The notes under the pieces are model-generated. The model made no database searches, was not told the origin of the DNA, and saw only the letters and a list, made by a program, of their open reading frames with translations. 60,096 nt of DNA from positions 1-60,096 of the forward strand of contig JASFYY010000006.1 of NCBI GenBank assembly GCA_045046875.1, given 5' to 3'. This DNA comes from Verrucomicrobiota bacterium (GTDB taxonomy: Bacteria > Verrucomicrobiota > Verrucomicrobiia > Verrucomicrobiales > DEV007). Position 1 is the first letter of the stretch. The number at the start of each line of letters is the position of its first letter. Positions 1-60,096 of this stretch are shown here, one piece after another. A program made the position numbers and the translations under genes.

Positions 1-40
1 CCCCCCCAAGACCCGCGCAATACCATTACGCCTCACATCC
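1..40. repeat. Partial GTGG-type REP arm (same family as 30277-30387 and 34975-35270)
   Basis: ccccaagacccgcgcaataccattacgcctcac matches ccccaagacccacgcaatgccattacgtcccac at 35136-35168. Confidence 0.7.
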
Positions 41-228
41 GCCAAAACCCATCAGACGCCGGAGGATTCTTCATTATCCATTGACCATTGCTCCACCTGA
101 TAAAACAACTTCCCAAGATCTGTTGCCCGCCCCCAGCGTGTGGCAAGTGAAATCTAGACGGCCTTGCAGAAGGTTTTCCATTGACCCAGACCCCTTGAAC
201 ATTGACCATCAGGCTCATCTTATCACCC

Positions 229-1437
229 ATGAGCAATACCGAGTCTTCACAAAAAGCCAAAGCACTCATTCTGGCCTACAGCCCGATCGCCCGAGACGCA
301 CGAGTGCTGCGCCAAGCCCGCTACCTAGCCCCTCATTTTGATCTTACCCTAGCAGGCTTTGGTGAAAACCCCTTTGCCAATGATGATACAGTTGACCTGA
401 AGTGGATTGAAATCGAAACCCAAGGCACGCGGCTTCCACGCACAATCATGCGGCGGCGGATTTTTGCTTGGTTATCACGGTTCAGCGAGCGATTCGCCCA
501 TGCTTACTGTATGGAAATACCTCATATGCGCTATGCCTGGCATCTAGCCCAGACCAAAAAATACAGAATGATTTTTTGCAATGACGTAGACACACTTCCT
601 GCAGGAGTCGCCGCCATCAAATACAACAACAGCTGCAAATTGATGCTGGATTTGCATGAATACCCCACTCGGGAAATGACAGGAGGTGGAGCATGGAGGT
701 GGGAACGAAAACCCCTCGTGACCGGCATTTTAAAACGCATGGCGCGTAAAGCTCACGGCACATTCACCGTGGCCGAAAGCTTCCGTCCTTTAATGCAGAA
801 AGAATTTAAGATGAAAAAACCCATCTTAATCCGAAACGCCCCAGAGCTGGAAGCCCTTTCACGCGGTCCGGAATTGAAAGACAATAAAATACACTTGATT
901 CACCATGGAGGTGCCATGCCCGGTAGAGAACCTGAAAAATTAATTGAGGTCGTTCAGTTACTTGATGACCGTTTTATACTGCACTTCATGCTTACCGGAA
1001 ATCCAGATTACATCAGTGAACTCAAACAGAAAGCTGATCAAATCTGCCCTGGACGAATTCACTTTGAAGCTCCGGTCAAACCCAATGAAATTGTCTCGGC
1101 TATTGCTCATTACGACATGGGCTTTTACATCCTTCCTCCATCCTCATTCAATAATTTGCACGCCATGCCAAACAAATTTTTTGATTTCATCGTCGCGGGA
1201 CTCGCCGTCGCAACTGCCCCTTCCGTCAACATGGCTAAAATCACACGTGACAACAATATCGGTTGGGTAGCAAATGACTTCGAACCCACAACCATGGCAA
1301 CTATGCTGAATTCACTTTCCAGAGAGGACATCGAAAAGTGCCGTGCTAATTCATTGAAACTTAGAGAGGAAATCAATGCCAAGACCGAACTTGAAAAGCT
1401 TGTAGCCCGCTGCAAAAAAGTCACTCATACCGAGTAA
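229..1437 (+). CDS. Glycosyltransferase, GT-B/GT4-like
   Basis: N-terminal D-x-R-V-x-R motif (RDARVLRQA), C-terminal HAMPNKFFDFIVAGL signature; ATG at 229 preferred over TTG at 202. Confidence 0.8.
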   Translation: MSNTESSQKAKALILAYSPIARDARVLRQARYLAPHFDLTLAGFGENPFANDDTVDLKWIEIETQGTRLPRTIMRRRIFAWLSRFSERFAHAYCMEIPHMRYAWHLAQTKKYRMIFCNDVDTLPAGVAAIKYNNSCKLMLDLHEYPTREMTGGGAWRWERKPLVTGILKRMARKAHGTFTVAESFRPLMQKEFKMKKPILIRNAPELEALSRGPELKDNKIHLIHHGGAMPGREPEKLIEVVQLLDDRFILHFMLTGNPDYISELKQKADQICPGRIHFEAPVKPNEIVSAIAHYDMGFYILPPSSFNNLHAMPNKFFDFIVAGLAVATAPSVNMAKITRDNNIGWVANDFEPTTMATMLNSLSREDIEKCRANSLKLREEINAKTELEKLVARCKKVTHTE

Positions 1438-1458
1438 CTCCACGCTAGCTTTACAATC

Positions 1459-2517
1459 TCATGCCTCAATCCAACGGCATATTTTTTCAGCCGCTTTTCC
1501 GTCACCGTAATAATCCGGATGCAACTCCGGTCTAGACACATTACTCACAGCTTGCTGGAAATTAGCAGCTGAATTTCCGGCCAACTGGTTCCAACCTGAT
1601 TTCACCGTCTCAACCCATTCCGTCTGTTCGCGTAGTGTGATACATGGAACAAATAACCAGTATGCTTCCTTTTGAAGCCCACCAGAATCCGTCACTGCCA
1701 GACGGGCATTTTTCAATACCGTAACCAGGTCGAGATAACCAAGAGGCTCCACGATTTGAACATTTGTCCCAATGACCTCCTTCAAACCCTCTCTCTCAAT
1801 TATTTGAGCGCAACGAGGATGCATGGGGAACAAAACGTCTCCCAAATCATTGAGTGATTCCAATAAACTACGAAGCACTTTCGGATCATCTGTGTTAGAT
1901 GGTCGATGCATAGTCACCAGAGTATAAGCTTTTCTTTCCAAATTAAAATCCGCCATAGCAGTCGATTTTTCTTCTGCTAGAGGAATAACTCGCAAAAGGG
2001 AATCCAACATGATATCCCCCACCTGATGTACTCCCTCGGTAATCCCCTCTTTTTGTAAATTCCCCACCGCAACTTCCGTCGGACAAAACAATAAATCCGA
2101 CACATGATCGGTCAACACCCGGTTCACCTCTTCTGGCATGCGTTTATCAAAACTACGCAACCCAGCCTCAATATGAATAACAGGAATGTGTAACTTGGCA
2201 GCCACCAGAGCTCCAGCCAAGGTTGAATTGGTATCCCCATATACCAGCATACGCTCAGGCTTGCCTTCGGTGCAAACCTTCTCGATGCCAGCCATCATCT
2301 CACCCGTTGTTTCCCCATGAGTTCCTGATCCAACACTCAAGTTCACATCCGGCTCAGGAATGCCCAACTCAGTAAAAAACACATCTGACATTTTAGCGTC
2401 ATAGTGCTGTCCGGTATGAACCAAAATCTCCTGATGACCGCGGCTTCTCAAAGCTTCACTCATTACGGCGGCCTTGATGAACTGCGGTCGTGCTCCTACA
2501 ACTGTGAGTAGTTTCAT
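1459..2517 (-). CDS. wecB: UDP-N-acetylglucosamine 2-epimerase (non-hydrolysing), WecB/WbpI type
   Basis: [43 protein letters not shown] motifs; with wbpABDE in the locus it likely acts as a WbpI-type UDP-GlcNAc3NAcA 2-epimerase. Confidence 0.92.
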   Translation of the reverse strand: MKLLTVVGARPQFIKAAVMSEALRSRGHQEILVHTGQHYDAKMSDVFFTELGIPEPDVNLSVGSGTHGETTGEMMAGIEKVCTEGKPERMLVYGDTNSTLAGALVAAKLHIPVIHIEAGLRSFDKRMPEEVNRVLTDHVSDLLFCPTEVAVGNLQKEGITEGVHQVGDIMLDSLLRVIPLAEEKSTAMADFNLERKAYTLVTMHRPSNTDDPKVLRSLLESLNDLGDVLFPMHPRCAQIIEREGLKEVIGTNVQIVEPLGYLDLVTVLKNARLAVTDSGGLQKEAYWLFVPCITLREQTEWVETVKSGWNQLAGNSAANFQQAVSNVSRPELHPDYYGDGKAAEKICRWIEA

Positions 2518-2816
2518 TTTGTATCTTAATTGATGAACTAATACCAATCCTTTATCTTACCAAGCAAAGTTAAGCCCCGCCCCATAAGTTTATTACCGGA
2601 AAGACCTACTTCCTACGCCGAAATACCCATCCTGGCAAGCATCTTAGCCGCCCCCTTGAAATCCTCACTGTAATCGAGCTGTATCAAACAGCTTTGGCTT
2701 GACTAGAGCCTTACTCCTATTAATTTGAATGTCTTTTGAGGAATTGAAAACTCGCCATCTTAAGAACCGCCCGAAGGCACTAAATTAACTACGTATCTCT
2801 TTTTTTAATTTCATTT

Positions 2817-4577
2817 ATGTGTGGAATCGCTGGATACTTCAGGCTTGAAGACAAACAAGCGCCGCGACAAGATGCTCGATCTGCTATTGATGCGATGAAC
2901 ATCGCTCAAAAAACCCGTGGGCCGGATCATGCAGACATTTGGGAAAGTCAGAAAGACCCTAGCTCCGGCAACAGTCGCTGCGTGCTTGGCCACACTCGTC
3001 TGTCCATTCTGGATTTGAATGAACGTTCAAACCAGCCCATGGTTCGCAAAAGATGGGCCCTTGCCTTTAATGGGGAAATTTACAATTTCCGAGCAGTCAA
3101 AATAGAGCTGGAAAGCGAAGGAATTAGCTTTGAAACCACTGGCGACACCGAAGTATTATTACAAGCTCTGGAGACCTGGGGAGTAGACAAGACCGTTGAA
3201 AAAATCGCTGGTATGTTTGCCTTTGCTGCTTACGATCAGGAAACCCACACCCTGCATCTGGTTCGTGATCGCATGGGCATCAAACCGCTGTATTATTGTG
3301 TAAGAGACGGCGCAGTTTACTTCGCTTCTTCACCGGCAGCTATCGTAAAAGGAATAGGAACTGACGCTGACTGGAAGCTGAACTGGGATGCATTATATAG
3401 CTATTTCCTGCTCGGAGCCACCAGTGGCTCCGACTCCCTTTTTGAAGGCGTCAAAAAAGTCGATGCAGCAGAAGCTATCAGCTTTCGAAATGACGCATGC
3501 TTGGAACGCAAACGCTATTGGACACCACAACCTCGCCAGGGGGATCTTGCTCAAATTCTAAAAACCGTAGTCGATGAACATCGTGAAGCAGATGTGCCAA
3601 CTGCCCTCTTTCTCAGTGGCGGCGTCGACTCTTCTGTTCTTGCTGCTCTGATGGGAAACGTCGATTGTTTCCACCTGCGCTCGGAAGAAACAGACATGGC
3701 TCGTTACGTAGCCGAAAAAATGGGCTCAGAGCTAACCGTATGTGATCCGCTCAAAGACGTCGACTACGAAGAAATTCTCGAGGATTATGCAAGAACCTCA
3801 GGCGCCCCCAGTGCCAGCTCTCCCATACCCTACCTTGTCTCCAAAAGCATCAGAGCAGCTGGCTACCCGGTCGCTTTCAGCGCCAACGGTGGAGACGAAC
3901 TTTTTCATGGCTACTCTCGCACCCCCTCCCCTGAATTGAACCAGAGCTTCATGCCCTCAAATGGTTACGAAACCCCATCCGTTGATTGCCTCGTCAAACA
4001 AATACGTAGCATTTTCAGAAGTCCCGAAAATTTCTCCCTCCCTGGATCCCCACAAAGCTCGCAGAGTTTCATAGACTTGTTTGAATCCATGGAAAACCGT
4101 TATCACTTGCCCGACTTCCCCAAATCTGCGAGCCACCGTTGGTTGGAACTACAAACCTACGTTTTGCAAGACCTCAATCCGACCCTTGATTATGCCAGTA
4201 TGGCGCATAGCGTTGAAGTTAGAGTCCCCTTCCTCGATCATCGCATCGTCGAAGCCGCTCTCACTGCAGATGCCAACCAACACATCACCGTTGATTACGG
4301 GCGCAAAAGCCCATTGAAAGAACTGCTCGACCAGCATGGATTTCATCCCATCATCTGGGCACGGCAGAAAATGGGATTCAGTCTTGCTCCCGATGCGATC
4401 GCCAAGCTCCAAGAGCGAAGACTACAATCTCTTGGAGAACTTAAAAGAGACGGCTTCCTTGCTGTGGATGCCCGCACCGGGGAAACCTGGCGAGATTTGA
4501 CATACCTGGGATCTGCCGCACAGGCTTTTTTGGCTTGGAAGCGTGTCTGGATCGATACCGGAATCGTAGCACCATGA
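2817..4577 (+). CDS. asnB: Asparagine synthase-like glutamine amidotransferase (sugar amidation)
   Basis: MCGIAG N-terminus, RGPD, HTRLSILDL, FNGEIYNF, LSGGVDSS, EVRVPFLD. Confidence 0.9.
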   Translation: MCGIAGYFRLEDKQAPRQDARSAIDAMNIAQKTRGPDHADIWESQKDPSSGNSRCVLGHTRLSILDLNERSNQPMVRKRWALAFNGEIYNFRAVKIELESEGISFETTGDTEVLLQALETWGVDKTVEKIAGMFAFAAYDQETHTLHLVRDRMGIKPLYYCVRDGAVYFASSPAAIVKGIGTDADWKLNWDALYSYFLLGATSGSDSLFEGVKKVDAAEAISFRNDACLERKRYWTPQPRQGDLAQILKTVVDEHREADVPTALFLSGGVDSSVLAALMGNVDCFHLRSEETDMARYVAEKMGSELTVCDPLKDVDYEEILEDYARTSGAPSASSPIPYLVSKSIRAAGYPVAFSANGGDELFHGYSRTPSPELNQSFMPSNGYETPSVDCLVKQIRSIFRSPENFSLPGSPQSSQSFIDLFESMENRYHLPDFPKSASHRWLELQTYVLQDLNPTLDYASMAHSVEVRVPFLDHRIVEAALTADANQHITVDYGRKSPLKELLDQHGFHPIIWARQKMGFSLAPDAIAKLQERRLQSLGELKRDGFLAVDARTGETWRDLTYLGSAAQAFLAWKRVWIDTGIVAP

Positions 4578-6610
4578 ATGCAAACACCACACCAGCTTCC
4601 AGACCACTCCTGATAGGCGGCTCGTCTGCCTATGGGTGCCGTTTACTTGGCGATTATATCAATCGCCTTCCCGACTACGACTGCGGACCTGTCACCAATG
4701 TTTTTTGCCACCCGAAGATATGGAATGGCTCAGGTAAAGACTGGTCCGATTTTTGCATACAGTCATTACAAAAACCTCTTTCCAAAGCCGAGGGCTTCTT
4801 GCCTTGGTGTAAAATTCGCACCCGCAACTTCCACCCATATTACTTAAGAGGAACGGAAGTTTATGATCTTTTAGAATCATCCAATGATGGAGCAGATTTT
4901 GCCGCTAATTTTTTCCGCAGTCGTCTGATCACATCCTCCGCAAACTCATGGGCCGACGCCACTCCAGAAAACTGCTATGCTGCGGAGGAGTTCCTCAACG
5001 CAATGCCCGAAGGGGAAGTTATTTTACTTATAGAGCATGCCTTCCCCGCCATGAGCAGACTGATAAAAGAAGGCTTCAGCCCTAAAGTGGCTGCTAAAAC
5101 ATGGGTGACGGAATCGGCATTGGCAGCAGGACTATTAAAACGTCATCAAGTATCAGGGCGTGTACACTTAATTCGTTTGGAGGATCTACTTTCCAACCCT
5201 ATTGCAACTGTAGAGACGATCAACCGCCTGCTATTGAGCAACGCCACACAAAATCCAGAGACGAGGGCAATTCTAGGCGATTCCCGACTCGAAACGATGC
5301 ACGAATCAGAACGTGAGGAGTTATTGCTAGAGCGTGAGCGTCAGCAAGCAGATCTTGCTCCCCATCATAAAGACTATTTGTTAGGCACCGCAGCCAAACC
5401 CCTTGCTCTAAAACAATTTGGAAACAAAGATGCCCCCCTCTCGGGTGCGGAACTACTCTGTTTATTTGGCTATGAAGACTCTCCGCCGACTTGGGAGCCG
5501 GTTAAACTTGCTAAATTAGAGCAATCACTCGGGTCCCCAAAGGCAAGCTTCATCAATCCCCTTGCGGATTTCACAAAAGCTCCAAAGAAAACGCACTCTC
5601 CTGATAAAAGCCAAACAAAAAAACGACGCTCCCGATTTCAATTTTGGAAAGCAGACACACAAACAAAAATACCAGAAAAACCCCTCCCCCCCCCTTTTCC
5701 CTCACAGCTTTTCCCTAATCAGAAATCTGTGTTTCAAAAACACAGCGAACCACCCGAACTCGAAGCCGATCTCGATCCCGAGCTTTCGTCAGAAACACTT
5801 GATCTAGCCGTAGTGATCGCTTTTCTTGGGCGCCATGAGATCATTGCGCTCGTCGTAAGAGAACTGGTGCAGCTGCGTGACCTCGGCTTTAATCTAGCCG
5901 TATTCTTAACTTGCAGTGATGCCCGGGATTTTCTTTTTGCCAAAAAATTGCGTGAAGAATTGGGAGGAATTGGAGTCAGATTCATCGCCAACCGCCCTCT
6001 TGGTCGAAAATGGCAAACAGGAGTGGACTTTGCCCGTCAATCGAACCCGAAGAATCTCCTTATAACCGGGTCGGATGACCTCGTCTCTAGAAGTTATCTC
6101 ACTCACGCTATTTCCTTACTTTCAGAAGAGGGCCCCTCCGGAGGTTTCGAGTTTGCCGCACCCGAAAGCTGGTTCCTCTACGACGTCGACACCGAGAGTG
6201 AATTAGCTGGAAGCTTATGGGAATTGGCCTACCAACCCTCGGTTTCAATTCCCTTGGGCGCCGGACGCGTATATGCCTCGCGCTTGCTGGATCGTTTTGA
6301 TTGGAAGCTGTTCCACGAAACTCACAACAGGAGACTCGACGAATGCGGCCACCGCCAATTACTCGACAGCAAAGCCCGCTCAGTTCTCATACCTGCAAAA
6401 AAGGGAACGGTGCTCAGTGTAAAAGGAGGATGGCAAGCAATGAATTCAACTGACTCGATATTGTCCAGTTTGACAACCCAATGTCGCAGTTGTGATTTTG
6501 AGAAAGAACAGTTTTTTGAGGATCATTTCGAATTAAATTCCGCTAATATTCTTGATGCAGTCAAGTGTTCACGGTCGCAAACAAAGCTCCGCAGACCCGC
6601 TTCAATGTGA
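4574..6610 (+). CDS. Fusion of a degenerate sulfotransferase-like domain and a C-terminal GT-A-like domain
   Basis: ATGA overlap with asnB stop; N-terminal [29 protein letters not shown] spaced like sulfotransferase motifs; Pro/Lys-rich linker; C-terminal ITGSDDLVS and PLGAGR. Confidence 0.55.
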
Positions 6611-6689
6611 ATGCTCAGTATATGCAACCACACTAGAATCTAAACCAATCTTACTTAAATATCGTCAAGAATACAAAGCGATCCAATCG

Positions 6690-7475
6690 ATGAAAGCCGT
6701 CATACTAGCAGGAGGTTTAGGCACACGCCTCTCGGAAGAAACCCACCTCAAACCCAAGCCAATGGTGGATATCGGTGGTGGCCCCATTCTTTGGCACATC
6801 CTTAAGACCTACAGCGCACACGGCATCAACGATTTTGTGATCTGCGCTGGTTACAAAGGTTATGTGATTAAAGAATACTTTGCCAACTACTTCCTACACA
6901 GATCCGACGTCACTTTTGACATGCAAAACAACAGCATGCAAGTACATCGCAAAAAAGCCGAGCCTTGGAAAGTGACCATTGTCGATACTGGCGAGGCCAC
7001 CATGACAGGCGGACGGTTAGCACGTGTTGCAGACTACCTTGATGATGAGAGCTTTTGTTTTACTTACGGAGATGGAGTCGCCGACATCGATATCAGTCGA
7101 TTGATAGAATTTCATCAGCAACAAGGACGTGAAGCCACCCTGACCGCAGTGCAACCGCCTGGCCGCTACGGCGCGATAGCGTTTGGATCTACCAACGATG
7201 TGCTACAGTTTCAAGAGAAACCGGAAGGAGACGGAGCTTGGATCAACGGCGGTTATTTTGTCTTAGAACCTTCTGTTCTTGATCGTATTCAGGACGGCGA
7301 TCAAACCAGCTGGGAAAGAGCTCCTCTGGAAGCTCTCGCCCGCGACGGTCAACTAAGCGCCTACAAGCACCGCGGCTTCTGGCGTCCGATGGATACCTTG
7401 CGTGACCGAATAGAACTTGAAGAAATGTGGGACACAGGGCAAGCTCCTTGGAAGGTGTGGAGCGACCAGCTTTAA
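6690..7475 (+). CDS. rfbF: Glucose-1-phosphate cytidylyltransferase
   Basis: [55 protein letters not shown]. Confidence 0.95.
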
Positions 7476-7487
7476 TTAATCTGAAAC

Positions 7488-8600
7488 ATGGATTTCAACG
7501 ACATCCAAAAGACCTATCAAGGAAAACGTATTCTTATCACAGGCCACACAGGATTCAAAGGATCTTGGTTGACCCTATGGTTATCGCGACTCGGTGCTGA
7601 AATAGGCGGCTTTGCCTTAGACCCCGCACCCGAAGCTCAAAAGCTCTTCTGTCTGGTTCAGCCGGATTTAGAGCTTGATCGACGAGCAGATATTCGTGAT
7701 CCCAAAGCCATTGCTGAAACGGTGAAAGCTTTCAAACCCGACTTTGCCTTTCACCTAGCTGCCCAGCCTCTGGTGATCGAGTCCTATCGAGACCCATTGG
7801 CAACCATCTCTACCAACGTCTTAGGCACAGCTAACCTACTCGAAGCTGTACGACGAGAAGCTCCCACAGCCCACACCATCGTCGTCACCACCGACAAGTG
7901 TTATAAAAACTTGGAATCCTCCCATGCCTATTCTGAAAATGACGCCTTGGGCGGACATGATCTCTACGCAGCCAGTAAAGCCGCCACCGAAATCATCACC
8001 GCAGCTTTTAATCAATCCTTTTTTGAAACGATTGATGTTCCTGGTCGCTTAGCTACAGCTAGAGGGGGCAACGTCATCGGTGGCGGAGATTATGCGGATA
8101 ATCGTATTATTCCCGATCTAGTCAAAGCACTAGCGACAGGACAACCTATCCCTATACGTAATCCCCACGCAACCCGTCCCTGGCAACACGTGCTTGATTG
8201 CCTCTCCGGCTACCTCGCTCTTGGTAGCTGGCTTTCTTCTGATGCCGCAGCAGGGTCGACCCAGCCACGGGCATTTAATATCGGCCCCTCCACTGATTGC
8301 GAGCGCACGGTTCGCGATCTGGTCGAGCAATCCCTCAAAGTTTGGCCAGGCTCATGGAAAGATGAATCCGAGAGCGATGCCCCTCACGAAGCTTCTCGAC
8401 TAAAAATCGCTATCAAACTTGCCGACTCCGTGCTCAATTGGCGACCTGTTTGGAGCTTTTCCGAAACCGTCAACAAAACCTTGTTATGGTATCAAGCCGA
8501 TTATTCCAACTCTAGTAATGAGCAATTAAAAAAACTCATGCTCGAACAAATCGAAACCTTTCAGGCAGACAGCAGCACTTTACTGAAATCATCACAATGA
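7488..8600 (+). CDS. rfbG: CDP-glucose 4,6-dehydratase
   Basis: ITGHTGFKGSWL, HLAAQPLV, TTDKCY, GNVIGGGD, RPWQHVLD. Confidence 0.93.
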   Translation: MDFNDIQKTYQGKRILITGHTGFKGSWLTLWLSRLGAEIGGFALDPAPEAQKLFCLVQPDLELDRRADIRDPKAIAETVKAFKPDFAFHLAAQPLVIESYRDPLATISTNVLGTANLLEAVRREAPTAHTIVVTTDKCYKNLESSHAYSENDALGGHDLYAASKAATEIITAAFNQSFFETIDVPGRLATARGGNVIGGGDYADNRIIPDLVKALATGQPIPIRNPHATRPWQHVLDCLSGYLALGSWLSSDAAAGSTQPRAFNIGPSTDCERTVRDLVEQSLKVWPGSWKDESESDAPHEASRLKIAIKLADSVLNWRPVWSFSETVNKTLLWYQADYSNSSNEQLKKLMLEQIETFQADSSTLLKSSQ

Positions 8601-9850
8601 CCGAGCAAACACCTCTGGCAAAACCGGTCACCCTCTGCCTTTCCTGTGGAAGTGATGCACTGGCGCACGTACTCGACCTAGGGATACAACCCCTGGCAAA
8701 TAATTTACTTTCAGAAGCTGATTTACATAAAAAAGAACCCAAATTCCCTCTTGGCCTGCAAGTCTGCACTCACTGTTGGCTGATGCAGCTATCCCACCTG
8801 GTTCCTCCTACCGATCTGTTTTCAGATTATTTGTATTTCTCTTCGTTTTCCGACGCCATGCTTGAACATGCACGTCTGGCAACTGAACAGTTCCGCGAGC
8901 AGCTCCAGCTCAACGAAAAAAGCTTAGTGGTTGAAATTGCCAGCAATGACGGGTATTTGCTCAAAAATTTCGTCACTGCTGGTATTCCCTGTCTCGGCAT
9001 CGAACCTGCTGCTAATATCGCAAAAGTTGCCCGACAAGCGGGTGTAGAAACCATCGAACGCTTTTTCGGCGAGGAATGCGCTGACGAAGTGTCCTGCAAC
9101 CATGGCAAAGCCGACCTTATCCTTGGCAATAATGTTTTTGCCCACGTCCCAGACACCAATGATTTTGTTGCTGGGTTAGAGAAGTTGCTCAAACCCGAGG
9201 GACGCATTATTCTTGAATTTCCTTATGCTATAGATTTCATCGACCACAGCGAATTCGATACCATTTATCACGAACACGTATTTTACTTCAGCCTGACTGC
9301 ACTTACCCCCCTATTCGAACGACATGGTTTGACTATTGTGAAAATCGAAAGACTGCCACTTCATGGTGGCTCTCTACGTCTATTTGCGGCTAAACAAACA
9401 AGTAACCCGCCTGTTGACGCTTCGGTTGAATCACTTTTACAGATGGAAAAAAAATGCGGCATCAAGAGCATAGCCTATTATCATTCTTTTGCTAAAAAAG
9501 CCCATGAAGTTAAAAGCCATTTGATCAAATTGCTCTCAAAACTTCATGCAAAAGGAAAAACAATAGCTGCTTACGGAGCGTCTGCCAAAGGCAGTACCTT
9601 GCTGAATTTCTGTGATATAGATCCCAAGCAAATCGACTACATCGTAGATCGCAGCACCTACAAACAAGGCTCATTCAGCCCAGGTCTGCATCTTCCGATT
9701 CATTCAACGGAAAGGTTAGCTGCATCACAACCAGATTACACCCTGCTACTCACTTGGAATTTTTCTGATGAAATTATTTCGCAACAAAAAAGTTATCTCG
9801 ATGCTGGGGGGCACTTCATCCGGCCTATTCCAAATCCCGAAATTCTGTGA
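8597..9850 (+). CDS. NDP-sugar C-methyltransferase (Zn-binding, SAM-dependent)
   Basis: CxxC...CxxC zinc site, EIASNDGYLL, IYHEH, YGASAKGSTLLN. Confidence 0.88.
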   Translation: MTEQTPLAKPVTLCLSCGSDALAHVLDLGIQPLANNLLSEADLHKKEPKFPLGLQVCTHCWLMQLSHLVPPTDLFSDYLYFSSFSDAMLEHARLATEQFREQLQLNEKSLVVEIASNDGYLLKNFVTAGIPCLGIEPAANIAKVARQAGVETIERFFGEECADEVSCNHGKADLILGNNVFAHVPDTNDFVAGLEKLLKPEGRIILEFPYAIDFIDHSEFDTIYHEHVFYFSLTALTPLFERHGLTIVKIERLPLHGGSLRLFAAKQTSNPPVDASVESLLQMEKKCGIKSIAYYHSFAKKAHEVKSHLIKLLSKLHAKGKTIAAYGASAKGSTLLNFCDIDPKQIDYIVDRSTYKQGSFSPGLHLPIHSTERLAASQPDYTLLLTWNFSDEIISQQKSYLDAGGHFIRPIPNPEIL

Positions 9851-9856
9851 ACGATC

Positions 9857-10393
9857 ATGAAATTCATTGCTGGTAAATTAGACGGTGTAGTCCTTATAGA
9901 ACTTGAGCCAATTACCGACTCACGCGGTTCCTTTACGAGAACCTACTGCCAACATGAATTTCAGAATGCGGGTTTGCCTAGTAATTGGGTGCAATGCAAC
10001 CATACCATTACCAAAAAAAAAGGAGCTATTCGCGGGATGCATTGGCAAGCTGAACCCAAAGGTGAAGACAAAATTGTCCGTTGTATTAAAGGGGCAGTGT
10101 TTGATGTTGTTGTTGATGTTCGAAAAGAATCGAAAACTTTTGGACAATGGGAGGCTTTTGAACTTTCAGAAGACACGCCTAGTCAGCTATTCATCCCCAA
10201 AGGTTTTGCGCATGGCTTTCAGTGTCTGAGCGAAAACTGCCACCTTTATTATCAAATGTCGGAATTTTACGATCCCGATTTAGCACGAGGAATTCGCTGG
10301 GACGATCCTGTTGTGGATATTGAATGGCCGCTTGAATGCACTTGCTCATCCAAACGAGATGAAAATCTCCCATTCCTCGATACCCTATCATGA
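9857..10393 (+). CDS. rfbC: NDP-4-keto-6-deoxyhexose 3,5-epimerase (RmlC cupin)
   Basis: DSRGSF, IRGMHWQ, FDVVVDVR, FAHGFQ, GIRWDDP. Confidence 0.92.
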   Translation: MKFIAGKLDGVVLIELEPITDSRGSFTRTYCQHEFQNAGLPSNWVQCNHTITKKKGAIRGMHWQAEPKGEDKIVRCIKGAVFDVVVDVRKESKTFGQWEAFELSEDTPSQLFIPKGFAHGFQCLSENCHLYYQMSEFYDPDLARGIRWDDPVVDIEWPLECTCSSKRDENLPFLDTLS

Positions 10394-11310
10394 GAATACT
10401 GGTGACAGGAGCAACTGGATTTATTGGTTCACAGACTGTAAAATCTCTAATTCAATGGGGGCATCAAGTGGCTGCTCTATCAAGAAATCCTGCTCCACAG
10501 TCTCTCGACGAAGCGGGTCAAATCACCCATTTGCAAGGCAGCCTCGCTCAGGCGCCTTGGGATGCTATTAAAAGTTTTGCTCCTGATACTTGCCTCCACT
10601 CAGCATGGATTACTACACCTGGGATTTACCTGGATTCTGAAGAGAATGACATTCTCGTTTCCGATAGTCTTAATTTTCTAAAGCAGATGGAACAATTAGG
10701 GGTCAACCGCTTTGTCGCCCTCGGAACCTGTATCGAATACGACTTATCAGGCGGTAATCCGCTCCAAGAAAAGCGCACTAAAATTGATCCCTCCCATCGT
10801 TATTCCAAGGCCAAGGCACAATTACACGAACAACTCCGACAAACATTATCGCCAGATAGCACCCTCACTTGGGCCAGAATATTTTATCCTTATGGAAGCG
10901 GCGAAGCTCCAGAACGCTTGAGCTCCCTACTGATCAAAAAAGCCTGTGCAGGGGAAGCCATGGAATTGAAACAACCCGAGAACACTCTGGATTATATACA
11001 CATCTCTGATATTGCCTCGGCTCTTACTACCGTCCTTGAAGCCTCCCCGGGCGGCAGCATCAATATAGGTACGGGTACGGGAATTTCTGTGTTAACACTG
11101 GCGGAGGAAATTTGCGATCTGATGGATTGTTCAAAACTGATTTATTTCCCCAAAACTGATTTTTTAAATGACCCTGTATCAATTATCGCCGACAGCTCTA
11201 CACTTCGGTCTCTCGGATGGAAGCCGGAAACATCACTTAAGAAGGGGCTAGAGGATCTGATCACCAAGTTATGCCCTGAACTTTTAAACGCTAAAACACC
11301 AACGTCGTGA
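10390..11310 (+). CDS. NAD-dependent epimerase/dehydratase (probable 4-ketoreductase)
   Basis: VTGATGFIG, GTCIEY, YSKAK, ARIFYPYG. Confidence 0.85.
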   Translation: MRILVTGATGFIGSQTVKSLIQWGHQVAALSRNPAPQSLDEAGQITHLQGSLAQAPWDAIKSFAPDTCLHSAWITTPGIYLDSEENDILVSDSLNFLKQMEQLGVNRFVALGTCIEYDLSGGNPLQEKRTKIDPSHRYSKAKAQLHEQLRQTLSPDSTLTWARIFYPYGSGEAPERLSSLLIKKACAGEAMELKQPENTLDYIHISDIASALTTVLEASPGGSINIGTGTGISVLTLAEEICDLMDCSKLIYFPKTDFLNDPVSIIADSSTLRSLGWKPETSLKKGLEDLITKLCPELLNAKTPTS

Positions 11311-12377
11311 TATTTCAAATACAAACAAACTCATTCCCCTTGGAGGGGGCTCTACCTGTCATAGTGATATTAACGGGCCAGTTAATCATCACACTGCTTT
11401 GCTTTCTCTATTTCCGTAACAAATTACGAAAAACTGAGCGTAATCTGAATGGGCGGATTACACGGAATCGAAAAGCGGTGGATTCTCAAAAGCAAAAATT
11501 ATCAATTAGCCTAGAAAAAATAAACGCGTCACTTGAAATTATCATGAATTCCAAGATCCCCGCTGGAATCCAGATCAAACCTACTAAGCCGCCCCAGCTA
11601 AAATCACACCTGTTCGCGATATTATCGCTGCCTAAATGCGGGGGCTCGACGGTAGCTGCTACCCTAGCATCCTCTTTCCCAGACGCATTGGTTAAACATT
11701 GGCACATATACTCTACCAAGACCATGCAACGATTTACTGATGAGGCAAATCTTACTACCAATAAAAAAATCAAAACTGCCAAGCTCCAGCATCTTGGCCG
11801 AGCAGTTGAAACTCAGGAAATAATCAATCAATTGGGACAGAAAAACATCACCTTTTTAGCCGGCGTAAGAGAACCTATAGCATTGGCTCTTTCTTTATTT
11901 TTTGAACAAGGCGTAAATTACGGTGGATCACAATTGGATTTATCTGTCGATGAAATTCAAAATGCTATCGAGTCCCCAGCAGGAATTTGGTGGTTTGACA
12001 TATGCCGATTGGACCGCTGGTTTGATGAAGATTTACTCGCCGCATCTGAACACAACGTATTATCGAAACCTTTCCCTAAAGAAATCGGTTACAAAACATT
12101 TCGTGGAGGCAAAGGGGATCTAAGTGTCTATCGCTTAGAAAATTTCGATTCGATTCTTGAAGCCCTCGGAGACGTCCTTGAAATTTCCGAAAGCCTCTTG
12201 GAACTTAAAAAAGCAAACATCGCCGAGGATAAAAATTATGCGGAAAAATATCGAGAGGTGCTATCAGACATTTCTTTCTCGGATTCATTTATTGAAAAAA
12301 TCTATCAATCTCGTTATGCAAAACATTTTTACACCTCCTCCGAAAGAGAAAGTTACAAATCTCGATGGAGCAAGTAA
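11307..12377 (+). CDS. Putative capsular polysaccharide synthesis protein (NKWYS-like, sulfotransferase-related fold) with N-terminal membrane anchor
   Basis: N-terminal hydrophobic helix; LPKCGGSTV, GVREPIA, RWFDEDL, YRLENF, ANIAEDKNYAEKY. Confidence 0.6.
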   Translation: MIFQIQTNSFPLEGALPVIVILTGQLIITLLCFLYFRNKLRKTERNLNGRITRNRKAVDSQKQKLSISLEKINASLEIIMNSKIPAGIQIKPTKPPQLKSHLFAILSLPKCGGSTVAATLASSFPDALVKHWHIYSTKTMQRFTDEANLTTNKKIKTAKLQHLGRAVETQEIINQLGQKNITFLAGVREPIALALSLFFEQGVNYGGSQLDLSVDEIQNAIESPAGIWWFDICRLDRWFDEDLLAASEHNVLSKPFPKEIGYKTFRGGKGDLSVYRLENFDSILEALGDVLEISESLLELKKANIAEDKNYAEKYREVLSDISFSDSFIEKIYQSRYAKHFYTSSERESYKSRWSK

Positions 12378-12476
12378 TGCAGTGATTCATGCATAATATA
12401 CATTATTGATTGCCGTTTTAATCTCAATTTTGGAGCGTTTGACACTCCCTTTCCCTGCATTACCTTAGCAGTCTAT

Positions 12477-13241
12477 ATGCAGTTCCAGATCAATACCGAC
12501 GAAGAAAGCCTGACCATAACTGACGGTGAATCTTCTCATTCATTACCACTCTATTCGAACGAGGCTTTTGAGAAGATTTCTGATCTTTGGGTAAAAGTCG
12601 GCTGGTCACTGAAGTATCCATACACATTCAGTTGGCTAGGGCGTCCCGTCATCCAACTTCCCGAGGATATGATTCGTATCCAGGAATTAATTTACAGCAT
12701 TAAACCTGATATTATCATTGAAACTGGTGTAGCGCATGGCGGTTCATTGATCTACTACGCGTCTCTTTTTGAAGCAATGGGCAAAGGGCACGTGATCGGC
12801 GTGGATATCGAAATTCGTCCGCACAACCGTAAAGCCATTGAAGAACACCGGATGTTTTCTCGAATATCTCTGATCGAAGGCAGCTCAACTGCTCCTGAGA
12901 TAGTGTCTAGCGTCAAACAGCAAATCCCCAAAGATGCCACCGTGCTTGTCATTCTAGATTCAGATCATTCTAGAGACCACGTTCTTGAAGAATTGGAGTC
13001 CTATCATGGTTTTGTATCACCGGGATCTTACATTGTAGCTACTGACGGAGTAATGAATCTGGTCGCTGATGCCCCTCGCGGCAAACCCGAGTGGTCTCAT
13101 GACAATCCCATTGAGGCCGTTAAGACCTTTTGTGAATCTCATTCAGAATTCATTCTCGAACAGCCATCTTGGCCATTCAGTGAAAGCGATCTTAAAACTA
13201 ACGTAACACATTGGCCCTCGGCCTATCTGAGGCGGGTTTAA
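12477..13241 (+). CDS. CmcI/cephalosporin hydroxylase family (probable sugar O-methyltransferase)
   Basis: WLGRPVIQLPED, KPDIIIETGVAHGGS, VILDSDHS. Confidence 0.88.
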   Translation: MQFQINTDEESLTITDGESSHSLPLYSNEAFEKISDLWVKVGWSLKYPYTFSWLGRPVIQLPEDMIRIQELIYSIKPDIIIETGVAHGGSLIYYASLFEAMGKGHVIGVDIEIRPHNRKAIEEHRMFSRISLIEGSSTAPEIVSSVKQQIPKDATVLVILDSDHSRDHVLEELESYHGFVSPGSYIVATDGVMNLVADAPRGKPEWSHDNPIEAVKTFCESHSEFILEQPSWPFSESDLKTNVTHWPSAYLRRV

Positions 13242-13267
13242 GCACTTGCAATCTTGGCTGTATTCGA

Positions 13268-14809
13268 ATGAACACACCACCTTTCTTATCGATCGTCATC
13301 CCAACGCGCGATCGACCACAGCTGCTTAAACACGCCTTATGGAGTTGCCTGCAGCAAAGCGACCAAGACTTTGAAGTTATCGTATGCGATAACCCTAAAA
13401 ACACCTCAGCTCGATCTATCTTTGATGAAACTGTGGGAGATCACCCAAACTTTCATTATTTCCTGGCCGATAACGAACTAAACATGGTGGACAACTGGAA
13501 TAGGGGCATAGATCAAGCATCAGGTAACTACGTTACATTGCTTGAAGATAAATTCGCGCTTCGGCTTGATTGCATCGAAGCCTTAAAAGAGATTACAAAA
13601 AATAAAAGCCCTGAAATAATCAGTTGGTACCCTGATATTTTCCGACCAAAGGACGAGCAACAAAGTTGTGATCAGGGTATTTATAAAGAGCGACACCCTA
13701 TAGACCTTACACCTTGCCCTTTCGACCCTTTCCTTATTATGGAAAAGCGCCTCGCCTGTGATACAGTTAGAGGGACTGAAGGCGGGATGTATGGCATGGG
13801 AAAAATTCTTTTTGGTGCCTTCCATCGAATCCTGATCGACCGAATTATTAAAAAAACGGGTAAATTATTTCACCCTTTCGCACCGGATTACACTTCGATG
13901 TCAGCTGCTTTACTTTTATCAAAATCAGCAATAGATATTGGGCGAAGTCTCTGTATCACGGTAAGCACTAACTTATCCAATGGCGCACTTTGTCAGGGGC
14001 ATGTTAGGCATGCCGAAGCATTTTTAAAATCCTATGGATCCCTCGACTCTGTACACAAGCAATTACCCATCCCCAACCTTTCTACTCCTGCCCACAATAT
14101 GGTGGCTCACGACTACCTGTCATTGTGCCAGCAATTGCCGAACGAATCTCAAACCCTTAAATTTAATTGGTCTGGACTTTATTTACAAAGTGAGAAAGAA
14201 CTAAAATTAGTTAAATGGACATCCGACCAGCAGAAAAAAGAACATTATAAACTGCTTCGAGATGGGGCTCAATCTTTTCCCACAAAACACCGTTTAGCTA
14301 TCAAGTTAAGAAATGCAATAAAAATAATTCCCTTAAAAATCAGTAAACCCCTTGTTCAACAAATAGAAAAACTCCTCTACAGGCTTGAAGGTAAGCCCGC
14401 TATACATCCTGAATCAGAACTTTGGAAACGGTGGACATCTGACGTAATATACCATGATCTCGCGATTGCCCCTCTCGGCTTGGATGCGTCACTCCTTTAT
14501 TTATATTTTCGTGATCGTGCAGCAAGACAGAATACACTCCATGAACCAGCATCTATCCCTATGAACACAGAGAAACCAGAAAAAACACCTGCTATTTCCA
14601 GCTTGATTCAATCTCTTGATCCAGCTGTCTCCTCGTTAATAGATAACTTAATCTCTCAAATCACCTTACTCGAATCGGAAGAAATAAAGAAAAACACCGG
14701 CGACCGTATCTCCCAATTAGAAGATAAATTAGAAAATTTCAGAGGAATGATTTCTCGCCGCGACAAGCGTATCCTCAAGCTAGAAAAAAAAGTGCTCAGT
14801 AAAAAATAA
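13268..14809 (+). CDS. Glycosyltransferase family 2 with C-terminal basic coiled-coil tail
   Basis: LSIVIPTRDR, FEVIVCDN, NWNRG, LLEDK. Confidence 0.8.
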   Translation: MNTPPFLSIVIPTRDRPQLLKHALWSCLQQSDQDFEVIVCDNPKNTSARSIFDETVGDHPNFHYFLADNELNMVDNWNRGIDQASGNYVTLLEDKFALRLDCIEALKEITKNKSPEIISWYPDIFRPKDEQQSCDQGIYKERHPIDLTPCPFDPFLIMEKRLACDTVRGTEGGMYGMGKILFGAFHRILIDRIIKKTGKLFHPFAPDYTSMSAALLLSKSAIDIGRSLCITVSTNLSNGALCQGHVRHAEAFLKSYGSLDSVHKQLPIPNLSTPAHNMVAHDYLSLCQQLPNESQTLKFNWSGLYLQSEKELKLVKWTSDQQKKEHYKLLRDGAQSFPTKHRLAIKLRNAIKIIPLKISKPLVQQIEKLLYRLEGKPAIHPESELWKRWTSDVIYHDLAIAPLGLDASLLYLYFRDRAARQNTLHEPASIPMNTEKPEKTPAISSLIQSLDPAVSSLIDNLISQITLLESEEIKKNTGDRISQLEDKLENFRGMISRRDKRILKLEKKVLSKK

Positions 14810-14823
14810 CCGCTCCGCTCACC

Positions 14824-15714
14824 TTACCTTTTAATAAATTTGTAACAACCACCTATCCCCGCCACTGCCCCTTGGCTTATTGGGATCCCTTTACTATTAA
14901 AAGTAAGCTCAGACAAAAAATCTCGATGCTCTTTAGCGAGTTTTCGACTTCCAATTGCATCAAACCTTCTCGGTAAAAGTCTCAATTCTGTTAGCGAAAT
15001 AGAAGCTCCAACAAATTCGCCTGTGAAACCAGTTTTCTCAACATCAGCGAGAAAGTCTTTAGGTTTATAACACCTGGAAACGGGGCAATACTGACCGTCC
15101 GTTGTTTGTCTAAAGGCTTCCCTGATATCACATTCAGAGTATAGTGCCTGCTCTATCTGGTGAATGAATGCTGTGTAAAGGTGCACCCAGAGGCTTTCGT
15201 AATTATATACCATAACTTGCATCTCGCCCCCCGGTCTTAGAATACGGTTCAGTTCGGAAAGAACTGCATCAAGATTCTTACAATGATGCAACACTCCTGA
15301 TGTATGAATCAAGTCCACAGATTCTGCTTCAAGGGGGATCTGGTTATCTTCTTCCTCAATTTGCACAAGCTCTGCTTGTTTCCCGTGAAGCTTAAGCCTC
15401 TTCTCAGAAGCACTCAAAGCTGTTTCTGACACATCTAGTCCGATAAGCTTCTGAGGGTTCGAATAAACACTAAAGCCTATCAAATCGTTTCCTGGTCCAC
15501 AACCGTAATCAACAATAACCTTTCCGTCATGCCCGTTGACCGGCATAAGATCGATATAACCCGGATATTGGGCGGAGCGCCACTCGAAGTGATCTATCGA
15601 GTCCGCCACATCGGAAAAATCTTCATGCGCAACCATGTGTTCCGTCCAGTAAGCTGCAGACCCTTGGTCACCAGCACGGCTTTTTCTTAATTCTGCATCT
15701 TTTACTTCATCCAT
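14824..15714 (-). CDS. Class I SAM-dependent methyltransferase
   Basis: IVDYGCGPG, SGVLHH, RILRPGG. Confidence 0.85.
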   Translation of the reverse strand: MDEVKDAELRKSRAGDQGSAAYWTEHMVAHEDFSDVADSIDHFEWRSAQYPGYIDLMPVNGHDGKVIVDYGCGPGNDLIGFSVYSNPQKLIGLDVSETALSASEKRLKLHGKQAELVQIEEEDNQIPLEAESVDLIHTSGVLHHCKNLDAVLSELNRILRPGGEMQVMVYNYESLWVHLYTAFIHQIEQALYSECDIREAFRQTTDGQYCPVSRCYKPKDFLADVEKTGFTGEFVGASISLTELRLLPRRFDAIGSRKLAKEHRDFLSELTFNSKGIPISQGAVAGIGGCYKFIKR

Positions 15715-15791
15715 TGGAATTAAAAATTACTACCTCTTTATAACTAACACAAGCTTCCCTCATAAGTTCTAACACCACTCAAAAGAGCCAC

Positions 15792-16838
15792 TCACCCACC
15801 CATGTGATCCGCATGTTTTGCAATACAACGATTGACTTTCTCTTCATTTTTGCGGAACCACTCAACCGTCTGCGGAATTCCCTCTTCAAGACTAGTTTCA
15901 GCTTTGAATCCCAATTCTCTTTCAGACTTCGCAGGATCACCAAAGCGACAACCTGACTTATCCCAGCTTCTGCGAGGTTTCATTTCCACTCCAGCTTTAT
16001 TTCCTGTCGCTTCATTAATCAGCCCTGCCAACTCCCCTATCGTTCGCTCCTGTCCAGTACCTAAATTATAGGCTTCGCAAGGTGCCCCCTTCAAAGCGCA
16101 AGCCACCAATCCTCGAACAATGTCTTTCACAAAAATAAAATCCCGAGTAGTTTTCCCCCCGCCATCGAGTGGCAGTGCTTCTCCATTGCATGACTTGTAA
16201 ATAAACGCAGGTGTCACATTGCGCCATACCGTAGCGGGCGTCCCTCTCCAGCGCCCAGCTCCCAACACCTCACCTGGTCCATAAACATTCTGAAATCTAG
16301 CCCGCACAGCTGGCACTCCGTGCTGTCGGTGATAATAATCGCAGTAGAACTCTCCGACGATTTTAGAAATCGAATAAGGACTATCCATCTCAATACTGAT
16401 CGGGGCATCTTCACTGGTCGCTTGTGCCTCTCCGTAAGTTTTCGCCGCGACGGCACAGCCCGCTCCTGAATAGACCAGCTTTTTCAGCTTCTCTTTCCAG
16501 TCCTTTATTTTCTCAAACAACTTAAGTGTCGTGATTAAATTATTATCATGATCCGCGATGGGATCATGCATCGAACTCTGATTCCCATGATAGGTCGCCA
16601 GATGAAAAATGAAATCATAGCCATCCTCTTTAAGTTTGGCTAAAATCTGATCATCTGCAATCGAACCTTCGACAAAGGTAATACGGGAATCATCTGGCAA
16701 GTTATCGCGTTCCGAAGAAAGCAAATTATCCACCACGGTGACAGAGCCCACCCCCTGCTCAAGAACCAGCCGAACGAGATTGCTACCGACAAATCCAGCA
16801 CCCCCCACTACCAGAATATCACTATCTGCTATTTGCAT
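15792..16838 (-). CDS. wbmF: Extended SDR, WbmF-like putative nucleotide-sugar 3,5-epimerase
   Basis: VVGGAGFVGSNLV, FHLATYHGNQSS, SPYSISK, GRWRGTPATVWRNVTP, recognised as Bordetella WbmF features. Confidence 0.8.
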   Translation of the reverse strand: MQIADSDILVVGGAGFVGSNLVRLVLEQGVGSVTVVDNLLSSERDNLPDDSRITFVEGSIADDQILAKLKEDGYDFIFHLATYHGNQSSMHDPIADHDNNLITTLKLFEKIKDWKEKLKKLVYSGAGCAVAAKTYGEAQATSEDAPISIEMDSPYSISKIVGEFYCDYYHRQHGVPAVRARFQNVYGPGEVLGAGRWRGTPATVWRNVTPAFIYKSCNGEALPLDGGGKTTRDFIFVKDIVRGLVACALKGAPCEAYNLGTGQERTIGELAGLINEATGNKAGVEMKPRRSWDKSGCRFGDPAKSERELGFKAETSLEEGIPQTVEWFRKNEEKVNRCIAKHADHMGG

Positions 16839-16850
16839 GACAGACCTCAA

Positions 16851-17786
16851 TCAATCAAGATCCTTCAAATGAGTGAAGGTCTGTTCGATGCCAAATTTCT
16901 TATAATAGGCGATCGCTTTTGCCACTCCTTCTGTCAAAGGCGTGCTGACTTTCCAGTCAAAGTCAGCTTCTGTTTTAGCAGGATCCAACAGAATCGACGC
17001 AGCATCATCGGGATGACGAGGGCGAACTTCCACATCTTCATCCAAAGTCACATCAAGCGCGCTGATGGTCGCATCAAAAAGCTCCTTGATCGACACGTCC
17101 CCACCCGAAGAAATGTGATAATAACCTTTTGAACCTTTACCGGCAATCGCCCCCATGACCACATCCACCATGTCATCGACAAAAATAAAATCGCGGCGGG
17201 TATCCATCACAAAACAAGGTTTGTCGTTGGTGATACGATGAAAAAAGGTGGGTAGAGGACCACTGAGGTTACGAGGGCCGTAGGCATTCGCCAGACGGAA
17301 GGAAAGGAACTCAAGAGAACTCAAAGCGATATAGTGCTCTCCCGCGGTCTTACTGATCGCGTAACTGCTGTCTTTAGGCAGAATTGGATGATTCAAGCTG
17401 ATCGGTGTTTCAACAGGTTTGAGCCCATAACACAAAGCTGTCTGAAAATAAATCATACGCTTCACACCCACGCTCTCGGCAGCTTTCACAATATTCGCGG
17501 TGCCGACCACGTTGGTCATCGCATCTTCGACAAAAGCATCTGGATCTTTATAGGATGCAGCGGCATGAACCACCATGTCCGGTTGAAATCGCTCAAATGC
17601 ACCTGATACCAAGTCAGTATCCGCAATCGTTCCCTCAACCAGTTCGAGGGAATCGCCCTCAACTATATTATCCCGACGTCCAGTCGAAAAATTATCAATC
17701 ACCAGAACTTGGTCGCCTTGTGCTACCAGTCGTTCAGCAATGTGTGAAGCAATAAATCCGGCTCCGCCGGTGATGAGTATTTTCAT
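16851..17786 (-). CDS. Extended SDR, WbmG/WbmH-like nucleotide-sugar oxidoreductase
   Basis: HAAASYKDPD, YFQTALCYG, SYAISK, FRLANAYGPRNLSGPLPTF, PDDAASILLDP. Confidence 0.8.
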   Translation of the reverse strand: MKILITGGAGFIASHIAERLVAQGDQVLVIDNFSTGRRDNIVEGDSLELVEGTIADTDLVSGAFERFQPDMVVHAAASYKDPDAFVEDAMTNVVGTANIVKAAESVGVKRMIYFQTALCYGLKPVETPISLNHPILPKDSSYAISKTAGEHYIALSSLEFLSFRLANAYGPRNLSGPLPTFFHRITNDKPCFVMDTRRDFIFVDDMVDVVMGAIAGKGSKGYYHISSGGDVSIKELFDATISALDVTLDEDVEVRPRHPDDAASILLDPAKTEADFDWKVSTPLTEGVAKAIAYYKKFGIEQTFTHLKDLD

Positions 17787-17794
17787 AGTCTTTT

Positions 17795-19720
17795 TTAAGA
17801 ATTGAAGCCCGTTTGCTGGCGAATTTTTCTGAATTCTGCCGCTCGGTCATGAAACTGAGTTTGCCAAATTTCCAAGCACATTGAGCCCCAAAGATTGCGT
17901 CCGAATTTCCCCTCCTTTTTCACGTTGTCAAGGACTTTGGCGTTGTCGATAAAATCACGACCCAATGCTTTTGATGAAGAAAACAAGTCTCCCACAAAAT
18001 CCCGCAACGGCCCTGCTGCCCATTCATTCAGCGGAGTCGGGAATCCCATTTTGTCGGTACGATCCGTTATAGCCGCCGGAAGGTGTTTCCTAGATACATC
18101 CTTAAGCATGTGCTTCAAATCTCCCTCGCGAAATTTCACATTAGCTGGCATGGATGCCGCCATTTCAATCAAGGGGTGATCCAATAAGGGCACCCTGGAT
18201 TCCAAACCATGCGCCATGCTCATTCGGTCCTCGACTTGAAGCAAAGCAGGTAAAAGAGTTCGGGTGTCAAAATGGGTCATTAAGTCAAAATAGGACTGCT
18301 TTCCCACATTCCCCCCATGAAAAATACTCTGAAATCTGCTAAAAGAGTTTGCCGCAGGTAGTTTATCCCAATGGATAATATCCCCTAAACTCGGAGCCCT
18401 ATTCACTAATTTAAAATAGCGGCGATCCATGTCCTCAAAAAGTCCATCACTCCAGAATGAACGCAACATGGGCTTGTAATTACGCAGACTGCTCAAATTA
18501 GGGATGATAGACTCGTAAGTAACAATGAAATTCCCATCGTCCATAGTGCCATCAATAGCTGCTCGAATACACTGCTCAAAATAAGCAACGAGATATCGGG
18601 TGTAGCCCCCGAACACTTCATCCCCCCCTTGCCCACCCAACACCACTTTGCAATGTTCTGCAGCCAGACCTGACACCATATACTGGGGGAAAGACCCTGG
18701 CCCAGCCACAGGATAATCGAGGTGGTAAATAATTTTCTCAATATTCTCTGTAAAGTCTTCGGGCTTGATATCGATGATATGCAAGGGAAACCCGGCTTCG
18801 TCGGCGACCATCTGAGCATACCGGCTCTCGTCGTATTGATCCCCCAATGAAAATTTGCCATTAAACCCCCCACAAAACCCTGATTCAGCACTGTCCTTTC
18901 CAAGTTTGGCTAGCAGGCTGGAATCAATTCCCCCACTCACATAGGCTCCAACCGGCACGTCACTCCGCATGTGCAATTGAACCGACTCTGCCAGCAACCG
19001 ATCCAATTCCTCGTGAAAATACGCCTCCGAGCTCCCGTGATCAGGAACATAATGAACCTCCCAATAACAGCTGGTTTTTACTTGGCCAGCACTCAAACTC
19101 AATGTATGGGCAGGAGCCAGTTCGTTGATCCCTTTGAACAAAGTCGCTCCAGGCAGACAGAATTGAAAAGTCAAATAATCGCCGAGCGAATCCGGGCAGG
19201 TGGCGATTTCATCGACAAAGGGCAGCATGGCCTTGACCTCTGAAGCAAACAAAAATGCACCGTCAATTTCTGCCCAATAGAAGGGTTTGATACCAAAACG
19301 ATCCCGTGCGCAAAATAATCGCTGTTTACGCTCATCCCAAATGGCAAAAGCAAACATACCTCGGAGGTGGGTCACACAATCATCGCCCCATTTCAGATAA
19401 GCTTGAAGAATGGTTTCTGTATCCGAATGAGTCCGGAATTTTCCCGCGCCAATTTCCACGCGAAGTTCGATGTAATTATAGATCTCGCCATTAAATACAA
19501 TCCAGTTACCCGCATCATCAGACATTGGCTGATGCCCGTGATCCACATCAATGATACTGAGCCGCTGATGATTGAATGCAACTATTCCAGCCTCATGGCA
19601 CCAAGTGCCTGAATCATCAGGACCGCGGTGCTTTTGCAGGCTGCCCATTGCCTCAACAGCGGGTATGATCCCTGTAAGAGGACGATTAGATTTTGAAATA
19701 ATTCCAGCGATACCACACAT
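17795..19720 (-). CDS. asnB: Asparagine synthase-like glutamine amidotransferase (WbpS/WbmI-like)
   Basis: MCGIAG, HRGPDD, FNGEIYNY, SGGIDSS, GQGGDEVFGGY, VEDRMSMAHGLESRVP. Confidence 0.92.
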   Translation of the reverse strand: MCGIAGIISKSNRPLTGIIPAVEAMGSLQKHRGPDDSGTWCHEAGIVAFNHQRLSIIDVDHGHQPMSDDAGNWIVFNGEIYNYIELRVEIGAGKFRTHSDTETILQAYLKWGDDCVTHLRGMFAFAIWDERKQRLFCARDRFGIKPFYWAEIDGAFLFASEVKAMLPFVDEIATCPDSLGDYLTFQFCLPGATLFKGINELAPAHTLSLSAGQVKTSCYWEVHYVPDHGSSEAYFHEELDRLLAESVQLHMRSDVPVGAYVSGGIDSSLLAKLGKDSAESGFCGGFNGKFSLGDQYDESRYAQMVADEAGFPLHIIDIKPEDFTENIEKIIYHLDYPVAGPGSFPQYMVSGLAAEHCKVVLGGQGGDEVFGGYTRYLVAYFEQCIRAAIDGTMDDGNFIVTYESIIPNLSSLRNYKPMLRSFWSDGLFEDMDRRYFKLVNRAPSLGDIIHWDKLPAANSFSRFQSIFHGGNVGKQSYFDLMTHFDTRTLLPALLQVEDRMSMAHGLESRVPLLDHPLIEMAASMPANVKFREGDLKHMLKDVSRKHLPAAITDRTDKMGFPTPLNEWAAGPLRDFVGDLFSSSKALGRDFIDNAKVLDNVKKEGKFGRNLWGSMCLEIWQTQFHDRAAEFRKIRQQTGFNS

Positions 19721-19751
19721 AAAACATTCTAAATCAGCAACTTTAGCGCAA

Positions 19752-21140
19752 TTAACTTCCTTTGTTCAGCTTTTCTCGAAGTTTAGTGATTTTCTGTTCC
19801 CTACGCAAATTCATTCCTGAAAAATCTTTCTTCTTCGCCCGCAAAGAACAGACAGATTCCCTCAATAGCACGGTCTCTTCCCTGCGCGAAACTTCATATC
19901 TGCGCAAAATATCAATGGGGAACGGAACATCCTCTGAAAGCCCAGAATACCCGGCTTTCCCCCGCTCTGACTGACGGGGAGACAACTTACGCTCAACTTC
20001 CCGCTCTATAAGTTCATCCATCTTGCCAATTGCTGCGCGGTAGTGATATTTACCACTCAGCACCACGTCTGAATAAGCTCTCTCAGCCATTGCCTCCAAA
20101 AAAGGAATGTCTTCCAGTAGCTCGAGGACTTCTGCTAGATTTGAATAATCCCTACTAAGAGGAATATAGTGAATACCCGGCTTCAAAATACCGCTGTAAT
20201 TTCCCTCAAACAAAACCAAAGCTGTTTTTGAAGCAATAAATTCAAAAAACTTTGGCGAAATTTGATTGGTTCGTACCCCGATGTTTTCATCCTCAAAATA
20301 CTTACCCAGCAAATCTTCATATCCCATCTCTGGGTTTTCCTGCAAAGCCTTTCTTACGTTTTTAGTAATACTCCCGTCTAGATCAAAAACATTGGAGCCA
20401 CTTTCACTGCCAAGAGTAGCTCGTCCGCTCTGAAGAAAATCATACCAGGCCGGCCCAAAAATTAATTTATTTTCCGCCCATTCGATGTCCACCGGAATTC
20501 TTTTTTCTGCGCACACCCGTTTCACCACTTTGGCAATGTCCAATTTTTGATAACAAAGCTCCCCACGCCACGACCCCTGCTCTCGACAACGATACGCGAT
20601 ATGGAAAGGGCGTTCGCTCATCGGCCTGATAGATGTAGCATTGTCCAAACTGGGGGGGATATACCCTGTTAGAAAGTTGGTGAAAGTCACTCCCTTAAAA
20701 CGCTTGGGATCATAAACCTTCTCGACATCTTCATCGGCTATAATCGTAAAAACATGATTGATCCCGTAATTCAATATCCACTGTCGGGCAAGCTCCGTCC
20801 TATCATACTCATCTTGTAAAATTAGAACTTTATAACCTGAAAAATTCTTAATGGCTTCGCCAACTTCAAAATTGAACGATTCATCTCCTGCCAACACACG
20901 ACAATGATGAGGGATCAGTAAAACATCAAATTTATCGTAATCTATCTTTCCCGATGCCGGCCACCCCGGTAAAAGTCCATGCGCATAACTTACAGAATGA
21001 CGAGAAAATAAATCAAATGCCTCAACATAATCCCTAACAGCATTAATTCTCAAATTATGAAACTGCAGCAGAATCAGGATCTTTAACTTCCTTCCTGACT
21101 CGCCCATAGGGTTCTTGCCGCTTTCCTGTAATTTCTCCAT
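19752..21140 (-). CDS. Putative GT-B (CgeB/Glyco_trans_1_2-like) glycosyltransferase
   Basis: QDEYD, RATLGSESGSNVFD, QISPKFFEFIASKTALVL, YSGILKPGIHY; paralog of 22131-23969. Confidence 0.6.
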   Translation of the reverse strand: MEKLQESGKNPMGESGRKLKILILLQFHNLRINAVRDYVEAFDLFSRHSVSYAHGLLPGWPASGKIDYDKFDVLLIPHHCRVLAGDESFNFEVGEAIKNFSGYKVLILQDEYDRTELARQWILNYGINHVFTIIADEDVEKVYDPKRFKGVTFTNFLTGYIPPSLDNATSIRPMSERPFHIAYRCREQGSWRGELCYQKLDIAKVVKRVCAEKRIPVDIEWAENKLIFGPAWYDFLQSGRATLGSESGSNVFDLDGSITKNVRKALQENPEMGYEDLLGKYFEDENIGVRTNQISPKFFEFIASKTALVLFEGNYSGILKPGIHYIPLSRDYSNLAEVLELLEDIPFLEAMAERAYSDVVLSGKYHYRAAIGKMDELIEREVERKLSPRQSERGKAGYSGLSEDVPFPIDILRRYEVSRREETVLLRESVCSLRAKKKDFSGMNLRREQKITKLREKLNKGS

Positions 21141-21278
21141 AAAATTTCTTTATTCAAGTCTCCCGAGTCTGCTTAATTATCTTCAGATTCAATGCTATGC
21201 CGAAAGACAAATTAGCTAGTTCGTGCTAGCCCACAAGAAGAATATTGCCTCTCGGAAGCTTATTGTGTAATATCAAAA

Positions 21279-22112
21279 ATGCATCTGGAAGAAACCTCAA
21301 ATCGAAACTCTGGATTTTGGGACGAACTGTGTGGCTCGCAAGCAGCCAAAGCTTTAGGTGTAACAGATTCTTCTCAAAATTCTCTCAAGAAATTCGATGA
21401 CTGGTATTTTGACTACTACCCTTATCTTTATACCTACATCCCCTTTGCTGAGCTAAAAGGCAAAGATATTCTCGAAGTTGGACTGGGATACGGAACAGTT
21501 TCTCAACGCATTGCAGAGGCCGGAGCAAATTTACAAGGGCTTGATATTGCTGCGGAGCCAGTCAGTATGGTCAATCATCGATTGGAGCAAATACGACAAC
21601 CGGGTAAAGCTATACAAGGCAGTATTTTGGAACCACCTTTCGAAGCGACCTCTTTCGATGTCATCATCGCAATTGGATGCCTTCATCATACCGGCGACTT
21701 GAAGAGAGCTATTGATCAATGTTGGCATCTACTAAAACCAGGTGGAAGTCTGATTTTCATGGTTTATTACGCATACTCCTACCGCAGATGGAAGATGGCT
21801 CCAGAATTGACCCATGACTATTTGGCAAAAGAGAACACTGGTTATCATGGAGTTGTGGGCGAAAGCTCCTCCCTTGATCGCGCTGCCTATGACTCCGACT
21901 CGAAAGGCGACAGCGCACCTCACACAGATTGGATATCAAAACGATCATTGAGACAGTATTGCGATAAATTTTCATCTTTCACTGCGAACTTAGAAAATAT
22001 TGATCAAGGCTCGCCTTTCGAAGACTACCCCCGAAAAAAACTTCTCAATACTTACTGGCCATCTTTCATTGGTTTGGACCTCTATGCTACTGCAAGAAAA
22101 GCAAATGAATAA
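21279..22112 (+). CDS. Class I SAM-dependent methyltransferase
   Basis: ILEVGLGYG, IGCLHH, LLKPGG. Confidence 0.85.
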   Translation: MHLEETSNRNSGFWDELCGSQAAKALGVTDSSQNSLKKFDDWYFDYYPYLYTYIPFAELKGKDILEVGLGYGTVSQRIAEAGANLQGLDIAAEPVSMVNHRLEQIRQPGKAIQGSILEPPFEATSFDVIIAIGCLHHTGDLKRAIDQCWHLLKPGGSLIFMVYYAYSYRRWKMAPELTHDYLAKENTGYHGVVGESSSLDRAAYDSDSKGDSAPHTDWISKRSLRQYCDKFSSFTANLENIDQGSPFEDYPRKKLLNTYWPSFIGLDLYATARKANE

Positions 22113-22130
22113 CCTATCGTCAGCTCAGTG

Positions 22131-23969
22131 TTATCCTTGAAGACACTTACCAAGCTTTGCATGAAGTTTGGTGGTCTTTTCCTTACGCCTTAACAACATT
22201 CCATGGAAATTTCCCTTTTTTGATTTCAGGTGAGCCACTTCATCTGCTCGAACCTTACCCAAATGATTAGCTCTGATCCTTTCAGTGAACTCCAATGCCG
22301 ATTCGCAAAGCTTCCTTTGAGTTATTGGAGGAGCCACCTTGCATGACCTTTTTTTACCTCTTGTTTTTTCCACCCATGCTTTAGTTTCCCTCTTATCAAG
22401 AATGAGATCAATACCTCTAACGAAATTTTGGTAGCTATAAAGCCCTTCAGTCACAACATCCTTGTAAGCCCTCTCGGTCATCTCCTCTAATCTAGGCAAA
22501 TCCTCCAGTGCCACCAATATCTCATCTAAATTAGATGCATCTTTTTTTAATGATAGGTAGTGCACACTCGGTTGAAGAATCCCGCTATAACTTCCTTCAT
22601 AAAGGATGAGCGCTGTTCGAGATGCAATGAACTCAAAAATCTTAGGCGAAATCTGATTCATTTCTACATTCAGATTACCTTCTTCAAAAAAGCTCTCCCT
22701 CACCTCGTCGTATGAAAGGTCAGGATTCTCCCCCAAGACTTTATTCACCTGCTCCCGAATAGTCCCATCCACATCGAAAACATTAGAACCACTTTCAGAT
22801 CCCAGAGTAGCTCGTCCAGATTGAAGAAATTCAATCCATTCACCACCGTAAATCCTTTTATCCTCAGCCCATTCAATATCATGGGATATAGAACGCTTTT
22901 CACAGACCTCCTTCACCCGCTTCCCTATTTGCAGCTTTTCCTGCCCTAGATCACCATAATAGTAGGGCAATGATCTACCTCTATAGACGATTCGACAAGT
23001 TCGTTCCGCAAGGGGGCGCATAAACCTCATTCCATCCAACATAGGGGGTAGGTAACCTGTCAAGCAAGAGTTGAATTTTACGCCAGGAAGTTGTTCTTTC
23101 GGATACACTCGCTCAACAAATTTCTCAGGCACGCATGTAAACACCTCGTTGATCCCCAGTGCCACTATCCTTTCTCTAGCAGATTCAGTACAGTCATATT
23201 CATCTTGAATAAACAGAATTTTATAGCCTGTAAATTTTTGAATCGATTCCATCACACCTCTATCTACAGAGGTTTTCCATAATGCTATTCGCACACTATA
23301 GTGAATCATCAACACATCATAATTAGAATAATCCAAGCCGCTTCCCGGTTCGCCAACTTGGTTAACATCTTGAATATTTCTTGAAGAAACGAATGAAAAG
23401 CGATGCTTGGAAAAAAGATCAAACGCCTCACAATAATCCAATGTCGTATTTACATATAAAGAAGCCGGATTAATCAACATCAATACCTTAAGCGGACACG
23501 ATTCACTTCTTTTACGAGATGTAGGAAATTGCTCTCCTATATGCGCCAGCACACCTTCACTGACAAACTCATATTCTTTTATCCCTGCAATATTATCTGT
23601 ACAATCTTCAGAGCGACACCAGCCCTTTATGGCGAACTTGCCTGGAGAGAAAACAGTAGAAAAATAGTCCATCCATACAGAGTCGGCTAGGCAAAAAAGA
23701 GGTGCGGTGATACCAAAATCAGCCAAAACAGCCTTCAGCTCCTCTACAGCTTCTTGCTCATCACCTGAAACAATAAATACCCTCCCCTCTGAATGCGTTA
23801 TGCCCCCTTTTTCCTGCCCTTTCTCCGAATTTATCGATCTCACTCCCACATAAATCGTACTCCTACCCAAAACTTCATCATCAACAGTCGCTCCAACCTT
23901 CCTATTTTCGGAGGGTTCACACTCACCCTCTAGCACCACTACGCTGTTCCACGATATCCCTTCTGCCAT
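22131..23969 (-). CDS. Putative GT-B (CgeB-like) glycosyltransferase with N-terminal extension
   Basis: QDEYD, IVYRGR, FLQSGRATLGSESGSNVFD, QISPKIFEFIAS; paralog of 19752-21140. Confidence 0.6.
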   Translation of the reverse strand: MAEGISWNSVVVLEGECEPSENRKVGATVDDEVLGRSTIYVGVRSINSEKGQEKGGITHSEGRVFIVSGDEQEAVEELKAVLADFGITAPLFCLADSVWMDYFSTVFSPGKFAIKGWCRSEDCTDNIAGIKEYEFVSEGVLAHIGEQFPTSRKRSESCPLKVLMLINPASLYVNTTLDYCEAFDLFSKHRFSFVSSRNIQDVNQVGEPGSGLDYSNYDVLMIHYSVRIALWKTSVDRGVMESIQKFTGYKILFIQDEYDCTESARERIVALGINEVFTCVPEKFVERVYPKEQLPGVKFNSCLTGYLPPMLDGMRFMRPLAERTCRIVYRGRSLPYYYGDLGQEKLQIGKRVKEVCEKRSISHDIEWAEDKRIYGGEWIEFLQSGRATLGSESGSNVFDVDGTIREQVNKVLGENPDLSYDEVRESFFEEGNLNVEMNQISPKIFEFIASRTALILYEGSYSGILQPSVHYLSLKKDASNLDEILVALEDLPRLEEMTERAYKDVVTEGLYSYQNFVRGIDLILDKRETKAWVEKTRGKKRSCKVAPPITQRKLCESALEFTERIRANHLGKVRADEVAHLKSKKGNFHGMLLRRKEKTTKLHAKLGKCLQG

Positions 23970-24064
23970 TTCAATTTTTCCTAATATCTGAATCTGCCAT
24001 CTTCAACTTGCCCAACAGCTTCATATGACGGTCTTCGAAACACGACAATTTTGCTTTTAGCAGC

Positions 24065-25495
24065 TTATAATTTACCCCTTATTTTTAAAGCTGCTTTTTT
24101 AATAAACCCGAGTCCTTCCGTCTTTTCCCTTCGCGTTACCTCAAGCCGTTTCAATTCTTCCTTTTTCTTTACCAACTCCAGAATCATTTGATCTTGATCC
24201 GAGATCTCCCTCCGCATGCAGTCAAGCTCACTCTCAAATCTCACTTTCTCCTCATCGAGTAATCCAAGCTCTTCAATAGGGTCAATTTGCCCTTCAATTT
24301 CGAGGCCTTCATCAGCATATTTCGTCAACAATTCCTCATATGTCCATGCCTGATGCGAAAGGCTAGTTCCTGCACAGTGAAGTTGCCAACTAGGCAACCC
24401 CGGCATCAAGCTTGAAATGAATGCATCCAGATTCGCAACTCTCTCTCCCTGCCGACCAACCGTATCCTCAAAAACTAGAAACTGTATTCCCCAATCAGCC
24501 ACAATCTTCTCCGATGCAACATCAGACCCGCTTTTGATCACTACTCCTTTCAACCCACGAAATCCATTCACTGCATCAATAACTCTCTTCTCCGGAGCTT
24601 CGGAAGCCTTTGAATCGCTGGATTGGTCGATTAAAAGAACATCAAACCCGCTGTAGTCGGGAATGCTCTCACCGACCTTCATTTCTTCATTAGATCGCTT
24701 TAGAGCAAAATACACATGATGCCGCGAGCAACGATAATAGATGCTTACTGCTCCATCAGAGGCCAATTCCTGCCCTCTTCCCAGATCATCAATCAAAATG
24801 AGAATGTCAAGCCGATGAGGATATCTGCTTTGCTTGCTAATTGCTTCTTCACTCCGAGCAAGCATCGATGCATGCTCGGATTTTGTGAAGCTTTCAATCC
24901 TGTGTGATACCCCTTGATAGACAAACGCCTGTCTCATCCATTCAAAATCTCCATCTTCTTCAAACAGAACACTATCGACCGACCTCTCGAACAATAGAAT
25001 ACGTTTCCTTTTTTCTCGCTCAAAAGCCTCACGCCCCTCTGCTTCCTCTCTCTTCTCTGTCTCATTTCGAAACCTCTCCGTTACAGCAAACATACGATAA
25101 ACCCCAAACGCCCGCTCCCAAAAAGGGATAAACAAGGGGTTCAGCAAAATCAGAATTGGAGCTTTAATCGCCAAAGACCTCATAGCAGACATCACAGCAG
25201 CATTCTGAGCTTGACCCGGGTCAGGAGGAACCGATTCTACTTTACTAACCTTCCCTTCGAACGTAGCAGCCCCTCCTTCAGAAGTTTCTTCAGGCTGAAT
25301 GATGAGCACAGGCAACGATTCTGATAGCTCTTCAAGAAGGTCTATCAGCTGAACCCCGCATCCCCCACTCGCTCCGCCATACGCAAGCACCACCACTCCG
25401 TCTGCTTGCGAAAACAACCGAGCCGATGCTGTCTCACTCTCTATATCGGAAGCCAATGTCATCTGCCGATGATACTGCCTCGAATCCACCGACAA
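24065..25495 (-). CDS. Hypothetical protein, partial degenerate paralog of neighbouring GT-like proteins, with C-terminal coiled coil
   Basis: LDILILID...SRHHVYF...DYSGFDVLLI...FRGLKGVVI aligns with LKILILL...SRHSVSY...DYDKFDVLLI...FSGYKVLIL. Confidence 0.55.
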   Translation of the reverse strand: MSVDSRQYHRQMTLASDIESETASARLFSQADGVVVLAYGGASGGCGVQLIDLLEELSESLPVLIIQPEETSEGGAATFEGKVSKVESVPPDPGQAQNAAVMSAMRSLAIKAPILILLNPLFIPFWERAFGVYRMFAVTERFRNETEKREEAEGREAFEREKRKRILLFERSVDSVLFEEDGDFEWMRQAFVYQGVSHRIESFTKSEHASMLARSEEAISKQSRYPHRLDILILIDDLGRGQELASDGAVSIYYRCSRHHVYFALKRSNEEMKVGESIPDYSGFDVLLIDQSSDSKASEAPEKRVIDAVNGFRGLKGVVIKSGSDVASEKIVADWGIQFLVFEDTVGRQGERVANLDAFISSLMPGLPSWQLHCAGTSLSHQAWTYEELLTKYADEGLEIEGQIDPIEELGLLDEEKVRFESELDCMRREISDQDQMILELVKKKEELKRLEVTRREKTEGLGFIKKAALKIRGKL

Positions 25496-25525
25496 ATCAA
25501 TTCATTACCCTCACTAAAATAGGGA

Positions 25526-25639
25526 TTTTGTCCACGAAGCTCACCAAGGGCACTAAGTTTCTTCAGAAAAGCCTTCTCTTCCTTCGTGACCTTCGTGTTC
25601 TCTTGACCGCCGTAGCTTTGGCGCAGGAGGTTAGTGGAT
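25526..25639. repeat. GxxExxY-associated inverted-repeat element with nested 30-bp hairpin (25601-25630)
   Basis: gtccacgaagctcaccaagggcactaag ... ccttcgtgaccttcgtgttc[30 bp]ttagtggat. Confidence 0.85.
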
Positions 25640-26832
25640 CACTCTCCCACAAACGCCCCAATCGCCGCCACCACCTCATCCCGCCCTTCAGCGCTCAGCT
25701 CTGGAAACACCGGAATGCTCAACACCTCACCCGAAAGCTGATGCGACACCTCACAGCCAGATAGTGAACTAGCTGGCAGATCTTGAAAACAAGGCTGCTG
25801 ATCCATCGTCAACGGATAATAGATCTCACTACCAATGCCGCGTTCCGTCAAATGCGCTCGCAAAGCGTCACGCTGGCCTTCCCCAATCACCCGCAAAGTA
25901 AACTGATTCCAAATATGAGTATTGCCTGGAATGATGATAGGCAATACGATTTTGGCATTTTGACCCGCCATCCACTCATTCTGAGCTGATGCATCACCGC
26001 TATGTCCCAAGTCGGCAGTCACAATTCCAGAGAACTCAGCGAGTTTTTCTGAATAATACGCCGCATTGGCCTGACGGGCAGCGGTGTATTGTTCGTAACG
26101 TTTCAATTTCACCAACAGCAAGGCTGCTTGCAGCGTATCGAGGCGGAAGTTGCCACCCACCACGTGATGATAATATTTCGGCTTGCCTCCATGCATACGC
26201 ATGATTCGGGCTTTTTCTTCTAAAGCAGAATCATTGCAAACCAACATGCCTCCATCTCCAAAGCCCCCGAGGTTTTTACTGGGGAAAAAGCTAAACGTTC
26301 CAAAATCACTCAACCCACCTGAACTCTTGCCATTGTATGCCGCCCCGATCGCTTGAGCCCCATCCTCGATCACCCGTAGATCATGCTCCTTGGCAAAAAC
26401 ATTCACCGCATCCATGTCTGCACTCTGACCGAACAAATGCACCGGCACAATCGCCTTGGTTTTATCCGTGACCTTACGCCTCGCATCCTCGATATCGACA
26501 TTGAAGCTGACCGGGCAAGAATCAACAAACACCGGAGTCGCTCCCGTTCTGGCAATCGTGCCTGCGGTAGCAAAAAAAGTGAAGGTCGGGCAGAGAACTT
26601 CATCCCCAGGACCGAGATCGAGTGCCATGAAGGCCAGCAGCAACGCATCGGTGCCGGAAGAAACTCCGATAGCATACGGTAAGTCTAAAAATGCCGCCAC
26701 TTCATCCTCCAGCTGCTTGACCTCCGGGCCGTTGATGAAACGTCCGTGATTCAAAACGGTGGTGAAAGCTGCGGTGAGCTCCTCCTCAAGAGGCAGATTC
26801 TGGGCGTTGACGTCGAGTAATGGAACGGACAT
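25639..26832 (-). CDS. wbpE: DegT/DnrJ PLP aminotransferase, WbpE/WlbC type
   Basis: SSGTDAL, TFTFFATA, VHLFGQ, IEDGAQAIG, SFFPSKNLGGFGDGG, GGNFRLD; real start MSVPLLD at 26832. Confidence 0.88.
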   Translation of the reverse strand: MSVPLLDVNAQNLPLEEELTAAFTTVLNHGRFINGPEVKQLEDEVAAFLDLPYAIGVSSGTDALLLAFMALDLGPGDEVLCPTFTFFATAGTIARTGATPVFVDSCPVSFNVDIEDARRKVTDKTKAIVPVHLFGQSADMDAVNVFAKEHDLRVIEDGAQAIGAAYNGKSSGGLSDFGTFSFFPSKNLGGFGDGGMLVCNDSALEEKARIMRMHGGKPKYYHHVVGGNFRLDTLQAALLLVKLKRYEQYTAARQANAAYYSEKLAEFSGIVTADLGHSGDASAQNEWMAGQNAKIVLPIIIPGNTHIWNQFTLRVIGEGQRDALRAHLTERGIGSEIYYPLTMDQQPCFQDLPASSLSGCEVSHQLSGEVLSIPVFPELSAEGRDEVVAAIGAFVGE

Positions 26833-26886
26833 GGATAAAGAAGGCTGTAGCGGTTTAGACTGTAGGTTTTTAGGAATCAGAAATCC

Positions 26887-27271
26887 GTCCACTAAGGAGC
26901 ACGAAGTTTTAATACAGAGAACTGAACTTTTAACGGATAAACCCCTATTGTCCACTAATGAACATGAAGTTTTAATACAGAGCATTTTTGTCCACTAAGG
27001 GCACTAAGGAACACGAAGGTTTAATACAGATTTTTTGTCCACTAAGGGCACTAAGGAACACGAAGGGTTAATACAGATTTTTTGTCCACTAAGGGCACCA
27101 AGGGGCACGAAGGGTTAATACAGATTTTTTGTCCACGAAGGACACTAAGGAACACGAAGGGTTAATACAGATTTTTTGTCCACTAAGGGCACTAAGGAAC
27201 ACGAAGGGTTAATACAGATTTTTTGTCCACGAAGGGCACTAAGGAACACGAAGGTTAATATAGATTTTTTT
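26887..27271 (+). repeat. Tandem array: six 47-bp units plus two degenerate units
   Basis: gtccac starts at 26990, 27037, 27084, 27131, 27178, 27225 (period 47); consensus gtccactaagggcactaaggaacacgaagggttaatacagatttttt; degenerate copies at 26887 and 26950. Confidence 0.97.
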
Positions 27272-27340
27272 TAATAAATCCCCTCATTCCTCCCATTTTT
27301 TCCATTTCCCCTTTCCCCCTTCAAAGCTCCTCCTCGTTCT

Positions 27341-27403
27341 CTTCCTTAGTGCCCTTCGTGTCCTTAGTGGATACCTATTCCCCATTCTCTTCCTTAGTGG
27401 ACA
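27341..27403 (-). repeat. Inverted arms of the same repeat, overlapping the 3' end of the GxxExxY gene
   Basis: cttccttagtgcccttcgtgtccttagtggat and ttccttagtggacaaa. Confidence 0.9.
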
Positions 27404-27774
27404 AAGCGTTCCCATTCGAGCTTTCCGCTGCTCCCAAAATTAATCAAAATACCCAACTTCATCTGGCTAACTTTCAGGTAATTCAGAATCTGCGATCGCT
27501 CTTTCCCGGTGAGCTGATCCAAAGCCTTCAATTCAACGATGATTGTCCCAAAACAAATCACATCTGGCACATACTCCTTTTTCAGCAGTTCCCCCTTATA
27601 ATGAATTCGAAGTGACGGCTGCGAATCAAAATCTATGGATCGTTGCTTCAATTCTATTTCTATAGCTTCCTGATAAACCGCCTCAAGAAAACCACAGCCC
27701 AATTCGCGGTGAACCTCAATCGCTGCTCCCACAATGGCAAAACACTCATCCTTTAATAACAACTCTTTTTCCAT
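27394..27774 (-). CDS. GxxExxY protein (PD-(D/E)XK nuclease-like)
   Basis: 126 aa; LGCGFLEAVYQEA (GxxExxY), YVPDVI...IIVELKA (PD..ExK), QILNYLK, GILINFG. Confidence 0.93.
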   Translation of the reverse strand: MEKELLLKDECFAIVGAAIEVHRELGCGFLEAVYQEAIEIELKQRSIDFDSQPSLRIHYKGELLKKEYVPDVICFGTIIVELKALDQLTGKERSQILNYLKVSQMKLGILINFGSSGKLEWERFVH

Positions 27775-27825
27775 CCCCGCTTTTTAGCACCCCCGCCCAC
27801 AAAGAGCACGAACAAACTCATTTTT

Positions 27826-28022
27826 ATCCACTAAGGACACGAAGATTTAATACAGATTTTTTGTCCACTAAGGACACGAAGGAACACGAAGGTTTGATAC
27901 AGATTTTTTTTAATTGGATCCCCTCATTCCTCTTCCTCAGTCCCTCTTGACCGTAGAAGCCTTGGCGCAGGAGGTTCGTGCCCTCTTGACCGCCGTAGCT
28001 TTGGCGAAGGAGATTAACGGAC
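27826..28022. repeat. GxxExxY-associated element with two nested 30-bp hairpins (27945-27974, 27984-28013)
   Basis: atccactaaggacacgaag...gtccactaaggacacgaaggaacacgaag...; reverse arm interrupted twice. Confidence 0.88.
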
Positions 28023-28028
28023 CACCTC

Positions 28029-28067
28029 TTGACAAATGCCTACAGTATCCGTAGGCTGTGTAGGCAT
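28029..28067 (+). promoter_or_regulatory. Sigma70-type promoter and palindromic operator of the TA operon
   Basis: TTGACA (28029-28034), 17 nt, TAGGCT (28052-28057); perfect 9-bp inverted repeat atgcctaca/tgtaggcat (28036-28044/28059-28067) overlapping the ATG. Confidence 0.7.
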
Positions 28068-28317
28068 GAATAAGACGCAGTACACGATTCGACAGATTCC
28101 TGATAATCTGGACATAGCTTTACGCAGTAAAGCGCGGCTTCTAGGTAAGAGTTTGAACAAAGTGTTACTGGAGTCTCTTGCGCAAGGGCTAGGCGTTCAT
28201 GAGGAATCCGCCAAGTATCATGATTTGGACTATTTGGCGGGTTCTTGGAAGGATGATCCGGCTTTTGAGGAAGCACTTAAGGATTTTGAGAAAATTGATG
28301 AAGATTGCTGGAAATGA
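28066..28317 (+). CDS. vapB: Ribbon-helix-helix antitoxin (FitA/VapB-like)
   Basis: QYTIRQIPDNLDIALRSKARLLGKSLNKVLL RHH pattern, acidic C-terminus, ATGA overlap with PIN gene. Confidence 0.82.
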   Translation: MNKTQYTIRQIPDNLDIALRSKARLLGKSLNKVLLESLAQGLGVHEESAKYHDLDYLAGSWKDDPAFEEALKDFEKIDEDCWK

Positions 28318-28700
28318 GATTGCTCATTGATACGAATGCTTACACCGCGTATTGCAAAAATAATCAGATATCACTTGATGCCATCCAGCGTGCAGATGAA
28401 ATCATATTACCGCTAATAGTGCTGGCTGAATTGAGGGCAGGATTTTTTTCAGGGGCACAAGGGGTTGAAAATGAAGCGGTACTAGAGCGTTTTATGAATT
28501 CACCGAGGGTTCGTGTAGGCAGCCCTGATGAAAGCACGACTTATATATATGCTCGCTTGCATTCATATTTAAAAAAACAAGGAACACCGATTCCAACAAA
28601 CGATTTGTGGATTGCTGCGACCACAGTGCATTGTAACGGCATATTGCTGACGTTTGACAAACATTTTGAAAAATTGCCTCAAGTGCCCAGATGGCAATAA
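28314..28700 (+). CDS. vapC: PIN-domain toxin VapC
   Basis: LLIDTNA, VLAEL, GTPIPTNDLWIAA, LLTFDKHF. Confidence 0.92.
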   Translation: MRLLIDTNAYTAYCKNNQISLDAIQRADEIILPLIVLAELRAGFFSGAQGVENEAVLERFMNSPRVRVGSPDESTTYIYARLHSYLKKQGTPIPTNDLWIAATTVHCNGILLTFDKHFEKLPQVPRWQ

Positions 28701-28896
28701 TACAGATTTTTGTCCACTAAGGGCACTAAGGGGCACGAAGTTTAATACAGAGTTTTTTTAATCGGGTCCCTCATTTCTCTTCCTTAGTGCCCTTAGTGTC
28801 CTTAGTGGATCACCTCTTTTCATCTTTCCCGTCCCCCTTCGTGTTTCTTAGTGCCCCTCTTGACCGCCGTAGCTTTGGCGAAGGAGGTTAGTGGAC
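28698..28896. repeat. GxxExxY-associated element with nested 30-bp hairpin (28858-28887)
   Basis: taatacagatttttgtccactaagggcactaaggggcacgaag ... ccttagtgcccttagtgtccttagtggat ... [30 bp]ttagtggac. Confidence 0.9.
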
Positions 28897-28933
28897 AACT
28901 CATCTTTCTTCTCCGAAGTTTCCCCATCTTCTC

Positions 28934-30175
28934 ATGCGGATCCTATTCACCAACAATACCCTCGATAAACCTGCTGGCACCGAGCTGTCTGTTTTTGACT
29001 ACGCCCGCTTACTGAAAGGTCGTGGTCACGAAGTGGCTGCTTTTTCCCGTCAGCAAGGTGAGGTCGCAGACCGATTAAGGGATAAAGGGGTGGTCGTGAT
29101 CGATTCTCTGGAAAAAACACCGTGGAAACCCGATGTCATCCACGGACACCATGAATGGGAAACGAGCCTGGCTGCTTTGCATTTCCCGCAAGTGCCCGTG
29201 ATTTCGTTTCACCGCGGCACCATCCCCTGGCAAGAGGCCCCTTGCCTGGCTCCGAACGTGATTCGCTGGGTAGCGGTAGATGTGGAGTGCCAAAATTCGT
29301 TACTATCCATCTACGCTTGCGAAAAAGATCGAGTGCAAGTCATTCTCAATGGCGTGGATCTTGACCACTTTTCCCAGCGAACTGATTTGCTCGGAAAACT
29401 AGAACGTGTCCTGGTTTTCAGCAACTACGCCAAGGAAGACAACTTCCTCGCTGACATTCGTAAAGCCTGCGAACTAGAGGGAGTGATTTGTCGCGCCGTA
29501 GGTGCAGGTGTAGGCGAAGTGCTCGCCGACCCAAGACCTGCGCTGCAAGAAAGCGATCTGGTTTTCGCCAAAGGCAAAGCTGCACTGGAGGCGGTGGTAA
29601 GCGGTTGCGGGCTGGTAGTATGCGATGCCGAGGGTCTGGGGCCGTTAATCAGCCCAGAAAACTTTACCCGGATGAGAAATCTCAGCTTTGCCTACGATGC
29701 AATGACGGATGAAATCACCGTGGAAAATGTACAAGCTCGACTGCAAGCATGGAATGCTAAAAGCAGCACAGCTACCAGTAAGATAGCAAGAGATTCTGCC
29801 TCTCTCGGTCATGCAGTGGATCAACTTGAATCGCTCTACAAAGAAATATGTCAAGAATGGGTAAAGTCCCCACACCCAGATATAGAAGCAACAACTAGCT
29901 GGGCAACTGCTTTTTTTTCCCACTACAGCCACACCTACAAACTTGGTCGTGAATTGCAACAAATCTGGCGCACTGCCCATCACACTCACTCCCCCGAATT
30001 ACCAATTGATGAAACCATAGAAATGCACCGCATCATGTACGCCTTCCGCGAACAAGAGAAGCGAGTGACTCAATTAGAAGATAAACTGCACAAGTGCGAC
30101 ACGAAAATTTCAACCCTTAAAGAAAAGCTGGAAAAACAAAAAGGCCACTCCACCAAGTGGTGGCAAAAATTCTAA
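28934..30175 (+). CDS. Glycosyltransferase family 4 with C-terminal coiled coil
   Basis: MRILFTN...AGTE, RGHEV, PDVIHGHH, ILNGVDL, KAALEAVVSG. Confidence 0.8.
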   Translation: MRILFTNNTLDKPAGTELSVFDYARLLKGRGHEVAAFSRQQGEVADRLRDKGVVVIDSLEKTPWKPDVIHGHHEWETSLAALHFPQVPVISFHRGTIPWQEAPCLAPNVIRWVAVDVECQNSLLSIYACEKDRVQVILNGVDLDHFSQRTDLLGKLERVLVFSNYAKEDNFLADIRKACELEGVICRAVGAGVGEVLADPRPALQESDLVFAKGKAALEAVVSGCGLVVCDAEGLGPLISPENFTRMRNLSFAYDAMTDEITVENVQARLQAWNAKSSTATSKIARDSASLGHAVDQLESLYKEICQEWVKSPHPDIEATTSWATAFFSHYSHTYKLGRELQQIWRTAHHTHSPELPIDETIEMHRIMYAFREQEKRVTQLEDKLHKCDTKISTLKEKLEKQKGHSTKWWQKF

Positions 30176-30185
30176 AAACATTCCT

Positions 30186-30478
30186 GTCCACGAAGGGCAC
30201 GAAGGAACACTAAGTTTTTAAAAAAATAAAGACCTTCCCATTTTTTGCCTTCAGGTAGTTCCTCTGACTATTCCTCGTGGCGCGGATTGGCAATTTGCCT
30301 TCGGGTAGTTTCCTCCAGCTCTCTCCTTTCAGTCGAGTGCGGATCCCCCGAACCACCCCACCCCCACGCAATGCCATTACGTTCCACATCTCCCCCACTT
30401 CGTCCTAATCTTCTCCTCCTTCGTGTTCCTTAGTGTCCCTCTTGACCGCCGTAGCCTTGGCGTAGGAGGTTAGTGGAC
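30186..30478. repeat. GxxExxY-associated element enclosing a GTGG REP doublet (30277-30387) and a 30-bp hairpin (30440-30469)
   Basis: gtccacgaagggcacgaaggaacactaag ... gtggcgcggattggcaat ... acgcaatgccattacgttccac ... cttcgtgttccttagtgtccc[30 bp]ttagtggac. Confidence 0.88.
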
Positions 30479-30484
30479 AATTTC

Positions 30485-31138
30485 TTAATCCCCCGACTTA
30501 AAGTCATCGTAGCTCTTCGCCCCTTCGCTGAGATCCTCCGGCAAAGCCTGTTCCTCATCAAGATCCAGGCAACGAACCTGCTCTCCATCCTGCTCATAAA
30601 CAAAGCCCGACTCAGGGCACGTGGCATGACCATTTTCGTCAAAGCGCAAGAGATGGCCATGACGGCTCATGTAGCCGACCAAGCGCCCGGGAACTCCCAC
30701 TATCAGACCGTAATCCGGCACATCCTTCGCCACGACCGCACCCGCTGCGATAAAGGCATATCGTCCCAAGGTAATCCCACAAACGATCGTGGCATTCGCT
30801 CCTACCGTTGCCCCACGGCGAATAAGCGTCTTTTCATAGAGCCCCCGCCGCACCACCTGCGAGCGAGGATTAGTAACATTGGTCAGCACACAGGACGGCC
30901 CCAGAAAAACATCATCTTCGATAACCGTTCCGGTATAAATCGCCACGTTGTTCTGCACCTTGACATTACTGCCAATGCGAACGCCTCCCGCCACCATGGT
31001 ATTCTGACCAAAATTACAGCCCTTACCTATTTCCGCCCCATCACAAATATGGGAAAAATGCCATATTTTGCTGCCATCGCCAATAACGGCGCCCTCGTCA
31101 ATCACTGCTGTCGGATGTGAATACATAAGATAAATCAT
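30485..31138 (-). CDS. wbpD: Hexapeptide N-acetyltransferase, WbpD/WlbB type
   Basis: HPTAVIDEGA, KIWHFSH, VKVQNNV, FLGPSCVLTNVTNPRS; alternative start 31126. Confidence 0.9.
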   Translation of the reverse strand: MIYLMYSHPTAVIDEGAVIGDGSKIWHFSHICDGAEIGKGCNFGQNTMVAGGVRIGSNVKVQNNVAIYTGTVIEDDVFLGPSCVLTNVTNPRSQVVRRGLYEKTLIRRGATVGANATIVCGITLGRYAFIAAGAVVAKDVPDYGLIVGVPGRLVGYMSRHGHLLRFDENGHATCPESGFVYEQDGEQVRCLDLDEEQALPEDLSEGAKSYDDFKSGD

Positions 31139-31142
31139 TCTC

Positions 31143-31358
31143 GTCCACTAAGGACACTAAGGAACACTAAGTTTTTTTAATATAAATCATTTCCGTCCAC
31201 GAAGGGCACCAAGGAACACTAAGTTTTTTAATATAAAATCCCACCCCATTTTTCTTCTCTTCCTTCGTGCTCTTAGTGTCCTTAGTGGATACCTTCTCCC
31301 TCGTCTCGGCTCGTATCCCTCTTGACCGCCGTAGCCTTGGCGGAGGAGGTTAGTGGAT
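31143..31358. repeat. GxxExxY-associated element with nested 30-bp hairpin (31320-31349)
   Basis: Two forward arms gtccac(t/g)aagg..cac..aaggaacactaag and two reverse arms ending ttagtggat. Confidence 0.9.
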
Positions 31359-32299
31359 CACTTCTTGATCTCAGCTTTTTCCAAAACCCGGATAACTTCC
31401 AGACCCGACTTTCCATCTGAAATAGGAGTCTCACGACTTTCAATGCAATCCATGAAATGACTCAGTTCGATCTCCAGAGGCTGCTTAGCCCCCTCGTGCA
31501 CGACCTCTTCACCCTCATTAGTGATGTCCAGGGTTTTGCTATCGATACTCTGGCGATGCAATTTCACCGTCTGCTCGATTTCGTTGTAAACCAGCACTCC
31601 TTTTGATCCCACAATCGTCAGGCAACGGCGATTTTCCGGCCACAACCAGGAATTATGCAAATGCGCCTGCACTCCATTGGCAAAATCGAGATGCAGATAC
31701 ACATCATCCTCGATTCCCAACTCAGGCTGCAACCCACTGTGCCCAAAAGCGTTCACCTTTATAGGAGCAGAGCCTACCAAGTGTAATAACACCGCCACAT
31801 CATGCACCCCAAAACTCCACAAAACATTCTCAACATTGCGCGCACGCCCCAACTTCTTACGCTCCTGATGAATCGTAAACACATCCCCAATGACGCCTTC
31901 TTCAATCAAACTCTTGATCCTGCCAATAGCGGGCTGATACATCAACAAATGCCCAACCATCAAGATGCGATCATTGTCTTCGGCTATCTTCACCAAATCC
32001 TCGGCCTCCTCAGCCGTCATCGTCATCGGCTTTTCCACAAAAACATCCTTGCCTGCTTCGAGAAAGGCTTTTGCCACTGCATGATGAGTCGGAGCCGGCG
32101 TAGCAATCGCCACCGCTTTCACCTCATCCAAATTCAACAGATCACTGTAATCCGTATATAAATCCACCTCGGGATAGTCCTTCGCCAATTTTGCGCGAAG
32201 TTCATCACTCGCCTCGGCTACCGCGATTAACGAATTTAATCCCGATAAAGTCCGGACGAGATTCCGCCCCCAATTTCCTGCTCCAATAACTGCTATCAT
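31358..32299 (-). CDS. Gfo/Idh/MocA oxidoreductase, probable UDP-GlcNAcA 3-dehydrogenase (WbpB/WlbA role)
   Basis: IGAGNWG, DVFVEKPM, LMVGH, GVHD; located between wbpA and wbpD. Confidence 0.82.
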   Translation of the reverse strand: MIAVIGAGNWGRNLVRTLSGLNSLIAVAEASDELRAKLAKDYPEVDLYTDYSDLLNLDEVKAVAIATPAPTHHAVAKAFLEAGKDVFVEKPMTMTAEEAEDLVKIAEDNDRILMVGHLLMYQPAIGRIKSLIEEGVIGDVFTIHQERKKLGRARNVENVLWSFGVHDVAVLLHLVGSAPIKVNAFGHSGLQPELGIEDDVYLHLDFANGVQAHLHNSWLWPENRRCLTIVGSKGVLVYNEIEQTVKLHRQSIDSKTLDITNEGEEVVHEGAKQPLEIELSHFMDCIESRETPISDGKSGLEVIRVLEKAEIKK

Positions 32300-32358
32300 T
32301 TAGAAAAATTTGAAATCTAATATTTGAAATTTAAAATCACCAAAGTCGTCCCCTCTTC

Positions 32359-32423
32359 TCTTCCTTCGTGTATCTTCGTGCCCATCTTGACCGCCGTAGC
32401 CTTGGCGGAGGAGGTTAGTGGAC
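32359..32423 (-). repeat. Reverse arm of GxxExxY-associated repeat with nested 30-bp hairpin (32385-32414)
   Basis: ttccttcgtgtatcttcgtgccca[30 bp]ttagtggac. Confidence 0.85.
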
Positions 32424-32439
32424 AATTTTCTCCCCCCCC

Positions 32440-33759
32440 TCAAGCTTTGAGCACTTGCCCGGTCTTGGTCTCGCGAGTCCCTAATAAATTACGGGTGTCA
32501 ATAATGGTATCGCTCCATTCCACTAGCTCATCCAGATTGTATTTATCGTGAGAAGTGGCAATCAACACACAGTCATAGGAACTCACGTTTTGCTGATTCC
32601 ACTCAATAGATTTCTGCCCCGTCCACCGAGCGTGCTCTCGGGTCGGTGGCACCTCATCCACGTGTGGATCAAAATAATCCACCTCGGCTCCACTATCGGC
32701 AAGCAGATCCATCAACTTGAAACTGGCCGACTCACGCACATCATCCACATTGGATTTATACGCCAAGCCCATCACCAACACCTTACTGCCGCGCACCGCC
32801 TTACTTTGCTCATTCAACTTATCCGAAACCCGGTGCACCACATGCTGGGGCATCGATTCATTGATCTCCCCCGCCAGTTCAATAAATCGAGTGTGAATAT
32901 TATATTCCTTCGCTTTCCATGTCAGATAAAACGGATCAATAGGAATACAATGCCCACCCAGACCCGGCCCGGGATAAAAAGGCGTGAAGCCAAACGGCTT
33001 GGTCGCCGCCGCTTGAATCACTTCCCAAATATCAACATTCATCGCCTCCGCAACGATCTTCATTTCATTCACCAGGCCGATATTCACCGAACGGTAAATG
33101 TTCTCCAATAGTTTGGTGAACTCTGCCGCACGAGTCGAACTGACAGGGACTACTTGGTCGCATACCAAATTATAAAGAGCTTCCCCTTCCACCAAACATG
33201 CAGGAGTCGTTCCCCCGATCACTTTAGGAATAGTGGTATTGGTAAAATCAGGGTTTCCTGGATCCTCGCGTTCCGGAGAAAAGACGAGAAAACAATCTTC
33301 GCCCACTTTCAACCCTTGGGCCTCAATTCGAGGCAATAGCTCTTCATCTGTCGTCCCTGGATAAGTAGTGCTCTCCAAGCTGACCAATTGCCCAGCTTTT
33401 AAATGAGGCACGATAGCTTCCACCGTACTGACCACGTAACTCAAATCAGGCTCGTGGTACTTGCTCAACGGGGTAGGCACGCAGATCACAATGGCATCGC
33501 TTTTTGCCACACAAGCAAAATCCGTAGTCGCTGAAAAATTTCCACCGTCTACAACGGCAGCGATTCGTCCGGCCTCAATATGCTCAATGTAGCTCTCCCC
33601 TTTATTCAAGGTCTCTACTTTATTCACATCAATGTCCAAGCCAAAAGTCTGCAAACCCGCTTTGGCAAAATTCAGAGCCAAAGGCAAGCCCACATAACCC
33701 ATCCCCACCACGGTCACCACCGCGTCGCCAGCTGTTATTTTATTCTGTAGTGATGACAT
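32440..33759 (-). CDS. wbpA: Nucleotide-sugar (UDP-GlcNAc) 6-dehydrogenase, WbpA type
   Basis: GMGYVGLP, CVPTP, ESTTYPGTT, SPEREDPGN, KLLEN, PGPGLGGHCIPIDP. Confidence 0.9.
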   Translation of the reverse strand: MSSLQNKITAGDAVVTVVGMGYVGLPLALNFAKAGLQTFGLDIDVNKVETLNKGESYIEHIEAGRIAAVVDGGNFSATTDFACVAKSDAIVICVPTPLSKYHEPDLSYVVSTVEAIVPHLKAGQLVSLESTTYPGTTDEELLPRIEAQGLKVGEDCFLVFSPEREDPGNPDFTNTTIPKVIGGTTPACLVEGEALYNLVCDQVVPVSSTRAAEFTKLLENIYRSVNIGLVNEMKIVAEAMNVDIWEVIQAAATKPFGFTPFYPGPGLGGHCIPIDPFYLTWKAKEYNIHTRFIELAGEINESMPQHVVHRVSDKLNEQSKAVRGSKVLVMGLAYKSNVDDVRESASFKLMDLLADSGAEVDYFDPHVDEVPPTREHARWTGQKSIEWNQQNVSSYDCVLIATSHDKYNLDELVEWSDTIIDTRNLLGTRETKTGQVLKA

Positions 33760-33960
33760 AAAAAACTATAAATATTTGCGCAAAAAAAACCAATTACCTC
33801 CCCCCTCCACGGTCGAAGACAAATAACCGCAAATAAGCAAAAGAAAAAGAATCATTTTAATAATTCATTTTTCATTGCCTCCATTTCAACACACCATCCT
33901 CACCAGCGCATCGCCCAATTAACCTCTCCCTCATGGAAGAGCGAGCTCCCCGCTCGATAA

Positions 33961-34854
33961 TTATTTTTTCAGTTGAGGAGCGAGATAGTCGTTAACATAA
34001 CGATTAACGCCTTGTTTCCAATAGGGCATGGTCTGACCACTGAGGGTTTGATAACGTTCACTGGACATGGCGGAGTAGGCGGGGCGTTGGGCGACAAAGC
34101 TTTTGATGTCACTCATCAAGCAACTCTCAATATTCGACGTATGAATGGGAACCCCACTTTCCACCGCACAATCAACGCAATATTGCGCCCACTCCTGCCA
34201 AGAGCAGACCCCTTGATTGCATAAATGTAAGATCCCCGAGACTTCAAACTCTCCATCAATCATCGGTTGCAGTGCAGAAATAACGTCTTGCGTATAGGTC
34301 GGAGATGCCCACCGGTTGGCAACAACAGAAAAAGCTTCGTCTCCCATTGCCTTCCCTATCACCCATTCAGGAAAACCGGGCTTATTCTCACCAAATAACC
34401 AGGATAAGCGTATCACCAAATTTGTCGCCGATTGCCCAAGCAACCTTTCTTCTGCTCTTGCTTTTGATGCGCCATAAACACTTAGCGGATGCGTGTGATC
34501 ATCTTCCTGATAAAGCTCTTTTTTTTCTCCATCAAAAACGTAGTCCGTACTGAAAAAAATCACCTGCGCCCCTTTCCGGGCACTGATCCGCGCGATCGTC
34601 TCGACCGCAAGAGCATTGACCTTTTCCGTCTGATCCGGATGACTTTCACAATAATCCACATTCGTCAATGCAGCCGTCAACCACAGCGTGTCGTAATCCA
34701 GCGTTTCGAGAGTCGCGTTAATGGATGCCTCATCCGCCAAATCCATCTCCCGACGTCCTAGAGACGTCACGGTATGTCCGGCAGCACCACAAGCCGTGCG
34801 CAGAGCACTGCCCAAGCGCCCATTAGCTCCAACGATCACACTGTGTTTACTCAT
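33961..34854 (-). CDS. rfbD: dTDP-4-dehydrorhamnose reductase
   Basis: GANGRLG, TNVDYCE, STDYVFDG, YGASK, SPTY, RPAYS. Confidence 0.9.
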   Translation of the reverse strand: MSKHSVIVGANGRLGSALRTACGAAGHTVTSLGRREMDLADEASINATLETLDYDTLWLTAALTNVDYCESHPDQTEKVNALAVETIARISARKGAQVIFFSTDYVFDGEKKELYQEDDHTHPLSVYGASKARAEERLLGQSATNLVIRLSWLFGENKPGFPEWVIGKAMGDEAFSVVANRWASPTYTQDVISALQPMIDGEFEVSGILHLCNQGVCSWQEWAQYCVDCAVESGVPIHTSNIESCLMSDIKSFVAQRPAYSAMSSERYQTLSGQTMPYWKQGVNRYVNDYLAPQLKK

Positions 34855-34974
34855 CCAAGTTTTATTTCCTCGCCTAGCCGCTTCTTTCAGCGTTTAGTCG
34901 CCCGAACCTGCACGGCTCAAGCGATACTGACAAGCACAAAAAATCCCCAATTCATCATTCTCTCGCCCCCCACT

Positions 34975-35270
34975 CCCCCGCAATACCATTACGCTCACAT
35001 CCCACAACTTGTCCGCCAAAGCCTGTCAGGCGACGGAGGATCCCACGCCCCCCAACTCGCCCCCTCCACACCGTGGCGCGGATTGGCAATTTGCCTCGTG
35101 GCGCGGATTGGTAATCCGGCGGATCCCCCGAACCACCCCAAGACCCACGCAATGCCATTACGTCCCACGCCCCCCCAACTCGCCCCTCCACACCGTGGCG
35201 CGGATTGGCAATCCGGCGGATCCCCCGAACCACCCCAAGACCCACGCAATGCCATTACGTCCCACGCCCT
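34975..35270. repeat. Tandem GTGG-type REP doublets (about 97-bp units), REPIN/BIME-like
   Basis: GTGGCGCGGATTGGCAATCCG-type arm at 35073/35098/35195 facing revcomp GTGGGACGTAATGGCATTGCGT. Confidence 0.88.
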
Positions 35271-35321
35271 CCCTTCAAACTCCCCCCTTGCCATTTTCCC
35301 CAATTAGGGTAAAACATCGGC

Positions 35322-35942
35322 ATGGGAAAATATGCTGATGAAAATGTTCTGGTCGTTCCACGCGCACTCTTTGATGAAATAGGCAGCTTTCAAGGGCTCT
35401 GCCTGGAGCCACAGAAATACCTGCCGGCCTTGCTCAATCCAAAAAACAACTTTTTCCTCGCCCGCGATGATGCGGAAGACAATCCCTCCCACAAACAAAT
35501 CATCCCCTACGCGATCTTCCACCACCAGGGTCGCTTTCTCCACTATGTGCGCGGCGGAGGCTCCGGCGAAAAGCGCCTGGCCAGCAAGGGATCCATCGGC
35601 ATCGGCGGTCACATCAACTCCGAAGACGCCGATCAAGCCTCGCTCGACAAAGACACCTACAGCATCGGTGTCGAACGCGAAGTGAACGAAGAAGTCAACC
35701 TCACCGGATCCCACACCCAGCGCATCGTAGCCCTGATCAATGACGACTCCAATGAAGTCGGAGCCGTGCATCTCGGCGTCGTGCATCTCTTTGACCTCGA
35801 TTCAGCCGACGTCACCCCTAACGAAGCCATCATCGAAGAGCTACAATTCCTAACCCCCGAAGAGCTGCAATCCCGCCACGAGGCCCTGGAAAGCTGGTCC
35901 CAAATCTGCCTAGCCGGCCTGCAAACCATCCTCGCAAAATAG
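35322..35942 (+). CDS. NUDIX-family phosphoesterase-like protein
   Basis: KQIIPY, EKRL, SIGIGGHIN, REVNEEV, INDDSNEVGAVHLG, LESWS. Confidence 0.85.
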   Translation: MGKYADENVLVVPRALFDEIGSFQGLCLEPQKYLPALLNPKNNFFLARDDAEDNPSHKQIIPYAIFHHQGRFLHYVRGGGSGEKRLASKGSIGIGGHINSEDADQASLDKDTYSIGVEREVNEEVNLTGSHTQRIVALINDDSNEVGAVHLGVVHLFDLDSADVTPNEAIIEELQFLTPEELQSRHEALESWSQICLAGLQTILAK

Positions 35943-36000
35943 AACTCCCCCGCATTCCCCTCCTGAATTCTGACTTCTGAATCCTTCTCCCCCCCCTCGC

Positions 36001-36642
36001 TCAAAGCGTCGCAACCTGGAAAACATAACACTTCAGCCCCGAAGCCTCTTCCATCTCACGATCAACCGAAGTTCCCAGCAACTTCTCAAACATACTTTCC
36101 TCCATCCGTTCAGCCGTGGGGTATTGCTCAAACAGAGGTTGCATCGGGTTATGGTATTCCACCACCCTCAAACCACCTTTAGGGTCATACAAACACTCCG
36201 ACAAATAGCCCGCTTTGTCCCTCGCTTTAGCCAGTGAAGTAGCCTTTTCGATCACCGACTTGCCCTTCACCAGCTTGGCAAAATCCTCCCCCAAATCCTG
36301 AAAATACCCAAACAGCAACCGTTCAGGTTCATTCGGTCCGATTTGACGCTCGGTCACTTTCAAAATACGAACCACCATGTCGTGTCCGACCGTAGGAAAT
36401 AAAGGATCCGCTTTGACCGTCAAACGGTAAGCCTTCTCCGGACGCCCCACAGCTTTAGGTCGACGCCAAGTGTCCAGATAGCCCTTTTTTTCCATCGCCA
36501 CACAATGCTGCTTCACTCCCATGTAGCTCATCTTCAAGGCCTTCGACAACTCCGTAACCGACATCCCGTTGGAGCGTTTGAGGGTGTGAATAATCTGAAA
36601 CCATTGCGGTTTCGCAATATCACGTAAAACTTTAGAAAACAT
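36001..36642 (-). CDS. Winged-HTH transcriptional regulator, SufR/ArsR-like
   Basis: MSVTELSKALKMSYMGVKQHC, VGRPEKAYRLT, FP. Confidence 0.78.
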   Translation of the reverse strand: MFSKVLRDIAKPQWFQIIHTLKRSNGMSVTELSKALKMSYMGVKQHCVAMEKKGYLDTWRRPKAVGRPEKAYRLTVKADPLFPTVGHDMVVRILKVTERQIGPNEPERLLFGYFQDLGEDFAKLVKGKSVIEKATSLAKARDKAGYLSECLYDPKGGLRVVEYHNPMQPLFEQYPTAERMEESMFEKLLGTSVDREMEEASGLKCYVFQVATL

Positions 36643-36789
36643 ATCTATGGATTTGCCAACAAGTGACTTATGAAAACTCCGCTCTCCCGCAGACCTGCTG
36701 TATTATTCTCTTTCAAGGCCCGCTGTCAATCCCTCAATAAAAAGAATATAAACGAACGCCCCGCCAAAGCACATCCGTCACGAAAATCC

Positions 36790-36902
36790 CCACCCACAGG
36801 AGCGCGGGTTTCCTTACCCACCGCTCTTCATAAAACAGCTTAGCCGCAATATTCCACCCAAGCCCCACCACGCAATGCCACTGCGTTCCACGAGAGACTA
36901 CT
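36790..36902. repeat. About 111-bp REP-doublet direct repeat, copy 1
   Basis: Nearly identical to 38214-38324; contains cgcaatgccactgcgttccac hairpin. Confidence 0.9.
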
Positions 36903-36977
36903 ATTTGGAAGGGCGAGCTCTGCGAGACCGCGCACGCACTTTCGATCCCCGAACCACCACTGCCTCCATCACCTCAT

Positions 36978-37913
36978 CTATTTTTCAACATTTTCCCCGA
37001 TTTCATCAAATACCCGAACATAATCGACCACAAAATAATCGGGCAGCACCGCGTTCTTAAGCAAAGGCGACGGCGCTCCATTTCTATAACCCATGACTTC
37101 TGTGGAAATCAAAATGAACTGCTCTCGATCGGATACCGGACCGTCCACCTTCCATGACACTTTGCCATCCACATAAAAAACGTAACCTTCCCGGCTCCAA
37201 TGCAACCCATAGGTGTGGAACTTGCCATCCGAAACGTTCATTTCCAATTTCCCCGAGCCTGCGTGCTCATGATTCTTTCCGTAACCGTTCCAATGCAAGT
37301 TGTGGCTGATAACCCCGTCACGGGTGAAGTTTTCCATGATGTCCATCTCCACCCCTGCCTCACCCGGTTTCAAACTTGACCCGATAACCGGCGACTGGAG
37401 CCAAAACGCAGCCCACCACCCTTTTTGCGTAGGCAATTTGCAGCGGATCTCATAATAGCCGTATTTATGGGCGAATTTTGCGGGTTCCATTTCGGCGACA
37501 GGCCAGACAAATTTTGTTTTTCCAAACTTGTTCCCAGGACGGTCCAAATAATTCTGGCCAGTCTGTAAATGCGAAGAGTAAAACTGCCCGTCTTTTTCAT
37601 AAATCCCCAAAAGCAGGTTGCCCTTGCCGTCGAATTCGGCTCCGTCCTCAGTCCACGTCTCGTGACGTGTCTGCATCAGATGCAATCGGTAGCCCCACTT
37701 GCTGGAATCCAATTGTTTGCCATCAAATTCATCATTCCAAATGAGCCTCCACGACTTAGCTGACGGCAATTGGCTTTGGAAACTCTTGCTCTCTACACCA
37801 CTGGAAACCTGTTCCTTACCTCCTTTCTTTTCACTTTGTGCACCAACAGACAGCGCAGTTAAACACGTGATCAGCAATGCGCTTGTTATTGTTCCAGTTT
37901 TCATGTTTTTCAT
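36978..37913 (-). CDS. Glycoside hydrolase family 16 with signal peptide
   Basis: WNDEFDG, YGYYEIR, AFWL, catalytic EMDIME, FYVDG, VDYVRVF. Confidence 0.9.
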   Translation of the reverse strand: MKNMKTGTITSALLITCLTALSVGAQSEKKGGKEQVSSGVESKSFQSQLPSAKSWRLIWNDEFDGKQLDSSKWGYRLHLMQTRHETWTEDGAEFDGKGNLLLGIYEKDGQFYSSHLQTGQNYLDRPGNKFGKTKFVWPVAEMEPAKFAHKYGYYEIRCKLPTQKGWWAAFWLQSPVIGSSLKPGEAGVEMDIMENFTRDGVISHNLHWNGYGKNHEHAGSGKLEMNVSDGKFHTYGLHWSREGYVFYVDGKVSWKVDGPVSDREQFILISTEVMGYRNGAPSPLLKNAVLPDYFVVDYVRVFDEIGENVEK

Positions 37914-38213
37914 TTTTAAACCCCGATCTGTTACGCCCCATTTTTCCTATAAACGCCCTGTTCATCTTTCATCCACTTTGTGGCTCTCACTTGAAAACTT
38001 CTGAATTGAATCGCTTGTTTCATGAGGTTTCCGCAAGTGTCTACAGATGTTAGGCAAGGAATCGACTTTTTTGGACAAAGTTTTAATTTCAAATAACGAA
38101 TAGCGCCCCTTTCCAACAGGTAATAGCCTCTACCCCCATTTCATCAGGGCACTTTTTGAAAAAAAACTCTGGTTCCCCCCTGAGCAAAGATCGTCACTCA
38201 GTCATTCTTACCG

Positions 38214-38324
38214 CCACCCACAGGAGCGCGGATTTCCTTACCCGCCGTTCTTCATAAAACAGCTTAGCCGCAATACTCCACCCAAGCTCCACTACGCAAT
38301 GCCATTGCGTTCCACGAGACTACT
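38214..38324. repeat. About 111-bp REP-doublet direct repeat, copy 2
   Basis: Perfect hairpin acgcaatg-c-cattgcgt followed by tccac; overlaps sulfatase stop. Confidence 0.9.
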
Positions 38325-39669
38325 CCTGCTCGAAACTCACCGCCGCTTTCAACGCCGCCCTCAACTGCTGCCGAATGCGCTGCTGCTCCGGCGTTCCCGG
38401 CAAATCAATTGCCGCTGCCGGAGCCTGTCCGATTTCAACCACTGGACGCATGTCCCCTTTATTGGTCAAAATCCAATCACGTGAACGCACATAACGGATA
38501 CCCTGTTTTTCAATATGCACCCACTTCCGCGGCGCCCCTTTCCCACCCAGAAGTTGCGGCATGAAACTACGACCATTGATCGACGGCTCAGGCAAAGAGC
38601 TCTGCGCCAAGTCTGCAAAAGTCGGCAGCAAGTCGGAGAAATCAACCAAGTCCTCATTGATACTTCCCGCTTTGATCTTACCCGGCCAGCGGGCTATCAA
38701 CGGAACCCGCGTCCCCGCATCGGAAGGATCACCTTTCCCGCCGTGAATCGCTCGATTATCCGGACCCCAACGAGAAGTCAGCGGTTTCTGGGTTCCATTA
38801 TCCCCGGTGAACATAATCACCGTATTCTCTTTCAGCCCCAACTCATCCACCGCATCGACTATACGCCCCACCAGCTTGTCCATGTAAGCCACCATATCAG
38901 GAAAATAATCCGGATTCCCTATACCTCCCACCTTGGGCAGCACCTTGTCACTATCAGGGGTCGGCCCCCAGGGATAATGGGGCAACAACATGGTGTAATA
39001 AACCATGAACGGACGATCCTTGTTTTCTTTCATGAAACGAATCAAAAAATCGGCATTCACATCAGGGCCGTATTCCCCCTGCAACTGCTTCTCCATCGTC
39101 TCGCCATTACGCACAAAAACCGGATCAAAATAACGCGAGTTTTTTTCATGGTTCGGATCCATGATCTTCCAACACTGGTATTGATCAAAACCAAATCCAT
39201 TCACCGTATCGCGCTCGTAGAGAAATGACAGTTGCCACTTGCCCGCGATAGCGGTGGCATAACCCTTGTTCTGTAGCAATTTGGCAAAACCCGTTTCTTT
39301 CTGCGGATCGAGAAACTCACGGTGTTTGTCCGGAAGAAAAATCACCCGTTTGATCCCGTTGTGCAAAGGGTAACGCCCGGTCAATAACTGAGCCCGGCTC
39401 GGCGAGCAATAGGGTGTGCTGAAAGCATGAGTGAACTTCATCCCCTCCGCAGCCAACTGATCCAAACGCGGAGTCTGATACGAACGCCCACCGTAACAGC
39501 TGAGGCATTCATAACCCAAATCATCCGCCATGATCATGACGATATTAGGGCTATCTCCCACACGCTCGGCCCGAAGCCCACCACTCATAACGAGTGATAA
39601 CAACACCAAGCCCGCTTTCCATCTGTTATCCCACTTCCTTTTCATCATAACAAATCCCGTCCCACCCAT
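38320..39669 (-). CDS. Formylglycine-dependent sulfatase
   Basis: PNIVMIMADDLG, CSPSRAQLLTGR, GKWQL, GDNG, GGKG, RVPLI; start may be a few codons downstream. Confidence 0.92.
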   Translation of the reverse strand: MGGTGFVMMKRKWDNRWKAGLVLLSLVMSGGLRAERVGDSPNIVMIMADDLGYECLSCYGGRSYQTPRLDQLAAEGMKFTHAFSTPYCSPSRAQLLTGRYPLHNGIKRVIFLPDKHREFLDPQKETGFAKLLQNKGYATAIAGKWQLSFLYERDTVNGFGFDQYQCWKIMDPNHEKNSRYFDPVFVRNGETMEKQLQGEYGPDVNADFLIRFMKENKDRPFMVYYTMLLPHYPWGPTPDSDKVLPKVGGIGNPDYFPDMVAYMDKLVGRIVDAVDELGLKENTVIMFTGDNGTQKPLTSRWGPDNRAIHGGKGDPSDAGTRVPLIARWPGKIKAGSINEDLVDFSDLLPTFADLAQSSLPEPSINGRSFMPQLLGGKGAPRKWVHIEKQGIRYVRSRDWILTNKGDMRPVVEIGQAPAAAIDLPGTPEQQRIRQQLRAALKAAVSFEQE

Positions 39670-39738
39670 GCCGATCAGAACTAACCAGAACCGATCATGA
39701 GTGAACCGATAGAATGTCCAGGATATTCTATCGGCCAG

Positions 39739-41826
39739 CTATTTTTTGAGCCACTGCACCGCATCGATGATCACATAACCATCGGTGCCTTTATTAGAAA
39801 CCACCACCTTAGCTTCGCCTTTTTTAAACTCAAAAACACCCAGCGAGAGCAAACCAAAAGGCTTGGCCTCGTTCACTTTCTGGTTCACCTTCACCGTGGT
39901 CTGACCGCCCTTGTGATAAATGGTCACCGGCACATTCGACGCCCGATTGCCACTGGCAGGATAAGTGATGCTCACTTGATAAGTCCCCGCTTCTTTCAGC
40001 TGACTTGAAAAAGTTGCGCGTTTCTCTCCTTTGCCTTCGTTTTTATCCTGATGATAACCTCTCTCGATATACTGCGGCGATCCCTTGCTGACAATCCAAT
40101 CACCTTCATATTCGACCTCCGAATCATCCACCACGATGCCCTCCAGCTTCGACAAAGGAATGAAGATCTTCGCTTTGAGCCCTTTGGGCAAATCCACAAA
40201 CTGGCCATCTTTCACCAACTGCTCGCGCAATTTGGCATACGGCACATCCTGCACTACCGAAGTTCCTTCGATCGCAAACACCGCCCCGGTCGCCGCGCTC
40301 TGCCCCAGAATCATAAACACAGGCTCCATACGAATCGATCCATAAGCGATATGCGAACTCGAAACCGCCGCCGGTGCCAACAGGTTCTCACACTCCGCTT
40401 TTTTCGGAACAATCGATCCATAACTGATCACATAAGGTCCACCCGGCGATACCTGCACGTCCCCCTCGTCCTGCACCAGGCCGTCCGCCGTCACATAACG
40501 CTGGGTATTGTGCGAGTCCATCTGATACGATCCGATGCCCACCGAATCCTTGGCCACCCGCACCCGGCGACAATCCAACTCGGTCGTCACGTAGGCGCCT
40601 ACCATGCGCCGTGCTTCGCGCACGTAGATCTGATGCGGCCAGTTGCCGTTATCAACAAACTCATCCGCCGCCAATCCCCACTTCAACATCGCTGTGCGAA
40701 TCTCCTGCGGCACCCGTGGGTGATTGCCCAAAGACCACATCAGGCCTTTTTGATAAGTCTCGTGTTCTTTTAAAATCTCATCCCGTTCGGCATAAGACGC
40801 CTCAGGGTATTTGTAATTCATGCCAATATTATCGGTCGAAAAAGCTCCGAAATTATTAGTATCCGTTTTGTTATTGGGCATCATTCCCGGACTCCAGGGC
40901 ATGCGCATATCACCTGCTTCAAAATTACGAAACAGCAACTCATACTGCTTTTCGTCATAACCTTCAGGTTTAGGAAAAGCGGTGAAATTACGTTGGTCCC
41001 GAGTCATACACATGCGGTAGTTGTAAGCCTGCACCCGATGATCCGCGGTGCCATCCTCGCCTGCACCATCGTCGTGCACCCGGGCCACCAAACCGCTCTT
41101 AGGATCCCCCGGCACCACATAAGGATCGACTTTTTCCAAAAACAAATGCCCGTGCATCTGTGTTTTTTGCACCCCGTTCAAATTCTCATCATACTGATCA
41201 TTGCCCTCACGTCCGACGGTGTAACTCACTCCGGCAGCCGCCAACAAATCACCCTCGTAAGTCGCATCAATGAACATCGGCGCGACCAACTCCTTACCCG
41301 ACTCCATCGTGATCGATACGATACGCGCCCCTTCTTTTTTCACCCCGGTCTCGCGATTGAGGCGTTCTTTACGCAGCACCGTGATCCCTTTCTCTTTGAC
41401 AAACTCTTCAAAGATCGCCTCCGCTACTTTTGGCTCGAACACCCACATCGCATCCGCATCCGGCAAATAAAGTCCCGAGCCTCTTTTCACGTTCAAAGTC
41501 TCACGCTTCTGCAAAGGCCACGACTTGGGATCGTCGTAGTGTTTTTTCACTCGTTGGTAAAATTCCCGACTGATGCCACCGATCAGATTTTTGCGCCCCG
41601 AGTCCGTCCATCCCAGCCCACCCGAACTCAAACCGCCCAGATGCACCCCTGGCTCGATCAATAAAGCCGTTTTGCCCATCCGGCTCACCTGAACCGCTGC
41701 CGCCACCCCTGCGCTGGTGCCCCCATAGATCACCACATCATATTTATCCGCCGCCCCCACTGTCTGCAAAAAAGCCAGACACAAGGTTAAAATCAAAATC
41801 AGTCGTTTTTTCATAGATTTATTCAT
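39739..41826 (-). CDS. Secreted FAD-dependent oxidoreductase with C-terminal beta-sandwich domain
   Basis: Signal peptide; DVVIYGGTSAG, FIDATYEGDL, YVREARR, SIRMEPVFMILGQ, C-terminal IIDAVQW. Confidence 0.85.
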   Translation of the reverse strand: MNKSMKKRLILILTLCLAFLQTVGAADKYDVVIYGGTSAGVAAAVQVSRMGKTALLIEPGVHLGGLSSGGLGWTDSGRKNLIGGISREFYQRVKKHYDDPKSWPLQKRETLNVKRGSGLYLPDADAMWVFEPKVAEAIFEEFVKEKGITVLRKERLNRETGVKKEGARIVSITMESGKELVAPMFIDATYEGDLLAAAGVSYTVGREGNDQYDENLNGVQKTQMHGHLFLEKVDPYVVPGDPKSGLVARVHDDGAGEDGTADHRVQAYNYRMCMTRDQRNFTAFPKPEGYDEKQYELLFRNFEAGDMRMPWSPGMMPNNKTDTNNFGAFSTDNIGMNYKYPEASYAERDEILKEHETYQKGLMWSLGNHPRVPQEIRTAMLKWGLAADEFVDNGNWPHQIYVREARRMVGAYVTTELDCRRVRVAKDSVGIGSYQMDSHNTQRYVTADGLVQDEGDVQVSPGGPYVISYGSIVPKKAECENLLAPAAVSSSHIAYGSIRMEPVFMILGQSAATGAVFAIEGTSVVQDVPYAKLREQLVKDGQFVDLPKGLKAKIFIPLSKLEGIVVDDSEVEYEGDWIVSKGSPQYIERGYHQDKNEGKGEKRATFSSQLKEAGTYQVSITYPASGNRASNVPVTIYHKGGQTTVKVNQKVNEAKPFGLLSLGVFEFKKGEAKVVVSNKGTDGYVIIDAVQWLKK

Positions 41827-41921
41827 AAGATCACCAACTATAAAGCAGACACTCCTTTTATTGGACACCCTTTTAAAAAAATCTTTCCACACTCACCCCC
41901 CATACCAATAGCTCCATCACC

Positions 41922-42707
41922 ATGATCTGGGATCTCCACTGTCACCTCACCAGCCCCGGCCAGGGCGAAACCGCCACTGAACACGCCCGCCGCCTGATCG
42001 AAATCGGTGACCGCCATGGCATCGAGCGCTACTGTGTTTACATGGGGCTCAAATTTAATACCGATCCCAGCCCCGACGATCTGCGTCGTCAGAACGACGC
42101 AGTGCTAGAAGCGATCACCGCCTTCCCCGACCGCCTTTTTGGTTTTGTTTACCTCAGCCCCAAACACGTAAAAGCCAGTCTCGACGAGCTCGAACGCTGC
42201 GTCGCCAATAGCCCCATGCTCGGGGTCAAATTGTGGGTTGCTCAAAGTTGCGCCGATCCCGCCATCGACCCGATCATCAAACGCGCCGCCGAACTCAAAG
42301 CCGTCATCTTCCAACACACTTGGTATAAAACCGCCGGCAACCCAGCTGGCGAATCCACTCCCGATGATGTCGCCACTCTTGCCACCCGCTTCCCCGACGT
42401 CCCCCTCGTCTGCGGTCACACCGGCGGCAACTGGGAACTCGGCATTCCTGCCATCCGTGCTCACAAAAACGTCAGCATAGGCATCGCCGGCTCCGATCCC
42501 ACCGCCGGTTTTGTCGAAATGGCAGTGCGCGAACTCGGTGCCGACCGCATCCTCTACGGTAGCGACGCCCCCGGCCGCAGTTTTGCCTCGCAACTCGCCA
42601 AAGTCCACGGCGCCAACATTTCCCAAGCAGACAAGGACCTCATCCTCGGCGGCAACTTAAAAAAAATGCTCAGCCCCATTTTAGAAGAGAAGGCTGTAGG
42701 GAATTAG
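41922..42707 (+). CDS. Amidohydrolase family protein (Amidohydro_2)
   Basis: DLHCH, GVKL, FQH, GHTGG, RILYGSDAP. Confidence 0.88.
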   Translation: MIWDLHCHLTSPGQGETATEHARRLIEIGDRHGIERYCVYMGLKFNTDPSPDDLRRQNDAVLEAITAFPDRLFGFVYLSPKHVKASLDELERCVANSPMLGVKLWVAQSCADPAIDPIIKRAAELKAVIFQHTWYKTAGNPAGESTPDDVATLATRFPDVPLVCGHTGGNWELGIPAIRAHKNVSIGIAGSDPTAGFVEMAVRELGADRILYGSDAPGRSFASQLAKVHGANISQADKDLILGGNLKKMLSPILEEKAVGN

Positions 42708-42809
42708 GCTGTAGGCTGTAACCCTCCCATTTCAAACTCCCCTCATTCGTGTTTATTAATCTTCATTAGTGGTTCCTCATTCTTCAATCTCAAATCTCAC
42801 ATTTTTCCA

Positions 42810-43658
42810 ATGCAACGCCGCACCTTTCTGCAATCAACGATCGCTCTCAGCGCCTGCACCAGCCCCCTTGCTGCGCTCGCCGCTTCGACGCCCGCTGCCA
42901 TCATCGATACCAATGTCTATCTCGGCAGCCATCCCTTCCACTCTCCACCACTGGAAAATCCGGGGCAACTCGCGACCAAATTGCGCTCGCTCGGCATCAC
43001 TTCTGCCTGGGCCGCTCCAATGGAATCCCTGCTTCACCGTGACCTCGACCGGATCAATGCCGATCACGCCCAACTCTGTCAACAACACGACCTTTTCACC
43101 GCCATCGGCAGCATCAACCCCAAACTGCCCGATTGGCAGGAAAGCCTGCGCCGTTGCCACCAAGTCCACCGCATGGCAGGCATCCGCCTGCACCCAGCTT
43201 ATCACGGTTACCAACTTGACGACCCTGATTTCAAAAAGCTACTCTCAGAAGTCAGCCAACGGAATCTGCTAATGCAAATCGCTCCACACATGGAGGACAA
43301 ACGCACCCAGCATCCTAAAGCCGTCGTGCCCGCCACCGACCCCAGCCCGCTGCTCGAACTTCTACCAAATTTCAAAAACCTACGCATCCAAATCATCAAC
43401 GGCCTGCGCACCATCACCAACAAAAAACTGCAAACAGGTCTCGCCGCTCTTGGAGTCCATTTCGACATCTCCATGCTCGAAGGAGTCGCCGGCATCGCCC
43501 GTTGCACCATCCCCGCCAAGCGCCTCTGTTACGGCTCCTACGCCCCCGTCTTCATCCCCGAAGCCGCCGCGCTCAAAGTCACCGAATCGGCACCCGACAT
43601 CAGCAAGCAGCAACTGAACGCCTTGCTGCACGGCAATGCTGAAAAACTGATCGCCTGA
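42810..43658 (+). CDS. Amidohydrolase-fold protein with Tat signal
   Basis: MQRRTFLQS twin-arginine signal; GIRLHPAYHGY; LCYGSYAP; lacks HxH. Confidence 0.75.
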   Translation: MQRRTFLQSTIALSACTSPLAALAASTPAAIIDTNVYLGSHPFHSPPLENPGQLATKLRSLGITSAWAAPMESLLHRDLDRINADHAQLCQQHDLFTAIGSINPKLPDWQESLRRCHQVHRMAGIRLHPAYHGYQLDDPDFKKLLSEVSQRNLLMQIAPHMEDKRTQHPKAVVPATDPSPLLELLPNFKNLRIQIINGLRTITNKKLQTGLAALGVHFDISMLEGVAGIARCTIPAKRLCYGSYAPVFIPEAAALKVTESAPDISKQQLNALLHGNAEKLIA

Positions 43659-43679
43659 AGAGCGTTCAGCACAGCGATT

Positions 43680-43703
43680 GTAGGGCGGGCGCTCCGCTTG
43701 CCC
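43680..43703 (+). repeat. GTAG-type REP hairpin between convergent genes
   Basis: GTAG-GGCGGGCG-ctc-CGCTTGCC. Confidence 0.6.
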
Positions 43704-43718
43704 ACCCTCAGCAACAGC

Positions 43719-46700
43719 CTAGCTCATCTCCGCCACATCCATACAGCGCATCAAATGCCGCGCCAAATCCCGGCAATTTTCCTCATACAGCAAACTATGG
43801 TGATCACCAGACGTAGGCAGAATTTCCAATCCATTGCCCGCCACTTGCTGCCAGGTCGAAGGCCCCTGACTCTCCACCATTTCCAGAAAGGAAAGCACCC
43901 GCGCGGCTCTCACCAGATTGCCCCGTTTGATCTGCAGCTTCAAGCGTGAGATAAAAAACTGTTTGCGCTGCTCATACGACTCGGAGGTCACCAAGGTGAT
44001 CCTGCCTGGATAAATCTTGGGCTGATAACGTGCCGAAGCAGTATCCCATATAGCGCGTAAAGTCTGCCCCTGAGGGTAACTCTCCGGCACCGGCGAAGGG
44101 TCATCACCCAATAGCACCTGCCTTTGTCTGGCGGCCTCGGCCTCCTGCCCAAGCGTCCCTGTTGTTCCTGAATCCACCTGCTGATCTCCCGCCTGTTGTG
44201 GAAAAATAGCATCAATGACAATCAAATTAACCTCTTCCCCCATCGCCCTGAGTTGTTGCGCCATTTCAAAAGCAATCACCCCACCCGCCGACCAACCCCC
44301 AATATGATAGAGCCCCTCAGTCTGCACCTCACGCATAGCCGCAATGTAATAACTCGCCATTTCCTCCACCTCCCGCAAAGGAGCCTCGTCACCTTTGAGC
44401 CCTTTGGCTTGCAATCCATAAAAAGGACGATCCTCCCCCATCGCGGATGCCAGTTCGGCATAACAAAGTACATTGCCATCCGATGGGTGAACACAAAAGA
44501 AAGCTGCTTTGTTGCCTGAAGCCTTCAGCGCCACCGCCGCTTGCCAGCCCCCCTCCCATTCCCGGGAAAGAATCAGCTCAGCCTGCAGTGCCGGAGTCGA
44601 CGCCTCCACAAAACTCGCCAATGGCAAGTCCAACCCAAAAACCTCCTTCACCTGGGTGACAATCTCTACCGCTTGCAAAGACGTTCCGCCCAGCTCGAAA
44701 AAGTCGGCATCGGCTTTCATCAAATAATCTCCCTTGAGCACATACTGCCAAATCACCAGGACCTGATCGACCACTTGCTCACGATTAACCTCTATGCTCG
44801 CTTTTGATTCTGTCTGTGACAAAAGTGAACTTTCACCGCCTTTCAATTTTTCTGCCTCAAACCCACCTTCCCCGATCTCCAACACCGTAGGCGCTGCCAC
44901 AGCTTGCAACGGATCCGCAACCATTCGCTGCAACTCCACCCAACATCGCTGTAAGATCCCTTCCACCGTATTTTCATCCACCAAATCCGGATTAAAAGTC
45001 GTCACACAACGAATCCCACCCGGATCAGCATAAAAACTCAGCACCAGGCTGGTGTAAGGGTTCATCCCGTCAATAACCGAATAAATAAACTCCTGACCCT
45101 GATCTTGCTCCGGATCATTTTCTTCCTGAATCAATTGGCAAATCACTGCCGGAGGAGAACAAGACAACTGTGTCTCTTTTCTAAGCAAAGCCGCCAGCTC
45201 CGCCGGAGCGATATCACCATGTCCAATAGCATCAAAAAGCGTCGCGCGTTGGGCTTTCATCAGATCCTGATAAACCTCATCTTTCCCAATTTCAGCACGA
45301 ATAGGCAGCAGGCAAATATAGTTACCCGTTGCTCCACCATCCAAAACCCGGTCCCGGTTGGAAAAAGGAATGTGCACCAAACCCTGCCCCTTGCCGCTGT
45401 CTTTCATCAGAGCGCTCTGCACCGCCGCCAGCAAACCCGCAAACAAGGTCACTCCCGTTTGACGGCAAGTTTGATCCAAGCCTTTTGCCAAATCAGAATC
45501 CAACTTCTGTTTGATGAAATGCCCACGCGGTTCAGCCGAACGCTTCTCACTATCCGTAATTCCCGCAACTGCTGGCAAAGCCAGTTGATCCGCGTCGAGT
45601 CCGCGAAAAGTTCTGGACCAGTAACGCTGTAAGCTAGCCACCCGCTGCGGCGTATTACGCGCACTCTCACGACGAACAAAGTCTTCGTAACTACTGGGCG
45701 CACCGCGGGCCACCTCATTGCCCAATGCAAGCTCTTGATAAACTCCGGTGATCTCCCGAGCCAGGATCAAAGCACAAAAACAATCCATGATGTTATGATC
45801 AATAACCAATTGCACTTGTTTATGATTCTCACCCAGGCAAAACAATGTCGCCTTGAAAAGCGGCCCTTTCTCCAGATCAAACTTCACCCGGGCATGTCGG
45901 CGCATGCTTTCAGTCAAACTCACTTCATCGCTGACCTCCACTCTCTCCAGACTCACTTCGGGCAGCTTCAAAATACAGCCCACATAGTGATCCTCTTGTT
46001 TTTTGAAAACCATTCTCAACACCTCGTGGCGGCCAAACACCACATCCAATGCTTGCTGCAAAACATCCGCATAGAACTCCCCTTCAAATTGAATACGCAG
46101 ATCCAAAGTGTAACTGAACTTTTCATCAGGCCGCAACAAACCATCACGCCTCAAACAATCTTGTTGCAGAAAAGAAAGCGGCACTTGTTTGATGACTTCA
46201 ATTTCCCGGGATGTTTCCTCCCGCACGGAATCCTCCTCCGCCAAATTTGCCACTGATATCACATACTGCCGGTCATGTGTGCTAGTGACTTCGTAGCTCA
46301 ATCCTCTGAAAGTGGCTATGAACGGTAACTGCACATGAATGCCCTCAATCCGCACATCTGAAAGCCCTTCGCCAATTCCAATGCCCGCCGCTTTTAACAC
46401 CGCTTCTTTTTGGGTGAAAATTAAAATAGGTAAAGCCTGTTTGAGAAAATCCCTGTCCTGCTCACAAAAATTTCCGTCCGTAATATACGCTCGAATCTCC
46501 TCCTCCAGTTTTGCCCCGCAACAATCCGTCACCACCTTCGCAGGAAGTGCTCGGATCTTTTCAACATCCACCCCGACCGGCTGCTTGTTTCGCGCAACAC
46601 ACACCAAGTCCTCACTGTGACTGATCGAGAAAAAAGAATCGCCCTCAAGTTGCGCGGCATGAAAATCAACACTCACCGGAGATCCCTCTGAAAACACTTC

Positions 46701-49700
46701 TATCGAATCCAAGGGAACCTGCTGGGGCTGCCCCTCTTTGGCTAACAAATGTTGGGCAAGCAATTTGGTGGCGAGCTTACCCGCAAACTTTTCTTTGCGC
46801 CGCTTGTCGGAGGAAAGCGCAACAATTTCAACGCCTTCTTTTTCAGTGATGATGCTGTTTCTATTATCCTCAGCGTACTGATAGGCTTGAGGCAAAGACA
46901 AGGTCAAAAGGTCGCTATGATGGATCAATAGAGGCACTCCCTGCGGAATAGTGTGGATGCAGAGCGGTTCCCGAATCGAAGTGGGAGAGGTGACAAAACC
47001 CTTCAGAATGATCAAAGCCTCTTCATTCTCATTGACCACAATGATGTTCAGAGTTCGGGCCTTATTGACTTCATCGGTTTTGACAAACTGACAATAAACC
47101 TTTGCTTCACGAGCTTGCGCGCAAGCTTGATAGTCAATCGTACAACGTCCCACTTGTTTGGGCATGAACAAGTGCCGGGTATTGATGCCGAACTGTTTCC
47201 ACCGTGAAGCCGTCTGAAACGCTGCTTCAAGCAATAAGGGCACACGCCCCGTATCACTCAGGATCATTCCCTGTTGAGCCGCCAAACTCATGTCCACATT
47301 CGACGTGACGATATAACCATTATATTGCAACTCATCAAGAGTGGCAAAAGCCCCCCTGAACGAAGATTCCTCACTGTTTTTCAAGTTCAAACGGTGAATG
47401 GAAAAGGGAGTGGCTCGAAGCTCAGAGCTTGATCTCATTGCTGCGAGCAAGTCCAAATCATCCTCTCGAAAACAAGCTGCCTTTTTCCCTACTCCAAGCT
47501 TCAAACTCACAATAGGGCGGGATCCTCCATCCTCCTCCATTTCAAGCAGCACAAAGTCGTTCTGACGGGAAAAATGCAACTGCTGCTGAGTATCCCCGGC
47601 AACACTGATCGGAGATAAAAACTCAATGCTGGAAAATTCCACCAAATCGCCAGCCTCCCTTTGCTCATCAATCACCAATCTAACTATTTCACGCAGCATC
47701 ACGGCTGCCGGAATATATATGGTGCCATAAAAGTGATGCTCTCTCAGTGCGGGAACCCTATCCAAATCAAGCTTAAAAGCTGTCGATATTTTCTGATCGG
47801 GATCTGACAAGCGATACGGTGCAATAGAATTAGCCCCATCAAAGCGGTCCTCTCCTTGATAGCTTGTCATATAAGGGCCTGCCAGTTTCCCTGACGCCAC
47901 AAAACGAGTCGTTCCCCGAGGCGGAGACAGCAACAAGCCGGTCAAAAGCTTCTCAAAAACCTCCCTCCCTTCCTGGGGCGAGATGAATGCAGCTCCACTG
48001 GTTTCCAGAATTTCCTTGATAACACCACGAGAGGCCATACCCACTTCACTCCATGCTGGCCAGGCAATGGAAAGAGCAGGAATACCTCCCTCAAGTGTCC
48101 CATTCAACAAAGCGTTCGCGGCGGCATAATCAGCCTGACCATAGTTCCCCCGATAGGCTGCAATGGATGAAAACTGAACCACCCCGCGAAGATTATCAGT
48201 GTCCAATTTTGATAAAATGTCATCAAGCGACAAAACTTTTGTAGCCATTGTGAGCGCAAACTCCTTAGCGCTTTTTTTAACCAGGTTTGCCGGCACCTCA
48301 ATGCCTGCGGCATGAATGAGAAGCGAGACCCGCTCCTTATGCAAAGCCAGCGCTTGAATGGATTCAGGATCAGTCAGGTCGGCCACGCGGTAAGACACGC
48401 GGTCATCGGGCAATGCTTGAATCCAACTCTCCGTCTCCTGTTTTCGGCCTACCAATATAAACCGGGCAGTCGTCACCTCAATCAAATGCCTCGCGATGCC
48501 AGCGGCAATGCCCCTCGCCCCGCCTGTGATCAATACCAGATCATCTGTTGTGAGCAAATCAGGCAACCTGTCCTCACTGCCAAACAAACCATTTAATGGA
48601 AACAATCTGCCCTGTGTGATACTCCCATCCTTGCGAACATGTTTGCCTGTATCGGGAAGGTCCTCTACACGGCTCAAGATCCGGCGCATTTCCTCTTCAG
48701 AAATACAGTCCCCATCAAAGTGCGCATAAGAAAACCGGATACCCGGAACATCCAACTGCGCGACCTTCAGCATCGCTTCTAGCGCAAAAAAAGCACCGTC
48801 ATAAAAACGGTCTGCCGGGCAGTAGGTCATGACGTGAACATGACTCGGACGCTGCCCGTCCGGCAGTCCTGCCAAAAAAACTATTTTCTGATGCAATTCC
48901 GGCAAAAGCTCCTCTCCGGCGGACCTCATCGAGCTTAATAAAGGACGCATCAAAACCAGCTGGTGCTTATCTCCACTATAAGGCAGCTCCAGTCGATCTA
49001 TCCCAAAATCACCTCCCGTCATTAAGGGTGTTTTCGCAGATAAGGTAGCCGTCTGCACCATCTTATGTTTGTACCAGCCTATTGACGACCCTGTTCCCGC
49101 CGTTTTTTCTTCAGTTGAACTCGAATAACTCTCCGCAACCATTAAGATCTTCTGCACACTGGTTAACTCTCTGAAATTCTCGATTTCCTGAGGAAGGATG
49201 TCACCTCGCAATCGAGAGAGAATCTCAAAAATTTTCAAAGTATCAATGCCAAGATCACGCTCAAATTCCGCATCCTTGTCAATGGCAGCAAGCTCATAAC
49301 CTGAAATTGAGGAAACGGTCTCAAAGACCTGGTCTATCAAGCTCATTTTCTTTTCAGCAGGCTCTGCAACGGCTTTTTTCTTACTCGGCCTGCGATCTTT
49401 GCTCGAAACCGGCGCAGGCTGTCGCTTGATCTCCACCGCTTGCTTCAACTTTCCGGGCAATTGCTCAATCTGCTGAAGCGTATCTGTATCCACTTGATTC
49501 AAAAATACAGTCTGAAATGGTTTATTTTCAAGGATCTGGTCAATCAATCGTGTCAGCGTGCCCTTTGACCCCACCTCGACAAACCGGCGTATCCCATTTT
49601 CATAAGCCGCGTTTATTTGCGAAATAAAATCAACAGGATGATCAATTTGCCGACTCAGCAAACTGATAACGCGCAGCCTGTCATCTTGCCCCATGCTGGC

Positions 49701-52700
49701 TCCGGATTCTCCCCCAACGGGAAAAGACTCACGACTCAAACATGCCAACACCGGTGTTTCACTTTGCTTGAAATCAATCGATTCAAGCTGTTTGCGTATC
49801 GGTTCAACACAGTCGCCAACTAACTTCGAATGAAAAGCCCGCGATACATTCAATGGAAAAGCCTTCATCCCGGCCTGTCTTGCAATTTTCTCAATCGCAT
49901 CAATGGCGCTCTGCTCACCTGAGATCACAGTCTGTCTGTATTCATTCAGATTGGCGCAAGTCGCATACCCATCCACCTGATCGATCAGGCTCTGCGCAAC
50001 TCGCTCTCCCGCTTCAATCGCAATCATCGCCCCCGCTTCAGCCGACCGCGCAGCACTCATCAACTGCCCTCTCAAACAAACCAGGGTGAAGGCATCTTCA
50101 AATCCCAATATCCCAGCAGCATATAAAGCGGCATACTCCCCCAGCGAATGACCTAGAACCAATCCCGGCCGTGCGCCCCCCTGCTGCCTGATCCACTCCA
50201 GCATCACCACCGAGCTTAGAAAAATAGCAGGCTGCGAAACTTCAGTCGATAGCAGACTATCCATCTGCTCCTTTTCAGTTTCAACATCCACCGATGGAAG
50301 CTCAAGCAGTATCGGCGACAACAATGAGCCTGAAATTTCTTGATAAATCTCATCTGCTTTTTTCAATAAATGAGCTACCTCAGGGCAATCCTTGAATTCA
50401 TGCAGCATTCCGGCGAACTGAGCACCTTGACCTGGGAAAACATAGGCCACGTCACTGGTCAATTCGGGAAAAGACAAATAGTTGGCTCTTTCAACATCGA
50501 CTAAAGCCTTGCGTTGATTCCTGGGAGAACTTGAAAGCACCGCATGATAATTAATGCCGCCAAAACCAAAAGAAGAAATCCCCGAAATGATCTCTTCATT
50601 CACGATGGCTTCCGGCCTTTTTGCCACGTGCAATCCTAAATCCTCAAGGCACACCCCCTCGGGAGCTTGTTCAAAGTTAACCTGAGGCGGCACACATCGC
50701 TGGTTGATGGCAAATATGCCTGACAACATACCAACAGCTCCCGCCCCGGAACGCACATGCCCCGTAATCGCCTTACTCCCGCCCAAAACAAGAGGACTTA
50801 ACTTTTTTTGCAGCCGATCCTTGCCAAAAAACTCCGCTACAGTTTTACGTTCCTCGGCATCGCCTACCGGAGTTCCGGTCGCATGACACTCCAAGAAATC
50901 CACATCCAGCGGATCGATACCGCTATTGACATAAGCGTCGTTAAGGCAGCGGGTTTGACCCTCAAAATCAGGCGCCGCAATGCCCTTGCCTGTGCCATCG
51001 TTGGCAGCACCCCATCCTCGAATGAGCGCATAGATCTCATCCCCATTGCGAATCGCATCCTCATAGCGTTTCAATACAAAAAGCGTACCCCCTGCACCGA
51101 TCACAAAACCATCCGCTCTTTCATCAAAAGGAAAAGAACCTTTGCTCGACAAGGCCTGAATGCGTGAAAACCCAATAAATTCCTCTGCCCCGGTACCTGT
51201 GCCTACTCCTCCACTGATAACCACATCGCAACGCCTCTCCTGTAACAAAGTGATCGCATTGCCGATAGCCGCTAAAGAAGAAGAGCAAGCGGCGTCAATG
51301 GCATTGGTCAAACCTTGGAAATCAAACACTGAAGCAAGACGCGAAACTGCCAAACTAGGATTTCCTCCCAAAATCGTATCTGCCGTGATTTCAAACTGGT
51401 TGAACTCCTCTTCGTAATCATCTATCAAGCTCTTCACGCTCTCCGCATCATAGCTACCCTCTTTAATAAGATCATCTAGACGGGCGCGGATTTTTCTCCA
51501 CACTAATTTGTCATACAAATCCACCGAAGCCACCTTGGCGGCACCGATCACTGCTCCCACCCGGTTCTTGGGGAAAGGGCGTTTGTAATAACCCGCATCC
51601 TGCAAAGCCTGCTGGGCACATTTGAGCGTCACAATCTGCAGTTGCGACATCTCATCCGACACACTTGGAGGAATGCGAAAAGCCGTCAAATCCGAGTCCA
51701 CCTCTTCCGGCAAACCTGCAATACCTGAATAACTCGTATCACTTTCATCACTTCCGGGCTCAAGATAAACACTGCGCTCCCAAATCGAGTCCGGCGTATC
51801 CGTAATAAAACAACGCTTGAGCAAAATATTATTAAAATGTTCAGTGACATTATTTGATCCTGGCAAAATAGAACCAATGCCAACAATGGCGATCGGTTCA
51901 AAAGTTCTCTCCTGCTCAATAGAAGGTTCCTGCACCAGCCCCTCATGCAGTTGCTCTATCGTCATAACTTCCAACAACAGGGTGCTAACCGCCCCAGCCA
52001 TGTAACTGCCATCCTCCTCAAATTGCTCACTTCCGACCGCTAACTTCAGCCCTCCTCGATAAAGCCGTTCATAAGCTTTTTTCTTTTCGCCTAGCTCCAA
52101 CTCGGAAGAAAATATTGACCATTCCTTTTCCAGCAAATCCGTCGAATGAGTCGTCACCATCTGGCGCACATTACGATGCACACTTTCCCCGGTGATCACC
52201 GTATCCTCTCCGCTTATAATCGTTTGCCGATAAGCGTCAGGAAGCCCGGTAAATTCAACCGCCTCCACCGTGCTCAAATAAGCGGTGCCCAGCTGCAACG
52301 ACACCATCAAATCTTTCTCCAAACCATAAAAATACAGCAAGCCGGAAAGCAAATCCGCCGCCCGCCGATCATAAATGCCGCCTGCAAAAATCAGGTGCAC
52401 TTTATCCTGTAAGTTGCGATCCCGAATTTCTTCCAACACTCCCTGCCAAGCACTCAGCCCTCCGACATTGGAAGTGTGTCCGCCCGCCTCCTCTCCTTCG
52501 ATAATGAAATTGCGACAGCCCATATCAAACAACACTTTGAACATTGCTCGATTGGGGGCATGAACCGCCACTTCCAGATCCGTTTTGAGCAACCGATTGA
52601 CATGATCCAGTTGCGGCGCTGAGATAACTACGTAAGCGGGCCGGGTTTCTTCAAAAAGTCCGATCAGGGATTCAAGATCCTCGGAGGAAAGAGACAGGGC

Positions 52701-53735
52701 CACAAAATTAACCGCAAAAGGGAAGCCTCTTCCCGCCGTTTCAGTAACTATCTCAACTGATCGCTGAACGGACAAACCTGCCAGTGCGAGACAAGGCAGC
52801 GCACCTTCTTTTGCAACGGCTTCAGCAAAGTCAGGGTATTGAGTGATGTTGGCCATCGCCCCTTGAAAAAAAGGGTAACGACTCCCCACCTTGAGCGCAG
52901 CAGGACTGGCTTCTGGAAAACAGCTTTGGTTAACAATTTCCCTAGGGGATAAATTGTAGAGCTTTAAATACTCGAGTGTTTTATCCCGCCATTTATGATC
53001 CCACAGATCACTCTTTTCCGAAGCCCAATACCCCTGCTCAAAACTGGTTTTTAAAAACGATCCGGGTTCTTTCTGTTGTTGCTGCCGGTAGGCGATCGCT
53101 TCAGGGGTTCCTCCGGCAAAGGCCAGTCTGACAATGTTATTGCCTCCCAACGAAAATCTCACAGTTTTGTCTCTTGCTCCAGAACTGAACTGATCTGCCG
53201 ATAAGACAATCCCCGAAACGCCCAAGGCCAGGTAGGTTTGAAAAAGAGCGAATCCCGTCGCACCATGAATGTAAAACGGATGACAACTTTCAGACTTCAA
53301 CAGCTGATAGATAATGAAAGCCGACGACTCCTTACTTGGGCCCGGAGCCTCAAAACTCCTCCCTATCAGCAAACTACACGAAAGCCGGTTGGCAGCTTCC
53401 AGGTCAGCACGGTTCGCCACCTCTATAGCTATGCCCGCATTATGCTCTGGTAAAGAGCCTCCTTTAAGATCAATCAGATGACTGATAATGACGGGCAAAT
53501 GATCGAGCTGATGAGCCGCCAACGCATCAATCAAAGAAAGATCATAGATCCGCAACACTGGATTTTTTTCATTCGGATGAATGGATAATTTATCCAAATC
53601 CCCCCGATCAAAAACATTCCAAATCCTCCCAGCTTGAGCATGCTCGCAAGGTTGATGCTGCCCTTCACTCGAAAGACCTATGACATCATCAAGAAGAACA
53701 GGAGGAAATTGTTTAGATGGATTCATTTTCTTCAT
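43719..53735 (-). CDS. Type I PKS/NRPS-like megasynthase: (flavin ER/NMO-like)x2-KS-AT-ACP*-KR-DH-PPTase-C-PCP-TE
   Basis: EGEEAGGH/FAGGI (FMN TIM barrel); DAACSSS, ECHATGT, ITGH (KS); GHSLGE, RAFHS (AT); LGIDTL (ACP); TGGARGI, YAAAN (KR); HHFYGTIYIP (DH); SISHS, VGVDVE, KEAVLK (PPTase); RHEVLR, FDLEKGPL, DHNIMD (C); FFELGGTSL (PCP); GWSAG, GDH (TE). Confidence 0.9.
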   Translation of the reverse strand: MKKMNPSKQFPPVLLDDVIGLSSEGQHQPCEHAQAGRIWNVFDRGDLDKLSIHPNEKNPVLRIYDLSLIDALAAHQLDHLPVIISHLIDLKGGSLPEHNAGIAIEVANRADLEAANRLSCSLLIGRSFEAPGPSKESSAFIIYQLLKSESCHPFYIHGATGFALFQTYLALGVSGIVLSADQFSSGARDKTVRFSLGGNNIVRLAFAGGTPEAIAYRQQQQKEPGSFLKTSFEQGYWASEKSDLWDHKWRDKTLEYLKLYNLSPREIVNQSCFPEASPAALKVGSRYPFFQGAMANITQYPDFAEAVAKEGALPCLALAGLSVQRSVEIVTETAGRGFPFAVNFVALSLSSEDLESLIGLFEETRPAYVVISAPQLDHVNRLLKTDLEVAVHAPNRAMFKVLFDMGCRNFIIEGEEAGGHTSNVGGLSAWQGVLEEIRDRNLQDKVHLIFAGGIYDRRAADLLSGLLYFYGLEKDLMVSLQLGTAYLSTVEAVEFTGLPDAYRQTIISGEDTVITGESVHRNVRQMVTTHSTDLLEKEWSIFSSELELGEKKKAYERLYRGGLKLAVGSEQFEEDGSYMAGAVSTLLLEVMTIEQLHEGLVQEPSIEQERTFEPIAIVGIGSILPGSNNVTEHFNNILLKRCFITDTPDSIWERSVYLEPGSDESDTSYSGIAGLPEEVDSDLTAFRIPPSVSDEMSQLQIVTLKCAQQALQDAGYYKRPFPKNRVGAVIGAAKVASVDLYDKLVWRKIRARLDDLIKEGSYDAESVKSLIDDYEEEFNQFEITADTILGGNPSLAVSRLASVFDFQGLTNAIDAACSSSLAAIGNAITLLQERRCDVVISGGVGTGTGAEEFIGFSRIQALSSKGSFPFDERADGFVIGAGGTLFVLKRYEDAIRNGDEIYALIRGWGAANDGTGKGIAAPDFEGQTRCLNDAYVNSGIDPLDVDFLECHATGTPVGDAEERKTVAEFFGKDRLQKKLSPLVLGGSKAITGHVRSGAGAVGMLSGIFAINQRCVPPQVNFEQAPEGVCLEDLGLHVAKRPEAIVNEEIISGISSFGFGGINYHAVLSSSPRNQRKALVDVERANYLSFPELTSDVAYVFPGQGAQFAGMLHEFKDCPEVAHLLKKADEIYQEISGSLLSPILLELPSVDVETEKEQMDSLLSTEVSQPAIFLSSVVMLEWIRQQGGARPGLVLGHSLGEYAALYAAGILGFEDAFTLVCLRGQLMSAARSAEAGAMIAIEAGERVAQSLIDQVDGYATCANLNEYRQTVISGEQSAIDAIEKIARQAGMKAFPLNVSRAFHSKLVGDCVEPIRKQLESIDFKQSETPVLACLSRESFPVGGESGASMGQDDRLRVISLLSRQIDHPVDFISQINAAYENGIRRFVEVGSKGTLTRLIDQILENKPFQTVFLNQVDTDTLQQIEQLPGKLKQAVEIKRQPAPVSSKDRRPSKKKAVAEPAEKKMSLIDQVFETVSSISGYELAAIDKDAEFERDLGIDTLKIFEILSRLRGDILPQEIENFRELTSVQKILMVAESYSSSTEEKTAGTGSSIGWYKHKMVQTATLSAKTPLMTGGDFGIDRLELPYSGDKHQLVLMRPLLSSMRSAGEELLPELHQKIVFLAGLPDGQRPSHVHVMTYCPADRFYDGAFFALEAMLKVAQLDVPGIRFSYAHFDGDCISEEEMRRILSRVEDLPDTGKHVRKDGSITQGRLFPLNGLFGSEDRLPDLLTTDDLVLITGGARGIAAGIARHLIEVTTARFILVGRKQETESWIQALPDDRVSYRVADLTDPESIQALALHKERVSLLIHAAGIEVPANLVKKSAKEFALTMATKVLSLDDILSKLDTDNLRGVVQFSSIAAYRGNYGQADYAAANALLNGTLEGGIPALSIAWPAWSEVGMASRGVIKEILETSGAAFISPQEGREVFEKLLTGLLLSPPRGTTRFVASGKLAGPYMTSYQGEDRFDGANSIAPYRLSDPDQKISTAFKLDLDRVPALREHHFYGTIYIPAAVMLREIVRLVIDEQREAGDLVEFSSIEFLSPISVAGDTQQQLHFSRQNDFVLLEMEEDGGSRPIVSLKLGVGKKAACFREDDLDLLAAMRSSSELRATPFSIHRLNLKNSEESSFRGAFATLDELQYNGYIVTSNVDMSLAAQQGMILSDTGRVPLLLEAAFQTASRWKQFGINTRHLFMPKQVGRCTIDYQACAQAREAKVYCQFVKTDEVNKARTLNIIVVNENEEALIILKGFVTSPTSIREPLCIHTIPQGVPLLIHHSDLLTLSLPQAYQYAEDNRNSIITEKEGVEIVALSSDKRRKEKFAGKLATKLLAQHLLAKEGQPQQVPLDSIEVFSEGSPVSVDFHAAQLEGDSFFSISHSEDLVCVARNKQPVGVDVEKIRALPAKVVTDCCGAKLEEEIRAYITDGNFCEQDRDFLKQALPILIFTQKEAVLKAAGIGIGEGLSDVRIEGIHVQLPFIATFRGLSYEVTSTHDRQYVISVANLAEEDSVREETSREIEVIKQVPLSFLQQDCLRRDGLLRPDEKFSYTLDLRIQFEGEFYADVLQQALDVVFGRHEVLRMVFKKQEDHYVGCILKLPEVSLERVEVSDEVSLTESMRRHARVKFDLEKGPLFKATLFCLGENHKQVQLVIDHNIMDCFCALILAREITGVYQELALGNEVARGAPSSYEDFVRRESARNTPQRVASLQRYWSRTFRGLDADQLALPAVAGITDSEKRSAEPRGHFIKQKLDSDLAKGLDQTCRQTGVTLFAGLLAAVQSALMKDSGKGQGLVHIPFSNRDRVLDGGATGNYICLLPIRAEIGKDEVYQDLMKAQRATLFDAIGHGDIAPAELAALLRKETQLSCSPPAVICQLIQEENDPEQDQGQEFIYSVIDGMNPYTSLVLSFYADPGGIRCVTTFNPDLVDENTVEGILQRCWVELQRMVADPLQAVAAPTVLEIGEGGFEAEKLKGGESSLLSQTESKASIEVNREQVVDQVLVIWQYVLKGDYLMKADADFFELGGTSLQAVEIVTQVKEVFGLDLPLASFVEASTPALQAELILSREWEGGWQAAVALKASGNKAAFFCVHPSDGNVLCYAELASAMGEDRPFYGLQAKGLKGDEAPLREVEEMASYYIAAMREVQTEGLYHIGGWSAGGVIAFEMAQQLRAMGEEVNLIVIDAIFPQQAGDQQVDSGTTGTLGQEAEAARQRQVLLGDDPSPVPESYPQGQTLRAIWDTASARYQPKIYPGRITLVTSESYEQRKQFFISRLKLQIKRGNLVRAARVLSFLEMVESQGPSTWQQVAGNGLEILPTSGDHHSLLYEENCRDLARHLMRCMDVAEMS

Positions 53736-54567
53736 GCTCCTCTGCCATCCGCCTAGCCCGGTGCTGTTCCAGAATCACCCCATAATTACCAGGATTCCTG
53801 CGCGCAACCATGTCAAAAAAACGAGCATCCTCACCTATCAATACCCGGGTCGCCTTATTTTTAATTCCCTCGATGATCACATCAGCAGCTTCCGCTGCTG
53901 TGGTTCTCACCACTTTCTCTAGCTGCTCACTCAGTTGATCTAAACTCGTCCTATCCTGACCCCCTCCGCTTAGGTGGGTGTTTCTCACTAAATTGGTTTT
54001 TACCCCTCCCGGGAATACCACCGTCACAGTGACCGAAGTATCACGTAACTCTTGCCTGATAGCTTCACTAAACCCCCGCACCGCAAACTTGCTCGTTGAA
54101 TAAGCCGTCTGCAGCGCTTTTGCGGTTAATCCATAAACACTGGAAACATTAACCAAACTAGCTTCGGCTTGTTTTAATAAATGAGGAATGAACGCTTTGC
54201 TTCCATTCACTACTCCCCATAAATTAACATTCATCACTCTTTCAAAATCATCATATTCCAGTTCCTCTATGCCCAAAGGCTCCATCACCATGCCGGCATT
54301 GTTGATCACCAAATCAACCGAACCGTATTGATTTAGCACCGTCTCGGCAAACTCATGCACCGCCCCACGATTGGCCACATCAAAGCAGCCAACGCAGACC
54401 TCCCCGCCTTGCTCACGGATTTCACGGCCGGTCTGACTTAAGGCATCTTCATCTATATCGGCTATGGCCACCTTTGCCCCCTCCCCAGCCAATCGAAACG
54501 CCAAAGATCGACCGATCCCCGAACCGGCACCTGTAATCACTGCTATTTTGTTTTCAAAAGACTTCAT
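53713..54567 (-). CDS. Short-chain dehydrogenase/reductase, overlapping the PKS start
   Basis: TGAGSGIG, NNAG, NVSS, YSTSK. Confidence 0.92.
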   Translation of the reverse strand: MKSFENKIAVITGAGSGIGRSLAFRLAGEGAKVAIADIDEDALSQTGREIREQGGEVCVGCFDVANRGAVHEFAETVLNQYGSVDLVINNAGMVMEPLGIEELEYDDFERVMNVNLWGVVNGSKAFIPHLLKQAEASLVNVSSVYGLTAKALQTAYSTSKFAVRGFSEAIRQELRDTSVTVTVVFPGGVKTNLVRNTHLSGGGQDRTSLDQLSEQLEKVVRTTAAEAADVIIEGIKNKATRVLIGEDARFFDMVARRNPGNYGVILEQHRARRMAEEHEENESI

Positions 54568-54704
54568 GCTCTCAAGCTTCTGGAAGATTGCCTCAAAACA
54601 GCCCTTCCATCAAGCCCGTATAACAACACTTCCCCGCCAACAGCTGCAGGACAAAAAAGTTAGCCATTGGCTATTGAAAGCTAGCTTATCACACATCAAC
54701 ATCA

Positions 54705-55158
54705 TTTCGCTCGTAGCCTCCGGCTGTCTACGCTACGCTCCGGCTCAGGGCTGGTAATAAAACCGATTTAACCCCAGCGCTTCGCACTGGGCTATCACAT
54801 TTTGTCCTTACAGGACAGTTTGCTTTCATCTCTTTTGCACCAACGGCGCTCAATGGCATAGCCCGAACCTCTTTTGCACCAACGGTGCTCAATGGCATAA
54901 CCCGGACCTCTTTTGCACCAACGGTGCTCAATGGCATAACCCGGACCTCTTTTGCACCAACGGTGCTCAATGGCATAACCTGGGGACCTCTTTTGCACCA
55001 ACGGTGCTCAATGGCATAACCTGGGGACCTCTTTTGCACCAACGGTGCTCAATGGCATAACCCGGGGACCCTCTTTTGCACCAACGGTGCTCAATGATAT
55101 AGCCCAGTGCGAAGCGCTGGGTAAAAAATCCAATTCTTCCAGCCCTGCAAGGGCGAAA
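54705..55158. repeat. REP-like element: 7 tandem 39-42-bp hairpin units enclosed by nested inverted repeats
   Basis: gcaccaacggtgc-type hairpins at 54837, 54876, 54915, 54954, 54995, 55036, 55078; perfect 23-bp IR 54773-54795/55099-55121; outer cagggctgg/ccagccctg. Confidence 0.95.
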
Positions 55159-55211
55159 CTCATAGCGGTCAGCAGCTTAACTATTTTGTCTTACCCCCCC
55201 GCCAAGCCAGC

Positions 55212-56108
55212 TCAAAAACAAATCCCCTCCATTCCCTCTGCCATACTCTGCCAGTCATTTTTTGCCGCTAGTCCATAAATACGCACATCTTCCTCCTTAG
55301 CTCTTTTTTGCGCCCCTTTCAGCAAAACCTCTGATCGTTGCAAAATGCCACTCAACACCCACCGCTTCTGTTGCGGGGTTAACTCCGCCTTCAGCATCAA
55401 ATCCAGCAATGCCATCACCCGGAAACGATCCATCGCAGGCAGCGTAAAAGACAACTGATCCCCATGCCCGCCATGACGAGTCACCAAGGGCCCCGCGTCC
55501 CCCTTCACCAACCCCACCGGCTCATTCAGCGCCAATCGCAACCACAACTCATAGTCCTCACATACCCGGTAACGCTCATCAAAACCACCCAGGTGCTGCC
55601 ACAGCTTTTGCGACATCATCACACAAGACGGACTGATACAGCACACCCGCACGCAGTTCTCAAAAATCACCCCCTCGGGCTGCGCTTGATTGGCTTTTTT
55701 ATTAAAGGGTCGACCATTTCTCACCCACTGCTCTTCACATTGGGAAATTTCAATGCCCGCGTGGCCAGCGTGCCAGTCCACCTGCTGTTGCAACTTCTCC
55801 ACCTCCCACACATCATCCGAATCCAAAAAAGCCAGCCAATCTGATTTCACCATCTGCGCTCCGGCGTTCCTCGCGCCCGCCGGCCCCACATTTTTAGTCA
55901 GAGACAGCCAGTGATGCCCGGCGCCCTCCACCAGATCCCTCACTTCAGGCAAGTCTAGCTGTGAAGCATCATCCACCACCACCAAGTCAAAATCCCGAAA
56001 GCTCTGAGCCAGTACACTCTTCACTGCGCGTAGCAACATCTCCGGACGATCCCGCACTGGAATCACCACCGTCACTCTCCCAACTGAGATCTCTTGCGCC
56101 ATCATCAC
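55212..56108 (-). CDS. Glycosyltransferase family 2
   Basis: VVIPVRDR, VVVDDAS, GARNAG, FLDSDD, GGFDE, CEDYELW. Confidence 0.9.
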   Translation of the reverse strand: MMMAQEISVGRVTVVIPVRDRPEMLLRAVKSVLAQSFRDFDLVVVDDASQLDLPEVRDLVEGAGHHWLSLTKNVGPAGARNAGAQMVKSDWLAFLDSDDVWEVEKLQQQVDWHAGHAGIEISQCEEQWVRNGRPFNKKANQAQPEGVIFENCVRVCCISPSCVMMSQKLWQHLGGFDERYRVCEDYELWLRLALNEPVGLVKGDAGPLVTRHGGHGDQLSFTLPAMDRFRVMALLDLMLKAELTPQQKRWVLSGILQRSEVLLKGAQKRAKEEDVRIYGLAAKNDWQSMAEGMEGICF

Positions 56109-56189
56109 TTAAATCAATGTTTTTAAAATTTTAATCAATTTACAGGAAAACACAATTCTTGTTATACCTACATCTTAGCCAAAAATTTT

Positions 56190-59100
56190 ATGCACCCGAT
56201 TCTTCCTTCTTTTTTCCTCCTCGGCGTTTTTCTCTTCGTATATTATAAGCTGCGTGCCCAGCTAAATAATCTAAAAGACAATATAGAGAATCACGATTCA
56301 ACCCACCAAAAACTACAGGATTCCAACCGCGCACTCAAAATCGAACTGAAACGCATCGAGCAACGCATGGATCGGCTTGATCCTAAAACCGACAACCAGG
56401 CCGAAGCTACAACCTTCCCCCGGCAAGATCCGGAACCGATAGCTGAGGAAAAAATCAAACCAATAGAAAAATCCCCCACCCGCAAAACTTTTTTCCCACC
56501 CCCTTTACCTCCAAGTGTTGCCACAGTCAGCAAAACCACCACTGACCAACCACCATCCTCAAAGGCGACCAACGAAGCGGCAGAACAAACCGTTCCCCCA
56601 AGCGAAACCACAAGCTCCTTTTTCGACCGCATCCCCTGGCGCGCCATTCTCGAACGCCTGCACCTTTGGCCGCCCAGCAAAGCTGAGACCGGTGAAAGCG
56701 CCGAAACCCAACTGGCTTCTTGGTGGGCGATTCGTGGAGGACTGATCCTGGTTATCATCGGAGCAGTTTTTTCCGGTATCTATGTCAGTCTGCACACCCC
56801 ACCCATTTTACGGGTATTAGCCCTGTTGCTGGTATCCTCCGGCACCGTCTTTCTCGGCACTCGGATGAAAGAGCCCATGGTGGAATTCGGACGCGCCATC
56901 ACCGCCGGGGGTTTTGCCCTGCTCTACTTCACTGCCTTCGCCGCCTTTGCCCTTCCCGCAACCAAAGTCATCGATTCTCCGTCGCTGGGCATCCTGGCTC
57001 AGGTTGCAGCCCTTTTCATCACCATTGCCTGGTCTTTATGGAAAAAAGATCAAAGCATCGCCAGCTTAACCTTGTTATTAGGTTTTGTATCCTGCGCTTT
57101 TTCCCACTCCTACGACCTCGATCGTTTTGCCTTGATCGGACTTGTCCTGTTGGCGGCCACCGGAGCTTTTCTTTTTGCCCAGCGAGCCTGGCTCATCACT
57201 TTCATCATATCCTTACTCGGTTCATGGATTTGTTATGCAGCGTTCATCCTGCTCGACTGGCGCAGCGACGACGCTCCTTCTTTCATCATTTTCCTTAGTG
57301 CGCTGATTGCCCTGACGGTTATTTTTGAAAGCAGCAACCTGGTCGCCATCGCTCGAAAAATCCACCCACTCAGCGATCGCTGGCGGCGCTGGATCATCCT
57401 CAGCAATACCTCCGTCGCTGCCTTGCTCGCTTACGCCCTCACCCGTTTGATCTATCCCGACCAGCTCTCCACTTTCTATTTCATTTTTGCCCTGCTGTAT
57501 TTCTCCTTCACCCTGATTCACTACTTTCGTTCCACCGACCAAGCGCTCACGGAAACGCTTTTTCTCAAAAGCAGTGCGCTGCTCTGTCTCGGTTTTGCTT
57601 CCGCTTTCGACGGCCCCGTGCGCTGGTTGGCGATCGCCTTCCAAAGCTTCGCCCTCTTGTGGACCGCCCGCCGTAGTCACTCACGTTGGATCGCGCTGGG
57701 ATTTGCCTTGGTTTTTGTCGCCTCCGTCGGCTGGTTCTGGCGCGACCTCATTCTGATCGATCGCAACAACTGGTTGTGGATCGATACCTTCCGTATCGCT
57801 GGATTTTGTTATCTACTATTTCTCACTGTCCAGCTAAGCCTTCACTCCTATTGGTTCCCTTCAGGTATCGCTACCGTCAAGGATCAACTCCGGCAAACAC
57901 AGCAGATTCGCCTGGCAGGAGCCCTATTGATCGGCGTTTCGGCCATTGCCTTCGCCCTAAACCCATCCACTCGGGGCATCACCGATCCCATCTGGTTCAT
58001 GCTGCTGCTTTCGCTCGGCCTTGCAGCCCTCTCCCCGCTGATGCGCCAAGCTTTGCCCTGTTTTGCCGCCATCCCGCCACTGTTTTTCAGCTATCTCACC
58101 TACGCTTTCCTCTCATCAAGAACCAGTCAAAGCACCGCGGCCCTTTTGCTAGGCACCACCTTGATAGCTCTCTCATTTGCTATCGTCATAATCACGCGCC
58201 GCTACTGGCCTCAGAACCGCAAAGGTGAAATGCTCAGTCGTAATCTCTCACTCACCACCGGATTGGCAATACTCTTACCCTTCACCTACGCGCTCACAAA
58301 AAGGCTCTCCATCTCTCAAGATGCCGCCCTCGTTGTATTTGCCCTGATCCCTCTGCTTGCTACAGCTGCCCTGATGCTCCGCCATAGCAACAGCTCCGTC
58401 GGCCTCAAGGCCCGGGCATCCACTGCTTTCCCCATCATATGCGGACTGATCGTGCTCTTTGGCTCACTCAGCATCAGCTCCAGAGCGGATTACCTTCCTG
58501 CAGCCCTCGCGCTTTCCAGCCTACCCCTGCTCGCTACTTTGTTCCGCATCCACTCCAGTAAAACGGCCTTTGCCGGTGCCATCCCTCTTCTGGGTAGCTA
58601 TTTTTTCCTCTGCAAAAACCTACTCGAAACACCCGCCGCATCCATCAACCATGATGCCGCCAATCTCGTCATCATCGTAATAAGCAGTCTGACCATCACC
58701 ACTCTGTTTTGGGAAAAATGCACCGATTTGGCTAAGCAAAAACTTTCTATCCAAAGCGAAACCCTGATCCACGGATTGGCCCTTTTTGCCATTCATCTGT
58801 TCCTGCAAAAACACCTAGGCGAAGGCCCTGACTTTTTCGCCTCCAGCCTGCTCGGTCTCGGACTGCTAATCGTCAGCCGACGCTTCCCTTTCCGGACGCT
58901 CTCCGCACTGTCCTGGATCCCTATCGTCTTTGCAATTTTCTCCGCCCTGAAAAATGGAAACTGGGAAGGCGTATCCACCGGTCAAAATTGGTTCTTAATG
59001 GCTGGACTGACAACCCTCGCCCATGTCCTACTAGGCAATTATTGGATCCAAAAAAGCACGCAAGCACCATCCACCTTTGTCACCGATACCCTGTGGTTGC

Positions 59101-59768
59101 AGATCTCCCCACTCACCTCCTTTATCGCCCTGGGTTCATGGCTACTAGTCGTGCTCGCTGCCACCCCGGATCCCTGGCAGGCCGCCGCGCTCGGAGCAGT
59201 CGCCTTACTTTATTCTGCCCTCTGGTCATGGAAAAAAATCGATTCACTCGGACCCCTCTCTTTAGCACCACTGGTTTTAGCCTCCGGTTTCAGTTTTAAT
59301 CTCATGTTAAGCGGCAACAGCCTGAACCCCTTGCAAGACTTATTCAGTATCCTGATCAGCGCCTGCGCCTTCCTCCTCAACGGCATCATTCTCGCTAATG
59401 CCCAGCGCCATCTACTAAAACAAAAAATCACCGATTCCTCCATCCTACCCTGGCTGCATGCCTCTGCCGTCCTGCTCATCACTTTCACCGCTTGCGCTTC
59501 CGATTTCCTCGTCAGCGAAAAACTCACGGCAGTGTTCTGGGGCATCGCCGCCATCGTGGTTTTTATCAGCGGACTATTCGCCGGCCTGCGCGCCTACCGT
59601 CTCACCGGACTCATCGGCCTGCTGTTCTGCATTGCCCATATCTTCATCTGGGACATCCAAGACACCCTCTACCGCATCCTATCCTTTTTTGCCATCGGTC
59701 TGGTGATGCTCATCATCGCCTACCTCTACAACAAATTCCGCGACCGCATCGCCGCCATGGATTCTTAG
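56190..59768 (+). CDS. DUF2339-like polytopic membrane protein
   Basis: N-terminal TM and coiled coil, Pro-rich linker, E..LASWW..RGG, GGFALLYFTAFAA, many TM helices, C-terminal YRILSFFAIGLVMLIIAYLYNK. Confidence 0.8.
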   Translation: MHPILPSFFLLGVFLFVYYKLRAQLNNLKDNIENHDSTHQKLQDSNRALKIELKRIEQRMDRLDPKTDNQAEATTFPRQDPEPIAEEKIKPIEKSPTRKTFFPPPLPPSVATVSKTTTDQPPSSKATNEAAEQTVPPSETTSSFFDRIPWRAILERLHLWPPSKAETGESAETQLASWWAIRGGLILVIIGAVFSGIYVSLHTPPILRVLALLLVSSGTVFLGTRMKEPMVEFGRAITAGGFALLYFTAFAAFALPATKVIDSPSLGILAQVAALFITIAWSLWKKDQSIASLTLLLGFVSCAFSHSYDLDRFALIGLVLLAATGAFLFAQRAWLITFIISLLGSWICYAAFILLDWRSDDAPSFIIFLSALIALTVIFESSNLVAIARKIHPLSDRWRRWIILSNTSVAALLAYALTRLIYPDQLSTFYFIFALLYFSFTLIHYFRSTDQALTETLFLKSSALLCLGFASAFDGPVRWLAIAFQSFALLWTARRSHSRWIALGFALVFVASVGWFWRDLILIDRNNWLWIDTFRIAGFCYLLFLTVQLSLHSYWFPSGIATVKDQLRQTQQIRLAGALLIGVSAIAFALNPSTRGITDPIWFMLLLSLGLAALSPLMRQALPCFAAIPPLFFSYLTYAFLSSRTSQSTAALLLGTTLIALSFAIVIITRRYWPQNRKGEMLSRNLSLTTGLAILLPFTYALTKRLSISQDAALVVFALIPLLATAALMLRHSNSSVGLKARASTAFPIICGLIVLFGSLSISSRADYLPAALALSSLPLLATLFRIHSSKTAFAGAIPLLGSYFFLCKNLLETPAASINHDAANLVIIVISSLTITTLFWEKCTDLAKQKLSIQSETLIHGLALFAIHLFLQKHLGEGPDFFASSLLGLGLLIVSRRFPFRTLSALSWIPIVFAIFSALKNGNWEGVSTGQNWFLMAGLTTLAHVLLGNYWIQKSTQAPSTFVTDTLWLQISPLTSFIALGSWLLVVLAATPDPWQAAALGAVALLYSALWSWKKIDSLGPLSLAPLVLASGFSFNLMLSGNSLNPLQDLFSILISACAFLLNGIILANAQRHLLKQKITDSSILPWLHASAVLLITFTACASDFLVSEKLTAVFWGIAAIVVFISGLFAGLRAYRLTGLIGLLFCIAHIFIWDIQDTLYRILSFFAIGLVMLIIAYLYNKFRDRIAAMDS

Positions 59769-59814
59769 CGCCCCTGCAGATCCCCCCTTGCACCAGTTAC
59801 TTGAAGTTTGGAAA

Positions 59815-60096
59815 TCAGGAAGGCTTTTCCACCACCTTATTTTTCAAATCCCGCAACACCCGCAATTCCCCCCACTGCGCCCCCCGCATCTTCCTCCCCC
59901 CATCCTTCCGCCGCTCTCCAAAACACTCCCGCCGCCCCGCAAAAAACTCGTCCACAAATCCCTGACTCCCCAACACCGCCCCATCCGTAAAATACCGCAC
60001 TCGGCAGCGCAAAGCCGCCGCCAAAGGCAATTTCCCGCCCGCCTGCAACACCTCATCAATCTCCTCCCGCGTAAATCCCCCCTTACGCCGATCCAC
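59815..60096 (-). mobile_element. 3' end of a Y1/HUH (RAYT/IS200-like) transposase, truncated by the window edge
   Basis: LRCRVRYFTDGAVLGS..FVDEFF...FG.RRK.G.R.MRG..WG.L..LRDL, a C-terminus recognised from verrucomicrobial Y1 transposases; catalytic HUH/Tyr region lies outside the window. Confidence 0.6.

Follow-up and report, generated by a model that had tools for sequence, protein, structure and literature searches.

A GxxExxY gene with inverted repeat arms in a Verrucomicrobiota operon looks like an undescribed selfish DNA element

Why does a family of short inverted repeats crowd the gene gaps of a single sugar-synthesis operon around one small GxxExxY gene? The question is raised by a window of 60,096 nucleotides (the whole of the stretch analysed, from contig JASFYY010000006.1 of a Verrucomicrobiota bacterium), for which a first-pass annotation had proposed a REPIN-like system served by a PD-(D/E)XK nuclease. 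The sequence comparisons described here indicate that the unit consists of the small PD-(D/E)XK (GxxExxY) gene together with inverted arms of three phased CAC(T/G)AAG words, and that gene-less copies of the arms occupy the gene gaps of the operon. This gene-plus-repeat package recurs across bacterial phyla and looks like an undescribed selfish DNA element; a search of the literature found no published description of this cassette type.

The repeat family is genuine and lies where the first-pass annotation had put it. The two-word pattern CACKAAGGNNCACKAAG, with up to one mismatch allowed, matches 15 times in the window, always within 26890-32380, against an expectation of 0.02, and this count was reached in 0 of 100 shuffles. 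The full 29-nt arm, in which three CAC(T/G)AAG words are spaced 9-10 nt apart, matches 11 times versus 0.00 expected (IUPAC pattern, up to three mismatches), every time on the + strand; six of these arms lie inside a 47-nt tandem array (26990-27253), and the remaining five start at 27863, 28712, 30186, 31143 and 31195. Tandem Repeats Finder delimits the array as 6.7 copies of period 47 at 26953-27270, adjoining the GxxExxY gene, and reports a further 2.2 copies of period 52 at 31126-31237. Seven repeat-bearing gaps had been described, and a full forward arm is present in five of them; in the gap at 25526-25640 the forward arm has diverged, and the gap at 32350-32425 holds only a partial inverted arm and a second repeat, motif B. 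Confinement to about 7 kb was upheld by genome-wide mapping of the two-word regular expression, with 35 of 38 matches on the window contig, which is the window itself, and one match each on contigs C25, C75 and C144. What had been overlooked is that the repeat "family" comprises two modules, the local CAC(T/G)AAG arms and motif B, a 30-nt sequence (TTGACCGCCGTAGCYTTGGCG...) nested in them. The features are as follows, with z from folding of the operon strand as RNA:

25526..25640: element 1, from the 476-aa gene to the DegT stop, z -2.46; the forward arm (25529-25557) has diverged and shares the gap with inverted words (25578-25600), motif B (25603-25636) and a terminal arm word lying directly against the stop codon of DegT
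26887..26982, + strand: two short forward arms of two words each, both with a TTTTAATACAGAG loop stub
26953..27270, + strand: tandem array, period 47, 6.7 copies, the unit being a forward arm plus the left loop half
27337..27402: inverted arm plus an extra terminal word; the arm (27337-27373) closes the left hairpin, z -5.97, and the GxxExxY gene takes its final two codons and its TAA stop from the terminal word (27388-27402)
27394..27774, - strand: GxxExxY / PDDEXK_3 gene, intact, 126 aa
27821..27945: right hairpin, z -2.06, in which forward arms 27826-27845 and 27863-27891 face a decayed inverted arm across a loop
27940..28019, + strand: two tandem copies of motif B (a single copy in the X6 allele)
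28036..28700, + strand: accessory cassette in which a small ORF, whose FitA-like RHH match is weak and below cut-off, accompanies a VapC-like toxin with a PIN domain
28706..28900: element 4, with its forward arm at 28712-28740 and an inverted arm at 28779-28809, z -7.08; a second inverted arm (28836-28856) has motif B nested in it and comes with a terminal word
28934..30175, + strand: accessory cassette, 413-aa GT4-like glycosyltransferase
30183..30480: element 5, in which unrelated dispersed repeat modules (30272-30401) separate the forward arm (30186-30214) from an inverted arm (30418-30438) that has motif B nested in it and comes with a terminal word
31139..31357: element 6, forward arms 31143-31171 and 31195-31223, inverted arm 31259-31291, z -5.46; also motif B and a terminal word abutting the Gfo/Idh stop
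32350..32425: element 7, partial inverted arm 32364-32385 without a forward partner, z +0.91; motif B is nested here too, and a terminal word is present

The product of the gene at 27394-27774 had been called a GxxExxY protein of PD-(D/E)XK type, and both parts of this assignment stand. The protein matches TIGR04256 (E 6.2e-41, 139.4 bits, cut-off 35) and PF13366 (E 1.8e-40, 138.4 bits, cut-off 22), an alignment of homologues shows E31, D71, E81 and K83 unchanged in 30 of 30, and its AF2 model (pLDDT 94.4) has as best Foldseek matches Cas4 SSO0001 (E 1.6e-5) and Hjc resolvases (Hjc E 1.4e-3), so that the catalytic E, D and ExK residues and the predicted fold both fit. PADLOC returned 0 defence-system families for this protein and its two neighbouring small proteins, and no gene of the locus matched a transposase family profile.

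Two metagenome contigs from separate studies, X1 and X6, lack the gene at this site. In X1 (record 2), 26981 is joined to 27821, so that the array, the inverted arm and the gene, 839 nt in all, are missing; in X6 (record 27), 27021 is joined to 27906. Each breakpoint falls within repeats, and with the breakpoints so placed no target-site duplication was seen at the two junctions. The crossover points differ, which fits plain homologous recombination, requires no dedicated enzyme and counts against the cassette mechanism proposed below. The gene is flanked by two complete hairpins in direct orientation, and judging from these alleles recombination between them deletes the gene and leaves one hairpin. 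The same hairpins also bound other small cassettes, namely PIN toxin pairs and the glycosyltransferase, which vary between sister genomes: at a point where G000 has a single hairpin, G005 (90-94% identical) has two, with a PIN/MazE pair between them, and in G002 and G004 DegT adjoins the acetyltransferase, the glycosyltransferase cassette missing between them. Presence and absence at one site recall a free-standing homing endonuclease gene, and short gene-less foldback copies of a longer gene-bearing element recall MITEs and their parent insertion sequences. Inverted arms are present at the locus. It differs from MITEs in that no known transposase family is represented, no target-site duplication was seen, and the route observed to the gene-less form is recombination between the two flanking hairpins.

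The association of arms with the gene extends well beyond this locus. Arms of phased words flank all three GxxExxY loci of the source genome, with a different word at each. Among 29 genomes of the same order, the inverted flank match exceeded the control at 22 of 29 usable GxxExxY loci, and it did so in seven of the nine closest relatives from other phyla; at nine loci of the same protein clade, CACNAA density was 18.3 per kb in the flanks vs 1.2 per kb in the coding parts. As had been anticipated, the repeat word covaries with GxxExxY clade, requiring 13 changes on the protein tree vs 16-24 when shuffled (1000 shuffles, mean 20.2, minimum 16). CACGAA-type arms are kept by homologues of 50-65% identity in Chloroflexi, Anaerolineae and Cloacimonetes, and the Chloroflexi homologue at 65% protein identity retains CACGAAG arms. 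In other phyla GxxExxY is often a lone gene, with arms, wedged between housekeeping genes, and in many relatives it sits inside one hairpin, as against hairpin-gene-hairpin here. Together, these comparisons indicate that the gene and its arms behave as one unit in both inheritance and transfer. Linkage alone accounts for the match between arm word and protein clade, which counts against the cassette mechanism proposed below.

The same layout is found with a different passenger. A four-helix-bundle (S23p-like) gene on contig C113 of the source genome has it, and arms exceeded the control at 15 of 29 four-helix-bundle loci of the order, with a different word repertoire and a period of 7-8. Because these genes share the layout and differ in their words, the arms go with the protein family. 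A non-nuclease protein in the same type of vehicle counts against a nuclease-driven reading. So does CACKAAT, the commonest word of the source genome (~35 arrays), for which no gene there carries arms of that word.

Gene-less arrays occurred both in genomes that have the gene and in genomes that do not. G051, of the same order, carries 167 CACGAAA arrays that lack a gene, plus a resident gene whose own arms are made of CACGAAA, a population that with its matching gene is REPIN-like, and G055 carries 24 CACKAAT arrays and a resident gene whose arms are CACGAAT. Arrays were also present in 7 of 42 sampled genomes with no GxxExxY match, among them sister genome G005 (29 arrays, no GxxExxY gene, completeness 95%). 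Outside the streamlined family f2, arrays occur in 5 of the 12 genomes that lack the gene and in 49 of the 103 that have it (a hand tally from two tables); these similar rates imply that array presence is independent of the gene. The REPIN-like proposal thus stands in part: gene-arm pairing recurs and G051 has a matching population, but the word of this locus is nearly absent in trans in the source genome (3 of 38 matches) and arrays persist without the gene. The cassette resembles REPIN/RAYT in being a small enzyme gene flanked by intergenic repeats that are also found as gene-less hairpin doublets. It differs in that the enzyme is of PD-(D/E)XK and not HUH Y1 (RAYT transposase) type, that each arm repeats a phased 7-nt word, in place of a GTAG/CGTC-tagged palindrome (GTAG occurs only in nested motif B), that copies in the source genome are local (35 of 38), the dispersed population being seen in G051 instead, and that the cassette moves between phyla, REPIN-RAYT being described as vertically inherited.

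We favour, with belief and doubt in about equal measure, the reading that the locus is a hairpin-armed selfish gene cassette with gene-less copies, for which we propose a homing-like or REPIN-like mechanism. The seven elements would have been copied within the locus from one progenitor, because all seven have the same polarity and the same nested motif-B insert. The nuclease may recognise the phased words, which recur once per helical turn, and may nick or cut the arms or the extruded hairpin, upon which repair would copy the element into homologous or nearby sites.

Whether the hairpins act as DNA or as RNA bears on the possible, though on balance unlikely, alternative of an RNA-level element. 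Here RNase III would cut the arm stem in the operon transcript, as in an intervening sequence (IVS), the stem would release or insulate the small ORF and leave the flanking cistrons with protective stems, the nuclease would be a passenger with another cellular role, and the element would spread by host recombination. Folding bears this out to a degree. The description of six sites with paired arms is roughly right, and folding is strong at three sites (27224-27373, 28706-28812 and 31143-31292) and weak at two (25526-25640 and 27821-27945), while 32350-32425 has no pairing partner; the 30186/30418 arm pair, ~200 nt apart, is outside the folded set. Placement is also suggestive: an arm follows each terminal gene between 25.5 and 33.8 kb, beginning at -9 to +16 nt relative to the gene's stop on the coding strand (7 of 7), and elsewhere in the genome 22 of 49 arms lie within 40 nt after a same-strand stop, against ~6.5% expected at random places. 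Stop-abutting arms of fixed polarity are not predicted by a purely DNA-level palindrome model and count against the cassette reading.

The closest known build is in fact an ORF-bearing 23S rRNA IVS, and not REPIN/RAYT. In the account of PMC4990558, the Coxiella 23S IVS comprises an ORF preceded by tandem GACAGAT heptamers and a 28-bp stem formed by its terminal inverted repeats; it is excised in vitro by RNase III and belongs to ORF-bearing elements regarded as selfish. Such sequences (Coxiella burnetii, Leptospira; S23p ORF) share with the cassette a small ORF, stem-forming inverted repeats and tandem heptamers, and the S23p-family gene of C113, from the IVS ORF family, has the same layout in the source genome. 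In contrast to them, the cassette lies between protein-coding operon genes and not in rRNA helix 25 or 45, carries a PD-(D/E)XK nuclease, has its gene between two hairpins and not inside one, and has many gene-less copies. Against an RNA-level role, arm mismatches show no G-U-compatible excess on the gene's sense strand (47 vs 45), mismatches number 4 of 211 in the periodic cores vs 65 of 404 outside (a partly circular test), Rfam has no family match within 25000-33000, and a pure RNase III substrate leaves the phased 7-nt word and the family-specific repertoires unexplained.

We consider it improbable that the hairpins are generic exchange sites, at which an enzyme encoded elsewhere, an integron-type integrase or HUH Y1 transposase, inserts and removes small cassettes, with GxxExxY merely a frequent cargo beside toxin-antitoxin pairs and the glycosyltransferase. 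An arm after every terminal gene does resemble the ORF-plus-attC order of integrons, as do single genes followed by an imperfect palindrome, toxin-antitoxin cargo and content that varies between close relatives (G000 vs G005, at the hairpins); the genome has an integron integrase on C117 (357.7 bits, cut-off 265), a partial one on C27, and 15 Y1_Tnp-like matches on other contigs. Neither type of gene lies near the locus, however, R''/R' boxes are absent, gene orientations are mixed, and the attC-like site by the C117 integrase (TCCTAAC ... GTTATCT) differs from the arms. The X1 and X6 crossovers differ from each other, and across phyla the arms accompany GxxExxY itself.

It is also quite improbable that these are host-serving intercistronic repeats of REP/BIME type, kept by operon selection because they stabilise mRNA, act as attenuators or provide sites for nucleoid proteins, and beside which the GxxExxY gene would lie only incidentally. 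G002 has hairpins of other words in the same operon gaps, arm polarity after stop codons is fixed, and motif B with its GTAG resembles the REPs of Opitutus terrae, as characterised in PMC3733652. Yet no such arrays were seen in the operon gaps of G004, an intrinsic-terminator search found 3 sites vs 7.4 expected and none at the elements, presence/absence alleles occur, and linkage of the arms across phyla to one small gene family is unexpected for regulatory sites. Very improbable is an imported island, in which a word common in the donor genome arrived with a horizontally acquired polysaccharide island and its confinement tells nothing about the neighbouring nuclease gene: GC is 41-46% around 20-29 kb against 51% in the genome, and sugar clusters are often transferred horizontally, but the same word occurs in gene-less hairpins at unrelated places in G001 and G003 of the genus, arms also accompany the conserved operon genes of 30.5-33.8 kb (71-94% identity with four relatives), and among the matches listed for 151 sampled genomes there is no large dispersed CACKAAG population.

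Motif B is a REP-like repeat in its own right and is spread genome-wide, being found also on ~20 other contigs and within arms of several words. According to PMC3733652, GTAG-tagged REPs are abundant in Opitutus terrae. Unlike these, motif B alone folds no better than shuffles (z about 0) and always takes the same nested position in the arm (7 of 7 sites); compared by description and not by consensus, it is like the REPs reported there (PMC3733652) in being ~30 nt long, containing GTAG, and occurring dispersed, in tandem runs and as in-frame copies inside ORFs.

In this draft genome (5.59 Mb in 163 contigs, GC 51%), of which the window is one entire contig (C6), a minus-strand sugar-nucleotide operon lies within 25.5-32.4 kb and continues beyond it to 33759. 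It is interrupted by a block of small genes, and the features are arranged as follows:

25639-26835, minus strand, DegT-type aminotransferase (sugar-nucleotide operon)
27394-27774, minus strand, GxxExxY gene (interrupting block)
28036-28700, plus strand, PIN-toxin pair (interrupting block)
28934-30175, plus strand, GT4-like glycosyltransferase (interrupting block)
30485-31138, minus strand, hexapeptide acetyltransferase (sugar-nucleotide operon)
31358-32299, minus strand, Gfo/Idh/MocA dehydrogenase (sugar-nucleotide operon)
32440-33759, minus strand, NDP-sugar dehydrogenase (sugar-nucleotide operon)

One repeat family is present in all seven gaps that separate the operon and block genes. GC is low around the locus, a profile that does not decide its origin. 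The first-pass annotation had placed the family here, and counting bore this out: in the window the two-word pattern matched 15 times against 0.02 expected, and the 29-mer proposed as its consensus matched 11 times (up to three mismatches) against 0.00 expected, always on the plus strand and in five gaps. Of the seven sites claimed, those five gaps carry a full arm, but the arm in the first gap has diverged and that in the last is partial. Both the confinement of the family and its greatest density beside the GxxExxY gene were upheld, as 35 of 38 matches mapped genome-wide fall on this contig, and next to the gene an arm plus half a loop has been expanded into 6.7 tandem copies of a 47-nt unit. 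Each element runs from a forward arm, GTCCAC(T/G)AAGG-CAC(T/G)AAGG-CAC(G/T)AAG, through an A/T-rich loop (TTTAATACAGATTTTTT...) to an inverted arm. As to the long hairpins that had been envisaged at six sites, three elements fold far above shuffles (z -5.5 to -7.1), but two are weak and one is partnerless.

Two complete elements in direct orientation bracket the GxxExxY gene, the last two codons and TAA stop of which are supplied by the terminal arm word, and the arm terminus [GAT]TCCAC[GT]AA begins between -9 and +16 nt from the end of the stop codon, on the gene's own strand, for all seven terminal genes between 25500 and 33800. We infer that the seven local elements are descendants of one copy. 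A search of Rfam found nothing even with the E cut-off set at 1, and a scan for terminators and promoters gave nothing above shuffles. Arm mismatches differ significantly between core and spacer, in a test that is partly circular and carries little weight.

At 7/7 sites the terminal arm word is split off from the penultimate one by a separate nested module of ~30 nt, motif B. It is not local, since it also occurs on ~20 other contigs, with tandem runs at contig ends, and arms built of other words carry it nested at the corresponding point; alone, it does not fold. Motif B contains GTAG. According to PMC3733652, GTAG-tagged REPs are abundant in Opitutus terrae and occur also within genes, and motif B fits that description. 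Intragenic copies are found in ~13 copies of a 360-390-aa HUH Y1-transposase-like ORF (motif HFHLLLE; contigs C63, C2, C55 and others, for example 1229-2356 of locus L017), where a motif-B-like module forms an in-frame part of the protein's middle, in agreement with the intragenic GTAG REPs reported in that paper for O. terrae. Pure tandem expansions of single arm words and of motif B (9 copies of a 10-nt unit, 7 of a 9-nt unit and, at contig ends, at least 3 of a 30-nt unit) are located at C56:29434-29520, C144:15463-15525 and the starts of C39 and C123; such tandem repeats probably break the assembly.

Because DegT adjoins the acetyltransferase in two related genomes, G002 and G004 (genes 71-78% identical), the block of GxxExxY, PIN pair and GT4 constitutes an insertion in the genome studied here. 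The operon gaps of G002 hold hairpins of other words; in those of G004 no hairpins were seen. In a closer relative, G005 (90-94% identical), the order is GT4, hairpin, a different PIN/MazE pair, a second hairpin and acetyltransferase, at a place where our genome has one element, and a DUF433 fragment occupies the position of our PIN pair. Hairpins also bound other small cassettes. G005, 95% complete, yielded 29 CACKAA arrays and not a single match to GxxExxY, and two further genomes (G001 and G003) have gene-less hairpins of the CACKAAG word in unrelated positions.

No RNA run was found to cover 25400-32500. DNA contigs of four metagenome runs were aligned to 24000-34000 of the window at 90% likeness or more, and two gene-less alleles were obtained from runs of different studies (X1 and X6). 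X1 record 2 (1104 nt, ~95% alike) follows DegT to 26981 and resumes at 27821, lacking 839 nt that comprise the array, the inverted arm and the entire GxxExxY gene, with both junction edges at the start of a TTTTT(G/A)TCCACTAAGG word. X6 record 27 (1157 nt) joins 27021 to 27906, carries one motif B rather than two and continues through the PIN pair to 28698; one ordinary gene-less hairpin here replaces the hairpin-gene-hairpin arrangement. The crossover points differ between the two alleles, as expected from homologous recombination between flanking hairpins, and it is by such recombination that the GxxExxY gene is lost. X6 record 28 holds the GxxExxY gene in another context. Coming from mixed communities, these contigs prove that such forms exist, not how frequent they are. 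Two weaker joints, 26918 to 28707 in X1 (side 29) and 28811 to 30185 in a further run, X2 (side 20), are too short to count.

GxxExxY proteins (PF13366 / TIGR04256) are a large orphan family. The protein encoded in the window has 126 residues with the GxxExxY motif at 28-34, and D71, E81 and K83 are invariant in 30/30 sequences. Among solved structures a sequence search found no relative even with the E cut-off set at 1, and PADLOC gave no match for this protein; the predicted model is confident (pLDDT 94.4) and in fold comes closest to Cas4 SSO0001, Hjc Holliday-junction resolvases and lambda exonuclease. The 2012 survey of PD-(D/E)XK proteins gives the function of the family as unknown. In the literature searched, the text of openly available papers with PMC8934634 among them, a pairing of GxxExxY with repeats was not found described, and none of the papers naming GxxExxY did so in connection with repeats.

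Elsewhere in the genome, two more GxxExxY loci were detected. The one on C133 sits between two hairpins of CACGAAA words, and the one on C15 (31914-32498, locus L022) is flanked by other inverted repeats and split by a ~290-nt insert, which looks like a different small foldback element because it has long inverted ends of its own. A genome census of two-word arrays was replaced by one of three words owing to its high background (288 vs 126 in the control). The three-word census gave 74 phased arrays of C(A/G)C(G/T/C)AA words vs 1 in the reversed control; the commonest word is CACKAAT with period 10 (~35 arrays), which has no gene with matching arms in this assembly. Outside C6, 22 of 49 merged arms have a same-strand stop codon (CAC sense) no more than 40 nt before their start, against ~6.5% expected for random places. 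Arm midpoints fall inside a long open frame in 27 of 64 cases vs 92% of random places. The single four-helix-bundle (S23p-like) gene, on C113, has inverted GTTAGGA/GTTAGAA words on its two sides and fits exactly into the space between two host genes.

Among 151 sampled genomes of the order, GxxExxY matches were found in 109, four-helix-bundle genes in 132 and three-word CACKAA arrays in 59, with controls near zero. Thirty GxxExxY loci from as many genomes have phased arms of period 9-10 built of many words (CACAGAG, CGCAGAG, CACGGAG, CGCAGAT, CACGAAA, ACAGGAT and others), the gene being either within one hairpin or between two, and of 29 usable loci 22 had an inverted flank match above the control. 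The covariation of word with protein clade that the first-pass annotation proposed as a test was recovered, with 13 changes on the protein tree vs a shuffled mean of 20.2 and none of 1000 shuffles as low, a result that kinship alone could give. Our GxxExxY protein belongs to a supported clade in which every member has CACGAA(A/G) arms. With this single protein as query, the nearest homologues proved to lie in other phyla, namely Chloroflexi (65%), Anaerolineae (55-58%), Scalindua (54%) and Cloacimonetes (43-50%); most of them keep CAC(G/T/A)AA(G/A/T) arms with (A/G)TCCAC termini, and CACNAA is 15 times as dense in flanks as in coding parts. The GxxExxY gene together with its arms is one heritable, transferable unit.

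Thirty four-helix-bundle loci share this layout with other words (GTTGATA, TTAGC, AAGGGAT, GGCCAGT and more) and a period of 7-8. Matching gene and arrays occur together in G055 (24 CACKAAT arrays, with CACGAAT arms on the gene) and in G051, where 167 CACGAAA arrays accompany a gene with CACGAAA arms; most of these arrays form ~125-nt hairpins that are found in both orientations and in which a 70-nt loop and the outer flanks are conserved. This genome would provide a good model population for the element class. Counting against dependence on the gene, arrays are present in 7/42 genomes without GxxExxY; outside one small-genome family the figures are 5/12 without the gene vs 49/103 with it, by hand tally. 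Orientation relative to neighbours, scored on stop-to-stop frames (12 vs 17 for GxxExxY, 16 vs 13 for four-helix-bundle genes), came from a method too crude to read. Same-strand array clusters in two genomes (G153:C126 and G006:C106) are uninformative on cargo, as they consist mostly of repeat-derived open frames plus one 415-aa gene.

We tentatively propose, as a possibility that we would not yet favour over its negation, that GxxExxY proteins are sequence-specific endonucleases of very widespread, undescribed minimal mobile elements. Each element would consist of a ~125-aa nuclease gene and inverted arrays of a phased 7-nt word read by the enzyme, and would home into, and multiply as, hairpins that lack the gene and lie directly after stop codons; the classical ORF-bearing 23S rRNA intervening sequences, with a four-helix-bundle protein replacing the nuclease, would be a sister branch of the same class. 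The nuclease would read the phased words and cut at the arms, so driving copying, as the family-specific words, the one-turn spacing and the lack of any other constant partner suggest. A role at the RNA level, in the manner of an intervening sequence, is also possible, given that the arms follow stop codons in one fixed polarity and resemble rRNA intervening sequences, which are cut by RNase III (PMC4990558); G-U strand asymmetry of arm mismatches (47 vs 45) gave no signal either way. Reading the arms as attC sites was rejected, as the integron-integrase matches lie on C117 and C27 and the attC-like site beside the C117 match is unlike the arms.

If the proposed mobile-element reading is true, many of the "REP-like" hairpins found between genes outside Proteobacteria are remnants of such elements. 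A fixed partnership with phased-word hairpins gives the GxxExxY family a genomic role amenable to experiment, and would account for a common kind of intergenic repeat outside Proteobacteria, for the entry of small accessory cassettes into operons and for the origin of rRNA intervening sequences, for which we know of no explanation since about 1990. A small nuclease reading a tunable 7-nt word would have practical interest.

Some further observations were made in passing. The integron-integrase match at C117:19327-20271 (5247-6281 of locus L019; 357.7 bits) contains one in-frame TAG, with an attC-like site at 7060-7205 of the same locus, and a second match is partial, being truncated where C27 ends. 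A CTAAACC.CTACAGCC-like motif, which may be a 5'-leader or promoter element, lies directly 5' of sugar-operon start codons in three species (window 26836-26880; G002:C167 ~1775-1810; gaps of G004:C76). Finally, a further dispersed repeat module at 30272-30401 of the window (GCGGATTGGCAAT...; CACGCAATNCCATTRCGT) is present dozens of times in G003 and G005, with 77-95% identity.

Follow-up and report, generated by a model that had tools for sequence, protein, structure and literature searches.

How can a single bacterial gene build an acyl chain, prime its own carriers and dispose of the product, and does a carrier bearing threonine in place of serine take part? This question is raised by a megasynthase gene in a 60,096-nt stretch of DNA from a marine Verrucomicrobiota bacterium (GCA_045046875.1 JASFYY010000006.1:1-60096; hereafter, the window). 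An original prediction, made from the sequence alone, described one 3338-aa open reading frame (ORF) with an overlapping upstream SDR gene, and both were confirmed in the sequence, the ORF being a stop-free frame (Table 1). Translation more probably begins at the second ATG (position 53726), which would give a protein of 3335 aa, because a GAGGAG motif lies 10 nt upstream of this codon compared with 1 nt upstream of the first ATG, and because the database gene call is likewise 3335 aa.

Table 1. Features of the megasynthase locus, with positions counted from the first nucleotide of the window.
Feature	Coordinates	Strand	Extent (aa)	Remarks
Megasynthase ORF	43719..53735	-	3338	ER0-ER-KS-AT-ACP(Thr)-KR-DH-PPTase-C-T-TE
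First FabK/NMO-like barrel, degenerate	52911..53735	-	1-275	without catalytic His; dN/dS 0.16
FabK-type FMN enoyl reductase	51921..52889	-	283-605	His420
Ketosynthase	50511..51902	-	612-1075	Cys817/His951/His993
Acyltransferase	49506..50453	-	1095-1410	Ser1197
Internal ACP	49131..49358	-	1460-1535	Thr1499 (codon 49239-49241) in place of the phosphopantetheine serine
Ketoreductase	47886..49103	-	1545-1725 (upstream region); 1730-1950 (catalytic domain)	Tyr1870
PKS-type double-hotdog dehydratase	46986..47843	-	1965-2250	His2000; Glu2170 replacing the usual Asp
Embedded Sfp-type PPTase	46236..46958	-	2260-2500	motifs intact
Condensation domain	44871..46208	-	2510-2955	His2647/Asp2651; no adenylation domain after it
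Thiolation (PCP-like) domain	44556..44783	-	2985-3060	Ser3019
Thioesterase	43719..44513	-	3075-3338	Ser3149/Asp3175/His3312-3313
Classical SDR	53713..54567	-	284	overlaps the megasynthase start

The predicted order KS-AT-ACP-KR-DH-PPTase, followed by C-PCP-TE, was borne out by Pfam, profile searches, a fold model and ACP alignment. Pfam assigned NMO (residues 286-603), KS (613-1022), AT (1098-1404), KR (1734-1897), ACPS (2386-2495), C (2518-2952), PP-binding (2992-3054) and TE (3080-3189) domains, with a DH match below the cut-off at residues 1977-2056. The DH gave a profile match to a PKS DH (E = 6e-14), and the best Foldseek matches of its AF2 model (pLDDT 85) are PKS structures and their DH domains. 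Its catalytic His2000 is partnered by a family-invariant Glu instead of Asp; FabZ also works with a His/Glu pair. The Sfp-type PPTase was confirmed by a family profile and an AlphaFold model, and the position of the internal ACP by alignment to solved ACPs. The AT carries a motif that we take to be of the malonyl type, and the region upstream of the catalytic KR domain is probably a structural subdomain. Across the family described below, the catalytic residues of ER, KS, AT, KR, DH, PPTase, C, T and TE are all present and conserved in the alignment.

The prediction of two FMN barrels stood for the second, which is closest to FabK (profile E = 2e-33; FabK ranked 1 and PfaD 42 by Foldseek) and retains His420 in 22 of the 22 family rows covering that position. 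The first is, with moderate support, a degenerate FabK/NMO-like barrel, and the absence of the catalytic His agrees with its original description as degenerate. NMO-type look-alikes at 0.89 offer a lead only; a family profile matches the ArsA-like protein across profile positions 86-593, and comparison of the ER1 and ER2 profiles yielded a weak match (P = 0.016).

The megasynthase is real, selected and uncharacterised, and is probably a variant of the secondary-lipid synthases. Misassembly or a chimera, raised in the original prediction as a possible source of the fusion, was ruled out by a full-length copy in a Verrucomicrobia MAG (L002; 96% identical across residues 1-3335), by one contig of the vent-metagenome run X5 that spans positions 44059-54631 with no gaps and 463 differences, and by a GC content of 0.47-0.55 along the gene. 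Within the genus, 4 of 6 genomes have an orthologue, compared with none of the 55 other relatives searched; the L002 copy and the genus count come from the same collection and are not independent. The dN/dS values against L002 lie between 0 and 0.32 in all 12 regions, indicating purifying selection on every domain, including those of the tail (C 0.19, T 0.05, TE 0.09). The C domain diverges fastest (44% identity to L003, compared with 59-84% for the other domains), and few domains are as well conserved as the ACP. In a plasmid search, the best 60 of 1600 matches were distant, at 28-34%.

The SDR travels with the megasynthase only within the genus: of 61 related genomes, the 4 with an SDR orthologue are precisely those that have the megasynthase, and in family loci outside the genus the SDR does not adjoin it. 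A GT2 gene (55212-56108), syntenic with the megasynthase in the window, L003 and L004, was rejected as part of the unit and is regarded as a flanking gene, given that 10 of the 61 genomes have it and that 6 of these 10 lack the synthase.

The family, defined as the top 16 non-self similarity matches plus additional loci, forms a KS clade (SH-aLRT 99) with four layouts. In the first, ER0-ER-KS-AT-ACP-KR-DH-PPTase without C is found in Riflebacteria and other MAGs. The second, KS-AT-ACP-KR-PPTase-C-A-T-TE without ER or DH, occurs in Planctomycetota, Aminicenantes and a betaproteobacterium, and a C-A-T-TE tail with an adenylation domain is present in relatives P0015-P0017. A search for the architecture of the window, as the original prediction had proposed, recovered the third layout, with the A-less C-T-TE tail on one chain, in the window protein, L002, P0003 (a Solemya pervernicosa symbiont; 52%), P0004, P0009, P0011, P0014 and L013; in L003, the TE is encoded by a separate gene. 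In the fourth layout, six chains (P0005-8, P0010 and P0013) finish with C and lack T and TE, and in four loci whose chains end at C (L005, L007, L017 and L041) convergent sulfotransferase and T or T-TE genes follow. The adenylation-less tail marks a small, patchily spread family (Verrucomicrobiota and Gammaproteobacteria), and horizontal spread is suggested by the scattered taxonomy. This A-less C-T-TE family was not found in the open-access literature, from which its absence from print does not follow; nor did that literature yield a characterised system of matching architecture, in agreement with the original prediction. Family members were observed in chemosynthetic clam symbionts and vent metagenomes.

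The most unusual feature of the megasynthase is the conserved threonine of the internal ACP, which recurs across a broad branch of bacterial and archaeal synthases. The original prediction correctly placed this ACP and overlooked that its site is Thr, not Ser: Thr1499 aligns on the phosphopantetheine-bearing Ser of solved ACPs. Among 20 ACPs in 17 family proteins, 19 have Thr and 1 has Ser at this site, and in 28 ER-KS relatives the count is 66 Thr and 2 Ser in 68 ACPs. None of 632 carrier sites in modular PKSs or 783 in NRPSs has Thr (0/1415 together), and the family C-terminal T domains have Ser in 10 of 10; these Thr frequencies, and those of the search described next, rest on similarity-ranked proteins, loci found by Thr-containing patterns being left out. 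A similarity search whose query held both Ser and Thr ACPs gave Thr in 91 of 93 ACPs of synthases from named archaea and in 0 of 127 ACPs of Shewanella PfaA; for matches without an organism label, the figure is 114 of 184. Thr-type ACP motifs may also occur in myxobacterial Pfa2. Tandem arrays of Thr ACPs are common, some synthases holding 3-6, and Ser and Thr interchange within the same ACP context in P0012, P0048 and P0372. Of 356 proteins scanned, a set that includes long proteins from motif-selected loci and in which L007 duplicates P0013, 117 have only Thr among their detected carriers, and 76 of these 117 have a cis PPTase showing both motifs. In the KS tree, the Thr synthases are one group that needs two changes of state, with moderate support (SH-aLRT 83, 88 and 92 across three trees).

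Sequencing error or decay as the origin of the threonine was excluded by its family-wide occurrence, by the varied Thr codons at the site (ACT, ACG and ACC in three genomes) and by purifying selection on the ACP (11 synonymous and 0 non-synonymous changes relative to L002). In the window megasynthase, one Thr carrier, one Ser carrier and one PPTase are joined in the same polypeptide.

Phosphopantetheinylation on serine is, to our knowledge, treated as invariant, and Ser-to-Thr replacement is a standard means of inactivating an ACP. According to the accessible portions of two reports, E. coli ACP S36T is neither phosphopantetheinylated nor acylated (PMC3340395, PMC13343975), and use of Thr would therefore require a special PPTase or ACP; a sequence signature of either was looked for in these synthases and none was found. 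The S36T result also lends weight to a reading in which the Thr ACP is structural and never modified, and the Ser T domain is the sole carrier, as in FASs that end in ACP-TE. Such a second, Ser carrier is indeed present in the window protein, and in L005, L007, L017 and L041 a T or T-TE is encoded by its own gene close by. We nonetheless consider this reading improbable, given that 76 proteins with a cis PPTase have only Thr among their detected carriers (trans carriers being possible), that Thr ACPs commonly form tandem arrays, that the C-A-T-TE members need two carriers, and that the ACP is so strongly conserved. Furthermore, in the KS-AT-ACP(Thr)-KR-PPTase-C-A-T-TE members, T would be occupied by the amino acid, so that the acyl group must come from the Thr ACP.

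Thus, the Thr ACP is quite probably a working elongation carrier, and on the simplest reading of these sequences, the PPTases of all-Thr synthases would modify Thr. We also propose, with somewhat less assurance, that the whole iterative lipid-synthase branch places phosphopantetheine on Thr through dedicated, often embedded PPTases, and that the A-less C-T-TE tail is a new form of lipid offloading; the branch that may well be modified in this way would comprise the window gene and the megasynthases of Desulfobacterales, Chloroflexi and Asgard/Bathyarchaeia. A report of a Thr-linked carrier site was not found in the open-access literature, which does not establish its absence from print: the word 'threonine' does not occur in the accessible text of PMC3098273 and PMC13291983, that of PMC8436480 uses it only for kinases and phosphatases and holds nothing on a Thr carrier site, and the parts examined of PMC6731297 (with its supplement) and PMC9385802 hold nothing on such a site.

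As to the chain itself, the AT, KS, KR, DH and FabK ER should suffice for full reduction, and no CLF or FabA-type dehydratase/isomerase domain was detected in the megasynthase, which makes a methylene-interrupted PUFA unlikely. We consider it likely that the chain is mainly reduced. The genome G000 also encodes AcpS, a stand-alone ACP, FabA/FabZ-family genes and stand-alone ketosynthase matches, so that the megasynthase is probably accessory rather than part of primary lipid synthesis; apart from AcpS, the embedded PPTase is the sole PPTase found in G000.

The KS lies within the pfa-like superclade, with an SH-aLRT of 100 against modular PKSs (tree of 44 of 63 KSs kept after thinning). In AU tests (LG+G4; 28 of 42 KS rows), a sister position to PfaA/HglE (p = 5e-11) or to ArsA (p = 2e-8) was rejected, and a sister position to SgcE was not (p = 0.37), SgcE being a long branch and the one PKSE reference; in all three trees, the SgcE KS falls outside the megasynthase family. 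The best NCBIfam matches of the megasynthase include PfaA, at 475 of 1010 bits, far under the cut-off.

PKSEs are iterative single modules of KS-AT-ACP-KR-DH with a terminal PPTase, and the window megasynthase has the order KS-AT-ACP-KR-DH-PPTase. This shared order, the SgcE test and the fact that the programming of an iterative enzyme is unreadable from sequence speak for an enzyme of the PKSE or PUFA kind, with a polyene or polyunsaturated product and an ER that rarely acts. We regard such an enzyme as very improbable here: an intact ER of the FabK rather than the PfaD kind, with its invariant His420, is present in cis, CLF and FabA domains were not detected in the synthase, PfaA/HglE sisterhood is rejected, E2, E3 and E10 gave no match in G000, and no cassette gene was found in 35 family loci. 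Weak E4 and E5 matches in G000 (E = 1e-21 and 3e-6) lie on other contigs than the megasynthase. Hence, of the 'reduced or polyunsaturated' chain originally predicted, the reduced alternative is the likelier and the polyunsaturated one is disfavoured, and the predicted likeness to PKSE holds for domain order, but not for the ER barrels, which SgcE lacks, or for the associated genes.

In the tail, about 35 residues separate C from T, with no A domain between them by Pfam. In G000 (94.7% complete), 0 of 5 matches to an NRPS-type A domain exceeded the cut-off, and type III PKS gave 0 matches there and none in the 35 family loci. The A-less C domains form a clade of their own (SH-aLRT 100; 11 rows, in a tree from which 4 near-duplicates and one fragment had been dropped), apart from the A-linked C domains of the family and from ordinary NRPS C domains; a profile search with the C domain was swamped by multimodular NRPSs. 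The second His and the Asp of the C motif are kept in 23 of the 23 family C domains aligned over it, whereas the first His is replaced by Asp in 3 of the 5 closest C domains. Most likely, an amine or alcohol would receive the chain from the C domain, and T and TE would deal with that acceptor or with release, a function favoured by the failure to find a type III PKS, or an A domain over the cut-off, in G000. The rapid divergence of C, the Asp at the first His and the want of an A domain to load T count against this function; on balance, the tail is predicted to form an amide or ester.

An alternative that we consider unlikely keeps the same core and has C pass the acyl group of the ACP on to the thiol of T, or serve structurally, so that TE would free a long-chain or hydroxy fatty acid that the SDR may modify. 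The missing A domain, in the protein and over the cut-off in G000, fits such a shuttle, as do the T Ser and TE triad, which are conserved and under selection; moreover, in the accessible part of PMC13492342, the terminal C of fungal LovB-like enzymes is essential yet proposed not to form amides. However, a plain ACP-TE would do for hydrolysis, the catalytic second His and Asp are retained throughout the family, and six members stop at C without T or TE on the chain.

Taken as a whole, the locus is best read as a self-priming, iterative, reducing type I secondary-lipid synthase with a built-in offloading module, a reading that we hold with modest confidence and that sustains the original prediction that the synthase is iterative and primes itself and that its C domain transfers the acyl chain. 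The embedded PPTase would prime both carriers, including Thr1499 of the internal ACP; AT would load malonyl and KS extend the chain; and KR, the His/Glu DH and the FabK-type ER would reduce each cycle, giving a long and, by analogy with ArsA, mostly saturated acyl chain. The A-less C domain could then hand the completed chain over from the ACP to an acceptor, an amine or alcohol, on or passed through T, and TE would release an amide or ester lipid, the SDR contributing a genus-specific accessory redox step.

If true, a selected, clade-wide Thr carrier would extend the serine-only rule of phosphopantetheinylation, carriers that look dead by motif would be active, and an orthogonal PPTase/carrier pair would be possible. 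It would also bear on the priming of the related archaeal megasynthases. Additionally, a lipid synthase that primes itself and offloads its product, all from a single gene, would be easy to express, and its product may be an unknown lipid class, given the occurrence of the family in clam symbionts and vent metagenomes.

Among known systems, the PUFA synthases PfaA/HglE (Pfa types A, B and D; Hgl type F) and the pfa-PKS-NRPS hybrids (zeamine, fabclavine, megapolipeptin and chitinimine) share the KS superclade and flavin ER chemistry with the window synthase; unlike it, they are multi-gene and mostly have KS-CLF and FabA-type DH, and the PfaA/HglE proteins examined have ACPs of the Ser type. The single-chain layout is absent from all six hybrid clades described in section 7 of a 2026 survey, in its accessible text (PMC13291983). 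The KS of the enediyne PKSE SgcE (L033) is 31% identical, and its KS, AT, KR and DH align; however, SgcE has no ER barrels or C-T-TE and has Ser at the probable ACP site, and the conserved E3/E4/E5/E10 cassette beside PKSEs was not found around the window synthase. A canonical PKS-NRPS hybrid has a C-A-T module, whereas the window protein has no adenylation domain. In a fungal N-acyl amide synthase described by Hai and Tang in 2018, the C domain reportedly acylates a free amine. Fungal PKS-C enzymes differ from the window synthase in their domain order and in having a KS of the unrelated modular type and a Ser ACP, and they carry neither an embedded PPTase nor T-TE. As iterative reducing PKSs ending in an A-less C, they (LovB, ClaE) nonetheless represent a functional analogue of the tail (PMC13492342, accessible part).

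The nearest KS relatives are uncharacterised synthases of Desulfobacterales, Chloroflexi, Acidobacteria and Nonomuraea, labelled Type R/S-like by inference from their taxa, and the Asgard/Bathyarchaeia megasynthases. They share Thr ACPs with the window synthase, and in many of them ER barrels stand at the N terminus and a PPTase at the C terminus; in contrast to it, they lack the C-T-TE tail and contain tandem ACPs and another KS-like domain. The accessible text of PMC3098273, on the types M-T of Shulse and Allen, describes no such tail and gives for these types the hShxH PPTase motif, which is also that of the window PPTase.

The nearer architectural model is ArsA/ArsD (Type P), the enediyne and PUFA comparison being weaker. 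In the Beijerinckia indica cluster (L027), the homologue on which this comparison was made in place of the Azotobacter vinelandii protein, tandem FabK-like barrels are likewise joined to KS-AT-ACP-KR on one chain, followed by two type III PKS-like genes and a dedicated PPTase. DH and PPTase are fused in the window synthase and not in L027, and the ACP is of the Thr type in the former and the Ser type in the latter. The C-T-TE tail stands where the ArsA/ArsD system has two type III PKSs; Azotobacter ArsA, in the accessible text of two reports, makes long fatty acids for ArsB/C (PMC4824345, PMC3098273). The window synthase, with no type III PKS and with KS sisterhood rejected, is not a member of this group; its core would work like ArsA/ArsD, and the ArsA product serves only as an analogy. 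It has the broad marks of secondary-lipid (pfa-like) type I FAS/PKS systems, namely the KS superclade, an ACP before KR and a linked PPTase.

The source genome of the window (G000) encodes a second PKS, the ACP of which carries the serine and the own domain set of which is without a PPTase domain. No Sfp-type PPTase was found in this genome except the domain embedded in the megasynthase.

The polysaccharide cluster of the window combines nucleotide-sugar epimerases, dehydratases and glycosyltransferases with methyltransferases and two asparagine-synthase-like amidotransferases. The REP-like element has 70-100 BLAST matches in the source genome, contains a 39-bp unit in 6.7 tandem copies, and is absent from a contig of the vent-metagenome run X5, in which position 54631 is joined directly to 55197.

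Coordinates of features in the window, elsewhere in the source genome and at related loci
Feature	Location	Details
Second PKS, KS-AT-DH-MT-ER-KR-ACP, then stand-alone C domain	L001:10386-19525	G000 contig C87
Large surface-polysaccharide cluster	window 202-34854	
Tandem repeats, units 47, 52 and 97 bp	window 26953-27270, 31126-31237, 35097-35273	
REP-like multicopy element	window 54645-55198	upstream of SDR; BLAST in G000
Convergent sulfotransferase + remnant-A/T gene	L005:19528-22117	after member ending at C
Same	L007:18738-21296	after member ending at C
Same	L017:18755-21797	after member ending at C
Same	L041:8416-11004	after member ending at C

We identified 31 archaeal megasynthases, in proteins named as Asgard archaea, Bathyarchaeia or "archaeon" (among P0371-P0487, P0048, P0071 and P0090), with the layout ER-KS-AT-KS-like-ACPn-KR-DH-PPTase, a size of about 3300-3800 aa when whole, and threonine at 91 of their 93 ACP sites.

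Among the loci L018, L019, L020, L021 and L024, C-less members are accompanied by NTP_transf_5 nucleotidyltransferase genes (four loci), PEP-utiliser/PPDK-like genes (four) and B12 radical SAM genes (two); downstream of the member in L018 lies a 1019-aa AMP-binding/carrier/HMG-CoA-reductase fusion (13751-16810). At the four tabulated loci, where the family member ends at C, the gene beside the sulfotransferase encodes an A-subdomain remnant and a T domain, usually with a Cys-type TE, an arrangement that resembles the sulfotransferase-TE termination of CurM/Ols.
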